Shown here piece after piece: positions 1-55,215 of a stretch of DNA of 55,215 nucleotides. The position numbers and the translations under genes were made by a program. How positions within the stretch are numbered: the first letter of the stretch is position 1; each line of letters opens with the position of its first letter. This DNA comes from a virus (Duplodnaviria; Caudoviricetes), in the IMG/VR virus record IMGVR_UViG_3300044699_000026, positions 1 through 55,215 of that record, one strand, 5' to 3'. The notes below the pieces were generated by a model. It saw only the letters and a program-made list of their open reading frames with translations, was not told where the DNA came from and ran no database searches.

Positions 1-297
1 ACATTCCGAGCTGTACGACCCTGGGATACGCCAGCCATAGGGCCGCGGCGGCGTGCTTGTTTGCTTGCGGCGGCGTGAAGTAGGCTTCTGCTTGGTGAGC
101 GCCGGCCGCGCGGAGGGTTCGCCTAGTGCCGGGTGGGGTCCGGCCAATAACAACCCCCACGAAGCCCCGGTTCGCCGGGGCTTCGGACGTTAGCGGCATG
201 TCTGGCGTGACAAAAGTTGAGTGGCCAACTATGTTGTGGATGATCGGCGAGGTTTCGGCCCCGTCGATTTTCGACTTTCCTGACATAGGAGCCCCTG

Positions 298-744
298 ATG
301 GCCTCACCAATTCCGAAGGACCCGTCCGTGCGCGCCAGGCGCAATAAGGACACGGTCATTCCCACTAAGATCAAGTTCGTTCGCGGCCGGCAGCCCCGGT
401 TGCCGAGTGGTTACGACTGGCATCCGCAGACCAGGATTTGGTGGAGGACGTGGGCTACCTCGCCGTTGGCTGAGCACCTCATGGCTGTCGATTGGCAGGT
501 TCTCCTGAGCGCGGCCCTGCTGCACTCTCAGGTCTGGTCGAGTCAGGACTTCCGGCTGATTCCGATCGTCAACAAGATGGAGAAGGACTTCGGCGCCACG
601 TTCAGTGCGCGTCTCCAGCTCCGGATCCAGGCGCAGGAAGCCGATAAGGCCGAGACCCAGGGCGAGCGTCGTCGGGCTACTAGCGGGATGGTCCAGCCGA
701 AGGCAGAGAACGATCCTCGTGCCGTGCTCAGCATTGTGAGCTGA
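298..744 (+). CDS. terS: terminase small subunit
   Basis: 148 aa, N-terminal PxPKDPSxRARRNK typical of actinophage small terminases; AGGAG RBS; directly upstream of large terminase. Confidence 0.85.
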   Translation: MASPIPKDPSVRARRNKDTVIPTKIKFVRGRQPRLPSGYDWHPQTRIWWRTWATSPLAEHLMAVDWQVLLSAALLHSQVWSSQDFRLIPIVNKMEKDFGATFSARLQLRIQAQEADKAETQGERRRATSGMVQPKAENDPRAVLSIVS

Positions 745-751
745 GGTCTCG

Positions 752-2386
752 ATGGGGACGCTCATCGTCCCCCAGATGCAGCCAGGGGAGCTGTGGCCCA
801 CACTCGGGCCGCATATCTGCGACCTGATCGAAGAGCGGGCCGTGTTCGGCCCAGGCTCGCTGCGGGGGCTACCGGCCAAGCTTGACGACGAGAAGCGCGC
901 CATCATCTACCGGGCCTACGAGGTCTATCCGAAAGGCCACGAGCTCGCAGGGCGGCGCCGTTTCCAGAGGGTCGGCATCTCGGTACGGAAAGGCACGGCC
1001 AAGACCGAGCTTCTCGGTTGGATCACCTTCGTGGAGCTCCATCCCGAAGGTCCGGTGCGTTGCGACGGCTTCGACAGGCGTGGGAATCCAATCGGCCGGC
1101 CGGTTCGCGACCCTTACATTCCGATGCTGGCCTATTCCGAGGAACAGGTCACCGAGCTGGCCTATCAGGTTCTCTACACGGTGGTTACCGAGGGGCCGGA
1201 CGCCCAGCTTTTCGATGCCCAGAAGGAAAAGATCCACCGGCTTTCGCCGACCGGCAAGAGCGCCGGGGTAGCCCTTCCGTTGTCCAACTCGCCGAATGCA
1301 CGTGATGGCGCGCGGACCACGTTCCAATGCTTTGACGAGCCGCACCGGATGTACCTTCCCAAACAACGGGCAGCGCACGAGACGATGCTCGCGAACATGC
1401 CCAAGCGGCCCCTCGAAGATCCGTGGGCCATGTATGCATCGACCGCGGGTGAGCCTGGCCAGAACTCGATCCAGGAAGATCTCCACAAGGAGGCCGAGAA
1501 GATCAAGTCCGGGGAGATCACCGATCCTCAGTTGTTCTTCTTCCACCGCGAGGCCGCCGCTGGTCACGACATGACCACGCTCGAAGGCCGGGTCGCGGCC
1601 ATCGCCGAGGCCACGGGTCCGGTCGGTGAATATGCCCCAGGTCAGTTCCGCTCCATCGCGTTGCAATGGGACCGACCCGGCGCCGACGCCGAATACCTGG
1701 AGCGGGTCTGGACCAATCGCTGGATTCGCAGCCAGCGTCAAGCCTTTGACATCAAGCTCTGGCAGGGTCTTGCCGTCCAGGATGAGATTCCGGCCGGAGC
1801 CTTCGTCGCGGCCGGTTTCGACGGCGCACGGTTCCAGGACTCGACGGCCATCGTCATCACCGACATCAAGACCGGCTGCCAGCAGCTCTATGCACTGTGG
1901 GAACGTCCCCTTGACGTCGAGGACTGGGAAGTCCCCGAGACCGAGGTCACCGCGGCCGTCCACATGCTGGCCGCGCGGTACAAGCTCCACAAGCTCTACG
2001 CCGACCCGCCGCACTGGACGGAAACCGTTGGGTCATGGGAGGCCAGCCTTCCGGGTCAGGTCGAGGAATGGTGGACCAATCGGCCTGCCTACATGGCCAA
2101 GGCGATCCGCGCCTACCGTGAGGCGATGTCATCCGGTGCCGTCACGCACGTGAACCGAGGCATCGAGCTCGACAAGAGCTTCGACGACCATATCGCCGCC
2201 GCTGGCCGGCACAACATCAACATGTGGCTCGACGGCGAGCAGCTGTTCCTGCTCAACAAGATCCACCTGGACCGCAAATACGACGCCGCAGTGGCAGGGA
2301 TACTGTCTTGGGCGGCCTACCTTGATGCGGTGAAGACCGGAGCCGAAGCCCCGGAGGATTCATACATTCCTGTCCGCATCAGGTAA
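752..2386 (+). CDS. terL: terminase large subunit
   Basis: 544 aa; Walker A-like VRKGTAKTE, Walker B FQCFDEPH, motif III ASTAG, nuclease GFDGARFQDSTA and C-terminal KYDAAVA. Confidence 0.95.
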   Translation: MGTLIVPQMQPGELWPTLGPHICDLIEERAVFGPGSLRGLPAKLDDEKRAIIYRAYEVYPKGHELAGRRRFQRVGISVRKGTAKTELLGWITFVELHPEGPVRCDGFDRRGNPIGRPVRDPYIPMLAYSEEQVTELAYQVLYTVVTEGPDAQLFDAQKEKIHRLSPTGKSAGVALPLSNSPNARDGARTTFQCFDEPHRMYLPKQRAAHETMLANMPKRPLEDPWAMYASTAGEPGQNSIQEDLHKEAEKIKSGEITDPQLFFFHREAAAGHDMTTLEGRVAAIAEATGPVGEYAPGQFRSIALQWDRPGADAEYLERVWTNRWIRSQRQAFDIKLWQGLAVQDEIPAGAFVAAGFDGARFQDSTAIVITDIKTGCQQLYALWERPLDVEDWEVPETEVTAAVHMLAARYKLHKLYADPPHWTETVGSWEASLPGQVEEWWTNRPAYMAKAIRAYREAMSSGAVTHVNRGIELDKSFDDHIAAAGRHNINMWLDGEQLFLLNKIHLDRKYDAAVAGILSWAAYLDAVKTGAEAPEDSYIPVRIR

Positions 2387-2401
2387 GGCCATGGAGGCTC
2401 A

Positions 2402-4012
2402 GTGCCCATCGAAGTCGATGTTCCCCTGAGCGACGGCTGGTGGGTTCAGCGACTGGCGCTGAGGCTTGAAGCGCAGCGCAAGCGCGCCGAGGCCCTCCAC
2501 GAGCGGTACGTGGGCAAGCCGCCCCTGCCGATCGTGAACGACAACATGCGTAGGGCCGTCGAGCTCTTCCTTCGCAAGGCGGGCACGAACTGGGAGCGGT
2601 TGATCATCGGGGCACGCCTTCCGCGTCTTCAGATCACCGGTCTGCGCACTCCGCAGGAGCCCGACAGTGAAGGCGACCAGGCCGCTTTCGCGCGATGGGT
2701 CCAGGCCGGCATGAAGCTGGTCGTTTACGACACGCACAAGAACTCGTTCACCATGGGCTCGGGCTACGTCATCTCGGGCAAGGACCCAGACACGGGCAAG
2801 CTCCTAGTGACGGCCGAGGACCCGCGCAACACCATCGTGGAGCTCGATCCGGCGACCAAGAAGGTTGTCGCCGGGCTGAAGATGATCCGCGACAGCGTGA
2901 AAAGCGAAGACGTGGCCTATCTCTACATGCCGGGTCGCGTGCGTGTCGCGGTGATCGAGAACCCGCAGCTGACACAGCCGGTTCCCGCCGTCAACACGCC
3001 GCCGTTCTACAAGCTCCAGGGGTCGTTCAACGGCCAGGCTTGGGACTGGGATGAAGCTCGCTCGGGCAGCATCCCCGGTCTCGACGGTCGGGTCTGCGTG
3101 ACGCCGTTCGAGAACGAAGACGGCATGGCTGAGTTCGAGCCGCACATTCCGCTCATGGACCGGATCATCCAGCAGATCCTTCAGCGGATGACCGTCATCA
3201 CGTTCCAGGCGTTCAAGCAGCGCGCCGTCAAGGGCCTGCCCAAGGTAGACCCGCAGACCGGCATGGACATCGACTACAGCGACGTATTCTCGGCCGAGCC
3301 GAATGCGATCTGGCAGGTGCCAGCCAGTGCTGACTTCTGGGAGTCGGCCAATGTCGACATCCAGCCGATCCTCATGTCCATCCGAGACGACGTTCGAGAC
3401 CTGGCCGCAGTCTCGGCCACTCCGCTCTACTCGATCACGCCGGACGCGACGAATGGTTCGGCCGAGGGTGCTTCTCTTCAGCGGGAGATGCTCACGTTCT
3501 CCTGCGAAGGGCACCGTGACCGGTTCACGCCGCGGTGGGCCGAGGTCGCCGAGCACATCGCATTGCTGTCCGACGACGACAATCCGGCCACTCAGCCGAT
3601 CTGGGCTCCGGTGGAACGGCTCAGCCTTGCCGAACGAGGATCAGCCGCTTCGCAGCTTCGGAACATCGTTCCGGTGGAGACGATCTGGACCGAGATCATG
3701 GACTTCCCGCCGTCGATGGTTCCCGCGCTCAAGACCCAGCGGGCCGATGACATGGTTCTTCAGGTCCAGTTGGCCGCAGCCCAGGCCCAGGCCACGACGG
3801 CAGCCACCATCGCCGGTTCCCAGCCGCCGCCCGGCACTCCGCAGGACAACCAGGGCGGCAGTGCTACGGTCAAGGACCCGATAACAGGGAAGGCTCTTCC
3901 TATCGCTCCACCTAAGGCCAACAACGCCACCGATGGTGACCAGACCACGACCTTCGTTCCGGGCTACTATCGTGCGCCGAAGAAGTCGTCCGCTGTAGCA
4001 GCCACGAAGTAA
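2402..4012 (+). CDS. portal protein (SPP1 gp6-like)
   Basis: 536 aa after terL; motifs NWERLII, EFEPHIPLMDRI, FQAFKQRAVKG, NGSAEGA; low-complexity Pro/Gln/Thr C-terminal tail. Confidence 0.9.
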   Translation: MPIEVDVPLSDGWWVQRLALRLEAQRKRAEALHERYVGKPPLPIVNDNMRRAVELFLRKAGTNWERLIIGARLPRLQITGLRTPQEPDSEGDQAAFARWVQAGMKLVVYDTHKNSFTMGSGYVISGKDPDTGKLLVTAEDPRNTIVELDPATKKVVAGLKMIRDSVKSEDVAYLYMPGRVRVAVIENPQLTQPVPAVNTPPFYKLQGSFNGQAWDWDEARSGSIPGLDGRVCVTPFENEDGMAEFEPHIPLMDRIIQQILQRMTVITFQAFKQRAVKGLPKVDPQTGMDIDYSDVFSAEPNAIWQVPASADFWESANVDIQPILMSIRDDVRDLAAVSATPLYSITPDATNGSAEGASLQREMLTFSCEGHRDRFTPRWAEVAEHIALLSDDDNPATQPIWAPVERLSLAERGSAASQLRNIVPVETIWTEIMDFPPSMVPALKTQRADDMVLQVQLAAAQAQATTAATIAGSQPPPGTPQDNQGGSATVKDPITGKALPIAPPKANNATDGDQTTTFVPGYYRAPKKSSAVAATK

Positions 4013-4023
4013 AGGGAGAGCTT

Positions 4024-4533
4024 GTGGACGTAGAAGTCCGAGAATCCGCCCTTGATCACGCTGAAGACTGGTTGGGGACCCAGACTCCGCGGCCTTCGAT
4101 CAGCGAGCTTCTGAATGCGGCCGACGAGGTCTCGATCTACCTGGCGGGCAGTTCGCTCAGGGTGATCCAGATTCGCGTCGGTCTTGTTCGCGAACAGGCA
4201 GACGGCACCCCCTCAACAGATCAACCGGAAGGAAGCACCATGCAGCTCCGAGACACCCAGCAGGTCACCTACACTCTCGCCGGCAAGGACGCCAAGGGCT
4301 TCGACGTGGATGGCGAGCAGTTCTCTGCCGCGTCCTCGGACGAGACCGTTGTGACCGTCACTCAGGACGGCGACACATTCACCGCGGTAGCCGGTAACCC
4401 CGGTTCGGCGGTCATCACCTTCTCCGAGGCCGTGTCCGGTCTCAACGCCACCGAGGCCATCGATGTGGTGCCGGGAAACCTCGCCACGATCGACGTGGTG
4501 GCCGGCGACGTCACCGAGCAGCCCACTCCGTAG
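4024..4533 (+). CDS. hypothetical virion-associated protein with C-terminal Ig-like domain
   Basis: C-terminal half (SSDETVVTV...TAVAGNPGSAVIT) resembles a Big_2 Ig-like fold; internal RBS and ATG at 4240. Confidence 0.55.
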   Translation: MDVEVRESALDHAEDWLGTQTPRPSISELLNAADEVSIYLAGSSLRVIQIRVGLVREQADGTPSTDQPEGSTMQLRDTQQVTYTLAGKDAKGFDVDGEQFSAASSDETVVTVTQDGDTFTAVAGNPGSAVITFSEAVSGLNATEAIDVVPGNLATIDVVAGDVTEQPTP

Positions 4534-4538
4534 CCCTG

Positions 4539-4610
4539 ATGGTTCTCGGCGTTCTCGTCGTCGTGATCATCATGGCCCTGCTCGTCTATGTCGATCGGAA
4601 GGTGCCGTGA
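4539..4610 (+). CDS. micro membrane peptide (23 aa)
   Basis: MVLGVLVVVIIMALLVYVDRKVP; stop overlaps the next GTG start (GTGA). Confidence 0.45.
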   Translation: MVLGVLVVVIIMALLVYVDRKVP

Positions 4611-4729
4611 CCATCAACGGATACCACTGGTTGGCTCCGCTCGGCGTCGGCATGGTGCTTGCCATGTTCTGCGTCTACTGCGCTCTAGTTGCGCTGACCG
4701 AGCGGTACAACCGTCGAGGAGAGGGCTAG
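4607..4729 (+). CDS. small membrane protein (40 aa)
   Basis: One hydrophobic helix LAPLGVGMVLAMFCVYCALVAL; GGAAGG RBS; translationally coupled start. Confidence 0.55.
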   Translation: MTINGYHWLAPLGVGMVLAMFCVYCALVALTERYNRRGEG

Positions 4730-4732
4730 ATC

Positions 4733-4915
4733 ATGTGGCGGTTCGTCTGCTTGGTGATCGCTGCGATCTGCATGGTCTTCGCGGCGTGTTCCGGCGTCGT
4801 CTGGCACCTTGGTGACTCCGACGTCAACCTGTACTACTTGTCGCTGTTCTTCGTGATCCTGGCCTTCATCCCGCCGTGGCCATTCCCGAAGATCGCGCAG
4901 CGCAACTCGCGGTAA
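4733..4915 (+). CDS. small two-TM membrane protein (60 aa)
   Basis: Two hydrophobic segments; GGAGAGG RBS. Confidence 0.6.
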   Translation: MWRFVCLVIAAICMVFAACSGVVWHLGDSDVNLYYLSLFFVILAFIPPWPFPKIAQRNSR

Positions 4916-5955
4916 TCCTGGAAGGTCAAGGCGCTGCCATGCGGCGCCTGACCAACCAGGCAGAGCTCATCGCCCTGGCGGACACCAGGAACTTCACCCA
5001 GTGGAACAATCCGACTGCTCGGGCTCGATGGGCGGACGGATTGGCCAAGGGCATTCAGGCCGTCCAGCGACAAGCCGCGGCAGTGACCAACGCTTACCTC
5101 CAGCGGGCCTCCACGCTCAGTTTGGGCAGGGCGCCGGCAGTCGTGGCGATCGTGGACATCACGGCGCTCCGACTTGGCATCGACCTGGCCGACGTCTACC
5201 AGCGCGTCGGTGCCGCGTTCCGGTTCGGGACGTGGCGGCTGGAAGGGTTCGACGCTCGGGCAGCCATGCGGGCGGATCAAGAGGTTTCCCAGCTTCTTGC
5301 TCCTGTCGAAAGCGCATTGTTCGACGGGGTGACTACTCGCCGGCCGATCAGCGCCACAGATGCCGCACTCGATCGAGCCGCATCCCTTGCGCGGACAGAC
5401 GTCGCACTGGCTGCCCGAGCCCAGGCTCACCAGTTCATGACCAAGGTGAAGCCGTCGCCGACAGGTTGGCGCCGCATGATTCATCCGGAGCTTTCGGCCG
5501 GAGGAACGTGCGGGCTGTGCGTCGCCGTGGCCGATCGGGTTTACCAGAAGTCGGACCTCATGCCGCTTCACGACCGTTGCCATTGCCTTCCGGTGCCGGT
5601 CTACGAGGGTGACGATCATGTCGACACCATCACTCGGGCCGACCTTCAGCGGATCTACAGCGATGCCGGCGGCAATACCGGAGCCCTGCTGAAGGGGGTC
5701 CGGTATGAGATCAACCAGCATGGCGAGCTCGGCCCGGTGCTCACCAAGCGTAAGGACAAGTTCCGCAATAAGCGTGACGTGCGCAACGATCAGGCCGTCG
5801 ACAAGACGGCCACTCGCCAAGCCCTCGCGCTGATGGAGAAGACGCTGCCCGATCTTCAGCAGCGTGCCCAAAGTGATCCCGGCCTGGCTGGTCTGCTCAC
5901 GTGGACCGAGGACCGGATCACCTCACTGCGTTCCGACCTGGAACGTGTCGCTTAG
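4876..5955 (+). CDS. MuF-like minor head / capsid maturation protein
   Basis: GWRRMIHPELSAGGTCGLC...LMPLHDRCHC Cys/His motif typical of actinophage MuF-like proteins; lies between portal and scaffold. Confidence 0.8.
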   Translation: MAIPEDRAAQLAVILEGQGAAMRRLTNQAELIALADTRNFTQWNNPTARARWADGLAKGIQAVQRQAAAVTNAYLQRASTLSLGRAPAVVAIVDITALRLGIDLADVYQRVGAAFRFGTWRLEGFDARAAMRADQEVSQLLAPVESALFDGVTTRRPISATDAALDRAASLARTDVALAARAQAHQFMTKVKPSPTGWRRMIHPELSAGGTCGLCVAVADRVYQKSDLMPLHDRCHCLPVPVYEGDDHVDTITRADLQRIYSDAGGNTGALLKGVRYEINQHGELGPVLTKRKDKFRNKRDVRNDQAVDKTATRQALALMEKTLPDLQQRAQSDPGLAGLLTWTEDRITSLRSDLERVA

Positions 5956-5999
5956 TCAGCACCCGCCATGGGTGAACCATCCTGCCAAGGGAGAAATGC

Positions 6000-6707
6000 A
6001 TGTCTATGCCCGTAGGCGTTCCCGCGCCCGTCGTGACCACGCCCGATCCGACCGTGACCGTTACGACTTCGACGCCAATGGCTCCAGCCGCGCCGACCGG
6101 AACGCCGGCTGCGCCGCAGCAGAACGGCCAGACCCCGCCGAAGACTGAAGACAAGGGGTTCCCCGACAACACCAAGGTCGAGGACATGACCGTCGAGCAG
6201 CAGGCGGCGTACTGGAAGTACCACTCTCGTAAGCACGAGAGCCGCGTGTCGGCCCTCGGGAACCTCACCCCCGAGGACGTCCAGGCCCTTCGTGACAAGG
6301 CCGCGCAGTTCGACGCCGCCGAAGCCGAGAAGGGCACCGACATGGAGAAGGCCGTTCGCTCGGCTTACGAGCAGGCGGAAAAAGCTGTACTGGCCAAGAT
6401 TCAGCCGCAGCTGGTCACGGCAGAGTTCCGTGCCGCCGCGGTCGGACGCATCGACAACGATCGACTGGCGTCCATCCTCGAACCGTTGGATCTCGCAAAG
6501 TTCCTTGCCGCCGATGGTTCGGTCGACACCGCCAAGGTGTCCTCGTACGTCAACGGAATTGCGCCCGCCATGGGAAGTTCCACCGCGCAACCCCCGTTCC
6601 CGTCCTTGGGTCAGGGGCAGCACACTGCACCGCCGACCGTGCCTGGCGCCGCCGGAGCCGCGGCGGCAGCGAAGCGGTTCGGCAAGCCCGCTTCACCCAC
6701 CACCTGA
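6000..6707 (+). CDS. scaffolding protein
   Basis: GFPDNT...EQQAAYWKYHSRKHE motif, coiled-coil, position before capsid genes. Confidence 0.85.
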   Translation: MSMPVGVPAPVVTTPDPTVTVTTSTPMAPAAPTGTPAAPQQNGQTPPKTEDKGFPDNTKVEDMTVEQQAAYWKYHSRKHESRVSALGNLTPEDVQALRDKAAQFDAAEAEKGTDMEKAVRSAYEQAEKAVLAKIQPQLVTAEFRAAAVGRIDNDRLASILEPLDLAKFLAADGSVDTAKVSSYVNGIAPAMGSSTAQPPFPSLGQGQHTAPPTVPGAAGAAAAAKRFGKPASPTT

Positions 6708-6729
6708 CCCACAGAAAGGAAACCCGTCG

Positions 6730-7170
6730 ATGACCACGTTCGGTCTTCAGACTGTCTCCTACTCGACCTCCAGCCGGACGTGGCTCGCCAGCGATCACGG
6801 CACGGAGATCATGCCAGGAGTCCCGCTCGACCTGACCGGGTTCAACTCGGCGCAGATGTACCCCAACGGCTACATCGCGTCCGGTGTCGTGCTCGGCAAG
6901 GTCACGTCCTCGGGCAAGTACGTTCCGTACCTGGACTCGCTCACCAACGGCACTCAGACCGCGGTGGGCATCATGTTCAACGACGTGCAGGTGTACGTGC
7001 CGGGAACCACGACCCTCCAGACGAACGTCACCGTGCCGATCCTTCTGCACGGCTTCGTTTACTCCGGCAACCTTCCCTACACGTCCAGCAATGCCGCGTT
7101 GGGTGGCTATCTCGATGCCAATGCCCAGACGGACCTGAAGAACATCGTCTTCTGGTCCACTGCTCCGTAA
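6730..7170 (+). CDS. head decoration protein
   Basis: WLASDHG...YPNGYIASGVVLGK...KYVPY; GAAAGGA RBS before ATG 6730. Confidence 0.75.
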   Translation: MTTFGLQTVSYSTSSRTWLASDHGTEIMPGVPLDLTGFNSAQMYPNGYIASGVVLGKVTSSGKYVPYLDSLTNGTQTAVGIMFNDVQVYVPGTTTLQTNVTVPILLHGFVYSGNLPYTSSNAALGGYLDANAQTDLKNIVFWSTAP

Positions 7171-7203
7171 CCGACCGGCCAACTCAGAAAGGATCAACTT
7201 CCC

Positions 7204-8244
7204 ATGGCAATCATCTTCGATGGGCCGGTCACGCCTCAGGACGCCACCACGTTCGTGCGTCAGGTCCCCACCCCTGCCGATCAGGTGCTCAACCAGATTC
7301 TTCCGGATCGGGTCACCGAGTCGCCCGAGGTGGACTTCAACGTCGTCACGAAGACCGGGAACACCGGTCGGTTCCGTGCGGCCGACGCCCCGGCGCACAT
7401 CAGTCCTCGCGACTCGATGGCCGTCAACCGCGTGCCGCTGCTCAACATGTCGGTGGCCAAGCCGGTCGTCGGCGAGCTGGAGCTCCAGCGGCTCTACAGC
7501 CTCACCTACGGCCAGTCTCCGGCCGCCGCCGCGGCCGAGTCCATCTACGACGACCTCGCGAATGGTGCGCTCGACGCTCGTCGGCGTGCGGAACAGGCTC
7601 GTGGTTCGGTGCTCTCGACCGGAACCCTGGTCATCGCCGAAGGTGGCCTGAACGGCACCATCGACTACGGCGTCCCCGGCGGCAACAAAGTCACCGCCGG
7701 CACCCTGTGGTCGGTCACGGCGACGGTCGACGTCATCACCCAGCTGAACACGTGGCGGGCGACCTATCTCGCACTCAACGGCTACGCGCCGGGCGGGATG
7801 ATCATCTCCACCACGGTGCTGAACTACCTTCAGCAGAACGTGAAGCTCCAGTCGATGGCCGTCCAGACCATCGGCCCGAACCTTCAGGGATTCGCCGGCC
7901 TGATCCCGCGCAACACGATCAACGCCATCCTGGCGACGTACGATCTGCCTCCGATCACCATGGTTTACGACACCAAGGTGAACGTCGACGGGTCGAACAC
8001 CCTGGTGCTCCCGGTGAACCTGGCGATCTTCACCCCGCCGAGCAACATCGAACTGGGCTACACCGCGTGGGGGCCGACCGTCACCGCGCAGAAGCTCCAG
8101 GGCACGCAGGGTCTCGGTGCCGGGCTCGTCGGGTTCGTGGACCGCGGGGATGACTTCCCGTACAAGGAGCAGACCTACGTCGACTCGCTGATGCTCCCGG
8201 TCATCACCAACCCGAACGGCCTGTTCATTGCGACGGTCGCCTGA
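7204..8244 (+). CDS. major capsid protein (lambda gpE-like)
   Basis: 346 aa, strong codon bias, RRRAEQARGSVLSTG and IDYGVP motifs, C-terminal LPVITNPN. Confidence 0.9.
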   Translation: MAIIFDGPVTPQDATTFVRQVPTPADQVLNQILPDRVTESPEVDFNVVTKTGNTGRFRAADAPAHISPRDSMAVNRVPLLNMSVAKPVVGELELQRLYSLTYGQSPAAAAAESIYDDLANGALDARRRAEQARGSVLSTGTLVIAEGGLNGTIDYGVPGGNKVTAGTLWSVTATVDVITQLNTWRATYLALNGYAPGGMIISTTVLNYLQQNVKLQSMAVQTIGPNLQGFAGLIPRNTINAILATYDLPPITMVYDTKVNVDGSNTLVLPVNLAIFTPPSNIELGYTAWGPTVTAQKLQGTQGLGAGLVGFVDRGDDFPYKEQTYVDSLMLPVITNPNGLFIATVA

Positions 8245-8450
8245 TGGCCGGCCGCAAGGTCACGGTGCATGTGGTCGAATCGGCCGCAGGGCACCTTGAC
8301 GAGTACCCGGACGGGCGCGTCGAGCTGTTCCCGGGCGATGTCGCCCCGGACTGGCTTGAGCTCGGTGAGCATGTCTTCGCCAAGCAGGACGACGACAGTT
8401 CGGCCGAGCCAGCTAAGGCTGCGCCGGCTAAGGCTGCCGCCCAGAAGTAA
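8244..8450 (+). CDS. small hypothetical protein following the capsid gene
   Basis: 68 aa, LFPGDVAPDW motif, coupled to capsid stop. Confidence 0.65.
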   Translation: MAGRKVTVHVVESAAGHLDEYPDGRVELFPGDVAPDWLELGEHVFAKQDDDSSAEPAKAAPAKAAAQK

Positions 8451-8480
8451 CCACACCTACATCAGACGGGGGCCGCCATC

Positions 8481-8996
8481 ATGGACCCACTCGCGGAGAT
8501 GACTCCGGACGACCTGGCTGGATTCTGGCGTCCCCTGTCTGATGCAGAGACAACTGTCGCAACCAACCTCATCGATGTGCTGTCCTCGATCATTCGAGGT
8601 CGGCTGCCTTCCATCGACCTGTGGATCACCGAGGGTCTGGTCGACCCGAAGGTGGTCCAGTTCGTGATGAGCACGGTCATCGCGCAGATCATCCAGGTCA
8701 CCAACCGTGCGTCGGCTGCCAAGATGGAGTCCAGGACTCTGGGCAGCTCCACCTACACGGTGTCCTACTACGACACGACCGCAGTCCAGAATCAGGCCAC
8801 AGCTCTTCTCACCCCCGACCTGATCACGCTGCTTGTGCCGCCGTCGTTCATCGTCGACAACAAGCCCGTCTCTTCGATCTACCAGCAGATGCCAATGGCC
8901 GGCAACGAGCTTCGTGGCTGGTATGGCAACCCGGTTCCCACCACTGTTCCTGACGGCATCGGTACCCCCCGGCGTCGCGGGCTGGACCGTCCGTGA
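8481..8996 (+). CDS. head-to-tail adaptor
   Basis: TPDDLAGFWRPLSDAETTVATNLI N-terminus typical of actinophage adaptors; synteny. Confidence 0.75.
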   Translation: MDPLAEMTPDDLAGFWRPLSDAETTVATNLIDVLSSIIRGRLPSIDLWITEGLVDPKVVQFVMSTVIAQIIQVTNRASAAKMESRTLGSSTYTVSYYDTTAVQNQATALLTPDLITLLVPPSFIVDNKPVSSIYQQMPMAGNELRGWYGNPVPTTVPDGIGTPRRRGLDRP

Positions 8997-9316
8997 CCGA
9001 TCCGATCGGGGTCATGATGGTCCACACCGCGTCGGTGCAGACCTACCTTGGGCAAGGTAAGACCAGCAGCGACTTCGCCTCACCGGTCACGGTGGCCTGC
9101 TACGACGAGGACGAGGTCCACCAGACCACGGCATCGACAGGTGAGATCGTGGCGTCCAAGCACCGCCTCTTCGTCAGGCTCGCGGACGGCGCGAAGTTCC
9201 CACCCAAATCGCTGGTCACCGTGAACGGCTACACCGGCCCTGTGATCAGTCAGTCGAGGCGTACCGCCGGCCCGGTCTTCACCATTCTGGAGCACTGCGA
9301 AGTTCACTTGGCCTAG
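8993..9316 (+). CDS. head-to-tail stopper
   Basis: 107 aa beta-rich; HTASVQTYLG...HCEVHL; synteny. Confidence 0.7.
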   Translation: MTDPIGVMMVHTASVQTYLGQGKTSSDFASPVTVACYDEDEVHQTTASTGEIVASKHRLFVRLADGAKFPPKSLVTVNGYTGPVISQSRRTAGPVFTILEHCEVHLA

Positions 9317-9328
9317 AGAGGTGGCGCC

Positions 9329-9706
9329 GTGCCTTCGTCTTTCACCGTGGTCGGCCACTTCGACATCGAGAAGCTGTTTGCCGTGTCGTCGGAAGAGGCG
9401 ATCGCGAAGGCCGGCGAGGACGGTGCACAGGTCATCGGCGACAGCTCCCAGAAGCTCGTCCCGCGTCAGCCCTTCGAGGACTACCGCGGCCAGCCTCACC
9501 TGGCCGACTCCATGCACGTCCGCTACGTCGGCGGTGGTATTGCCGAGGTTCGCTACGCCTCCGTCTACGCCCACTGGGTGCATGAAGGCGTGGAGTTCAA
9601 CCACCCTTACGGTGGTTCCGCCAAGTTCCTGGAGATCCCCACCATTGCCGACAAACGTCGTGTCATCGATGCCTGCGCCGCCGCCTTCAGGCTGTTCCTG
9701 CCATGA
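9329..9706 (+). CDS. neck/tail component (HK97 gp10-like)
   Basis: SQKLVP...LADS...YAHWVHEG...AKFLE motif. Confidence 0.7.
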   Translation: MPSSFTVVGHFDIEKLFAVSSEEAIAKAGEDGAQVIGDSSQKLVPRQPFEDYRGQPHLADSMHVRYVGGGIAEVRYASVYAHWVHEGVEFNHPYGGSAKFLEIPTIADKRRVIDACAAAFRLFLP

Positions 9707-10137
9707 CCTGGACCCCTGACCTTCTCGACGGCATGGCCCAGTCCCTGGCCACCGCCGGTATCGGCACCTACGCTTCCGGTCACTACACGTCGGCTACGGC
9801 CTGCGGGATCACTCTCGGCACCACGGCAGACGAGCCGATCAAGGCCATCGCCCTGTTCGCCTACAGTCCGCTTGACGACTTCGTTCTTGCCGACGTCATG
9901 CAGCCGGTGCAGGTTCGCATCCGGGGCACTCTTGACGCGACCTCGGTCGACACCATCGGAGACGCGATCTTCGACCTGTGGCACGGCGTCACCGGGTTGA
10001 TCTTCAACTCCGTCCATACCGTTTCCATCGCACGCAATTCGGTGCTCCCTCTGGGGCGTGACGATCGCGAGCGGTGGATGGCCTCACACAACTACTACGT
10101 TCACGCAAACCGTCCGACCACTTCTCGGCCGGACTAG
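9703..10137 (+). CDS. tail terminator
   Basis: VQVRIRG and LGRDDRERW...NYY motifs; precedes major tail. Confidence 0.75.
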   Translation: MTWTPDLLDGMAQSLATAGIGTYASGHYTSATACGITLGTTADEPIKAIALFAYSPLDDFVLADVMQPVQVRIRGTLDATSVDTIGDAIFDLWHGVTGLIFNSVHTVSIARNSVLPLGRDDRERWMASHNYYVHANRPTTSRPD

Positions 10138-10185
10138 CAATACCGCCCTGCAATACCCCGCTGCCATGCCCTGAAAGGACCGCTC

Positions 10186-10926
10186 ATGGCAATCACCATC
10201 ACCTCCGTCTCGGTGACCACTGGTTACACCGTTGGCGGCACGATCTCCAATGTCGTGGGCACCAACCTGGACACGTGCGTCGGGGTCTACCTCGGAGCCT
10301 TTCCGGCTGTCATCGTCAGCAAGACCAGCACCACGCTGCGCTTCCAGTCCGGTCCCGGCACGGGTTCGGCACTGCCGATCCGCTTCCTGGACGGCACCAC
10401 CGAGGTCACGGCGACTCCGACCTGGACCTACACCGCCCTGTCCTCGCCGGAGCACCAGACGTCGACCTCGACGAAGAAGTGGCGGCTCGATGCCACCACG
10501 GACGGCGGCACCACATGGGTCAAGATCCGTGGTATCACCAACCTTCAGCCCACGGTCAACACGACCACCCAGGACGATTCGGACTACGACTCCGGCGTCT
10601 GGGGTTCGGACGCCAAGACTCAGCTCAAGTGGGAGCTGACCGGAACCGTCAAGCGGGGTAAGGGCGACTCCACCGGGCTGTACGACGCCGGCCAGGAGAT
10701 CCTCCGTGCGGCCCACGATCAGGTCGGCTCGGCTGGATCAGTGGTGGTTCGCTGGTATGACCGCACAGGCGGTCCTGAGGCGTTCACGGGCACCGCGTTC
10801 GTGCAGTGGTCGGAGGCCGGCGGGGCTCCCGATGCGCTCTCGACCGCTTCGTTCACGCTCGGCGGCCAGGGTGCCCGTACCCTGATCACCAACCCGGTGC
10901 TTGCTGACGCATCGCTCGCGTCCTGA
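10186..10926 (+). CDS. major tail protein with N-terminal IPT/TIG-like domain
   Basis: C-terminal tube domain (DDSDYDSGVW, VRWYDRTGGPEAFTG, FTLGGQG); N-terminal GGTISNVVGTNL Ig-like segment. Confidence 0.85.
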   Translation: MAITITSVSVTTGYTVGGTISNVVGTNLDTCVGVYLGAFPAVIVSKTSTTLRFQSGPGTGSALPIRFLDGTTEVTATPTWTYTALSSPEHQTSTSTKKWRLDATTDGGTTWVKIRGITNLQPTVNTTTQDDSDYDSGVWGSDAKTQLKWELTGTVKRGKGDSTGLYDAGQEILRAAHDQVGSAGSVVVRWYDRTGGPEAFTGTAFVQWSEAGGAPDALSTASFTLGGQGARTLITNPVLADASLAS

Positions 10927-10944
10927 TACTCGGAGGTATAGCGG

Positions 10945-11433
10945 ATGCCTTTCGAGGATTACAGCGAGCTTGTCGGAGCCCCGATCACGCTGCCTATTGC
11001 GGGCAAGAAGTATGTGCTTCCCCCGGTCTCAGCAGAGGCCGGGGTGGAGCTGCTCGACGTCCTGCGCAATCCGGACGGAGAGGCGGCCAAGGCTCGGGAT
11101 GAAACCGGGCTGCGTTCGATCAAGATGCTGCTCGGCGACGAGCTTGTCGAGAAGATGCTGAAGGACGGCGTCCCCTACGAGGCCATACTCCGTGCTTCCG
11201 TCGTGCAGATGGCGGACTTCCTGTACGGGCGTCAAGAGGCCGAGGACGTCTGGAAGCAGTCCGCCATGCACGTTCAGGTGCAGCGGGCTTCAGACCCGGA
11301 AGCGACAGCCCCCGCCAGGGGGCGTTCTCGCTCAGCGACGGCCAGGACCCGGACTTCATCTACGGGCGCGGTTCGTACGACCCGCTCACGGGCCTCTGGG
11401 ACGAATACGACCTCCCGTCCGAGGGGCCGGTAG
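10945..11433 (+). CDS. tail assembly chaperone (G product)
   Basis: ITLPIAGKKYVLPPVSAEAG; lies between major tail and tape measure. Confidence 0.8.
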   Translation: MPFEDYSELVGAPITLPIAGKKYVLPPVSAEAGVELLDVLRNPDGEAAKARDETGLRSIKMLLGDELVEKMLKDGVPYEAILRASVVQMADFLYGRQEAEDVWKQSAMHVQVQRASDPEATAPARGRSRSATARTRTSSTGAVRTTRSRASGTNTTSRPRGR

Positions 11434-11666
11434 CCGGCGAACAGATTCCCTGGGCACGGCTTTTCGAGCTGTGGCCGATCCTGGTCCGTGACTTCGGAGC
11501 GATCTATCACGTCGATCTTGAGGATCGCTGGAAGCGGACCAGCTGGCGCTGGTTCCGGGTCCGCGTGATCGGGATCATCTCTGATCCCAAGTCGCTCATC
11601 TACCAGTTCCTCCACGACAAGGGGCAGGCCCTGCCGGACGAGCTCGACTATGACGAGATGGGGTGA
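11295..11666 (+). CDS. tail assembly chaperone -1 frameshift extension (GT product)
   Basis: Slippery C-CCG-GAA at 11295-11301; -1 frame is open for 123 codons (PGSDSP...WPILVRDFGAIYHVDL...SWRWFRVRVIGI) to TGA 11666, has no clear start of its own and ends just before the tape measure. Confidence 0.8.
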   Translation, partial: PGSDSPRQGAFSLSDGQDPDFIYGRGSYDPLTGLWDEYDLPSEGPVAGEQIPWARLFELWPILVRDFGAIYHVDLEDRWKRTSWRWFRVRVIGIISDPKSLIYQFLHDKGQALPDELDYDEMG

Positions 11667-11669
11667 GCT

Positions 11670-14383
11670 GTGACTGTTCCCGGTGGCGGAAGCACTGTCG
11701 GCAACGTCACGGCCTACCTCCGCATGGAGGCCGACCAGTACATCCGCAAGGCGCGTGAGGTCTCGCGTGCCACGCTGGAGATGGAAACGGCCCAGCGTAA
11801 GCAGCAGATCGCGATTGACAAGGTCGCGGCTGCGGAGAAGAAGCTCAACGACGCCCGGAAGACCGGCGACACCAAGAAGATCACCCAGGCGACCCGCGAT
11901 CTGGAGGCCGCTCGGGAGCGGTTGGCGTCGGCCAACGAGCGGGTGGCTCGCGGTGAGAAGAACCTCGGGGCAGAGGCCGAGCGTGCCGCTTCCAGGGCTG
12001 CTCGTGCTGCCCGTGAGATGGAAGCGGCGACCCTCCGTGAAGAGCGCGCCATGCAGCGCGCCGGCCGGTCGGCGTTCGACTTCGGTAACCGCCTGAACGC
12101 GATCATCGCTGCGGCGGTCATCCTTGGACCCGCGTTGATCCCACTCGGGGCGGTCGGTGCGGCCGGCCTGGGTGCGCTGGCCGAAGGTGCCGGCGTGGCC
12201 CTGCTGGCGATCCGTGGTGTCAAGAAGGAAATGAAGGACGGCACCGTCGTCGGTGTCCAGTACCAGTCCTTGTTCGTCGGTCTCAAGAACAACATCGACC
12301 AGCTGAGCGTCACCGCTGCCGACACCGCGTTGCCTTTCGTGGGCAAGGCGATCGGCAACATCAACGACGTCATGCCGGAGCTCAACTCCGAGACCAAGCA
12401 GTACACCGCGCTTCTCGGCGAGATGGGCGACGTGCTCATCCACGGGGCGCTCGCCGGCTTGATCCAGCTGCACCCGCTCATGCTTCAGATCTTCAAGGAT
12501 TCGCTGAACCTGTCGAAAGGCTTCGATCGGTTCGCCTCGGGTAACGGTATCCAGAAGTTCGGGGACTGGGCGCTGGAGGTCTTGCCGGTCGTTGAGCAGG
12601 ATATCGGTGATATCACCGAGGCTCTCGGCAAGCTGATCGTTGCCGGTGCTTCCAGCGGCGTCACGGTCCTCGATCTCCTCAGTGGCATCGCTCAGGCTCT
12701 GAACGCGATCCCGTTACCGGTGCTCAAGGTCCTGGTTCCCACCTTGTTGGCGCTCTACACGGCGTCCAAGCTGGCCGCCCTCGGTACCGCGATCAACACC
12801 AAGATCACGGGTGCCTACACGGGGGCTCTGCTTCGTCAGGCTGCCGCGGCCGAAGCCGCCGCGGCCGCGGAGCGCGATCTTGCGGTGGCCACTGCTGAGG
12901 CCGGTGCCGCCGGTGAGGCCGGTGCCGTTGGAGCCATCCCCATCGGTGGTCGCGGAGCAACGCGCACCAGCACTGTTGCGACGGCTGAGCGCAATATCGG
13001 TCGCGTCGGTGCGGCTGGGGCTACCCTCTTCCCGCCGACCGCGATCCTCCTCATCGCCGCGGCCTTGGGTCACCAGCTCGCCAACAACCCGATCATCAAG
13101 GCGCAGGACGCCTCCCGCCTTGCTGGAGGCGGTGTCCGTAACCCGGTCAACCAGGGTCCGGGTGGCAACTTCCTGTTCAACCGGATCAACCAGTCACTCT
13201 TCGGTCCGGCCAAGTTCGTGATCCCGAAGGAAGTCAAGCAGCAGCAGACTTCTTCGCGAAGCAGTCGGCCAACTTCAAGGCCCAGCAGGATGCCGCTGCC
13301 GCCACTGATGCCGCCTTCGACAAGATCGCCAAGTCTGCTCTGGCCGCACGTGACTCCCAGCAGCAGGAGATGGCCGTCGCGCAGCTCTCAGGGAACGTCC
13401 ATGACGTCCTGGCGCTCTCGCTGGACGCCGTCAACAAGAAGTTCCTCGACACCGCCGAAGCCTCCACCGCGGAGTGGCAGGCGATCAACAACGTGACCAA
13501 GACCCTGAAGGACAACAAGGGCGCGATCAAGGGCCACTCGGACGCTGCTCTGGAGGATCAGTCCGCCATCCAGCAGGCGACCCGTGCGATCCAGGCTCGG
13601 GCGTTGGCGCTGTCTGACGGCGGCAAGAATGAAGCGAAGTCCATCGCCGCCTTGGTCTCAGGGCGCGATGCCATGTTCCGGAGCCTGAAGGCCCAGGGAC
13701 TGTTGACCAAGTCCGTGCGCGACTACATCAATTCGATCTTGCACATTCCCAAGTGGGTTGCGACGCTGCCCAAGTTCAACTCCGAGACCGCTCAGGCCCG
13801 GATGATCGACTACATCAAGCGCATGGGCGGCATTCCGGCGCTGAAAAACACCACGTTCAACCTGAAGACCGGCACGGCGGTCACGCGGCTGAACCACATA
13901 CTCACGGTCTACAACGCATTGACTGACAAGACGGTCACGCTCAGCACCAACATCATCACGAATCGCATCGGACGTGCTGATCTGGAGCGGGCTGGTGGTG
14001 GCCTGATTCAAGGTCCGGGGTCGGGCACCAGTGACTCGATCCCGATCAGGGCGTCCAACGGCGAGTTCGTGGTCAATGCTGCGCAGACCGCGAAGCACTT
14101 GGATCTCCTGGAGAACATCAACAAGGGTGTCGCGGGGTTCGCCGCTGGCGGCACGGTAGGTCGCCAGGGTGCGCGTCCGGTGTATGCCAGCACGATGGCG
14201 CGCACGAGGCAGACCGCGTCCTTCCGGTCCACGGGGAGCACGCGCGGCTTGATCCATGCTCCCATGGGCGAGGGTCCCTACGAGCTGTCCGGAACGGTTC
14301 GCCTCGACGACAACGGCATGCTGGACGTGTCCGGAGCCTTCCTGGCGTACAAGAACCATCACACCTACGGTCGGAGTGACTAA
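11670..14383 (+). CDS. tape measure protein (one apparent frameshift near 13240)
   Basis: Long Ala-rich helical ORF 11670-13496 continues in another frame (AAADFFAKQSANF...) to 14383; C-terminal GGLIQGPGSGTSDSIP...GEFVVNA motif. Confidence 0.88.
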
Positions 14384-14746
14384 ATGGCTATCCGCAACCT
14401 TGCTCAGCGGCAGTCGCTGGCTGCTCAGTTCGCTACCGACAATCCGTACGGCGCGGTGTTCACTGCCGACCCCGGTGCCACCGGTACGCCGTCTAACGAG
14501 GTCACAGGCGGCTCGCCGGCCTATGCGCGCTGCACGATCACGTGGGGCTCCCCGGACGGCACGGCGACCGTCACCGGCACGGGTACGGTGAACCTGCCAT
14601 CGGGCATCACTCCGACGCATCAGTCACCGTGCACCACGTCTGGAACGGGCGCCAGGGTGTCGGACGCACAGCCGATCACCCCGGCGCCGGGAGCCACTGC
14701 TTCGCAGACGACGGCAACCCTCACATTCAAGTACCAGCAGCTCTGA
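14384..14746 (+). CDS. minor tail protein
   Basis: FTADPGATG..NEVTGGSPAYAR motif of small actinophage tail proteins. Confidence 0.7.
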   Translation: MAIRNLAQRQSLAAQFATDNPYGAVFTADPGATGTPSNEVTGGSPAYARCTITWGSPDGTATVTGTGTVNLPSGITPTHQSPCTTSGTGARVSDAQPITPAPGATASQTTATLTFKYQQL

Positions 14747-14784
14747 CCCGCCCTCCGGTCCGCGACTAGGGAAGGGGGCTCGGT

Positions 14785-15843
14785 ATGGCCACGTTCACGA
14801 CTTACCCGGGATCGGGCACATTCCCTGGGCCGAACACCTTCCCCGGTCAATCCACGCTCGTCGCAGGGGCATACGAGACCGATAACACCGGCACCGGCAC
14901 GGGTACCTATTCGCTCGGGCTGCCGAAGGCGTACGAGACGGACAACACCGGCACCGGAATCGGCAGCTACCTGCTGGCCTATGCCGGTGCGTTCTCCTAC
15001 GTCACGTCAACGATCGGGGTCGGCACCGGCACCTATCTGCTCACCCTGGCTGTCTACACCGGGCCGACGCTCACCGCCTCGGTTGACCCGTTGGCGCTTC
15101 CGCCCAGGGTGCTCGTGCAGGCGTTCAACATCGGTGGGCCGTCCGGAAACATCACCAGGCTTGATCCGGACGGTGCTTCACGTCCCGTCCGCGAGGGCGA
15201 TCCCGTGAGCCTGTCCGGTGGCGGTGCGGCTGTCTTCGATTACGAGATGCCGTACAACCAGCCGATCACCTACACGATCACTCCGACTTCTTCACCGACC
15301 ACTCCGACGAGCTCGATGACTGTCACCTTGCTTGTCAGCCGGCCGTGGCTCGTGCACCCAGGAGTGCCTTTCCTGTCGCAGCCGTTGACTATTCAGCTGT
15401 TCGCCGACGAGACGATACCGGCGAACGTCGGTATCCATGACGTCCTTCAGCGTGAGACTCCGATAACCATCTCCGATGGCCGGCGGAAGTCGCCGCGGTC
15501 GATGCTTCAGGTCAAGACCATGACGAGGAGCCAGGCGGACGGGCTCGACCAGCTCCTGCTCGATGAGTCGCCGCTCTTGCTTCAGGCCACCTATCCGTTC
15601 ACGACCGAGCAGATGTATGCATGGATCTCGATTCTCGACGTGAACCGGGCTCGTCGCACCGCGATGTTCGGTGACCCGTCTCGGGTGTGGCAGCTCCCCT
15701 ACGTCGTTGTTGATCGTCCGACCGGTGCGATCCAGTCGGTGCGCACCTGGCAGGACGTCGTCAACCAGTACGACACTTGGCAGGACGTCATGAACGACTT
15801 CCAAACGTGGCGTGGTGTCCTCACCGGCCTGCGCGGAACGTAG
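14785..15843 (+). CDS. minor tail protein (distal-tail-like)
   Basis: DYEMPYNQPITY, WLVHPGVP, WQLPYVVVDRP and terminal TWQDV repeats. Confidence 0.75.
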   Translation: MATFTTYPGSGTFPGPNTFPGQSTLVAGAYETDNTGTGTGTYSLGLPKAYETDNTGTGIGSYLLAYAGAFSYVTSTIGVGTGTYLLTLAVYTGPTLTASVDPLALPPRVLVQAFNIGGPSGNITRLDPDGASRPVREGDPVSLSGGGAAVFDYEMPYNQPITYTITPTSSPTTPTSSMTVTLLVSRPWLVHPGVPFLSQPLTIQLFADETIPANVGIHDVLQRETPITISDGRRKSPRSMLQVKTMTRSQADGLDQLLLDESPLLLQATYPFTTEQMYAWISILDVNRARRTAMFGDPSRVWQLPYVVVDRPTGAIQSVRTWQDVVNQYDTWQDVMNDFQTWRGVLTGLRGT

Positions 15844-16981
15844 ATGTATCAGGTTACGCAGCGGTGGTTGGACTCCGATCGGACCGCACACGTTCGGTAT
15901 TCGGAGGCTTCGCATCTTGATCCATTCACGGGCAGGGTGACCCCGCCGAGTGACATGCCGATCGAGGACGGGTCGATCATCGACGACTCGAACTCGAACG
16001 TCCGTCGCGTACTGAACATCACTCTTCCGGCTATCCAGGGCCTCTATGACGCCCTGGCCGCGCCGGGTGGGGAGATCACCATCTCCACCACGAAGAGATA
16101 CGTCGACGGCCAAACTGAGACAATTCCCGCCGGGGTGTTCGTTGTCGATGCCGACCAGATGGGTTACAACCCGTCTGGCCAGATCACGCTGACATGTCCT
16201 GACCGCTGGCTACGGGTTCAGCGGAACCGTTTCGGGATCACCGGCCGGACCTCGGTCGCCTCGAACACGATCCACGCCGAGATCCAGCGGCTGGTCGAGG
16301 GCGCCTGGTCTTCTGGGTTCCCAGGTTGGGCACAGCTCGACACGTCGGTCACGGCCAAGGTCGGACACCTCGTCTGGGACGACGGCGACCGTGAGGCCGC
16401 GATCCTCGACATGGCCCGTGCGCACAGTCTCGAAGTTTTCTTCAACCGCCAGGGCCTCGCGGTGCTACGGCCCGTGCCGTTGCTGTCCACGACCAGTCCG
16501 TTCGTGTGGCAGGTTGACGCTGGGGACACCGGAGTGCTGATCGATGCGAACCGGTCGCGTGACCGTTCCCCGTCTCCGGAACGCCGTGATTGCGTCCTGC
16601 TCGGCGACAGGGATCACGGTGGCTCCACAGGAGAAGAAGAACACCACCGCGGGTGATCCACTTCGCACTGCGGGGCCGCTCGGTTATGTTCCGTATTACT
16701 TCTCCTCGCCGGTCATGAAGACCACGGGACAGTTGCAAGCGGCGGCCTTGACCGAGCTGAAGAGACAGCTAGGCGTGGCGTCGTGGATGTCGCTGGAGGC
16801 ATCCCCCAACGCGGCTCTGGACAGCGGCGACGTCGTCAAGGTCATCTTGCCGAATGTCGACCGGTTCACGCCACGGCCGACCGAGCTGCACATCCTGGAC
16901 ATGATCACGACTCCGTTGCTGCCGACCGGTACGCAGCCCATGCAGACCCGCTCGACCCGACCGGATACGGACGGCACATGA
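15844..16981 (+). CDS. minor tail / baseplate hub protein (frameshift near 16570)
   Basis: IEDGSI...VRRVL, IPAGVF, GVLI..RSR continuing in another frame to NAVI...PNAALDSGDVV. Confidence 0.75.
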
Positions 16982-17283
16982 ACCGGAAGCTGGCCGATGC
17001 GGTCCGTCAGGCTGCCGATGCGACCATCAAGCCATCGTCGCTGGCCATGCCGATGTCGGTCATCACGGGAACGGTCACCACGGTGGCTGCCGGCGCCGCG
17101 ATGGACGGCAATGCTCAGGTCACGGTGACCCTCGTCAACGGCGACACCACCGACTGCTGGTATCCCGACAGCTACACCCCGACCGTGAGCGACGTGGTGC
17201 TGGTGGGCCTTCCGGGTGCCATCGGCAAGGGGAAGTCACCTGTGATCTTGCTGCACCTCATTGGCCAACCGACCGTTCCCTAG
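16978..17283 (+). CDS. minor tail protein
   Basis: ATGA-coupled start; SYTPTVSDVVLV motif. Confidence 0.65.
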   Translation: MNRKLADAVRQAADATIKPSSLAMPMSVITGTVTTVAAGAAMDGNAQVTVTLVNGDTTDCWYPDSYTPTVSDVVLVGLPGAIGKGKSPVILLHLIGQPTVP

Positions 17284-17292
17284 GGGGACCTC

Positions 17293-17810
17293 GTGACGAC
17301 TCTGCCCTATCCGACCCTGAGCGATGCCCCGAATGCCCCGGCGCAGTTCCAAGCCCTGGCGTCGGCTACGACCGCCGACCTCGGCTTGAATCTGCCCCGC
17401 ATCAGTCGGCAGGTGGCCCGCACCACCACCCTCGGCCTGACGGGCGGAAGCTGGACCGGCGTCGCCACGTTCGGTATCGGCACGATTTACAACTTCGGCG
17501 ATATCACCTACGGGTCCGCGTCTACACCGTCCACACTGTCGGCCACTACGAGTGGGAGATGACGACCCTCTATCCGTCCACCACCGCTGCCCATTCGCGC
17601 GGTATGAAGGTGCTCGTTAACGCCGCGGACCTGGCCTACAACCAGGGCGAGACGTGGTGGACGTACCCGGCGCAGTCGGTCGGCACTTTGACGCTGACCA
17701 CGCAGGGAAAGGTGCCGATGGTGGTCGGCGACACCATCACGCCGGAGTTCTACAGCAGCGTCAACATGACGATAACGCCGTTGGCCTTCTCGCTCACCCT
17801 CGTCGGCTGA
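17293..17810 (+). CDS. minor tail protein (frameshift near 17555)
   Basis: LPYPTLSDAPNAPAQFQALA N-terminus typical of actinophage tail proteins; two ORF halves. Confidence 0.6.
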
Positions 17811-17818
17811 GTGACCTC

Positions 17819-18150
17819 ATGTTGGGCAACGTGGGGGCACTGTTGCTCGATTCTGCTCCTGCTGGTACCGTCGAACTGGCTGGACTGGGTCGCCACCTGG
17901 GGGCCTGGCGGTGTTCTGGTCGTCCTGATCCTCACGGGCGTCCTTGAACCTAAGAGGGTGCGTACCTCGCTGGAAGCGGAACGGAACGCTTGGAAGGCAG
18001 CGTTCGAGAAGGAACAGGATGCGCACGTTGTGACGCGGGAAGCTCTGGCTGCGCCGAAGCGCGCGGTGTCGCTGCGATCGAGTCGGCGAAGACGTTGACC
18101 CAGCTTCTTGAGGCTATCGGACATGAGAGCGTGCGCAGGGATGGCGGCGC
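17819..18150 (+). CDS. membrane protein of lysis cassette (frameshifted, approximate ends)
   Basis: GGVLVVLILTGVLEP...ERNAWKAA: TM helix plus coiled coil. Confidence 0.5.
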
Positions 18151-18153
18151 TCG

Positions 18154-18359
18154 ATGAGACTACGGCGGAAAAAGGCTCTACCCTTAGGAGCACAGATCGC
18201 TCTGCAAGCAGCGGAGGACTCCCGCATGCAGGCCAACGAGGACCTGCGGTACCAGCAGGAAGCGTTGAGGAGGCCAACGAGGTGGCGGATAAGATCAGAC
18301 GGCACAACATCGCGAACCACTTCGACGATTTTCTGCTGCGAATACTCAGTAAGGGATAG
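18154..18359 (+). CDS. small lysis-region protein (frameshifted)
   Basis: Joined frames give MRLRRKK...EEANEVADKIRRHNIANHF. Confidence 0.45.
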
Positions 18360-18361
18360 CA

Positions 18362-18724
18362 GTGCTCCTCTACATATTCATAATGTCCTGGCTGGGCCTG
18401 ATCGGCGCGGCCTGGTTCATGACAGTTCACCGGCCCGTCTCCTACTGGTCGTGGCGGAACCTGAACGCATCCTCTTACGTGGTCGTGATCGGTCTGCTCA
18501 ACGCACGGACCATCCTCGGGTTGTGGTTCAGCCCTTACTCGCAGGGCATCTCGTGGACCCCTGGGTTGCGACTGGTATACGTGGACCGCGGTCGTCCTGT
18601 ATGCGCTGATCGTGGCGCTCATCTATCAGCGGCTGATGTTCTTCCTGTGGTTCCGCAAGCGCTACAAGCCGCTTGTCCGAGAGGGCGAATGGGCAGACGT
18701 AGGCGACTGAGGAAGGGCAACTGA
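18362..18724 (+). CDS. putative holin-like membrane protein
   Basis: Several hydrophobic segments; immediately upstream of the endolysin; probable indel near 18590. Confidence 0.5.
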   Translation: MLLYIFIMSWLGLIGAAWFMTVHRPVSYWSWRNLNASSYVVVIGLLNARTILGLWFSPYSQGISWTPGLRLVYVDRGRPVCADRGAHLSAADVLPVVPQALQAACPRGRMGRRRRLRKGN

Positions 18725-20185
18725 ATGACGGAGCCGGAGCCCATCATCTGGGCGGACATCTCTGAATATCAGAAGACGCTCTACACCTCCGATTACGCAG
18801 TGGACCGGGATGTACTCGCGATTCGCGCGGCCCATGGCAACGAGACGGATGCGAACGTCGCCGAGAACTGGCGGCGCATCCAACCCGACCTTGACTCGGG
18901 CGCGCTCGCGCTCCTGATCGTTTACGTCGTTTACATCCCTGGCACGAACGACGCTGTCATGGCTCGGCTCGGCTCCGTGTTCGGCGCCGATCCTGATCCA
19001 CGGCTCGTGTGGATGGTCGATGTTGAATCCGGGGCGAACTACGCCGGCCCCGGCGACCATTCGGTCGGTGCCAACGAGCTGTGCGAGAAGCTCGTCGCCT
19101 GGTGCGGTTCTCCGTGGCGGGTCATCGGCTACGCCAACGGTGGCGACTGGGAGAACAGTTGGCCGACCCCGCCGCCGTGGATGGACAGGGCGACGCAACA
19201 GATCATCGCCGACTATCGTGGGGTCCAGCCAATCGGTGACTGGATGGGCTGGCAGTACACCAACGGACAGTGGCCCAACCAGTACGGTTACCCGTCGAGC
19301 TCGCCGCCGTTCGGTGCCTGCGACCACAACGTCTATACGGGTGCCGGCGGGCTCGCCGGGATGCTCGCCGGATTCGGGATCGGAGAAACCCCTGTGACCA
19401 CAACGTGGCTACCAGGCGCAAAGGTCGTTGACCTTCGCCAGACCAGAGGCAACGGTCCGTTCCGGAACTTCCTGGGTGTCGTCCTCCACGTCAACGTCGA
19501 CGAGAACGGCACCACCGACTCGTTCTACGCGGCCGGCACCAGCGTCAACCCGTCCAGCGTCACCCCAACTTCCAGGTCTACAAGTCCGCCACCCGCAAAC
19601 CGATTCGCAGCGGACCAGAGGCCAGTTCGGGGTGCATCAATATCTGCCGTTCGACTATCAGCCGTGGTGCCAGGCAGACGGCAACGACACCTACGCGGCG
19701 ATCGAAACGGCGGGTCTCCCACCGAGCCGCTCACCGACTATCAGTTGGAGCAATCGCGCGCATCCTCACCGTCTACCACGACCAGTATGGGGATGCCGTA
19801 CCGTCTCGCCAACTCGGACGGTGCGCCGCGGCTTCGCAACCCATGCGATGGCGGCATCTCGTGGGTGGGCATCCTTGCCCCAGGCACCATCCGCACCGCG
19901 CAACGCCAAACCATCCTCGACATAGCCCAGGAGGGACCTATGCCCACAGCACAGGAGATCGCGACCGAAGTTTGGGATCACCACAAGTTCAGGCCCCCTG
20001 GGCAAATGAGAATCGGTAGCGAACGACTTCCCGCAGCACACTCTGCGCAGTCGACGAGCTCGCCAAGAAGGTCGACGCGAACCAGAAGTACTGCTCGACG
20101 CGATCGCAATAGATTTCCGTGGCGGTAGCGGATTGCCGGCCACCGTCCACATCAGCCGGCGATGTGGACGTTACGCTCCGCGTAG
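18725..20185 (+). CDS. endolysin: GH25-like muramidase plus Amidase_2 domain (frameshifts in amidase half; end approximate)
   Basis: ADISEYQ, MVDVESG, WQYTNG...FGACDHN (GH25-like); then VVLHVN, GVHQY, AAIET and HPCPG (Zn amidase) spread across frames. Confidence 0.8.
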
Positions 20186-20196
20186 GAAGGACATTC

Positions 20197-20485
20197 ATGG
20201 CACACGAGTGGAAACGAAGGTGGTGGCGGCGACTGTCGGCTCGCGTGGCGGTGCCGCGATCGGCACCTTCGGGCTGTGGCTGCTCGGCGTCACGTCTGGC
20301 ATGAATCCAACGCGGCTGACAACGCCTCGAATGCGATCGCGGCTGTACCCGCTCCGGTGTCGGGCTGCTGCTGCTGGTCGTGGCCGGTGTCGGTGCCTAC
20401 GTGTCCGGATGGCTGGCGCCGCACACATCACGGACCGATGCCGCCGGTTCTGCCCGCCCGGTTGTCGAACAGGAGCAGGAGTGAC
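20197..20485 (+). CDS. holin (frameshifted)
   Basis: VETKVVAAT...GAAIGTFGLWLLGV, then ..GWLAPHT typical of actinophage holins; AGGAAGG RBS. Confidence 0.65.
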
Positions 20486-20723
20486 TCGTCTACTTCGTGC
20501 CGAACGCCCTGACCAAGCCGACCTCATGAATTGGAATAGCACCGCCATCCAAATCACCGTGGATGAGATAGAGCCGGGCGAATTTCTTTGTCGCCTCAGT
20601 CTGGTCACCTGGCTGCTGGGGCAGCGGGACAACGGAAGACGAGCCATCCGCGACTACGTGGAGGCGCTGCCGGGTTGGGTCGCCGTTGGTGGGCGGATGT
20701 GGGTCCGTCGCGAGGATCTGTGA
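20481..20723 (+). CDS. hypothetical protein
   Basis: 80 aa ORF with AGGAG RBS. Confidence 0.5.
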   Translation: MTRLLRAERPDQADLMNWNSTAIQITVDEIEPGEFLCRLSLVTWLLGQRDNGRRAIRDYVEALPGWVAVGGRMWVRREDL

Positions 20724-21225
20724 GCCCACTTCCCGCGACTTCGCCACCGTCGCCACCAACGGCTGGGCCGCGAAACTCATCCGATGGGCCACCCATCCGA
20801 TGTCAACCACGCCTCCTTCTCTTCGACATCGACGACGTCGGTCGGCAACGCAATCCTGGAGATGGGACCAGCCGGCTCCAACTGAACGACATGCCTACCC
20901 CGCCGACCGCACCCATTGGTCGACGTGGCCGATCACTCATGAGGAACGCACCCGCATGGTCGAATGCATGACGCGTGCCAGCAGACGGCGTTCTCCTACA
21001 ACTGGATCGCTGACCTGTATATCGGCTTGCGGGACCGGTTCGGGATCTCCGTTTCCCCGCTGGGCGTGGAGCTGCACTCCCGCCTGTCGCCGAAGCAGAT
21101 GGAGTGCTCCCAGCTAGTCGACTACAACTACCTGACAAGCGGGTGTGCATCTGTTCGATGGACGGGCGCGACCCCGGCCAAGTTGCTCCGTCTGACTTCG
21201 GAAACTCGACCTGTCTCCCTGAGCG
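20720..21225 (+). CDS. permuted papain-like (NlpC/P60, YiiX/YebB-type) amidase, frameshifted
   Basis: Joined frames: DFATVATNG...IRWAT..VNHA (His) ... YNW ... MECSQLVDYNY..GVHLF.DGR.PGQV.P (Cys after His). Confidence 0.65.
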
Positions 21226-21240
21226 AAAGGCTCCTCCGTT

Positions 21241-22878
21241 ATGGCTCGTCGTCGCTTAGCGGTGGTCCTCGGTGTAGTTGCCGCGGCCATGGTGATGACC
21301 ACCGCGTCTGCTCGTTCATCGATTCCCGGCCCGACAGGCGTGATCAACGGCTGCTACAAGAACGCGCGGCACCAGTCACGCACTTGTGGTGGGTCGACTC
21401 CACCGGGCAGTGCCCCGCCGGCTACACCGTCCTGAACTGGAACCAGACCGGTCCCAAGGGCGACAAGGGTGACCCCGGCACCAACGGAACCAACGGAACC
21501 AACGGAACCAACGGAACCGATGGACTCAACGGAACTGACGGTGCTGACGGGCGTGGAGTCCTCTCCGCGACGGTCGACTCCAACGGTGACCTGATTCTTA
21601 CCTACAGCGACAACACGACCGAGAACGCGGGTCACGTCGTCAGCGGCGGCAGCGGGATCGGGATCGCCTCGGCCACGATCGACGCCAATGGCGACCTCAT
21701 CATCACTTATACCGACAACTCCACCCAGAACGCGGGGCACGTCGTCGGTCCGACCGCCCCAAGGGTGACAAGGGCGATAAGGGCGACCCTGGGCCGTCAG
21801 GTGGCGCCGGCAGCGGTGCTGTCTATCAGATCGACTCCTTCGCAGGCTCAACCGACGACGACAAGCTGACCGCCTGCCTGGCCTTTGAGCAGAGCGAGAT
21901 GGCTGCCGGGCGGTATGGACCCTCCTGCCAGTTCGCCCGCCGTAGCTACTCACTGAGCCTCGCCAATCGGCAGTTCTTCACCGGAGAGAAGCTCATCGGT
22001 CCGGAGGGGTCAGGCCCGAAGGGGCTGGAGGTCAACTCCGGGCACCCGTCGAACTTCGGATCGTCCTCAACATCGGCGCCAACCCGTGGTTCACCGGCAA
22101 CGGGCTCGGCAACCTCTACTACATCTACATGTCGGACCTCGCGATCCAGTGCGGCGGTGCGTCCACGTCGCGGGTGTTCCAGATGTCGTCGGGCGGCACC
22201 GTCTACGCCGCCCAGTTCAACGCCTTCGGCGTGCTCGGCTGCTCCGGAATCTTCGGCAACAGCACCGAGAAGTTCCTCGCCACCCAGGTCGTCCCACCGG
22301 GCACTGGTCGGTGCAGGGCTTCCTTGACACCCCGTTCCACTTCGGCGGCTCCGACAACTCGTTCTGGACCCACGGATACGCCAACGTCGGCAGCGGCCAG
22401 ACCCCGGCCGGCCCCAAGTACGAGCTCATCCTGGACTACAAACAGCAAGACGACCATCGGCGATGTCTACCTGACGGCCGAGAACTCCAGCTGGCGCGGC
22501 CTGGACATCAAAGGCAACATCAACACCACCAACGTCTTCTACGGGCTGCGCGCTGAGGGGTACAACGCCTCCACTCCGTGCGCCGGCAGCGTCGTCAAGA
22601 TCGAGGGTGGCCTCAACACCTTCTACGAGCCGTGGGTGGCGTTCTCGATGAACGCACCATTGGCCGGCGAGAACGGCGTCATCGAGGTCACCGGAGGCGA
22701 CACGCTCATCGACCGCCGGTCTACGACCGCGGCAACACCGCAGCGACGGTGCCCTGGTCGCCGCTGACGGCGGCAAGGTCTACATCCGCGCGGCTGGGTC
22801 CGCCACAGCGATACCGTGCATGTGCGCTCGGGCGGCGGAACGCTCGGCCAGAACGACGGCTCATGGGTTACCCCGTAG
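21241..22878 (+). CDS. signal-peptide-bearing collagen-repeat protein with C-terminal putative beta-helix domain (frameshifted)
   Basis: MARRRLAVVLGVVAAAMVMTTASA signal; IPGPTGVINGCY...C...WNQ; G-X-Y run; duplicated SATVDSNGDLILTYSD module; C-terminal domain paralogous to the next gene. Confidence 0.7.
21477..21518 (+). repeat. in-frame 9-bp tandem repeat (GGAACCAAC)n encoding collagen GTN triplets
   Basis: ggcaccaac ggaaccaac ggaaccaac ggaaccaac ggaacc. Confidence 0.9.
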
Positions 22879-22904
22879 GACTTCAAACAACAGGACGGTG
22901 ACTG

Positions 22905-24269
22905 GTGGCCATCTCTTACACGCGCCGCGATTGGCAGAATGATCCGGCCGGCGCCACGCCCATCGACGAGGCGAACCTCGACCGCATGGAGCAGGGCATC
23001 GTCGATGCCGTCACGGCCATCAATGGGACGAACCCGGCTGTCGTCATCCCCTCGGGCGGTTCCACAGCGGGCATCCCTGACGGCACGCTCATCTACGAGC
23101 TGGTGCCGACCACGGGCGGTCAGTACGTCTTTCCGAAGGGTGATACCGGCCCGGCGGGTCCGGCGGGTACCGGGACGACCTCGGTTCCATTCAGCACCGT
23201 GCTCCTGTCGTCATTCACGGGACGACTGACAAGCTGAAGCTCGACGCCGCCCTGTCCTACGCGGCAGCGCAGACGCATATTCCGCTCGTGTGGATCGACT
23301 ACGACATCACACTGTCCACCCCGACGACGACGTTCTCCGGCATGAAGATCAGCGGGGCGCCGAATCCGGGCTATCAGGTCTACGAGCAGAATCCGAAGCT
23401 CGTCCGGACGCGGGTGACGCTCGCTTGCGGGCAGGACAACAGCTCCGCATTCGTGGGCACCGCCACCACCTACGGCATCTACATCGGCAACCTGACGCTC
23501 ACGTCCAGCAACCAGGCATCCCAGTTCTACCACCACCCGCTCTCGGCGGGGACGTCGTTCGCGACCACTATCGAGAACATGGAGTTCTTCGGGCTGAAGT
23601 ACGGCATCGGAAACCCGACGAATCGCTACGCAGCGACGTTGAACAAGTTCATCGGTGCCTGGCAGATCCAGGTTCCCTACGCTGAGCAGATTTGCATGGG
23701 CGGCTCGGACAACGACTTCTGGGTGGAAGGCTCCTGCAATATCGGCGACTCTTCCAGCGTCGCGGGTGCCGGCAAGTACTTGATCATCCTGAACGGGATG
23801 GACAAGACGACGGTCGGACCGATCTACGTCACCGCCAAGGGAGCTGGCGAGCTCTGCTCGTGCAGGGCTCGGCGTCCTCCACCGCGCACCTGAAGTTCTG
23901 GGGCTGCCGCTTCGAGGGGATGAACCCGGCCACGCCCAGCTTCGGAACGCTGGTCCGTGTCGAAGGCGGCAACGTCGTCTTCCGTGACTGCTGGTTCGCT
24001 TTCGCGATGTCCGACCCGGCTGCCTACAGCGGCACCCCCGACGTCGGGTACATCACGCAGACCGGCGGCACCGTCATTCTCCGTGAGCCGAGCATCGACC
24101 GCGCTACCGGGGTTGCCGAGACCGTGCCGCTGCTGGAGATCCGCGCCGGGGAAGTGGATGTGTCCGGCGCTCAGCGTGGCACCCTCGGCGGCTCCTGGTC
24201 GGGACGTCCCGCGTGAAGGTGACGGGCGGCACCGTCCTCGCATCCGACTACTCAGTCACTTTGATCTAG
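22905..24269 (+). CDS. tail fibre/spike with putative beta-helix domain (frameshifted)
   Basis: N-terminal YTRRDWQNDPAGATPIDEANLDRMEQGI virion-anchor motif; short G-X-Y; KLDAALSYA beta-helix cap. Confidence 0.7.
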
Positions 24270-24282
24270 GAGAGCGGACCAC

Positions 24283-25619
24283 ATGGCGACAGTTACGAAC
24301 ACTGCCGAAACCGGGCTCTCGTCCGGCACTGCCGTCACTACGGCCAACTCCGCGGCTCCGGATGCCTGGACGCTGGTCAGCGCCGGAACGGGTGGCTCGA
24401 TCACCTTCTCCAGCGTGCACGTGTTCGACGGCAGCCTCGCTACCGCATACCTTCCCGCCAACGGCGTTTCCTGCTACACGCAGTGGGACAACATCTCGGG
24501 CGGCAACAACCTGTGCGCGTTCCGTGGCTACCTCTACGTCACCGCCCTGCCGGCGACCGAGGCGAACATCATCTCGTTCCGGTCGTCATCGGCGGCGACT
24601 GCCGTGGTCGGTGTTTCGCTAGTGTCTGACGGCACCTTCCATATCTTGAACAACATCGCGGCCAACGACATCGCGACCACCACGGGCGCGATATCGATCA
24701 ACACGTGGTACCGCATCGAAGCCCAGATCAACAACACGGGCGGCACGTTCAGCTTCCAGGTCTACGCGGGCAACAGCGGATCGGTCCTGACCGGGCTGAA
24801 TGTGGCCGCGACCGGACTGTCGCTCGGTACGAACACCCTCGGCGCCATCCGTGTCGGCCGCACCAGCACGACCGGCAACATTTCCAGCGCCATGTACTGG
24901 GACGATGTCTCGTTCAAGACGGCGTCCAACTCGGCTATCGGCGTCTATGTGCCGCCGTCGCCACCGACCGCTGCGTTCACCTACACCCCGCAGGCCCTGA
25001 CCGTGGCCGTGGACGGCACCACGTCGACCGCTGCGGCGGGGCGACGATCACCGGCTACGCCTGGAACTTCGGGGACGGCAACACCAGCACCGGATCAACC
25101 GCGAGCCACACCTATGGGACTGCCGGCACGTACACGATCAGTCTTACGGTCACCGACTCCAACGGGTTGACTTCCAGCGTCAACCAGTCCTACAGGGCGA
25201 AGGCGACCGCTTCGTCGGCGCTTCTATTCGCTGGTGACGACCTCGGCATGGACGAACGTGGCGGCGCGGATCTGCTCACATCGGTGACCGATACCGATGG
25301 CCCACATACGCCCTGTCCGGCAACTCGCCTACGTCGGCGGTGTTCTCCGGCATGCTCGATCCGCTGTTCACCCCGGCGGCGGGAACGGACGTGACCGTCC
25401 GGCTCACCACGGACCGCACAGGAGCGTCATCCGGATCATGGGTGGCGAAGCTGTACGAGGGTGCGACGCTACGTGCCACTTCCGCATCGGTGAGCGTCGC
25501 GGCCGGACGGGTACCGTCACCAACACCGTCGACGCAACGATCCTCGCCGTCGATGTGGCCACCGTCACCGCGTGGGCGTCTGGGACTTTGAAGCTCCAGC
25601 TGGAAGGCACGGCGCCTAA
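24283..25619 (+). CDS. minor tail protein with lectin/LamG-like and PKD domains (frameshifted)
   Basis: INTWYRIE...YWDDV beta-sandwich; PTAAFT...ITGYAWNFGDG...HTYGTAGTYTISLTVTDSNG PKD signature. Confidence 0.75.
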
Positions 25620-25621
25620 CC

Positions 25622-26250
25622 ATGGCCGCGCAGCTTCGGCTGGCCGGCGTCGAGGTACTGGAGAACGGCGCCACCGGACAGCGACACAAACTGTCACAGC
25701 CGCCACCTCGGCTGCCGGCGCCTTGACGGGCGCACAGCTGCGGTTGGCTCGTGTTCAGGTGCTCATCTCATCCACAAGCGCGCAGCTGCGGCTGGCGCGG
25801 GTGCAGGTGCTGGTCTCCGCGTTCGGTGCGCAACTGCGGCTGTCCGATGTGGACGTGATCGTCCTCGCCGCCCGGTGGCCGCATTGTCGGTCAGCGTGGG
25901 CTTCGACGGGACCTCGCTCGTCGCCGACACGACTGGTTCGTTCGACCCGGCGGGTCGTCCGGTCACCATCGACATCGACTGGGGCGACAGTCATACGATT
26001 CCTACCCCGCACCGGGCGTGTTCACGCACGGCTATGCGGCAGGCGGCACCTACACCGTGGTGCCACGGCGACCAACGACATCGGCTACACCGACACGGCC
26101 ACAGACTTCGGCACCCTTGCTGCCGGGTCACGGCGGCGCATCTTCGCACTCATTCAGCTCGGTCAACCGAAGCCCGTCATCTGGGCGTGGGTCGCTGACG
26201 GGGCCGGTGGGTATCGAGGCAGGTTCGACGGCTACAAGAACGCAGGGTAG
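25622..26250 (+). CDS. minor tail protein with AQLRLARVQVL repeats and a PKD-like domain (frameshifted)
   Basis: Three to four AQLRL repeats; IDWGD...FTHGYAAGGTYTV. Confidence 0.55.
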
Positions 26251-26439
26251 TCGAGGACCGAATGCAACCATCACCAGCTGAGGAGAGCGCGTGACAATCG
26301 AGACCGAAGACCGAGCGGAAGCCGGCACGCTTGTTGCCCAGCTACACCGCCTATGCCGATGGCGTGGTAACGCCAGGCCCCGACCAGACCTGGGATGACG
26401 TTCCTGAGCAGCCCACCGACACAAAGGAAGACGACTGAC

Positions 26440-26826
26440 ATGGCCCTCGGAATCTCCTCCGCGAACCTCGCCACCCCGTGCTGAACGTGCTTCGCAACAC
26501 CTCGGCTTCGGCGATCGCGACGGTGTTCGTGAAGCTGCACACCGGAGACCCGGCTCGCCGGCGCCTCCAACCTGCCGCCGGTTCGACCACCCGGCAGTCG
26601 TTCACGTTCGCCGCACCTTCAAGCAATGCGCTCGCGCTGTCTTCGGCGCCGGCTGCCTGGACGAACGGCGGCACCACGGAGACCCTGTCCCACGTCTCGG
26701 TGTGGGATGCGTCGACGTCGGGCAACTTCCTCTTCTCGGCGGCTCTGGCCAGTTCACAGGCGTGGGGCTCGGTAACCAGTTCACCCTGTCGGCGCTCGGG
26801 TTGACGCTCAGCGCATCGCCGCCTGA
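26440..26826 (+). CDS. small tail protein (same family as 14384-14746; frameshifted)
   Basis: VFVKLHTGDP...ETLSHVSVWDASTSGNFLFS motif. Confidence 0.7.
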
Positions 26827-26852
26827 TCACGGCGTAGGCCCGGAGGGCACGC

Positions 26853-28161
26853 ATGGCGTTCACCGTCCGGAACTCGATCATCGACTCTCGCGGCTCGTGA
26901 CGACTGCCGCGACGACATGGACTCTGCCGACCACCGGAACCGGAACCACCAGCAACGCCTTGGTGGCGGCGATCCGCTGTTCTTCTGGCTGACCACAGGC
27001 GGCTCGGGAACACGTTCAGCAGCGTTACGTCCGGTGGACGAAGGTCATCGACGTGACCTCGAACAACTCGCAGGGCATCATCTGGTCCGTGACGGCGGCT
27101 TCATGCCGGCGACACGACTTTCGGCTGGACGGCCAACCAGAACCAGGACGGTCGCGGCGGGTTCTTCGCACTCAGCGGGTCGCAGACCAGCGGGTTCGTG
27201 TGGGAAGCACAAACAGCCGCGGCAGCTCGTCGACAACGCTGGTGGTACCAGACAGTGGTGCCGCCACAAACATGGACTGCTGGCGATCGCCTTCGAGAAG
27301 ACGACCAACCAGACCACGTGCACGACTCGTCGGCGGCCACGCTGACGTTGCAGCAGCAGGCTTTCCGCTCAGCGGAAGTCCGGTCGTTCACGATGGTGTC
27401 GTTCACGGCCACCTCAAGTGCTGACGACGTCACGTTCTCCTATGGGCTGACGGGCAACCTCAACGCGGGTGGCCTGATGGTCATCCTCAACCCGATCGGT
27501 ACCGCCAGTCAGACGATCACGGTTTCCAGTTCGGCCACGGGCGGTGGATCTGGTTCCGCCGATCAAACGGTCACCGCTTCGAGCAGCGCCTCGGGTTCGG
27601 CTACCGGCACGGCGGCCCAAACGGTCACCGCTACCGGCTCGGCCAGCGGTGGAACCTCGGGCACGGCGGATCAGACCGTAACCGCGGACACCTCGGCCGC
27701 GGGGGAACTCGGCTCGCCGCGGAAACGGTCACGACCAGCACTTCAGCTGACGGTGGAACGGTCGGTACGGCAGACCAGACGGTCACGGCCAGTACGTCGG
27801 CTTTCGGGGTCGTCATTTTCCGGGTTCGCCGGTACCGCCAGTGCCACCGTGACGGCCTCCACGACGGCTGACGGCGGAACTGCTGGCATCGCTGATCTCG
27901 TGGCCACGGTGGATACGTCCGCGGACGGATTCGCGAGCTCGTCCGGTGCCGCCGATCTCGTGGTTCCGGTCGACACGCTGGCCGATGGTTTCGTCGCCTG
28001 TTCGCCACGGCCGGTCTCCTGGTCACCGTTGGCACTTCTGCGGACGGTCGTCTTCGTTCCGACCCCGCCGCGCGATCTGACGTTCACGGAAAGCTTCGGC
28101 GTAGCAGGGTTCGATGACCTCATCGGCGTGGCGGATACACCGACATCATCGGGAGGGTTAA
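26853..28161 (+). CDS. Thr/Ser/Ala-rich minor tail protein with TADQTVTA repeats (frameshifted)
   Basis: Repeated G[ST]A[DA]QTVTA units from ~27500 to 27980. Confidence 0.6.
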
Positions 28162-28458
28162 TGCCCACGCAGAAGATCCAGATCTCGGCCGGCGCCGTTC
28201 TCTACACGTTGCCGTGGACCGCGACCGAAAGCACGGCAAGGACATCTCTGCCGCCACCGTGCAGCTTTCCCTCGGTCATACTCCGAACCGGGTGACTGGC
28301 TGGACCCGGACGTTGAGGACAGACCTCCGTGTCGTCGGTCACGGCCAAGATCCTCATCGACGACTCCTATACACCGGGCACCTACTGGCTGTGGCGAAGC
28401 ATCAGTGACGAGCCTGAAATCGATCCGAAGAAGACGAGCTGCGGTCATCATCAGCTAG
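28161..28458 (+). CDS. small tail-associated protein (frameshifted)
   Basis: TAATG-coupled start; ...TPGTYWLW...SDEPEI. Confidence 0.5.
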
Positions 28459-28587
28459 ACTGCTGAGGCGTTTTCCGCGCCCCAATCCCCAGAGCGATAC
28501 TGGGAAGGCCCCGGCCGGGCTGCCGACGTGATCCCTTCCATCGGCCCCTGGCTGGGCCGTCATCTTTTCCTTCCTGAAAGCCAAGAC

Positions 28588-28634
28588 AGCCCCACCCAGG
28601 GGTAATCGCTTAACCCCCTGGGTGGGGCTCTTTT
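28588..28634 (+). terminator. intrinsic terminator ending the late operon
   Basis: 15-bp stem AGCCCCACCCAGGGG / CCCCTGGGTGGGGCT followed by CTTTT; lies between convergent arms. Confidence 0.85.
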
Positions 28635-28937
28635 CCGTGCCTAGTCGAAGGCGGTGGTTCGACCGGACAGGTGGTGCGGCGCGTGGGCTGGGTGGCACGA
28701 AGGTGTCGAACTCCATGACGCGGTCCAGTTCGGCCGCAGGCACGATGATTCGATCGTTCATTCGACTGTCGCCAAACCGGCGACCTCGACGGCAATTGGC
28801 GGCAATGTTCTCGCCTCTTGCAATCGTGTATATTCACCTCGGCGCGCCGCTTGCTCTGCACCACGTAGATAAAGCCCAGCGCGAGCAGTACCGCCTCTGC
28901 GATCGCGATTACCAACATGCTTCCTCCTCAGCTGACG

Positions 28938-31900
28938 CTAATCGCCTACCGCCGAGGACATCCCCGGCGAGCGCGGCCACGTCTTGTAGACGGTCGTGTG
29001 CGGCGGTCGCCGCTGATGCCATATCGAGGTCGGCGCGGGTGGCATAGTAAGGTGCCCCGACGGCTGCTCATCAATAGCCGCCGAGCCAGACGCCCAGTCG
29101 GGGCGGGCACCAGCGACAGTATCAGCGAGGTCGTCAGTTTCCCTCGTCCAGGTTCCGGTCGAAGTAGATCGGCTCGGAAGCCTTGCGAAAGCTCCCGTAC
29201 TGGTAGCTGTCGTACGTGGCGGCAGCGGTAGGTCAAACTCGCACCACTGTCCGGCGTGCGCTTGCGCGAGCATCCGGTCGGGTCCGTCGCCGTGGAGGAC
29301 CACCTCGCCGGTCGGGCGGACGGTTACGGTCCTAACCTGTGAGCCGTCAGCCAGGACCCGCGCGATAGTCAGGTCGTCGTCAGGTAGCTGATGCAGCAGG
29401 AATGCGAGCGGTGCTTGGCGCGCGCTGTGCTTGCGGGATACGAAACGTAGGCCGCGTTCGCTGCCCCCACTTGAACGTGCAGCCGTCATGTGTCGTCTCC
29501 GTCCCCGATAACACACGGAGTTCTCCTACGAGGCATTTACAGTCGGCCTCGTGCCGGCGCAGCCCGCGCAGAATCCTTCGCCAGCACAGCCCTTAGCGCA
29601 GCACCAGTCTTCGTGTGGTAGGTGCCGGATGGCATCGAGTGCCTTCTGCTGTTCCTCGTATCGGTCCAGCAGCCACAGCCCGTCTGTGTATCGCATGTTC
29701 TCGAAGTCCTCGCGGAATGCGTCTATGTCTGGGTTCGAGGACGCTCATACGGTTCCCTGCCTTTCGGATGTGATTCCGGCGGCATCGGCGACAGCCAGTA
29801 GCTCGCTGGTGTCGGCACAGTAGGGCAGTGGCAGCCGTCTATGAGATCTTTGCCGCGCCATGCCGCCGCGAGTTTGTAGCGTTGGCTGCGCCTTCGACGT
29901 GCTCAGCCAGGGCGAACAGCATTGACGCTCTCCGCCGAGCGGTGTTACCTCGGCTAGCCGCCGGTAGTAGTCGGCGAGGTCGTGGAGTGTGGCGGCCGGG
30001 TCGGTGCTCACGGTGACCACCCGCGGCGGCTGCTCGGCGAAGTCCAGTGCGTCGCCGAACCCTTCCGCGTAGCCCGTGTAGTCCGGCGCGCCGCATTTTG
30101 CTGCCAGCGGTGGGATGGTGTCGGCTATCTGGTTGGCGACGTAGGCAGCGCCCACGAGCAGCGGCACCATCGGGCCACGGCGTGGAAGGAGCACACCGGA
30201 TAGTCGCCTTCCGGGTCAGCCTTCAGCGCCACGGCCTGGTTATCGCACGGCTTGTAGCTCGCCTTTGCGTGAGACTTCCTCGTGGCATTCGGCGGCGAGG
30301 TAAGTCATGTGTTGTCTCCGTCCCCGATAGCAGCGAGCCGCGACATGGGGGCGAGCGCATCCTCAATCCACGCCATGACTTCACGGTGCGGCATGTCGTA
30401 ACCGGCCTTTTGGATAGCGCGAACGCGATCAACACGTCCGTTAGGCTTGCACCTTGGCACGCTCAGCGCGCAGTTCACGCGGAATGCCTCATAGTGGCTG
30501 CTCAGGTTGTGGTTCTCGGCGGCGAGCGCGTCCGCTCCGCCTTGGCGATGGTCTCTAGCTCGCGTGACGAAGCCGCGTTTGTGCTAGCTCGGCGGTCAAC
30601 CGGGCAACTCAGCGAATAGGCGCTCAGTTTCCTTCCCGCACCGGTGCATGTGACAGCCAAGTCGCGAGGTCGCCTGGGTAATCCGTCCACTGGTCATAGT
30701 TGGTCTCCGTCCAGTCCCGAAGTCGGCAAGATGACCCACAAGGCGTCTCCGCGCCGATCCTCCCGACGACTTCTTTCCAGGTGAACACGCGGTCGAGGCC
30801 AGCGGGTACCAGCCGCCTCCGAGTGCTCTGCGGTATGTGCCGCCACGCTCTCACAGACACGGTCGAGCACCACATCGGTTCGGCGTCGAGTGCTGCGAGC
30901 GCCATCGGTCCGTGGATCATTGTTGTCTCTGTCCAGTGTCACGGGTGCTCCTTGGCGTTATGGATGGTGGCGCCGTTTGTGCCTGCTCTTGGAGGTCGTC
31001 CACCTGCCTACTCGCCGTCGATCGTGGTCCCTACACACCCAACGGAACTCATGCAACGCGGTGGCGCCGGCGGCTGCGAGGGGCGAACAACGACGGCGGT
31101 CATGTTTCGTCCCCGTCCCCGATAGCAGCGAGCACATCCTCGACGTATAGGCAGGCGTTCCCATGCCGTCGAGCCATACGGGGAGGTTCGGCGGACGTTG
31201 CACCTTGGCACGCTCAGACTCGTATCTCTGGCTAACGTCGTCGTATTCGCCTTCCCAGTACGCCGTTCAGCTTGTAGTGCTCGTTCGGCGCGTAGTTGTC
31301 GTTTTCGGCGGTCAACCGGGCAACCTCGGCGTTGCGTTCGTCAACGATGCGGCGCCCGTGATGATCGCGCCCTCGGTCAGCGTCAGGTCAGCGTCGCGAG
31401 CGAGCAGGTCAGGGCGGTTGTTGATGATCTCAATGAGCGCCTGAAATCGCGGACTGCCGCATCGCGCTGGGCGGTCAACCGGCAACCTCGGCTGCAGGCA
31501 TCCTGCTGTACGTAGTTGATGCCGCGCCAGTTGAGTACCGTCACGCGACGCAGCGAAGCATCCGGACCGATAACGACGGTTTCCGGTGCGCGTCCTGCTC
31601 TTTCGTCTCGGTCATTGTTCGTCTCCGTCCCGTGTGAGGCTGGTGAGGTCGCGTGTGTTGCCGGCCCACCGCCATAGGAGGGCGCGAGGGTGAGGGCTGC
31701 GGCGGCGGCGGTGAGGGTGGCGGCAAGGGTAGCCAACGTAGAGGCGGTCGGTCATAGTCGGTGCTCCGGTATCCGTCGACCCATTCGGCCATCGCGGTCT
31801 AGCAGGATGCGCGCGTATCCGTAGGCTGCCGGGTCGGCCGTCGAGAGCAGTGAGCGCACGGCGGCGCGACGAATTCGACCGGATGGTTCGCGACCCACCA

Positions 31901-32598
31901 TTTGGTCGAGGTCGAGGCACGGTCAATACCGCCTGCGTTGTCGAACATGGCGCGGGCTAGTTTCTCGATGCGTTCGTCGTCGGTCATTGGCAGACCTGGC
32001 CCGGCACATCGAACGGCACGGGCATCCGCTGGTAGCCGTAGGTTTCGGGGTCGGTGTCGATAGCAGCGAGGTCCGCGCAGCCAGTTTCTGCGCGGCCTCT
32101 TGGTGTACCGATTCCAAGATGCCTGCATACTCACGGTTCCAGCCCTCTTGAATGCGGATAACGCCCGCCAGGCGCCGGTTCGTTTCACGATGCGTTCGTC
32201 GTCGGTCATGTTCGCACGCCTTTTTCTCGTGCGCTGGATCGGTAAGACGGCGGTATCGCCTCTGCCGCGCAACGGTTGGATCAGATGCGATTGACGTACT
32301 CGTCGACCGCACGTCGTACAGGTGAAGACTTCACCGAACGACCAGGGGACGTAACGCCCCTCGGTGCTAAGCACTGGCGGTCATGTCGGGCGCCAGGTTG
32401 TGATTCGGCTACGGAGACGATCCGCTGGCATCTGCTGGAATGGTTTGGGTCTTGTGGTAGCCGTAGGTTTCCGGTCGCGTCGATAGCAGCGAGAGCGAAC
32501 TCTGCGTAAGAGTGGTCTACGTTGTCGGTCCCTCGGCCGTCGTCCCATGCTTGAGCCATGGCGCGGGCTAGTTTCTCGGTGCGTTCGTCGTCAGCCAC
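28938..32598 (-). repeat. tandem array of small paralogous ORFs with conserved junction repeats
   Basis: Junction repeat at 29485-29510, 30304-30338, 31099-31133, 31611-31632; MTDDER starts at 31987, 32209, 32598; DPETYGY-encoding repeat at 32031-32070 and 32456-32493. Confidence 0.8.
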
Positions 32599-32748
32599 CG
32601 TCTTCAGCCTCTCTCTCCAGCATTTTTCAGGTAGATCGGGTGGGTTCGGCTTCCCTGGTCCTCAGCAGGCCCTGATAGCACGCCAGGGCATCTTGGCGTT
32701 CTCCGAGCCCTTTGCGCCAACCGCTGTACGGGAGCACCCACGTGCAGC

Positions 32749-33048
32749 TCAGGGTCGCCAGGCCGGCACAGCGTAGCTTCCGTTCTGGAAGATCACCATC
32801 CGTTCGCACTGGGGGCAGGACACCCCCGTGTCCTCGGCGCGCCCGGTGAACGTCACCCTCGTGCGCCTCTGCGGTCGGTTGGCCAGCCAGTGCTTGATCT
32901 GGCGCCGCGAGTACATTCCGACCCGGACCGGCCGGGGGCGTAGGGACCACGACCTCCCGCGTCGGAGCTGTAGCGGCGAAGCGTTGCGGCGTGATGCCCG
33001 CGATCTTGCGGCCTCTGCGGTGGAAATCTCGTCGGTCTTCGTGTTCAT
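32749..33048 (-). CDS. HTH (AlpA/excisionase-like) DNA-binding protein with CxxC (frameshifted)
   Basis: ISTAEAA.IAGITPQRF...MYSRRQIKHWLANRP; CPQC. Confidence 0.55.
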   Translation of the reverse strand: MNTKTDEISTAEAARSRASRRNASPLQLRRGRSWSLRPRPVRVGMYSRRQIKHWLANRPQRRTRVTFTGRAEDTGVSCPQCERMVIFQNGSYAVPAWRP

Positions 33049-33287
33049 CGGATCTTCCTTTCGCTGACCACCTCGCGGTGGACGGTCTTGACCCTGTCGG
33101 GCCGGATCGAGCGCGCACGCTCGTCGGCGGTGATGATGTCCCACCAGACCTTGCCGTCCGGCGTGGTGACCTCGCACAGGAAGCGAGCCCGACCACGGAT
33201 TCCCGTCACGCTCAACTCTGCCCCGCGCAGCACTCTCCGGCCGTGCAGTGTCGTCTCCTGGGTGTAGCTCATCAGGCTGACGGTCAT
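33045..33287 (-). CDS. hypothetical protein, actinophage-type
   Basis: GAELSVTGIRGRARF...WWD...RSIRPDRVKTVH; GAAGGGGAACC RBS. Confidence 0.7.
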   Translation of the reverse strand: MTVSLMSYTQETTLHGRRVLRGAELSVTGIRGRARFLCEVTTPDGKVWWDIITADERARSIRPDRVKTVHREVVSERKIR

Positions 33288-33321
33288 GTCCTGGTTCCCC
33301 TTCTGTCCGTCCTTGCTGTCC

Positions 33322-33352
33322 AGCTTACCACACGTTACCACATCGATGTCAA
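33322..33352 (-). promoter_or_regulatory. leftward promoter with direct-repeat operator in the spacer
   Basis: TTGACA-19 bp-TAAGCT with TGn extension; overlaps TTACCACACGTTACCAC (33325-33341). Confidence 0.7.
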
Positions 33353-33392
33353 GTAACACGGCGTTCCCCTCACCCCGCCTGCAGTGACTCAC

Positions 33393-33409
33393 TTACCACA
33401 CTTTGCCAC
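33393..33409. promoter_or_regulatory. 17-bp direct-repeat operator TTRCCACACNTTRCCAC
   Basis: TTACCACACTTTGCCAC abutting the RBS of the + strand gene at 33419. Confidence 0.65.
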
Positions 33410-33418
33410 GGAGGTGCC

Positions 33419-33691
33419 ATGGTCCAGACCGGCGGTAAGGCTCGGCATCCCATTGATACCGAGCGTTTACATCTCTACTGGACTGCCGGCCCCGGCCTGG
33501 CCAAGTGGGCAGGCTCACCGCACCCCTGGACCACGCTGCACCGGCTTCTGTCCAAGTACCTCAGCGGACATGAGCTCGACGCCACCACGAGCAAATGGCA
33601 CTTCGAGGTCTTCCACCAGCACACCGGATCGGATCTCTACCGTCTACAGCACGGCGGCAAGATCAGAGGCAAGAGGATCGGACCGGGATAG
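33419..33691 (+). CDS. stand-alone YWxxGxGLAKW domain protein
   Basis: LHLYWTAGPGLAKWAGSPHPWTTLHRLL; GGAGG RBS; lone + strand gene in a - strand region. Confidence 0.75.
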   Translation: MVQTGGKARHPIDTERLHLYWTAGPGLAKWAGSPHPWTTLHRLLSKYLSGHELDATTSKWHFEVFHQHTGSDLYRLQHGGKIRGKRIGPG

Positions 33692-33708
33692 GTAGGCGGA
33701 CGGCAGGT

Positions 33709-33972
33709 TCACGGGTTCACCACTTCACGATGGGTCACCTGTACGAACTGTCGCTCGCCGGCAGCGAGGTCGGCATAGGTGGTCACCTCGATCATCTCTC
33801 CGGTCGTTGCCGGACCATTCATGTAGAGCTCGACACGAAGATGACGCGGCTTGCCGAGCGCGGCCCAGTAGGTCGTGTCCATCTGCACGGCGTAGATCAC
33901 CTGACCGTGGCTGTCCTTGACGACGAACTGGACACCGGGCGCGACTGCCTCTTCCGACATCGTTGCGATCAT
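33709..33972 (-). CDS. hypothetical protein
   Basis: 87 aa with GAAGGGGAACC RBS. Confidence 0.6.
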   Translation of the reverse strand: MIATMSEEAVAPGVQFVVKDSHGQVIYAVQMDTTYWAALGKPRHLRVELYMNGPATTGEMIEVTTYADLAAGERQFVQVTHREVVNP

Positions 33973-33986
33973 CCTGGTTCCCCTTC

Positions 33987-34611
33987 CTACTGATGCCAGA
34001 CGGTGGACTGGTCGGCGGAATATCCGGCCGGCGGGTCCTCGGTGTAGAAGTAGGCGGCGATCGAGCGACGGGCTCGATGCGTCGCATGCGGATGTCCGTG
34101 CCAAGAGTGGTCGGAGGTCTCGAACACGACGGTCCGGTTGAACTCCGGCGCTACGTCGACCACCTTGCCGGCGCCGTTCCACAGCTCAAGATGACCGCCG
34201 TCGTCCTGCCAGTCCTGGTTCAGGTAGATGAGCAGGTTCAGCCGGCGGTACCGCTGGGTGTCCGGCGAGCGGGAGAAGTCGGTGTGGATGTTCAGGTAGC
34301 CGCCCGGCTCGATTAGGTGGTACCCACCGCCGACCGTCTCCATCGACAGGTTGCCGATACCGAAGACCTCTTCCAGGATCGGCCCGCGGGACTTGATCTC
34401 ATCGAACAGCACATGGGTGCCCGGACCCCACAGTGCGCGCGGTCCCTCCAGTTTGCGCTCGTTTCCGTCCGCGTAGGACCGCCACCCCGGAAGGGCGGGG
34501 TCGGGGAACTCGTCACGCACGACACGTAGGAGGTGCGGATTCCACCAGTCGTCCACTACGAAGTGCGGGAAACGGCTCGGGTGCTACCGCCGGTACCGTC
34601 AGCGCGGTCAT
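33987..34611 (-). CDS. 2OG-Fe(II) oxygenase (prolyl-4-hydroxylase-like); probable 1-nt indel near 34570
   Basis: EPFP.HFVVDDW, GGGYH...GGYLNIHTD (HxD), RRLNLLIYLN.DW...GGHLELW, P.FNR.VVF, SWHG (distal His), RRSIA (2OG-binding Arg). Confidence 0.9.
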
Positions 34612-34730
34612 GCTGCCCGTCCGTTGTCCCACTCGGTTCCGCATCGTTCACATCTGCCGCGTTGCGCGCGGTGTATGAAGGCGCCGCAGATAGGACACTG
34701 CGGTGTTGACGGATGCTGCCGTGCGGTCAC
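34608..34730 (-). CDS. micro zinc-ribbon protein (40 aa)
   Basis: CPICG...CERCG; overlapping stop/start with both neighbours. Confidence 0.6.
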   Translation of the reverse strand: MTARQHPSTPQCPICGAFIHRAQRGRCERCGTEWDNGRAA

Positions 34731-35401
34731 GAGTACTTCTCGCGTCGCTCGTTCCACAACTTCGCGTCGGCGTCGACACGTGACTCTCCGAGTCGGTAGA
34801 CGGCGTCGTCCTTGGCGAGGCTCCATGCCGGATGGAGATGCTCCACCAGCGAGACCCTCACCGATATGAACGTGCGCCGCTGCTTGGCCACAGTCACGAT
34901 CTCGTCGTCCACGTACCAGTGCCCGTACCCCTCGTGGGCGACGACACCGGGACCGTCCCAGGACGCGCCCCGCTCGTCCACGTAGGAGCGACGGACCAGC
35001 ATGTGGGTGGCGTGCTCGCCGGTCACCACACGGGAGTTGTGCATGTCGTTGGTGCCGATGACGTCGTAGCCGGCGCGTGTCGCGGCCTGTGCGTAGTCGA
35101 GCCAATCCCGATAGAACTTCACGTCGTCACCGGTAAGGAACAGCCAGGGCTCCTCGGTGTTCTCGTAGCCGAAGTTGACCTTCTCGGCGAATGTGCCCGC
35201 CCCGCCTCGATGTTGCGACGGGAAATTGAGGACCTCGGCGCCTGCGTCGGACCAGGCGTTGGCGGTGGCGTCGTCCTCCTCGTCGGCCACGGCGTAGACG
35301 GTGGCCGTCTCAGCCGCACCGGAGGAATCGAAGCTGTCCATGAACGGAGCCGCGTTATCCGGCCGGCCCAGGACCGGAACAATGACCGCTGTATTCTCCA
35401 T
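34727..35401 (-). CDS. glycosyltransferase, GT2/GT-A fold
   Basis: AVIVPVLGRP, FAEKVNFG, WLFLTGDD (DxD-like), HWYVDDE, VEHLHP. Confidence 0.88.
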   Translation of the reverse strand: MENTAVIVPVLGRPDNAAPFMDSFDSSGAAETATVYAVADEEDDATANAWSDAGAEVLNFPSQHRGGAGTFAEKVNFGYENTEEPWLFLTGDDVKFYRDWLDYAQAATRAGYDVIGTNDMHNSRVVTGEHATHMLVRRSYVDERGASWDGPGVVAHEGYGHWYVDDEIVTVAKQRRTFISVRVSLVEHLHPAWSLAKDDAVYRLGESRVDADAKLWNERREKYS

Positions 35402-35509
35402 GCGCTCCCCTTCTGAATGAGGTTCAGGTGGTCCGGGCTGTCACTGGTAGTTGACTTTGCCACCAGCGATCCTCCGTTGACCCGGACCACCCGGTGTACC
35501 ACGTTATCG

Positions 35510-37450
35510 TCAGTTTCCCTTCCAGACGTCCGGGTTGTGTTCCGCGCACCGAGCCCCGTTCACGGCGTCCACGGTCAACGCCGTCCGGCCGCAGATCGCG
35601 CACTCGGTGCTCGTCGTATCGATTTGCTGTGCCACCTTACCACGAGGTTCGCCTTCCTCACCGGCGCGGTCGGGGAACTTGATGACGTTGTCGGCCACAT
35701 CTCCGAAGACGTAGTGTCCCTGCCCTTGCGGATGCAGGCCCCACATGGTGTCCCTGGCGCCGCTGCCGCCAGGAGGGTTGATCTTGTAGAGGAAGCCGTC
35801 GCGGGCATTGCGCAGCGTGTGCTCCTTGAACCCCGCCTCGTTGCCCAGCTTTACGATCTCGGCCCAGCGCAGCAGCTTCGATGAGCTCGCCTCGATGATC
35901 TCGCGCAGGAAGGCACGCTCCTGCGAGCGGGCCATCGGGTCGTGCTTGAGCAAGCTGTCCGCGCTGTGCGGCACGGGAAGGGTCTCGAACTCGATGTGCG
36001 GAACGGCAGTGGGCGAGGCGGCGACCATCTTGTAGCCCAGCGTCGTCGCACGCGCCGTGAGGTTGTTCTTCGCCACCGCCAGGCAGTAGCGGTCCTCCAT
36101 CTCCTCGGCCTCGGGATGGCGGCCGGTCTGGAGCACTGACCGGGCCTGGCCTATGAAGCCGATCGAGCCACCGCCCTTGTGGATGGCTCGGCCACTGTCG
36201 GATTTCGTGAAGTGACGAACCGCGATCACCGTCAGGTCGTCCTCCTCGGCCATCGAGGACATCGGCCCGAGAATCATCCGGACGTGATGGTCGGAGTAGG
36301 AATTGACGTCCGTGCCGCCGAGATAGGCCATGATCGGATCGATCACCAGCACCGACGCTCCGTGTACTTGAAGGTCATTGCGCAACGTGGGCAGCTCCGA
36401 CAACGAGTAAGGCACCAGGCCATCCTTGGTCGGCACACCCTGCATGCGGATCACCCGACCGAGATCCGCGCCCGCCGCAATCAGACGTGGCACCACGACC
36501 GCGGGCCAATGGTCCTCCTCGGACAGCATCGCCACCGTCACCGGTTCGCCGCCGATCTCGTGACCCGGCAGCGGGCGGCCCGTGGTGAGGCGCCCGATCA
36601 GGTCGATGATCAAGGTCGATTTCCCGGTCCCCGGATCACCCTCCAGGAGGGTGAGCATCCCGACCGGAATCCTCCGGTCCCACAACCACTGGACCTTCTC
36701 CGGTCGGTAGTCCTTCGCCATCGTCGTCAGCCCCAACACTTCGCTCATCGGCTTCAGGTCACGCAGCGACCCACCGGCCTCGTACAGGTCCGTGACGTCC
36801 TTGCAGCCGGCCCTGCCCGGCTCCATCAAGGTGACCTTGTTCGCCGCACCCTCCAAGGCGTCACGGACCCGCTTGGCCAGCTTGCGGCCGGCCTTGTCGG
36901 CATCGGCGACGATGACCACGTCGAGGTCACGGAGCGCCTCGCCGTACTGCGGCAGCCACTCCTTCGCGGCACCCCCTTGTGCGGTGGTGGCCACAATGCC
37001 GTTGGCACGGAGGGTCTCCACGTCCCTCTCGCCCTCGACCAGGACGACCGGCCATCCGTTCTCGCGTGCCACAGCGATACCGGCCAGGTTGTAGAGCACC
37101 ATGGCCTCGGTCGGTGGCGCCTGGCGCCGACCGTCCGGCTGGCGGATGCGGAAGTCCTTCGGCTCCCATCGCTCGACCACGTAGCGCACGTCGCCGTCCG
37201 GGCCGTGGTAGGCGTATTCGGCCACGACGTGCGGCTCGCCGAACAGGGTCGACATCGGGATTTCCAGCGCGGCCAGGATGTCGTGGACAGAGCACCCGGC
37301 ATGGCAGTGCAGAAGCACCCTGCCGTCGCGGCCCTCACTGATACTGAGCGAGGGGCGGCTGTCGTCATGCGCGGGGCACAGCGCCATCCATCCGGTGCGT
37401 GAACGCTTGACTACCTGAACGCGCTCGGCGAACTCTTCCGCACGGCTCAC
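35510..37450 (-). CDS. DNA primase-helicase (Zn finger + TOPRIM + AAA/RecA-type helicase)
   Basis: CPAHDD.RPSL...HCHAGC; LVEGERDV, ADADKAG, KDVTD; Walker A GDPGTGKST; VIDP; GGSIGF. Confidence 0.93.
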   Translation of the reverse strand: MSRAEEFAERVQVVKRSRTGWMALCPAHDDSRPSLSISEGRDGRVLLHCHAGCSVHDILAALEIPMSTLFGEPHVVAEYAYHGPDGDVRYVVERWEPKDFRIRQPDGRRQAPPTEAMVLYNLAGIAVARENGWPVVLVEGERDVETLRANGIVATTAQGGAAKEWLPQYGEALRDLDVVIVADADKAGRKLAKRVRDALEGAANKVTLMEPGRAGCKDVTDLYEAGGSLRDLKPMSEVLGLTTMAKDYRPEKVQWLWDRRIPVGMLTLLEGDPGTGKSTLIIDLIGRLTTGRPLPGHEIGGEPVTVAMLSEEDHWPAVVVPRLIAAGADLGRVIRMQGVPTKDGLVPYSLSELPTLRNDLQVHGASVLVIDPIMAYLGGTDVNSYSDHHVRMILGPMSSMAEEDDLTVIAVRHFTKSDSGRAIHKGGGSIGFIGQARSVLQTGRHPEAEEMEDRYCLAVAKNNLTARATTLGYKMVAASPTAVPHIEFETLPVPHSADSLLKHDPMARSQERAFLREIIEASSSKLLRWAEIVKLGNEAGFKEHTLRNARDGFLYKINPPGGSGARDTMWGLHPQGQGHYVFGDVADNVIKFPDRAGEEGEPRGKVAQQIDTTSTECAICGRTALTVDAVNGARCAEHNPDVWKGN

Positions 37451-37621
37451 CCACCGACCCCTTCCCCGTAGCAGGGTTGACTTCGCTTACTGACGAGAGC
37501 GGGGCCGGAGGACCACGCACTAATCCTCCGGCCCCGCTGTCCTTACGTCCGGGCGGTCCCCTATGCCTCCGAGAGTGGATACACGACGGCAAGCCGCCCG
37601 GGCGTCAGGACGATTCCGGAC

Positions 37622-38167
37622 CTAGAACGGCGGTGCGTCGTTCAGCGGCGGTGCCGCGTAGCCCCCGGTCGGCGGAATAGCCGCCTGCTGGCCCTGAGCG
37701 GGCTGCTGGGTCAACGGATCGACCGGAGCGGCAGCAGGAGGCGGGGTAGTGGCCTGAGGGGCCACTCCGGGCCGCAGGGAGAACGTCCCGGCGCTACCCA
37801 GGAACGGGTCCGCGGCGATGGCGGCCTTGAACAGGTCGATCACGGACTGGTCGCCCGGCTGAGGCTCACCCAGGATGTAGCTGATGCCGTTGCCGCTGGG
37901 CTCCGGAGTGACCCGGCCGTAGTAGATCTGACCGTTGCCGGCGACCTGACCGAACTGACGGCCGAGCCGTGACGTGTTCACCGACTCGCCGAAGAACTTG
38001 CCCGCCTCGGGGCCGCTGAGCACCCACACGTCGAGCCAGACGGCGAAGGCCGGAGCCTCACCTTGGCGAGCGAACTCGCCGGTACGGAGAGCACGGAGTG
38101 CGATCAGCTCCTTGGTGTTGGCCGTAGGCCGGAAGCTGGCCATGCTCGGAGGTGCTGGGAGGGTCAT
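37622..38167 (-). CDS. ssDNA-binding-like protein
   Basis: Beta-rich N-terminus, Pro/Gln/Ala linker, terminal DAPPF; next to primase. Confidence 0.6.
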   Translation of the reverse strand: MTLPAPPSMASFRPTANTKELIALRALRTGEFARQGEAPAFAVWLDVWVLSGPEAGKFFGESVNTSRLGRQFGQVAGNGQIYYGRVTPEPSGNGISYILGEPQPGDQSVIDLFKAAIAADPFLGSAGTFSLRPGVAPQATTPPPAAAPVDPLTQQPAQGQQAAIPPTGGYAAPPLNDAPPF

Positions 38168-38436
38168 GCGTCTTCCCTTCTGTCGGTCTTTCCTTCTTGC
38201 TCGGCCGGGAGGAAGTCTCCCGTTATGGCGATCACGTCGCCACGCTTGAGTCGAGGGTTGCAGCCCTCGAAGTCGAAGATCAAGGTCGCCCCGATCAGTC
38301 CGTCCGGCAGATCAGGCATGCCGAAGGTGCCCCCATCGGCACCGAGCTGGACGACGTACCGGTCCGGACCCGATTCCTGGAAATGCGGATGCGACTCCTC
38401 GACGGCGAGGAAGACGGTGGCACTCCTACGGTTCAT
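38164..38436 (-). CDS. hypothetical protein
   Basis: 90 aa with GAAGGGG RBS. Confidence 0.55.
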   Translation of the reverse strand: MNRRSATVFLAVEESHPHFQESGPDRYVVQLGADGGTFGMPDLPDGLIGATLIFDFEGCNPRLKRGDVIAITGDFLPAEQEGKTDRREDA

Positions 38437-38549
38437 GCAGCTCCCCTTCATTACTGCGCCCCCCAGCCGAACAGCAGGCGAATGGTGAAACGGCTGGGGG
38501 GCCTGGTCAGCCTAGCCCTCCGTGAGCACGGTGGCCAGCGCTCCAGAGC

Positions 38550-38566
38550 TTGCCACACGTTGCCAC
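38550..38566 (-). promoter_or_regulatory. 17-bp direct-repeat operator / extended -10
   Basis: TTGCCACACGTTGCCAC in an intergenic gap; on the - strand reads TGTGG-CAAGCT. Confidence 0.65.
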
Positions 38567-38576
38567 TGATGGCAAC

Positions 38577-38807
38577 CTAAACGTTCGGCCCGACCGCGCT
38601 TCTCGACGGCTCCCACGTCTCGACCTCGGACGTGGTGCCGAGATCGGCGCGAAGGCCGTAGGACTTCGGGTTGGCGTAGATGCACGCCAGCGCCAGCTCG
38701 GCCTTACTGGTGTAGATAGACGGGCACTTGGCGTAGATGCCCTCGCCAGCCGGAGCGTCTGCCTTGGCCATGGCTTCGGCCAGCTTCAGTGCACGCGCGT
38801 CACCCAC
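38577..38807 (-). CDS. diverged member of the MTDDER/DPETYGY family
   Basis: DARALKLAEAM...AELALACIYANPKSYGL aligns by eye with DERTEKLARAM...AEFALAAID..PETYGY. Confidence 0.6.
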   Translation of the reverse strand: MGDARALKLAEAMAKADAPAGEGIYAKCPSIYTSKAELALACIYANPKSYGLRADLGTTSEVETWEPSRSAVGPNV

Positions 38808-38984
38808 TATCAGACCTTCCCTTCCAGGACCCTGGTTATGGTTTCTACCTCTTGGCGCCAGACGTCCACTCGGCGCTGCCACTTGTCAACCTCGCCTTGA
38901 TCCACAGGCCGCTTTTCCCTAGCCCGAGCGAGCCAATACTCGGCATTACCAAGCCGTTGGTTAGCGCCGTTATATGAACGCGGG

Positions 38985-39164
38985 TCATCCATAGTGCTTC
39001 TTCTCCATGTGCCGGTCGAGCGCCTCTTCGGCATGGGTCGTGTCCAGGAACGGCAGCGTCCGGTACCGGCAGACCTTGCACCGGCCGACCCAGCGCGGCC
39101 AGTTAGCCCACCAGCGCGTCCCATGTCGGTGCGACCACTCGATTCCGTCCTGCTCGACGGTCAT
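38985..39164 (-). CDS. small Zn-finger protein
   Basis: CKVC...HMEKKH. Confidence 0.55.
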   Translation of the reverse strand: MTVEQDGIEWSHRHGTRWWANWPRWVGRCKVCRYRTLPFLDTTHAEEALDRHMEKKHYG

Positions 39165-39916
39165 CGTCCTTGCACCTTCCCGGCGGCGCAGCCGCTCTCG
39201 GTCGTGGGGAAGCCCGGTCGGTACCACGGGCAGTACGGGCAGAGATGCCCGACGTCGTCGTGGATGGCGGCGGCCTCGGCCTCACCGCGGGCCACCAGTG
39301 ACAGGTTCTCGTAGCGGTCCAGCGCGGTGTTGGCCCGCTCGGAATCAGGCTGCACGACGAAGGCGCTCACGTCGGCCATGTCCTTCGCGCCCCTCGGGAT
39401 GAAGACCAGAGCGCAATCCTGGACATCCTCACCGGCCGCACGCAGACCCTCGACGTAGATCGAGATCTGAGTCAGGTAACCCTGTGGCAGCCCTTCCCGG
39501 CGATAGCGGCGCACTAGGTCGGAACGCTGGGTGGACTTCCAGTCGATGATCCTCTTCTTGTAGCGGTCGAACAGGTCGATCGAGCCGCGCACACCGCGGT
39601 AGGTCACCGGGAATTCGACCAGATAACGGCCACCGGGAAGCGTCCGGAAGTATTCGGCCATGTAGTAGTGGATGCCGTGGCCCTCGGTCGTCTTCATCGG
39701 GTCGGGCAGGTTCACCGGAGGCGTCCCGCGTAGCGCGTAGACCAGCTTGCGGTCACACGGATGACCGAGGTCGGACGGGCCGAGTTCACGCTGCACCGAG
39801 CGGGCATGGGACAGGCTCGCGGCCACCATGTGCTCACGCACCCACTCGGCCAGCACGATGTCGGCCATGCCGACCTCAGGGGGAGGCTGAGGCGGCGGCG
39901 GTGGTGGAAGAGTCAC
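39161..39916 (-). CDS. Cas4-like / PD-(D/E)XK exonuclease
   Basis: LGPSDLGHPCDRK, G.GIH, GSIDLFD...IIDWKS, Q...Y, C-terminal CPYCPW...C. Confidence 0.88.
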   Translation of the reverse strand: MTLPPPPPPQPPPEVGMADIVLAEWVREHMVAASLSHARSVQRELGPSDLGHPCDRKLVYALRGTPPVNLPDPMKTTEGHGIHYYMAEYFRTLPGGRYLVEFPVTYRGVRGSIDLFDRYKKRIIDWKSTQRSDLVRRYRREGLPQGYLTQISIYVEGLRAAGEDVQDCALVFIPRGAKDMADVSAFVVQPDSERANTALDRYENLSLVARGEAEAAAIHDDVGHLCPYCPWYRPGFPTTESGCAAGKVQGR

Positions 39917-40221
39917 AAGCCGACCCTTTCACAGACGTAGTCCAGCTTCTCTTCCAGTGAGGCAACCGGATCGAACCCGAGCGAGGCGAGTGCGACCAGC
40001 GTGGTCACCGCAATATCGGCCAGCTCGTGCCCGACATCCGAGAGCTCGGCAGTAACTCCTTTACGCGGGTTCTGGCCGACGTAGCCGATCCACGCGGCGG
40101 CAGCCTCACCGAACTCCTCACCGATCTTCAGAATGCGCAAGCCCTGTTCGGTCTCGTCGCAGCCGTTGTGCTCATCGAGATGCTGGACGATCTTCTTGAT
40201 CGCCAGCTCCATTGCGTTCAC
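39913..40221 (-). CDS. MazG-like nucleotide pyrophosphohydrolase
   Basis: LKIGEEFGEAAAA.IG..GQNPRKG...ELADIAVT. Confidence 0.82.
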   Translation of the reverse strand: MNAMELAIKKIVQHLDEHNGCDETEQGLRILKIGEEFGEAAAAWIGYVGQNPRKGVTAELSDVGHELADIAVTTLVALASLGFDPVASLEEKLDYVCERVGL

Positions 40222-40484
40222 GGGCTCACTGCCAGGAGCGCCTTGTCGAACTTGTCGAGCACCATGTCCAGCGTCGTCTTTGTGAAGACCGGCCAACCAC
40301 CGAGATCGGCCGGGGCGAAGATGGCCTGGTTGAAGTCCTTGCGGCGGGCATCCCGCGTGAGGCTGTCCACCGTCAGTCGTCGCTCGAACTCGGCGCGCAA
40401 TGCTTCGTAGAACTCGTCGCGTTGCTGTTCCTCGCTGGCCGTGACCGCTGGTGTCTTGAGGTAGTTGATGATCACGGTGACCAT
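40218..40484 (-). CDS. hypothetical protein
   Basis: 88 aa; N-terminal motif shared with 42294-42539. Confidence 0.65.
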   Translation of the reverse strand: MVTVIINYLKTPAVTASEEQQRDEFYEALRAEFERRLTVDSLTRDARRKDFNQAIFAPADLGGWPVFTKTTLDMVLDKFDKALLAVSP

Positions 40485-40768
40485 CCACGAATGAAATCAG
40501 CCGCGTGCAGGATAGCGTCGCCGTACACACCGTTTGCCTGTTCGCCGACGCGCTGGCGATACTCAACTTGCCGTAGCGGTGCATTGGCCAGTGCGTCGGC
40601 TATCTGGTTCTTGACGTAGTCAGCGACCAGCGGGGCAACCTTCTCCACGGCAACCTTGGTCTCCTCGTACACCGTCGTGTAGTCGGGGTCGATGTAGAGA
40701 AGTGTCTGCACGGCCTTCCAGGCGATGGCCACCCATTCGTCAACCACCCGGTAGGGAATGTCGGTCAT
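40472..40768 (-). CDS. hypothetical protein
   Basis: 98 aa coupled ORF. Confidence 0.6.
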   Translation of the reverse strand: MTDIPYRVVDEWVAIAWKAVQTLLYIDPDYTTVYEETKVAVEKVAPLVADYVKNQIADALANAPLRQVEYRQRVGEQANGVYGDAILHAADFIRGWSP

Positions 40769-41076
40769 GGCTTTGCCACAACCACGCTCACCCGGTGCCC
40801 GCCGGCCGTGAGCTGGAGCGAGGCGGCGTAGATGTCCGGCCAGGTCTTACGCAGCCACTGGCTGTTCACACGTTCCGAGCCGTTGCTCCAGGAGTGGCGC
40901 AGCAACGGCTGACCGCCGACCGTGATCACGTCGCCGTCCTTGATCAAGGGGATGAGCTGCTCGCGAAGTTCCTCCTTGCGTGCGTTCAGCTCATCAAGGT
41001 CGGCGCACACCTGGACGTAGTCGTAAACCAGCTGTGCGTGGTCATCGAGCGGAAGCTCGACAGGGTCCCTGGTCAT
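40765..41076 (-). CDS. hypothetical protein, actinophage recombination-region family
   Basis: Coiled coil then VNSQWLRKTWPDIYA motif. Confidence 0.65.
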   Translation of the reverse strand: MTRDPVELPLDDHAQLVYDYVQVCADLDELNARKEELREQLIPLIKDGDVITVGGQPLLRHSWSNGSERVNSQWLRKTWPDIYAASLQLTAGGHRVSVVVAKP

Positions 41077-43022
41077 GTCCCCTCCTGCTCGGTGACGTCC
41101 TGTACGTGGAGTTGGTGGACGGAGTCACGGGCTGTCTGATGCGGCATAACTCGTGACCCCGCCACGTCTTGTAGGTTCCGCCAGAAGTCGACGAACTGGT
41201 CCTCCCTCAGCCCGCCGTACTGTTCACCCCAGCCCGGCTCCCATGGCGGCGCGAGGTGCTTCGGCGGGTATCGGTCGGCGGTCACTGTTCCCCTGCGGAC
41301 ATGATCCGGACCGGCTCGAACGGAGTGCCCACATAGAGTGACCCATCGTTGCCGACAATGCGGCTGCCGTCATCACACGCCTGGCAGAGCGTCCGCGTGC
41401 GGCGGGTTGCCCACCGCTTGCCGCAGCCACGACAGATCGACTCGACGTGCCGTCTCTTAGTCTTCATTTGACCGACCGAAGGATCGGTCGCACGGTCGCG
41501 GTGAGCTCGGCCATACGGCGGGCGTGTTGACGCTCAGCCAGGGCTTCGGCCTGCAACTCCCATTCCTTCGCCAACTGGTACCGGGCACGCAGATGTTCGA
41601 CATGCGCCCAGTAAGGGCGCTCACCCGATGACAAATGCCTGCGCCAGTGGGGGGATTCGACCAACAGATCGGCGATGTCGCGGGCGAACTTGTCGACAAC
41701 CTTCTCGGCCGCCTTCATCGGGGGAAAGCCGATGTGGCGGAACATGCGGTACCAGCCCGTCAGATCCGTTTCCGGGGTCACTGGTTGCTCCGTAACAGGT
41801 CCTCAAGCGCGGTGTCATCCTCTTCGGTCCACCGATGCCGATTCGGAATGTGGTCGAGGTTGGCGATGCCCCGGATCTCGTAGGCGAGCCACACGAAGCC
41901 GACAGTGCCCATCGCGACGAGGATGACGACGACCTCGACCGGAGTCACGACGCGGCCTCATCCGCGGTGACGTCAATCTTGACGTAGGTGCGGGTGAGGA
42001 CCTCACGGGGGAACCGCCACCCGGCTACGTGCTTGCCCGGGTGTCCCTTGGGCCGGACGCAGACGTCGACACTGTCGGGGTGTTCGGCGGTGACGTGACC
42101 GCACAGCTTGACCCTCATGACGACTGCTCCTTGAGCCACGCCTGATAGCCGCAGCCCTTGGAGTGCGACCGCGTCTGGACATTGGGGCCGACCAGCTTCC
42201 ACTCCTCGCCACAGCCAGGGCAGGCGCCCTTATCGCCACTGGCCTTGTGAGCGGCGAACCGCGCCAGGTCCTTGGCAGGAGTGTTCATCTCGGTCACGAC
42301 TCGCCGGCTTCGATGCGGGCGGGGCCGGCGGTGAGCAGCGGCGGCATGTCCCGCACCGCCTCCACCGCCTCAAACCAGCAGGACAGTTGGTGGTCCATCA
42401 CCGGGAATGTGCCCGGCGTGGTCTCCGGTAGAGCCATGGCCGCCTTGCGGGCGAGGTCCCAGAATTCGTCGCGCTGCTGTTCGTCGCTGACCGTGACGGC
42501 CGACGTTTTCAGCGTGGTTCGGCGTGTGCGGGCAGTCACGACTTCAACACCGCGTCATAGGCGGCCAGTGCGGCCTTTACAGCCACCGGGTACGTCTCGC
42601 GTGCCGGATCGGTGCGGGGCAGTCGCGCGGTCTGTATGCGCTGTTCGTATGCCGCTTCAGCGGCCAGGATCTGCTTCTCGCGCTTGGTAAGCTCTTTCAT
42701 TGGATGCCGCCTCCTGACGGTCGGTGTCCTGGGTCGGGACCCGGTGAGGTGCGGGTTCGGCGGGTTCGGGTCCGGGCAGTCACAGTGACGGCCTTTCCGT
42801 TGGTCGTCAGGTTCGTGTCGGTGCGTTCGGTGGTCTTGGTCATCGGAGCGCCTTCCGTCCGGTCAGGCACGTCGTCTCGATCAGGTCGTTGAGCTTGTCC
42901 AGTGCCGTTTTCGGTCCGGCTGGTGGGTTGACGTGCATGATCATTCCCCCTGAGCCGTAGTCGGGGAACGTCGTGATGTTGGCCGTTGTCATGATGGTTC
43001 CGGTCGTGGTCGCCCAGGTCAT
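41073..43022 (-). other. run of about ten translationally coupled small hypothetical ORFs, several with CxxC or CxxH motifs
   Basis: e.g. 41073-41285, 41282-41467, 41464-41781, 41945-42118, 42115-42297, 42294-42539, 42536-42700 joined by overlapping stop/start codons. Confidence 0.65.
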
Positions 43023-43024
43023 GG

Positions 43025-43321
43025 TCAGCCCTCGATCTCGTACAGATGCCAGACGAGCCCGAACAACCGGGGGCAGGTGCCCCGCCAGCGGGCGCCGGCA
43101 GGCACCGGATGACCGGTCCCGAACACCTGGAAGACGTGATCGACCAGCGGTTCGGCGTCGTTGTGCTCGGCCCAGAACTCCACGATCCATGAAGTAGCAC
43201 TGCCGTCGAGAGTAACGGCGGCGACCGCTATCGGGAGGCAGGAGCTCGAAAGTTGGATGCGGTGCGGCTTGTCGTCGATCGGGACCTCGTAGCGGTAGAC
43301 GGTGCGAAGGGGCATCATCAC
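43025..43321 (-). CDS. hypothetical phage protein
   Basis: TVYRYEVP...FWA...FQVFGTGHP...LVWHLYE, a widespread small phage family. Confidence 0.75.
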   Translation of the reverse strand: MMMPLRTVYRYEVPIDDKPHRIQLSSSCLPIAVAAVTLDGSATSWIVEFWAEHNDAEPLVDHVFQVFGTGHPVPAGARWRGTCPRLFGLVWHLYEIEG

Positions 43322-43806
43322 TCCTCCGGGTCGGTCTGACCGCCGTTGATCCGCAGTGCCGCGCTGACGTCGGGAAGCCGCTTGAGGACCTCACCGAGGA
43401 TGGCTTCGACGCGGTCGATCTCACGCTGAGTGTGCTCGCGCTCGAACTTCACCTGATCGCCGAAGCGGGCCTTGTCCGCCGCCAGGTTCTCCTCGCGGAC
43501 GGCCAGCTCGGTCTCGCGCTTGGCCGCGGCGAGGTCTTCGGCCTGGCGTTCGATGAGCAGGCCCACCTTGTGCTCGGTCTCGCGCTGGTCGCGCTTGTTC
43601 GTCTCGACCAGGCGGTCCTTCTCGATCTTCAGGTCGGTGACCTCGCGCTTGAGGCGGTCACGCTCAACGGTGGCATCCCGCTCCTCGCGCAGTGCCTTGA
43701 TCTCGGCACGGAGCTCGGCCAACTCGGTGACCGTTTCCTCGGTGGCCTTGAGCAGCTTGGCGGTGCGGTCGGCGTCGATGGCCGGCGCCGGCTTGAACAG
43801 TCCCAT
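43318..43806 (-). CDS. coiled-coil protein
   Basis: 162 aa, highly charged heptad pattern; GAAGGGG RBS. Confidence 0.75.
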   Translation of the reverse strand: MGLFKPAPAIDADRTAKLLKATEETVTELAELRAEIKALREERDATVERDRLKREVTDLKIEKDRLVETNKRDQRETEHKVGLLIERQAEDLAAAKRETELAVREENLAADKARFGDQVKFEREHTQREIDRVEAILGEVLKRLPDVSAALRINGGQTDPEE

Positions 43807-43955
43807 CAGGTTTCCCCTTCGTCGTCGTTGTGTTGGCCCGTCCCGAGTGATCCGTGGGTGGGTTCCAGGAACCACGTTCAGGACGGGCTACGGCACCCAC
43901 TCCTAGCCGCACCAGGCTGTCGACCCCTAGGAAGGTCACCTGGCAACAGTCTGCA

Positions 43956-43983
43956 ACCTTACCACTGGATCGGCCGAGCGCAA
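43956..43983 (-). promoter_or_regulatory. leftward promoter
   Basis: TTGCGC-16 bp-TAAGGT with TGn extension. Confidence 0.5.
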
Positions 43984-44009
43984 GCCCCGGAGAGGTCAAC
44001 CCATCTGTC

Positions 44010-44315
44010 CACCTCACTTGCCCATTTGCCAGTGGCAAGTGGGAAATGAGCCGTGAGCCGATCGTGGTTCCCACTTGCCAAAATGGCCGCGTGCCTTGCT
44101 CTAATGGGTATTTGGGCAAACGGGCCTGTTTCAGGGGCCTCTAGCCCAGTGTTTATAAGGGGTTCGCCATTTGGGAGGGGCCTCCGTCAAATGGAATGGC
44201 AAGTGGCTCTTTGTGAATTAGAGCATGCTGTAGCACTTAAGTTAACTTTAATTAGGTTTCATTAAGTTAACCTAAGTGAAGTTTCATTAGATTAACTAAG
44301 GTAAACTTAAGTACC
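44010..44315. other. putative replication origin (iteron-like repeats plus AT-rich element)
   Basis: CAYTTG(C)C / GGCAARTGG repeats in both orientations 44014-44208; very AT-rich palindromic tract 44234-44313; non-coding gap between divergent units. Confidence 0.6.
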
Positions 44316-44334
44316 GTTACCCTCCTTACGTCGG

Positions 44335-44364
44335 ATCGTACACTGCTGCATGGCTTGTTGTCAA
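44335..44364 (-). promoter_or_regulatory. strong housekeeping-sigma promoter firing into the AT-rich tract
   Basis: TTGACA-18 bp-TACGAT. Confidence 0.7.
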
Positions 44365-44553
44365 ATCGTTACGTTTTGGGAGTGCCGTAAGCCTTTCCGA
44401 AGCGGCGTTGCAGCCTAGTCCATGGCCGCCGCGGTTCGGGCGGCCTGATAGACGCCGCGCTCTCGGGGCGTCATTTGATGGCCAATTGATAGACAGATTC
44501 ATTCCGTCACCACGACTGATTCAATTGGTCGCCGAGCCGATGTTCGTTAGGTG

Positions 44554-44583
44554 TTCACGTCACCACGATCAGGCCGATAGGAT
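44554..44583 (+). promoter_or_regulatory. promoter for a probably leaderless transcript
   Basis: TTCACG-18 bp-TAGGAT, 7 nt before GTG 44591 with no RBS. Confidence 0.5.
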
Positions 44584-44590
44584 GATCGGC

Positions 44591-45208
44591 GTGGCGAAGC
44601 TGACCCATCCGTGCATCCGGTGCGGTAAGGACACGGAGGTCACGGTGCTTGTCTGCACCACGTGCTCTGTAAAGGTCGGCAATGCCGTGCTGAAGTTGCC
44701 GAGATACCGGCAGGGTCTCTATTCCTCCACCGGGCCGGCCAGGATCGGTGACGGGGTGAAGACCTCACGTCTGGCGCCTCAGTCCTCGCCGCCTAACCGG
44801 ACGTTCATCTTCGACCTGGCCCGCGAGATCGAATCCAGTGTCCGGTCCTGGGCGCACATCGCGGTCACCGGTAACCAGGGCGGCCGGCAGAGGCGCTGTA
44901 CCTTCGCCCAGGCCCACTCGACGGTCTGGGGTCACCATCACCGCTTCATGGCCCATCCGGTCCACGTCGAGGTATACGGCCGCGAGATGCTGGCTCTGGA
45001 GCGCCGGAGCCTGGTCGCGTTGCGGGCCGAGGCCCTCGTGCATCACCTTCCGGCACCGTGCCCGAACTGCGACACGCTCGGGCTCATCCGCCATGACGGG
45101 CAGGATCAGGTCCGTTGCTCGTTCTGCGGTGTCAGCTGGCAGGCCAACGAATATGATCGTCTCGTCCACGTCCTCGCCTGGGAACAGGAGAACCTGACCC
45201 ATGCCTAA
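44591..45208 (+). CDS. Zn-binding protein, candidate transcription regulator
   Basis: N-terminal CIRC/CTTC and C-terminal CPNC/CSFC pairs; paired with the downstream HTH gene. Confidence 0.7.
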   Translation: MAKLTHPCIRCGKDTEVTVLVCTTCSVKVGNAVLKLPRYRQGLYSSTGPARIGDGVKTSRLAPQSSPPNRTFIFDLAREIESSVRSWAHIAVTGNQGGRQRRCTFAQAHSTVWGHHHRFMAHPVHVEVYGREMLALERRSLVALRAEALVHHLPAPCPNCDTLGLIRHDGQDQVRCSFCGVSWQANEYDRLVHVLAWEQENLTHA

Positions 45209-45401
45209 GAGTCACTCCACGGTCCTGGACATCGACCAGGCGGCCACCATGGTTCACCGGTCGGTTCGGACGCTGCGCGGGTGGGTGAGCAAGGGCTGGC
45301 TGCCGGTCAGCAGGCAGGGCGGCAAGGGGCGTGGGGACCGGAGCAGGTTCCTGCTCCACGACGTGTTGGCGGCCGAGCGCCGGGCCAGGAACGGGAAATG
45401 A
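45201..45401 (+). CDS. helix-turn-helix DNA-binding protein (MerR/excisionase-like)
   Basis: LDIDQAATMVHRSVRTLRGWVSKGWL...RFLLHDV. Confidence 0.8.
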   Translation: MPKSHSTVLDIDQAATMVHRSVRTLRGWVSKGWLPVSRQGGKGRGDRSRFLLHDVLAAERRARNGK

Positions 45402-45407
45402 AGGGGT

Positions 45408-45551
45408 ATGAGCGACGACAAGGAAGCCGCCCGCCAGCAGTTGGTACAGGCGATGCACGAGGCAGCGCAGGCACGAGCTCGCGAGATGCAGGCCCGTGCC
45501 GCGCTACGGGCGGTCAACAAGAAGGCCGCGGAATCCAAGAAGGGGAAGTGA
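45408..45551 (+). CDS. small basic helical protein
   Basis: 47 aa; GAAGGGG RBS. Confidence 0.55.
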   Translation: MSDDKEAARQQLVQAMHEAAQARAREMQARAALRAVNKKAAESKKGK

Positions 45552-45555
45552 AGCC

Positions 45556-45714
45556 GTGAGCAAGCCGGCGAAGACGAAGACACCGAAGACCCAGCTCGGG
45601 CGGGCCGTGGTCATGCGTGACCGGGCCGAGAAGGGGACCAGCGAGAAGGTCTACCGGGCGGCGAACAAGCGGGTGCTGAAGCTGATTCGCCAGCACGACA
45701 AGCACGCGAAGTGA
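45556..45714 (+). CDS. small basic protein
   Basis: 52 aa Lys/Arg-rich; GAAGGGG upstream. Confidence 0.55.
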   Translation: MSKPAKTKTPKTQLGRAVVMRDRAEKGTSEKVYRAANKRVLKLIRQHDKHAK

Positions 45715-46002
45715 GTTCCGGCGGGTATATATCCGGTCCTGGGGAGGAGGTGCCGGTCGTTCTGTATCCGGAAGAATGCATCATCAGCCGGAGCGGGACG
45801 TGCGTTCGAACCGACCAGACCCACCTGGACGCTCGCGCCGGTAAAGGCCACGTGGTGATCATCCTGCCGGCCTGAGGTGACTGGAACAACTGGAGGCCCC
45901 TCGGATGACTTGGGAACAGCGGCTCATGTGGGTCGCCACTATGGTCTTCGGCCATGGCTACGCCTGGCTCATGATCATGATGCACGTTCTGCACAGGATC
46001 TG

Positions 46003-46034
46003 AACCTTGAATGAGCCGTCCATCATTCAAGGTT
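46003..46034. terminator. hairpin between convergent units
   Basis: Perfect 12-bp stem AACCTTGAATGA / TCATTCAAGGTT with 8-nt loop. Confidence 0.6.
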
Positions 46035-46051
46035 TGGGGCACATCCTTTAG

Positions 46052-46792
46052 TTATCGGGCTGGCTTCATGACGGTGTGGGCCGTCCGCTCGGTGACGTAG
46101 TTCTCCTCGGTCAGCCAGATCTGCTTCAGGTGGCTGCACCGGATTCCGGTGTGCACATGGACCGGGATGTTGAGCCTTCGGGCACGCATGCAGAAGGACA
46201 GGTCCTCGCTCACCAGTTCGCCGGTCTCGGGGTTCACGATTCGGTCGTAGGGTTCGGCCTTCCTCGTCCTGGTCATTCTGGTGAAGACCGAGCGGTGGAT
46301 CAGGATGCATGCCGAGCCGGTGCCGTCCACCCTGGTCAAGGTGTCCTGTTCGTAGTCCCAGCGGACCATGAAGCCGTGTTTGCCGTTGAGCTCGCCCCAG
46401 TCCCAGACGGTGGGTGCCGCGTAGGTGGCCGAGCCGTTGAGCCCGTCCGGACCCTGGTGGCGCCGGGTGAAGCACAGCGCGCCCATGACGGGTCGTCTCA
46501 CCGGATCGGCCGCTGCCATGAGGCGGGCCAGGGTGTCCGGCGCGAAGCCCATGTCGGTGTCGGTCCACCACAGCCAGTCGGCCCGGTGTTCGGCCAGGAA
46601 GGTGCGGACGGCCTGGTTGCGTGCCTCCACGAGCCCGTCCGTGCCGTACTCCTGGGCTATCCAGCCGGCGAAGCTCCGTGGCCCCATGAGGTCGTACTGG
46701 AGGACGCCGAGCACCGAGTGGTGCCAGGACGCGGCCACCTGTGAGTCATGCACGTAGGCCGCGACAGCCAGTTCGGCTTTGCTCTTCGGCAC
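46052..46792 (-). CDS. glycosyltransferase, GT-A fold
   Basis: ARNQAV, WLWWTDTDM (DxD), GTGSACILIHRSVF, SEDLSFC.RA, VHTG...H. Confidence 0.88.
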   Translation of the reverse strand: MPKSKAELAVAAYVHDSQVAASWHHSVLGVLQYDLMGPRSFAGWIAQEYGTDGLVEARNQAVRTFLAEHRADWLWWTDTDMGFAPDTLARLMAAADPVRRPVMGALCFTRRHQGPDGLNGSATYAAPTVWDWGELNGKHGFMVRWDYEQDTLTRVDGTGSACILIHRSVFTRMTRTRKAEPYDRIVNPETGELVSEDLSFCMRARRLNIPVHVHTGIRCSHLKQIWLTEENYVTERTAHTVMKPAR

Positions 46793-46936
46793 AATCAGTT
46801 CCCCTTCGAGATCGAATATCTACCGCAAAGAACGGAACCCCCGCGAGATCTAGGCTCCGGGGGTTCTCGTCCTCTGAGAGTGGTGACCAGTAACCGGGTC
46901 ACCGGAGGACAGCTTAACTGAAGGCTGCGTAGCTAT

Positions 46937-47146
46937 CTAGACCCAGCCCTCGGGCAGCAGGTTGGTGCCGCCGAGCTCCTTGGCCCGCTTGATGATCCAG
47001 CGCTTGACCTTCTCCGGGTCGCTGGCCCGACCGAAGGCCAGGATCGCGCGGGCGAGGTCGCGCTTGTTCCGGATCGGATAGCTACCGTCCGGCAGGGCCA
47101 GGCCCTTCTTGGCCAGCTGTCGCCGTTCTTCGGCGGTGAAGTCCAT
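46937..47146 (-). CDS. stand-alone ALPDGSYPI domain protein
   Basis: ERRQLAKKGLALPDGSYPIRNKRDLARAI...WIIKRAKELG. Confidence 0.75.
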   Translation of the reverse strand: MDFTAEERRQLAKKGLALPDGSYPIRNKRDLARAILAFGRASDPEKVKRWIIKRAKELGGTNLLPEGWV

Positions 47147-47174
47147 GGCCGAACGGTAGCCCAAAGCCGCGTAG

Positions 47175-47651
47175 CTACATAGCTTCGGGGACGGTGTCGA
47201 CCAGCGGGTCGCCGTAGCCGGCCGTTCGGAGCAGGTTCACAACGTCGGAGAAGAGCATCCGAACCGGCGGGAGGTAGGAGAGGGACGGGTCGGACATCTC
47301 CACGGCCAGCCTGACGAATGCCCAGCCAGGTAGGGCTGCCCACCATTGGCCGACCGATGAAGGTCCCTTGCCCTTCCGTTTCCAGACCAGGACTCCGATA
47401 TCGGCGTGCGCGTTGTAGCGTTCGGCCTCGGTTTCGTTGAGCCAGGAGAGGATGTCGGCGTCGGAGGCTTGTTCGGCCTGATGGCCGCCCTTCACCTCGA
47501 ATGCGAGCGCGGGCGTGCCGGTGATGTCGCCGAGGTCGAACGTGCCGTGAGTACGGCGAGCTTCCGCGGACGGCCAGCCGTTCATCGCGAGGTAGCGGGC
47601 TACGGGCCTCTCGGCGTCAGTGCCGATGTCCTTCGGCCGGCGTTTCGTCAT
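47175..47651 (-). CDS. Holliday junction resolvase (PD-(D/E)XK type)
   Basis: KDIGTDAER.VARYL...DLGDI.G...FEVK...ETE.ER.NA...GVLV.KR.G. Confidence 0.82.
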   Translation of the reverse strand: MTKRRPKDIGTDAERPVARYLAMNGWPSAEARRTHGTFDLGDITGTPALAFEVKGGHQAEQASDADILSWLNETEAERYNAHADIGVLVWKRKGKGPSSVGQWWAALPGWAFVRLAVEMSDPSLSYLPPVRMLFSDVVNLLRTAGYGDPLVDTVPEAM

Positions 47652-49479
47652 GCGTGTCAGCTTGCCAGACCCAGCACCGGTACTCGGCCCACTTCGACGT
47701 GTCGAACGGCCACATCTCCTTCAGCTGGACGCGGACCTGTGTCGGCAGGTAGCCGCGGGCCAGGCTCGTCGGCTCGCCGTTGCGCACGAGCTCATCGGCG
47801 TAGTACGCCCAACGGTGCCGGGGTCCATTGACCAGGATGCAGAGGTCGCGGTCCTCCGGGGTGGTCATGTGAGGACAACCTCGGTCTGACCCGAGAGGCG
47901 GGCATGACATCCGGCGCAGACTACAGTCGGATGTGACTGTCCGAGCGGCACCGAGTGGGCCGTGCCACCGCATTGCCAGACCGTCAGTTGGACCTCACTG
48001 CCGGTTGGCAAGTGTGTAGCCGTCAGTGCGTAGCGGATCGCGTGAGTCTTCCGACCAAGCGGGCCGGACGGCTTAGCCCAGGTAAGGGCTTTCGGCCTGA
48101 GCTTCACGATGCGCCAGTTTTTCCAGATGCTTTGCTCATACGGTGTCCGGTGCCCGCGCCAACCCCATCGGCCGTCGCCGTAGTAATGGCGCGAGAGCAA
48201 TTGTCGGCCCGTGAGCTCAAGCTCCTGTTGGGCTGTCCGTCCGTAGCTCACGACTGCACGGCTTCCCAGGGTTGCGTAGCTCCCATAGTGGCCGAGATCA
48301 GCTGCATCGCCTCGACGTACTCACGTCGCGGGTCGCGGGCCAGTTCGGCGTTCAGGTCCTTGAGAAGTAGCCGGCCGAAGCCCTGAGCTACGCTCGCGCT
48401 CACGTAGCCCTTGTAGAAGCTGCCGAGATGCCACAGTCCGATCAGGTGCCGGTCGTCCTGCCTGAGCGAGACCAGGATGCGACCGGAACCGTCGTCGGTG
48501 GCCACGAGCCTGACGCGCCATTGCGCGGCCTGAGCTCGACGCACGAGCGTCTGTGCCAGGCGTGGGAGCTCGTCAGCCTTCGGCGTGTAGAGGGTCATGC
48601 CTGGCCTTGGATCGTCTGCTGGATAGCTGCTCGCAGCTGGAATCCAGCTAGCTGAACGTCTTGCACCATTGCTGCGATGGCTTCGGCTCGGGTCCGGAAC
48701 TTCTTGCCGGGAAACCGGCCGGTGCGCCAGTGCTGCATGGACGGGAGCGAGCCTGTGCGGTAGACCATTCCGATGTGTTGGCCTGAGAGGTAGACGCCAT
48801 AGGCGTGTGGTTTGTCTAGTCGGATGAGCTTGACGTCGGCACTCATGCTTGAGCCTCCTGAGCTTCCTGAGCCCCGGCCGGTTCAGCTTCCTGAGCTTCG
48901 GCCAGCCGTTGAGCTTCCTGAGCCGCATGTAGGTCGCGGACCTGTTGCCGGATGTCCTCAGCCGGCATGAGCAGTCCGCTACTCAAGAGAAGCATGCCGA
49001 CCATGATGATGCCGACGTGCCCGGTCAGGAAGCAGAGCGCGCCGAGCGCGATGAGAGTGGCCTTACTCATGGCGTCACCGGGGAAATGAGGCGCACCGTC
49101 CGCTGTGGCGGACGATCACGTCGTCATCCATCCGGTAGAGCTCTACGATCAGTCCGTTGTCCGTGCGCCGGATGCTGATCAGGCCGCCGGATGTGGCGTC
49201 GCCGAAGTCATAGATCGATTCGTTAGGCCCGGCGTAGCTACTTGCCACGCCCTTGCGGATCGTTGGCTTGTTCACCAGTTACCCCCTCGAATCTGCGCCG
49301 TCTGGCCTGCGCGGTAGATCAGGTCAAGTAGTTCCGGTCGGCCTTCCTCGGGCACGCCCAGCAGGTCGGAGACAAGCTCCACGATTGCTCGCTTGTACTC
49401 GGGGTTGCCGTCCCATTCCTCGCCAGCGCCGTCCCCCAGCAGGTTGTACGCGGCTGTCAGGATGCGTAGGTCTCTCATG
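47648..49479 (-). other. run of about seven small hypothetical ORFs
   Basis: 47648-47868, 47865-48251, 48248-48598, 48595-48846, 48843-49070 (TM), 49075-49275, 49272-49479; mostly coupled stop/starts. Confidence 0.6.
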
Positions 49480-49508
49480 TCGTTCCCCTTCGGTGATTGG
49501 ATAGCTTC

Positions 49509-49913
49509 ATGCCGCGAGCCCCCAAGAAGTGCGCTCGTGTCGGCTGCGAAGCTCGTGTCGTCGGTGTCCCCTTCTGTGATCTCCATGTGCCGCGTCCTTC
49601 CGATCGCGGTAGCTGGAATCGTGGTAGCACGCGCGCCGGACGCAGGGATCGAGCTACCGTGCTCGCCAGCTATCCGACGTGCTACCTCCAGCTGCCCGGA
49701 TGCACCCTGGCCAGCACGGTCGATGAACATGTCGTGCCACTCAGCCAAGGCGGTAGCCTCACTGACTTGGCCAATCGGCGCGGTGCGTGTCATAGCTGCA
49801 ACCATCGCAAGCGGCATCGTGAGGCGTTAGCCGGCCGTGGCCTGGCACCTCCCTTCCGTGGGTTGGTTGACGTGCTCGTGTGGGCTGCTCACGAGCGGGA
49901 AGCGTCGGTGTAG
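49509..49913 (+). CDS. HNH endonuclease (packaging-associated type)
   Basis: MPRAPKKC...C...FC..H; CYLQLPGC...VDEHVVPLSQGG....N.RGACHSCNHRK. Confidence 0.85.
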   Translation: MPRAPKKCARVGCEARVVGVPFCDLHVPRPSDRGSWNRGSTRAGRRDRATVLASYPTCYLQLPGCTLASTVDEHVVPLSQGGSLTDLANRRGACHSCNHRKRHREALAGRGLAPPFRGLVDVLVWAAHEREASV

Positions 49914-51354
49914 CCGTCCTCTCGTTCCCAGTAGAGTCGCCTCGGGTCCGTAGGGTCTGGCTCAGGGTTGTCTGGCTCGTGATCGTTGCCCCACAGATAC
50001 GGCGCGGCGTCATGCTGCCAACCGTCGTCCGTCCAGACGATCTCGTAACCACAGCCGCAATGCGCGCGGATGCGATCCGGTGGGCCGTCGTCGGAGTAGC
50101 TGGTGAAGATCACGTCGCGATCCTCCGCAATGGCGATCTTCACCGTGCCGTGTGCCGTTGTCATGACTGACTCTGCCAGTGCCTCGAACCCTTCCGTTAG
50201 CTCGTAGTCGTCCTCCTTGTCGTCCGGTGCGTCGATGGTCAGTGTGAAATACCGCGTGCTCATGCCGTCATCCCCTCGGTGTCCTCCCAGACCTTCACGT
50301 AGCACACGGTGTAGTCGTCCCAGGCCGGATGGCCGCTCTCGCCGTGGTACAGAAACACGTCGGAGTCGCGCACGTCCCCGGTGTCCCTGCTCCCCGCTCG
50401 GATTGAGGTACACGTACCGTGGCGGTAGGTTCGGTGCGGTCACCTTGAAGCCCACCGCCCAGCCGTTAGTCCAAGGCTCGAACACGGCACCCTCGTAGGA
50501 CGTGACCGTGTTGACCTCTAGCGCGCTAATTGCCGACACCCCTTCCGCGTCGTCGGTCGCGACCTCTGGCCAGCGTTCCAACGCCATGCGTAGCGCGGTT
50601 TCTAGTGCGTATATGCGGAACTCATCCAGACTTCCGTCCGTTGCGCTGTCTCGCGCGATGTTCGCGTACATCTGCATTTCGTCGGTAGTTGAGCTCATGT
50701 CTCAGTCCTCTTCCTCTGGAAACTCGGGGACGCCTGCCCACTCCAGTAGCTCAACGTCGCCGGGGTCGATGTGGTCGGCCAGCGATTGCAGTTCGTATAG
50801 CTCGTCCCAGCTGATTCGTTCGGCGCGAATCTCGCTGCGTAGGTATTCCAGTCGTGCCTTGACGAGTTCTTGCTCCCATGTGCTCATGTTCGGTTCCCTT
50901 CGATTGAGTAGCTGCGTAGCTACTCTGCTAGGACGTAATAGGCCACCGCGCCGAGCAGTGCGTCAAGATCCTCGCGTCGGCCATCTGCGGCATCGGCTGC
51001 GTATTGGTCGGCGGTGTACCAATCGCCGTTCTCGTTGGCCAGGTCGTAAAGCTCGGCTAGCTTCTCGGCGCGCGCCTGCTCGTCATCCTTGACGCGGTGG
51101 TATGTCTCGATCAGATCGTCCAGCGGCTTAGCTTCGCTCATGTTCGGTTCCCCTTCGGTGTCGTATAGCTAATGTTACCACACCTTACCACGCACGGTAA
51201 GCTGCGGAGCTGGGTCAATAGCGGTAAGCGTGTCATCCGCCACCGGTCGGTCGAGGTAGCTGTCAAGCTCTTCGGTCAACGACGGTGGGCAGTCCAGCGC
51301 ATACCACAGTTTGCGGACGAGCTTGTCGATCTTCTGGTTGCGGGTCTGGGTCAT
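49889..51354 (-). other. cluster of small acidic early proteins
   Basis: ORFs ~49889-50262, ~50259-50698, 50702-50887, 50920-51141, 51175-51354; three preceded by AAGGG(G)AACCGAACATG. Confidence 0.65.
51175..51191 (-). promoter_or_regulatory. 17-bp direct-repeat operator / extended -10
   Basis: TTACCACACCTTACCAC; - strand reads TGTGG-TAACAT upstream of gene 51141. Confidence 0.65.
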
Positions 51355-51546
51355 GTTCGGTTCCCTTTCAGTGTTGTGTGGCTGCGTAGCTACTTAGCTA
51401 GCGCTGGTCTCGGATGCCTGAGCCGTTCCATAGCTCTCCATGACCTTCCGGTGGTGTGATCACCACTCGCTCGATCTCGTCCCGCGTTACGAGCGTCCGG
51501 CGCGATTCGCGCAACGTCGCTCCGGTTGCTTTCGCTCTAGTTGGCA

Positions 51547-52126
51547 TCAGGCCAGCCGTCCGTCTGCCAGGAACTCGCGCCCGTTGGCCTCGATGTCCTC
51601 ACGTAGGGCGTCCTCTGAGTACATGTATTCGTACTCGGCTACGCCCGCGTGGATAGCGTCACGTAGAGCCTCATCAAGTGCGCCGAAGATTCTGCGATCT
51701 AGTGCCCACTCGCTTTCGTCGTCGTAAACGGTGAACGTACTCGATTCCGTTTCGACTGCGAGTGAGCGTCCGTGAGTGTTGGGGTTGCGTAAGTTCATGC
51801 GGACCACGTTGGGTGGCCAGGGTAAAGCTGGCGCGGTCTCCGGCGTGAGGTATCCGGCTACTTCGATTGTGTGGCGGTCAACATCCCATTCCGTGACCTC
51901 CAGCCCGTCGATGCCAGGGAAGTCACCTTCGCCGAAGGTGTCCCAACCGGGCGCGGCGAGCCTTTCCGCGAGTGTGTAGATTAATTGTCTCTTGGATTCG
52001 GTCAGTGTCGAAGCTGTCCCACCATTGCGCGCGTAGCTCGCGGTAATTGTCGATTGCCTCGGCTTGTGTCTCGTCATCTAGCTCATCGAGTCGGTACAGG
52101 TCGCGTGTCGTGGTTTCGACTCTCAT
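51547..52126 (-). CDS. hypothetical early protein (frameshifted)
   Basis: LYRLDELDDETQAEAID...EYEYMYSEDALREDIEANGREFLADG, a widespread phage family. Confidence 0.7.
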
Positions 52127-52596
52127 GCCTTGACCTCTTCCAATTCAGCTGAGTAGCTGTTAGCAGCCTTGTCCATGGCGCGCGCAGCTGCACGAGCCGA
52201 ACTGTGCTCGCCGAAGTCTCCGATGGTGTCGATGCTGTCGCTGTCGGCGTCCCATACGCGCACGGAATAGGTGCGTGTGTAGTCGTCCCAGTCGCTACGC
52301 TCGCTCGTCGTGAAGTAGAGCCGATGGCCAACGATGCGCCAGTGCGACAGGATGCGAGACGTAAAGAACCGTATGGAGTCGGCGTCAAAGAAGTGCGTGT
52401 CCGACACCTTCGGAATGTCGCTCGGCTCGTACACGTCATCGGTGCGCACGTAGGCGAACCCGTCCGACGCGCGGAGTCGCCACAGCTGGCGGTACTCGTC
52501 GGCCGCCTCTTCGGAATCAACTACCGTGCGGATACGCACGCGCATCCGATTGCTGTCGGTGTAGTGTCCCGTTGCTACCGTGATCTTGTTTCGCAT
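52123..52596 (-). CDS. hypothetical early protein
   Basis: HFFDADSIRFF.SRI...YFTTSE...R.YSVR motif. Confidence 0.75.
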   Translation of the reverse strand: MRNKITVATGHYTDSNRMRVRIRTVVDSEEAADEYRQLWRLRASDGFAYVRTDDVYEPSDIPKVSDTHFFDADSIRFFTSRILSHWRIVGHRLYFTTSERSDWDDYTRTYSVRVWDADSDSIDTIGDFGEHSSARAAARAMDKAANSYSAELEEVKA

Positions 52597-52598
52597 AG

Positions 52599-52923
52599 CT
52601 AGTCCCCTTCCTTTGGGTCCCAGTAAGTCAAGGCTTCGCGCGAGCCCCCGAGCGTGCTACCGCAACCCTCGCAGCGCTGCCAGCTGAATGTCAGCCGTTC
52701 GCACTCGCAATCGGCTTCACCCGTCCATTGCCCGTTAGTGATGTTCGGGCACTCGGAGTCGTGCTCATTGGCCATGAGACCAGCTGTCAGTTCCCCTGGC
52801 CCGTCGATGAGACTCAAACGGTTCGCGGTCTGGTGGGTCTTCGGTCTCTTCGCGCACGCCATGGTGCGTTAGGTAGCAGTCGATGCACACCCAAAGGGTT
52901 TGGTAGTCGCGCGTAGTCGTCAT
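52599..52923 (-). CDS. hypothetical Cys-rich early protein (frameshifted)
   Basis: WVCIDC...FSWQRCEGCGSTLGGSR. Confidence 0.65.
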
Positions 52924-52925
52924 AG

Positions 52926-53297
52926 CTAGCTGTCCTCCGCTTCCCATACGTAAAGCCGCGAGTGCTCTGCTACGTCCAGCGGAAAAGTCTCCGACACGAG
53001 CGTGCGGAGAGTGTTTTCCCATAGATCAGGCTTGCCGCTGTGCAGCGGTGCCGACGCCCGTTCGGGATCGAAGTTCCGTGCGAGGTTAAGCAGGTCCTCG
53101 GAGAGAACGTGCGCCTTCCACGCGGCCTTGTAGTCCTCCGACTCCGCGTAGAGTCGTGCCGACTCTTCGGCCTGCTCGGAGTCCTCCAGTAGCTCGTTGT
53201 GGATCACCACAGCAGCGTCCGTGTAGGTCTCGAAACCCTCATCCGTCTCGTCTAGGTCCGGTCCGTATCCGGCGAGTCCATGTGCTACGTAGATCAT
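52926..53297 (-). CDS. acidic hypothetical early protein
   Basis: 123 aa Glu/Asp-rich; GAAGGGG RBS. Confidence 0.7.
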   Translation of the reverse strand: MIYVAHGLAGYGPDLDETDEGFETYTDAAVVIHNELLEDSEQAEESARLYAESEDYKAAWKAHVLSEDLLNLARNFDPERASAPLHSGKPDLWENTLRTLVSETFPLDVAEHSRLYVWEAEDS

Positions 53298-53318
53298 GCT
53301 TGTGTCCCCTTCGGTGTT

Positions 53319-53349
53319 GTGTAGCTGTGTAGCTGTGTAGCTGTGTAGC
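53319..53349. repeat. intergenic tandem repeat (GTGTAGCT)x3-4
   Basis: gtgtagct gtgtagct gtgtagct gtgtagc. Confidence 0.85.
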
Positions 53350-53360
53350 GTGTGTGTGAG

Positions 53361-54037
53361 CTAGCTGACGGCCACTCCGGTTAACAGTTCCTTGCGAAGC
53401 AGTTTGCGCAGCGAGCGGGTAAGCAATGTGTCCACCTTGCCGCGTTGCGCTGCGCTTAGGATCATGGCCATGATGACGTCAGGGAAGCGGTAGCCAGCGG
53501 CCTTGATTGCGCGATAGGCCAGGCTGGCATGGAAGTAGTCTTCCCCTACGTGGCCGGCTAGGCAGTCCGTTCCCATGCCGAACTTGCAGCCCGGCAATCT
53601 CCGCCGCTGTTCTCCCATGCGGACACGATGCGCTCGGGCGTGATCCCCTTGACGAATCTGTCGATGGCCTTGCGCGTGGCAGCATTGCGCTGGTCCTCAG
53701 CCGCAACCGCGTCGACGTCCACGCCAGCTATGACGAGACCGTCGCGGACCGTCATGCCGTCCATGTATGGCGTCGTGCCGGCATACCATCGACCGCGCTC
53801 GGAATGGATGCGCAGCGGCCCGTAGCTGTTCATACGATCCTTTGTGGTCACAGTGAACCATCCGCCCGTCTCATAGCTGACTGACCCGTCCGGGTGAAAG
53901 GTGAGTATGTCGGTGTCGTGCAACCGGACCGCGATAGCTTCACCACGCCGTTCCGCATAGGTGTTGTGCGTGAGCTTGCGCCGATCTTTGTTCCGGCCCG
54001 TCAGCTTCGCGTTTAGGCTTTCGTAAGTCTCGCTCAT
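53361..54037 (-). CDS. hypothetical early protein (frameshifted)
   Basis: RKLTHNT...VRLHDTDI...TGGWFTVTTKDRMN. Confidence 0.7.
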
Positions 54038-54634
54038 GTTGTTTGGTTCCCCTTCGGTGTGCGCTTGCGTTCGGTCACGATGTTGAATGCGAGAATCCGC
54101 AGTCCGGCTAGTGCCAGGCTTGCGCCAGCGATTGCCAGCGCGTCCGCGATTAGTGCGATCATCGTGCGTACTCCACGAACGTCGACGACTTGACCTCATC
54201 GACAAGCTCGGATACGGGCCAGAATGCTTCGAAACCAGAATCCAGCGTCACCCGTAGAGTTGGTCACGGATATCGTCATCGGGCCCGGCAAAGTTTCCGT
54301 TGCGGTCCCCGATGCTGCGTGCCGTTCCTTGCACAACGTCATCGTTCACCAATCGTGCGACATGCTGGCCTTTGTGTGCCATCGTTACGATGGTTGCGAG
54401 TGCCGTGACCTCGCTTGCCGAGAGCGTGCGCATAGTGCTTCCCCTTCCGTGGTGGCCTGTCCTGGCCATGGCGTGCCATCCTGCGAGAGAATGGCCACCA
54501 GGGTTAGGCAGTGTCACTACTGGCGCCAGAAATAGAACCCAACGAGCCAACGGGTGACCCAATATGCCAGCGTCGGATCCGTGCTCCACTGGACTAGAGC
54601 GCTCATGTCGGTCCCCTTCCGTGCGCTTGGCCTG

Positions 54635-54991
54635 TCAGTCCTTGCGGATGGAGTAGGACACGAGTCGCGAACCGTTGACCGTTAGTGTGCTGTGATCATG
54701 GACAGCGCGGGACAAGGTCCTGGCAACGGTCGCCGCTCCATCGGGTCCGGACAGCAGACTGGTGAAGCGTCGGCCATCCGAGTAGACCGTGTAGAGCACC
54801 AGCGTGCGGTCCGTGGTGTCCGTGGTGTCCACTGTGACGGCCCGGAAGTCGTGGCCGTTAGCGTCATGGTGCCAGCCGTCGTGCCCCACTGGGCGAAGGC
54901 ATAGACCGTAGGCGGCAATGTCTGCCTTGCATGGTGAGCCTTGGCCGTAGTCAGCCGGCGCTGGTGCCTTGCGGTGTTCGCCTAGTGACAT
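54635..54991 (-). CDS. hypothetical protein, first gene of the leftward early operon
   Basis: CLRPVGHDGWH motif; GAAGGGG RBS. Confidence 0.6.
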   Translation of the reverse strand: MSLGEHRKAPAPADYGQGSPCKADIAAYGLCLRPVGHDGWHHDANGHDFRAVTVDTTDTTDRTLVLYTVYSDGRRFTSLLSGPDGAATVARTLSRAVHDHSTLTVNGSRLVSYSIRKD

Positions 54992-55031
54992 GGTGTCGAT
55001 CCCCTTCCGTGGTGGCCTGATGAGTGCAACG

Positions 55032-55080
55032 TTACCACACATTGCCACGCTGCGGTGCCTGTCAAGCGTGGCAATGTGAA
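55032..55080 (-). promoter_or_regulatory. early promoter region with direct-repeat operator and inverted half-site
   Basis: TTACCACACATTGCCAC at 55032-55048 (- strand TGTGG-TAACGT); TTGACA on - strand at 55060-55065; inverted GTGGCAATGTG at 55068. Confidence 0.65.
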
Positions 55081-55112
55081 TCGTTACCGTTCCGTGACCT
55101 AGCCGGCGGGCT

Positions 55113-55155
55113 CGCCTCCAAGATCATCAGCGCACGCCTCCAAGATCATCAGCGC
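55113..55155. repeat. 21-bp direct repeat near the right end
   Basis: CGCCTCCAAGATCATCAGCGC at 55113-55133 and 55135-55155. Confidence 0.9.
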
Positions 55156-55215
55156 CAGGGTGGGTGATCATGAAAGACCGGCGGGGCACCCTACCCCCGC
55201 CCTAAGGGTGGACGG

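Follow-up and report, generated by a model that had tools for sequence, protein, structure and literature searches.

An AGCT-rich block of small leftward genes with intercistronic AGCTA punctuation in the right arm of an actinobacteriophage genome

We consider here a block of small leftward genes in the right arm of a 55,215-nt stretch of DNA (the window), whose source is an uncultured soil actinobacteriophage and whose record is classed as linear and 73% complete. By family searches the genes of the block are mostly ORFans, one RusA-like gene being present, and no relatives of the right arm were found. The block is read from one contig at 3-5x depth with indel differences, and the gene models are therefore approximate. 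At the stop/start joint at 52921, for example, a 1-nt indel at 52816 splits the window's reading of the downstream ORF, which is probably one gene (52599-52923). The features discussed below are collected in Table 1.

Table 1. Repeats, junction units and related features of the window.
Feature	Position	Strand	Remarks
AGCT/AGCTA-rich block, about 19 small leftward genes	46930..53939	-	k-mer counts, family searches
TAGATAGCTACGCAGCC after the stop of gene 46937-47164	46923..46939	-	left block edge
AGCTATGTAGCTACGCGGCT, AGCT-N4-AGCT pair	47165..47186	-	TAG stop of the RusA-like gene inside GTAGCTAC
GCYGCGTAGCTA	46923, 47165, 50911, 51380		named form present
GTAGCTACGCCGGG, long-motif copy with 3 mismatches	49228..49241	-	near the 5' end of gene model 49075-49275
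GAGTAGCT-ACGC-AGCTACTC	50906..50925	-	TAG stop of gene 50920-51141 inside GTAGCTAC; potential stem of 8 bp, loop of 4 nt (predicted fold); upstream of leader and ATG of gene 50702-50887
Intercistronic unit TAGCTAAGTAGCTACGCAGCC	51380..51401	-	upstream gene's TAG stop in the first TAGCTA
Exact copy of the 14-mer GTAGCTACGCAGCC	51380-51393	-	within the unit 51380..51401
TAGCTATG stop/start joint	52594..52601	-	
TAGCTATG stop/start joint	52921..52928	-	
Tandem array (CACAGCTA), period 8, 4.6 copies	53318..53365 (array proper 53318-53355)	-	upstream gene's stop TAGCTC before; leader and ATG of gene 52926-53297 after
Leader CACCGAAGGGGAAC, start-associated	49482..55011	-	eight copies, at most 2 mismatches
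Second small cluster, 6 TAGCT(+) in 1386 bp, 0 opposite	29204..30589	-	AGCT itself not enriched
Sole GTAGCTACG copy outside the block	21941..21950	-	between tail-region ORFs, in a gap; chance expectation about 0.3 (hand calculation), not significant

The one run containing the block has it at low depth (about 1-5), its contigs differ from the window by five single-base indels, and the sequence signature breaks sharply; from this the block could be taken for an assembly artefact, or the contig for a chimera of two phages. This we regard as extremely improbable. In that run all 30 depth bins over 38000-55215 are covered, 44 of 51 contigs are at least 99% alike, one contig spans 46677-47200 with zero differences, and no joints are reported; the run may be the window's own sample, and this support is then not independent. 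The block also has coding periodicity and a coherent grammar of genes and leaders.

The junctions between the genes carry an intercistronic module, in which a TAG stop inside (G)TAGCTA(C) and AGCTAC units 8 nt apart are followed by a CA-rich spacer, the leader CACCGAAGGGGAAC and ATG. Six of the eight TAG stops are followed by CT (p = 3.5e-7), and there are 8 AGCT-N4-AGCT pairs where 0.94 +/- 0.91 are expected. The long motif is present in 5-6 copies and has a palindromic core. An earlier note, made from the sequence, had named three forms between genes, and all are there: GCYGCGTAGCTA four times, the TAG-CT-ATG joint twice, and the tandem array. The leader is a conserved Shine-Dalgarno-type sequence a few nt before ATG. 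Its copies (at 49482, 51147, 51360, 53303, 54046, 54438, 54610 and 54998) are all on the - strand; seven stand about 3-12 nt, mostly 5-7, before ATG, and the copy at 49482 stands 3 nt before an ATG internal to gene model 49272-49817.

The excess of TAGCT is genuine and arises at the nucleotide level. The + strand of the window holds 49 copies, exactly 39 of which fall within 46930-53935, as the earlier note had estimated by eye, and 10 across the other 48 kb; for that remainder a hand calculation from composition expects about 29 of the word in each orientation, against 10 and 8 found. The roughly five copies that had been expected in the block agree with 1000 dinucleotide-preserving shuffles (5.1 +/- 2.2 AGCTA, maximum 15, vs 39 observed). 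An order-2 Markov model expects 13.5 +/- 3.6 and reaches 39 in 0 of 1000 runs; an order-3 model expects 27.7 +/- 5.2 (z 2.2) and reaches 39 in 25 of 1000. Once 4-mer counts are given, the pentamer itself is mildly in excess. Fourteen copies fall in the 406 nt outside gene models and the remaining 25 inside genes, where 25-26 AGCTA compare with 10.9-11.6 in synonymous-codon shuffles (0 of 1000; 0 of 400) and with 4-5 when the block's proteins are re-encoded with the phage's other codon usage. The excess did not disappear, then, under the codon and dinucleotide shuffles that the earlier note had proposed. Measured against its own shuffle expectation the block reaches a z of about 5, the other blocks -1.8 to 1.7. 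In a scan of all 5-mers over 7-kb windows, TAGCT scores a log-likelihood ratio of 44.9 in the last one, and the best other word reaches 17.2 among the windows printed (every third window and the last). The maximum of TAGCT/AGCTA per 3 kb is 9 in 166 control loci, vs 23 in the block.

What is the unit of this enrichment? It is the palindrome AGCT, not the pentamer. The coding (-) strand of the block carries 83 AGCT, 39 AGCTA and 16 TAGCT, and AGCT stands at 3.39 times the composition expectation, vs 1.16 times in 1-44.1 kb. The one-base neighbours of AGCT stand at 0.77-1.08 times composition, and AGCT has therefore been added, not converted from a neighbour. The top 4-mer of the block is a palindrome (z 6.9-9.7), and nested palindromes are present (TAGCTA, n = 10; GTAGCTAC, n = 4). 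Among 313 control windows of 7 kb, drawn from 147 loci, the median AGCT ratio is 1.03 and the highest 2.33. Avoidance of TpA is relaxed in the block, and as a result AGCT on the coding strand is most often followed by A.

The strand polarity that the earlier note had read into the pentamer is not supported. AGCTA sits on the coding strand in every genome block, the ratio to the opposite orientation being 8:1 in the left arm, 9:0 in the middle block and 39:16 in the right block, the least polarised. The 16 opposite copies comprise 10 of the palindrome TAGCTA and 6 non-palindromic ones, the latter being as few as had been noted. Over recoding controls both orientations are enriched about five-fold (AGCTA 25 vs 5.2, TAGCT 7 vs 1.4). 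The apparent polarity is the imprint of reading frames on a symmetric word.

A related proposal is that of an oriented DNA code at a genome end, serving to coat first-injected or last-packaged DNA or to guide a translocase or exonuclease in the manner of Chi or KOPS. The word does change strand between the arms (+ in the right, - in the left), which is geometrically compatible with entry from either end, and its density climbs rightward (3, 4, 4, 6, 7, 6 and 8 TAGCT in the successive kilobases 47 to 53). The orientation, however, reverses wherever the genes do, as coding constraints predict. The promoter-proximal, terminal 1.2 kb (54001-55215) has 0 TAGCT and 2 AGCT, where 6.7 and 14.3 are expected at block density, and a second cluster lies mid-genome; a tie to the genome end is not supported. 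Guidance words are usually over-represented genome-wide, and the scarcity of the word elsewhere in the genome makes a Chi- or KOPS-like reading a poor fit. We consider such a code very unlikely.

Within genes the sites are spread evenly along the genes and across the frames. The earlier note had placed the in-gene copies at CTA leucine codons; this holds for 6 of the 25-26 (xAG|CTA), with 12 as AGC|TAY and 8 as xxA|GCT|A, and a frame call made without annotation gives 13/13/13. One of its examples, at about 52080, is no CTA codon but a site (52079) just upstream of a start codon. The link of CTA to a preceding AG is its weakest part: CTA is raised in general, and 6 of the block's 30 CTA codons follow xAG (Fisher p = 0.25). 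The broader claim of a nucleotide-level excess laid over coding sequence fares better, as the excess fills all three frames and context-dependent codon choice is confined to the block. The block has raised use of AGC and GCT as well as of CTA. Before TAx, 11 of 13 serines are encoded by AGC, vs 43 of 143 serines at other places in the block (p = 1.7e-4), and after xxA, 24 of 53 alanines are GCT, vs 25 of 194 (p = 1e-6); the genes of 1-44 kb have neither effect (Ser 3/18; Ala 11/116). In-gene AGCT arises from this codon choice together with the proteins' own dipeptide content.

The tetranucleotide signature of the block is foreign to the remaining genome. Its z-scores correlate with those of four other blocks at r 0.09-0.24 (-0.03 to 0.13 with TAG, CTA and AGCT words removed), and the others correlate among themselves at r 0.48-0.68; with 3.5-kb blocks, it is the right 13 kb that separates from the rest. 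The GC of the block is lower (0.60 vs 0.64), and the TA dinucleotide is about 1.7 times as frequent. These features, with the ORFan content, the symmetric enrichment and a pentamer count near expectation given the 4-mers, are what one would see if the block were a mosaic module from another phage lineage or host whose signature was AGCT-rich and tolerant of TpA. The in-gene excess would then have no function in this phage, and only the intercistronic repeats would be regulatory. Codon structure alone can lift other 4-mers, such as TCGA, to more than five times composition in control windows. Yet no control window matches the AGCT ratio and no control locus approaches the pentamer density, and the donor would therefore itself be an unexplained outlier. 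We infer, moreover, that the preference for AGC over TCN serine codons before T goes beyond a single-step mutation bias. The lineage-specific leader CACCGAAGGGGAAC is found both inside and outside the AGCT-rich part, which suggests long co-residence, and the junction motifs reuse the same word. We judge such a legacy somewhat unlikely as the explanation.

Could the signal instead be read in the mRNA? AGCUA(C) in a polycistronic early transcript might be bound or cut by an RNA-binding protein or endoribonuclease of phage or host, with the junction units (GUAGCU-N4-AGCUAC hairpins, CA-rich spacer, leader) as elements of processing, stability or translational coupling. The strongest copies lie exactly between a stop codon and the next ribosome-binding leader, and the AGCT-N4-AGCT pair is hairpin-capable. 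Of nine junction segments folded, four are better than all but 1-6 of 200 shuffles. The sense strand has a small excess of A after AGCT (25 of 69 vs 25% expected, p = 0.03) with no matching excess of T before it (p = 0.47), and CAGCT is enriched on it (27 vs 13.2); the sense-only A excess and the mid-genome cluster (6 sense, 0 antisense) hint that part of the signal is strand-specific. Within the block, sigma-70-type promoters and terminators did not exceed chance, as would suit a single long transcript. Against this stand the palindromic core and the enrichment of sense TAGCT by the same factor as AGCTA over the recoding null. The other five junction folds are unremarkable, and the partners of the GTAGCTACGC copies differ from fold to fold. 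Local folding of the sense strand (mean z -0.30) is not above shuffles and no stronger than in other blocks (-0.46, -0.68), which argues against RNA structure as the cause of the in-gene sites. An mRNA-level signal is a doubtful reading of the excess.

Several known systems invite comparison. Chi, KOPS, GATC clusters (SeqA-bound, Dam-read) and the GGAG early-mRNA sites of T4 RegB all have known protein readers; they are 4-8 nt words under selection, over coding sequence, for density or orientation. The polarity of Chi and KOPS follows replication or DNA ends genome-wide, whereas the polarity here is that of the genes and the word is local; GATC clusters extend over tens to hundreds of bp, the AGCT block over 7 kb; RegB sites lie in Shine-Dalgarno regions. 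AGCT is also the specificity of AluI and, as a 4-bp palindrome, has the form of Type II restriction-modification targets. It is enriched here rather than avoided (one control contig, with no AGCT in 18.3 kb, has the usual avoidance signature), and the window yielded no methyltransferase or nuclease of such a type. Another comparison is with the Streptomyces phage phiC31, an actinophage whose early region carries repeated palindromes, presumably the 'CIR' sites bound by its repressor. In its sequence (AJ006589) one exact palindromic core, CTCACGTGAG, is repeated 15 times in 41.5 kb. That repeat is a long, specific palindrome (16-18 bp) with no sub-word excess in coding sequence, and AGCT is ordinary (134 in 41.5 kb), with no TAGCTA and no GTAGCTAC.

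The intercistronic module resembles the Start-Associated Sequences and their extended form (SAS/ESAS) of Cluster K mycobacteriophages, for which the available part of PMC3203893 discusses both DNA-binding and translational roles. As described there, the likeness lies in a short, asymmetric, conserved sequence that takes the ribosome-binding position a few nt ahead of start codons, mostly ATG, in a single orientation and only in the right, non-structural part of the genome, with some upstream stop codons inside the conserved element and, at a subset of sites, a second dyad-capable element immediately upstream. The sequences differ (CACCGAAGGGGAAC here, GGGATAGGAGCCC in Cluster K), as do the upstream elements, which are 8-nt-spaced AGCTAC/GTAGCTAC units here and 17-bp imperfect inverted repeats with 4-13 bp spacers in ESAS, and that part of the article reports no sub-word enrichment in coding sequence. 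The stoperators of Cluster A mycobacteriophages, which act on elongation according to the available part of PMC6550527, likewise comprise many short sites in transcribed regions of an L5-like architecture (right arm leftward), oriented with transcription and mostly away from promoters. By the same source they are 13-14 bp long, lack dyad symmetry, are spread over both arms in 20-30 copies and have the same consensus as the early-promoter operator. The long motif here has 5-6 copies and a palindromic core, the frequent word is 4-5 bp, promoter-proximal DNA lacks the word, and no repressor was identified among the proteins scanned.

Taken together, the excess of TAGCT is how two overlaid features of a single leftward block of small genes, accessory or early, look from the + strand: the intercistronic punctuation module, and a diffuse, about 3.4-fold over-representation of AGCT throughout coding sequence. 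The earlier note's observation is confirmed and its interpretation partly supported. Our tentative reading, to which we would give less than an even chance, is that the AGCT words are double-stranded DNA sites for a putative reader of short palindromes. The block-specific nucleotide pressure, the symmetry, the junction grammar and the rarity in controls speak for it. Against it, the promoter-like regions, one at the right end near 55.03-55.08 kb and one divergent at 44.2-44.4 kb, have other repeats and no AGCT, unlike true operator or stoperator systems, and the first 1.2 kb of the operon is nearly without it. No reader was found among the proteins scanned, where neither a methyltransferase nor a restriction-type nuclease was identified, and the only DNA-binding candidates (44408-45208 and 45201-45401) have no link to AGCT. 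The order-3 expectation and the strand-specific hints also count against it, and the differing tetranucleotide signature may point to inheritance from another lineage.

If AGCT is read as DNA, the putative reader might be a dimeric DNA-binding protein with strong sites at junctions and many weak ones in genes, or a 4-bp-reading enzyme of methyltransferase- or nuclease-like type. The leader CACCGAAGGGGAAC would act in translation initiation, and the reader would handle this delayed portion of the operon as one unit, for example in timed silencing, roadblocking or marking.

We begin by considering the abundance of TAGCT in the block of small leftward genes at 46930-53939, whose coding strand is the - strand, so that TAGCT on the + strand reads as AGCTA in the sense of the genes. 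The + strand of the window contains 49 copies and 39 of them lie within 46930-53935, as the earlier note had counted. For the 39 AGCTA on the coding strand of the block, the expectation is 5.1 +/- 2.2 from dinucleotide shuffles and 13.5 +/- 3.6 under a Markov model of order 2. Within the genes, 25-26 copies are found against about 11 in synonymous-codon shuffles, in which the observed number is never reached (0 of 1000 and 0 of 400). The excess thus outlasts both kinds of shuffle, and the other gene blocks do not depart from what their own shuffles predict (z from -1.8 to 1.7). When all 5-mers are scored, TAGCT has a log-likelihood ratio of 44.9 in the last 7-kb window and other words reach at most 17.2 among the 7-kb windows listed. 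The gene models are approximate, and the annotation-free shuffle results are independent of them. The TAGCT excess is real and statistically strong; tRNA genes were rejected as its source, as none is found.

A second question is "which word is in excess?" Given the 4-mer counts of the block, 27.7 AGCTA are expected (z 2.2), and the pentamer is therefore not the unit it was taken for. The anomaly lies first of all in the palindrome AGCT, of which the block has 83 copies (about 12 per kb, roughly 58 above expectation), or 3.39 times composition vs 1.16 times in 1-44.1 kb. Its maximal-order z-score of 6.9-9.7 is the most extreme among all 4-mers of the block. A conversion of one-base neighbours, as in a VSP-repair-like signature, is rejected because these neighbours stand at 0.77-1.08 times composition. 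A general enrichment of palindromes is rejected as well: AGCT alone is strongly raised, CGCG, GGCC and GCGC are mildly so, and CTAG, GTAC and TGCA are rarer than expected, in the block as outside it. The avoidance of TpA is relaxed in the block, where the counts of TA and of CTA/TAG are about 1.7-2 times those elsewhere.

The strand polarity that had suggested an oriented code tracks the gene strand in all blocks. AGCTA favours the coding strand by 8:1 in the left arm, by 9:0 at 29-38 kb and by 39:16 in the AGCT-rich block, which is thus the least polarised. When the proteins of the block are re-encoded with the codon usage of the rest of the phage, 5.2 AGCTA and 1.4 TAGCT result vs 25 and 7 observed, so that both orientations are about five-fold above this control and the polarity equals the expectation from coding constraint. 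The AGCTA polarity is a coding effect; a symmetric word can mimic a strand-polarised code in a block of genes that run in one direction. A residual preference on the sense strand is seen for A after AGCT (25 of 69 vs 25% expected, p = 0.03), with no matching preference for T before AGCT on that strand (p = 0.47). Guidance words of the Chi or KOPS kind take their polarity from the DNA end or the direction of replication, independently of gene strand, and are usually over-represented genome-wide. In contrast, the polarity of the block word follows gene strand, and the word is scarce outside the block. The feature is better termed an AGCT-core palindrome excess plus stop-embedded junction repeats than a strand-polarised pentamer.

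Inside the genes, the 25 AGCTA copies are spread evenly along the coding sequence, and a bias towards gene ends was rejected, since none is seen. The copies occupy all reading frames, with counts of 12, 6 and 8 by annotation and of 13, 13 and 13 by local GC3 periodicity. Serine is written AGC in 11 of its 13 occurrences before TAx vs 43 of 143 at other places of the block (p = 1.7e-4), and the alanine codon after an A-ending codon is GCT in 24 of 53 vs 25 of 194 (p = 1e-6). In these two contexts, the genes of 1-44 kb use AGC in 3 of 18 cases and GCT in 11 of 116. The link to leucine CTA codons after AG, proposed in the earlier note, is the weakest context effect (6 of 25 vs 24 of 163, p = 0.25), while the in-gene excess itself holds. 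The in-gene AGCTA copies arise because codons are chosen by context, a dependence not seen in the rest of the genome. These tests of serine AGC before T and alanine GCT after A offer a simple separation of nucleotide-level pressure from codon usage, also for comparable observations elsewhere.

The features of the window are collected in the table below. The record is of the linear class in IMG/VR, with 55,215 bases and a completeness estimate of 73%. The large terminase shares 53-57% identity with those of Mycobacterium abscessus prophages and Cluster F mycobacteriophages, and all 855 terminase tblastn matches fall below 60%. The recognised products include portal, major capsid protein, primase-helicase, a Cas4-type exonuclease, a RusA-like resolvase and two glycosyltransferases. 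The last leftward block, which houses the finding, has about 19 small genes, nearly all without known families, and neither sigma-70-type promoters nor terminators above chance are found inside it.

Features of the window, by position
Feature	Position	Strand
Rightward genes	0.3-28 kb	+
Leftward genes	29-44 kb	-
Other start-associated leader, ATCGGGGACGGAGACRACAC-ATGAC, ahead of two genes of an ORFan stretch (29-30.6 kb)	29488-29512; 30305-30332	-
2OG-Fe(II) oxygenase adjoining a glycosyltransferase	33987-35401	
AT-rich repeats (periods 10, 25, 35) in the gap between divergent gene blocks	44235-44312; 44335-44364	
Best sigma-70-like promoter of the right arm, TTGACA-18-TACGAT	adjoins the AT-rich repeats	-
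Short rightward block with two DNA-binding candidates (44408-45208 and 45201-45401)	44.4-45.9 kb	+
Leftward genes, including the AGCT-rich block	~55.0 to 46.0 kb	-
Second glycosyltransferase, flanking the AGCT-rich block	46052-46792	
9- and 24-nt repeat in the gene of a small membrane protein (48843-49070), encoding its (AQEAQ)-type C-terminal tail	48849-48926	
Best predicted junction hairpin, 8-bp stem	50906-50925	
Junction module, in order: TAG stop within (G)TAGCTA(C), AGCTAC units 8 nt apart, CA-rich spacer		-
Junction module, continued: leader CACCGAAGGGGAAC, ~5-7 nt, ATG		-
Sequences considered as candidate reader targets: GTAGCTACGCAGCTAC and (CACAGCTA)4		
14-bp inverted repeat flanking TTGACA, upstream of TGGTAACGT (extended -10-like)	55038-55078	
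Perfect 22-bp tandem repeat, 60 nt farther out than the inverted repeat	55113-55155	

The repeat in the small membrane protein gene supplies 4-5 of the AGCT sites of the block, and a 226-aa ORF overlapping this gene is probably mis-started. The gap at 44.2-44.4 kb is probably a regulatory or origin region beside a 266-aa DNA-binding protein and a MerR/excisionase-like HTH protein.

One public run carries the block, in short contigs at a depth of about 1-5 that cover every bin over 38-55.2 kb; this run may be the window's own sample. Five single-base indel differences between the window and the run contigs (49079, 51981, 52816, 53589 and 55177) suggest frame errors in the window, and those at 52816 and 53589 would merge split ORFs at 52599-52923 (a Cys-rich protein) and 53361-54037. 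The left boundary of the block (46677-47200) is spanned by one run contig with zero differences, and we regard an assembly artefact, in which the block would be a product of misjoined sequence, as extremely unlikely. Since the block comes from a single low-coverage contig without relatives, the claim is limited.

We turn our attention to the gene junctions, where 14 of the 39 AGCTA copies span a gene end or sit in the 406 nt outside gene models. The junction and array forms described in the earlier note are all present in the block. CT directly follows the TAG stop in 6 of 8 cases (p = 3.5e-7). The 14-mer GTAGCTACGCAGCC has 8 matches at up to 3 mismatches on the - strand of the block, with 5 chance-level matches elsewhere. 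AGCT-N4-AGCT occurs 8 times in the block vs 0.94 +/- 0.91 expected (maximum 6 in 500 simulations), and outside it a single pair is found among 176 sites. Because AGCT is self-complementary, these pairs double as small hairpins. The upstream element is made of AGCTAC/GTAGCTAC units at 8-nt spacing, with stems of 4-8 bp and 4-nt loops, at 4-5 junctions. Folding at the junctions is modest: z ranges from -0.1 to -2.9, and for 4 of 9 junctions at most 6 of 200 shuffles fold better. Single-sequence folds are weak in the block, at the junctions and on the sense strand.

The leader CACCGAAGGGGAAC has 8 copies at up to 2 mismatches (3 exact), all on the - strand at 49.4-55.0 kb, and degenerate copies at 46798, 50887 and 52596. 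Allowing 3 mismatches gives 23 matches vs 7.15 +/- 2.57 in shuffles. Seven copies lie about 3-12 nt (mostly 5-7) ahead of an ATG, and the eighth (49482) lies 3 nt ahead of an ATG inside the gene model 49272-49817. No copy at up to 2 mismatches is found on gene starts left of 49.4 kb, and in the viral contig collection the leader pattern gives nothing beyond single chance matches. With the second leader at 29-30.6 kb, the phage seems to use several leader families.

This arrangement can be compared with the start-associated sequences (SAS) of Cluster K mycobacteriophages. The available sections of the report on them describe about 11-19 copies of a conserved, asymmetric sequence of about 13 bp (consensus 5'-GGGATAGGAGCCC), typically 3-7 bp upstream of mostly ATG starts, in one orientation and in the non-structural half; about half of the SASs have an ESAS directly upstream, a 17-bp inverted repeat that is imperfect and has a spacer of 4-13 bp (PMC3203893). 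Set beside these sections, the window leader is likewise asymmetric and repeated (8 copies plus the degenerate ones), and it shares the start position, single orientation, ATG preference, right-arm confinement and embedded stops. It is CACCGAAGGGGAAC, however, and not GGGATAGGAGCCC, and the upstream element is built of 8-nt-spaced AGCTAC/GTAGCTAC units rather than 17-bp imperfect inverted repeats. Since the two systems differ in sequence and in how the upstream element is built, the module is an analogue of SAS/ESAS and not a member; by this analogy, leader and upstream element together would work like SAS/ESAS as those sections present them.

The stoperators of Cluster A mycobacteriophages are described, in the available sections on them, as sites of 13-14 bp that have no dyad symmetry; a genome has 20-30 of them, on both arms and syn-oriented with transcription, and their consensus also forms the operator of the early lytic promoter, to which the immunity repressor binds (PMC6550527). 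The many intragenic and intergenic sites on an L5-like leftward arm recall this system as it is described there. Stoperators are long, asymmetric, genome-wide and the same as the promoter operator, whereas the long motif of the block has a palindromic core and is local, and the right-end promoter-like region of the window is without AGCT. Phage phiC31 contains a longer palindrome 15 times, and its AGCT content is ordinary; its repeat is CTCACGTGAG-centred and was rejected as kin of GTAGCTAC. No phage motif is among the matches listed in a full-text literature search for the 8-mer, and a narrow literature search found no described 4-bp palindrome enriched through the coding sequence of one phage gene block.

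Relatives of the right arm were sought by megablast and blastn among 50,697 phage records, with none found and one 96-nt match at chance level. The 269-aa ORF, the primase-helicase and the DUF7447 protein, used as anchors, give no relatives in the viral, metagenome and genome contig collections. The glycosyltransferase anchor gives 53 viral and 80 metagenome loci at up to 55% identity, none with the excess; homologues of the glycosyltransferase that flanks the block are common in soil viral contigs at this level. With the terminase as anchor, two close relatives are found, L119 (88% nucleotide identity) and L120 (80%), both on contigs that span the left arm only, and three distant, fuller relatives have no comparable excess. 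The L119 contig ends about 190 nt or less from the left end of the window. L120 carries rightward lysis-like genes (positions 1-2119) left of its terminase region, where the window has its contig end, so genome ends or gene order differ between close relatives.

High-GC loci (n = 166, 1.83 Mb, some duplicates) contain at most 9 TAGCT/AGCTA per 3 kb vs 23 in the block. In 313 control 7-kb windows the AGCT ratio has a median of 1.03 and a maximum of 2.33 vs 3.39 in the block; TCGA and other 4-mers exceed 5 times composition in the same windows, driven by codon structure, so a ratio of 3.4 is unusual for AGCT but not for 4-mers generally. One viral contig among the controls (18309 nt, GC 0.66) has zero AGCT and TCGA at about 5 times composition; this is clear site avoidance, probably caused by AGCT-specific restriction in its host. 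The tetranucleotide signature of the block scarcely correlates with the rest of the genome (r 0.09-0.24 vs 0.48-0.68 among other blocks), a foreign signature for which a compositional legacy from another lineage would account. Such a legacy requires a donor more extreme than every control and leaves the serine AGC/TCN choice and the shared leader unexplained, and we consider it somewhat unlikely.

The limits of the block bear on its proposed tie to a genome end. The promoter-proximal 1.2 kb (54001-55215) contains 0 TAGCT and 2 AGCT vs 6.7 and 14.3 expected at block density, and the leader CACCGAAGGGGAAC is present there also. A second small cluster lies mid-genome, in the ORFan stretch at 29.2-30.6 kb, with 6 TAGCT on the + strand in 1386 bp and 0 in the opposite orientation (P = 8e-7 before an about 11-fold correction) and no AGCT enrichment. 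The nearly bare terminal 1.2 kb and the mid-genome cluster show that the feature is not tied to the contig end, and not to the operon as a whole either. An oriented code related to a genome end, as proposed in the earlier note, is highly unlikely. The right-end promoter-like region, without AGCT, has a perfect 14-bp inverted repeat unlike the junction motif; the right-end repeats with TTGACA/TGGTAACGT probably serve the leftward operon as its early promoter and operator.

What, then, reads the word? The data reveal pressure at the nucleotide level towards a word that is symmetric, and this word also makes up the junction grammar. Local sense-strand RNA folding has a mean z of -0.30 in the block vs -0.46 and -0.68 in other blocks, so RNA structure is rejected as the cause of the in-gene sites. 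For the junctions, with their modest folds, it is a weak explanation. A word acting at the mRNA level would suit the junction positions and the sense-only hints; it misfits the symmetric enrichment and is in our judgement unlikely. Symmetric-word pressure, junction grammar and unremarkable RNA folding together favour a reading on double-stranded DNA, and we tentatively propose that AGCT is recognised there by a putative reader with short-palindrome specificity. Against this proposal count the promoter-like regions, which carry other repeats and zero AGCT, and the weak strand-specific hints (A after AGCT, and the 6:0 ratio of the second cluster). In comparison with restriction-modification, AGCT is palindromic but enriched, not avoided. 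No reader gene for AGCT, and no cognate methyltransferase or nuclease, is found among the about 70 proteins scanned of a record estimated to be 73% complete; the missing reader gene likewise counts against the proposal. Extending the double-stranded DNA proposal, the dense (T)AGCT(A) array might mark one early or accessory operon, which the reader would switch, silence or process as a whole; this we hold doubtful. Such an array would be written across all three frames by context-dependent codon choice and punctuated by stop-embedded GTAGCTAC units, and its reader could be a small protein that binds as a dimer, or else an enzyme resembling a methyltransferase or nuclease.

The finding consists of start-associated and junction repeats plus an unexplained intragenic component. 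On a conservative reading, it is a second, sequence-unrelated example of SAS/ESAS-type start-associated punctuation, in an uncultured actinophage lineage. The intragenic component would be notable if functional. Phage genomes are usually scanned for palindromes that are avoided, as a means of restriction escape; if the array has the role proposed, a restriction-type word would here be used positively. Selection for such a palindrome across reading frames would amount to an unrecognised addressing of a gene set at the level of DNA or RNA.
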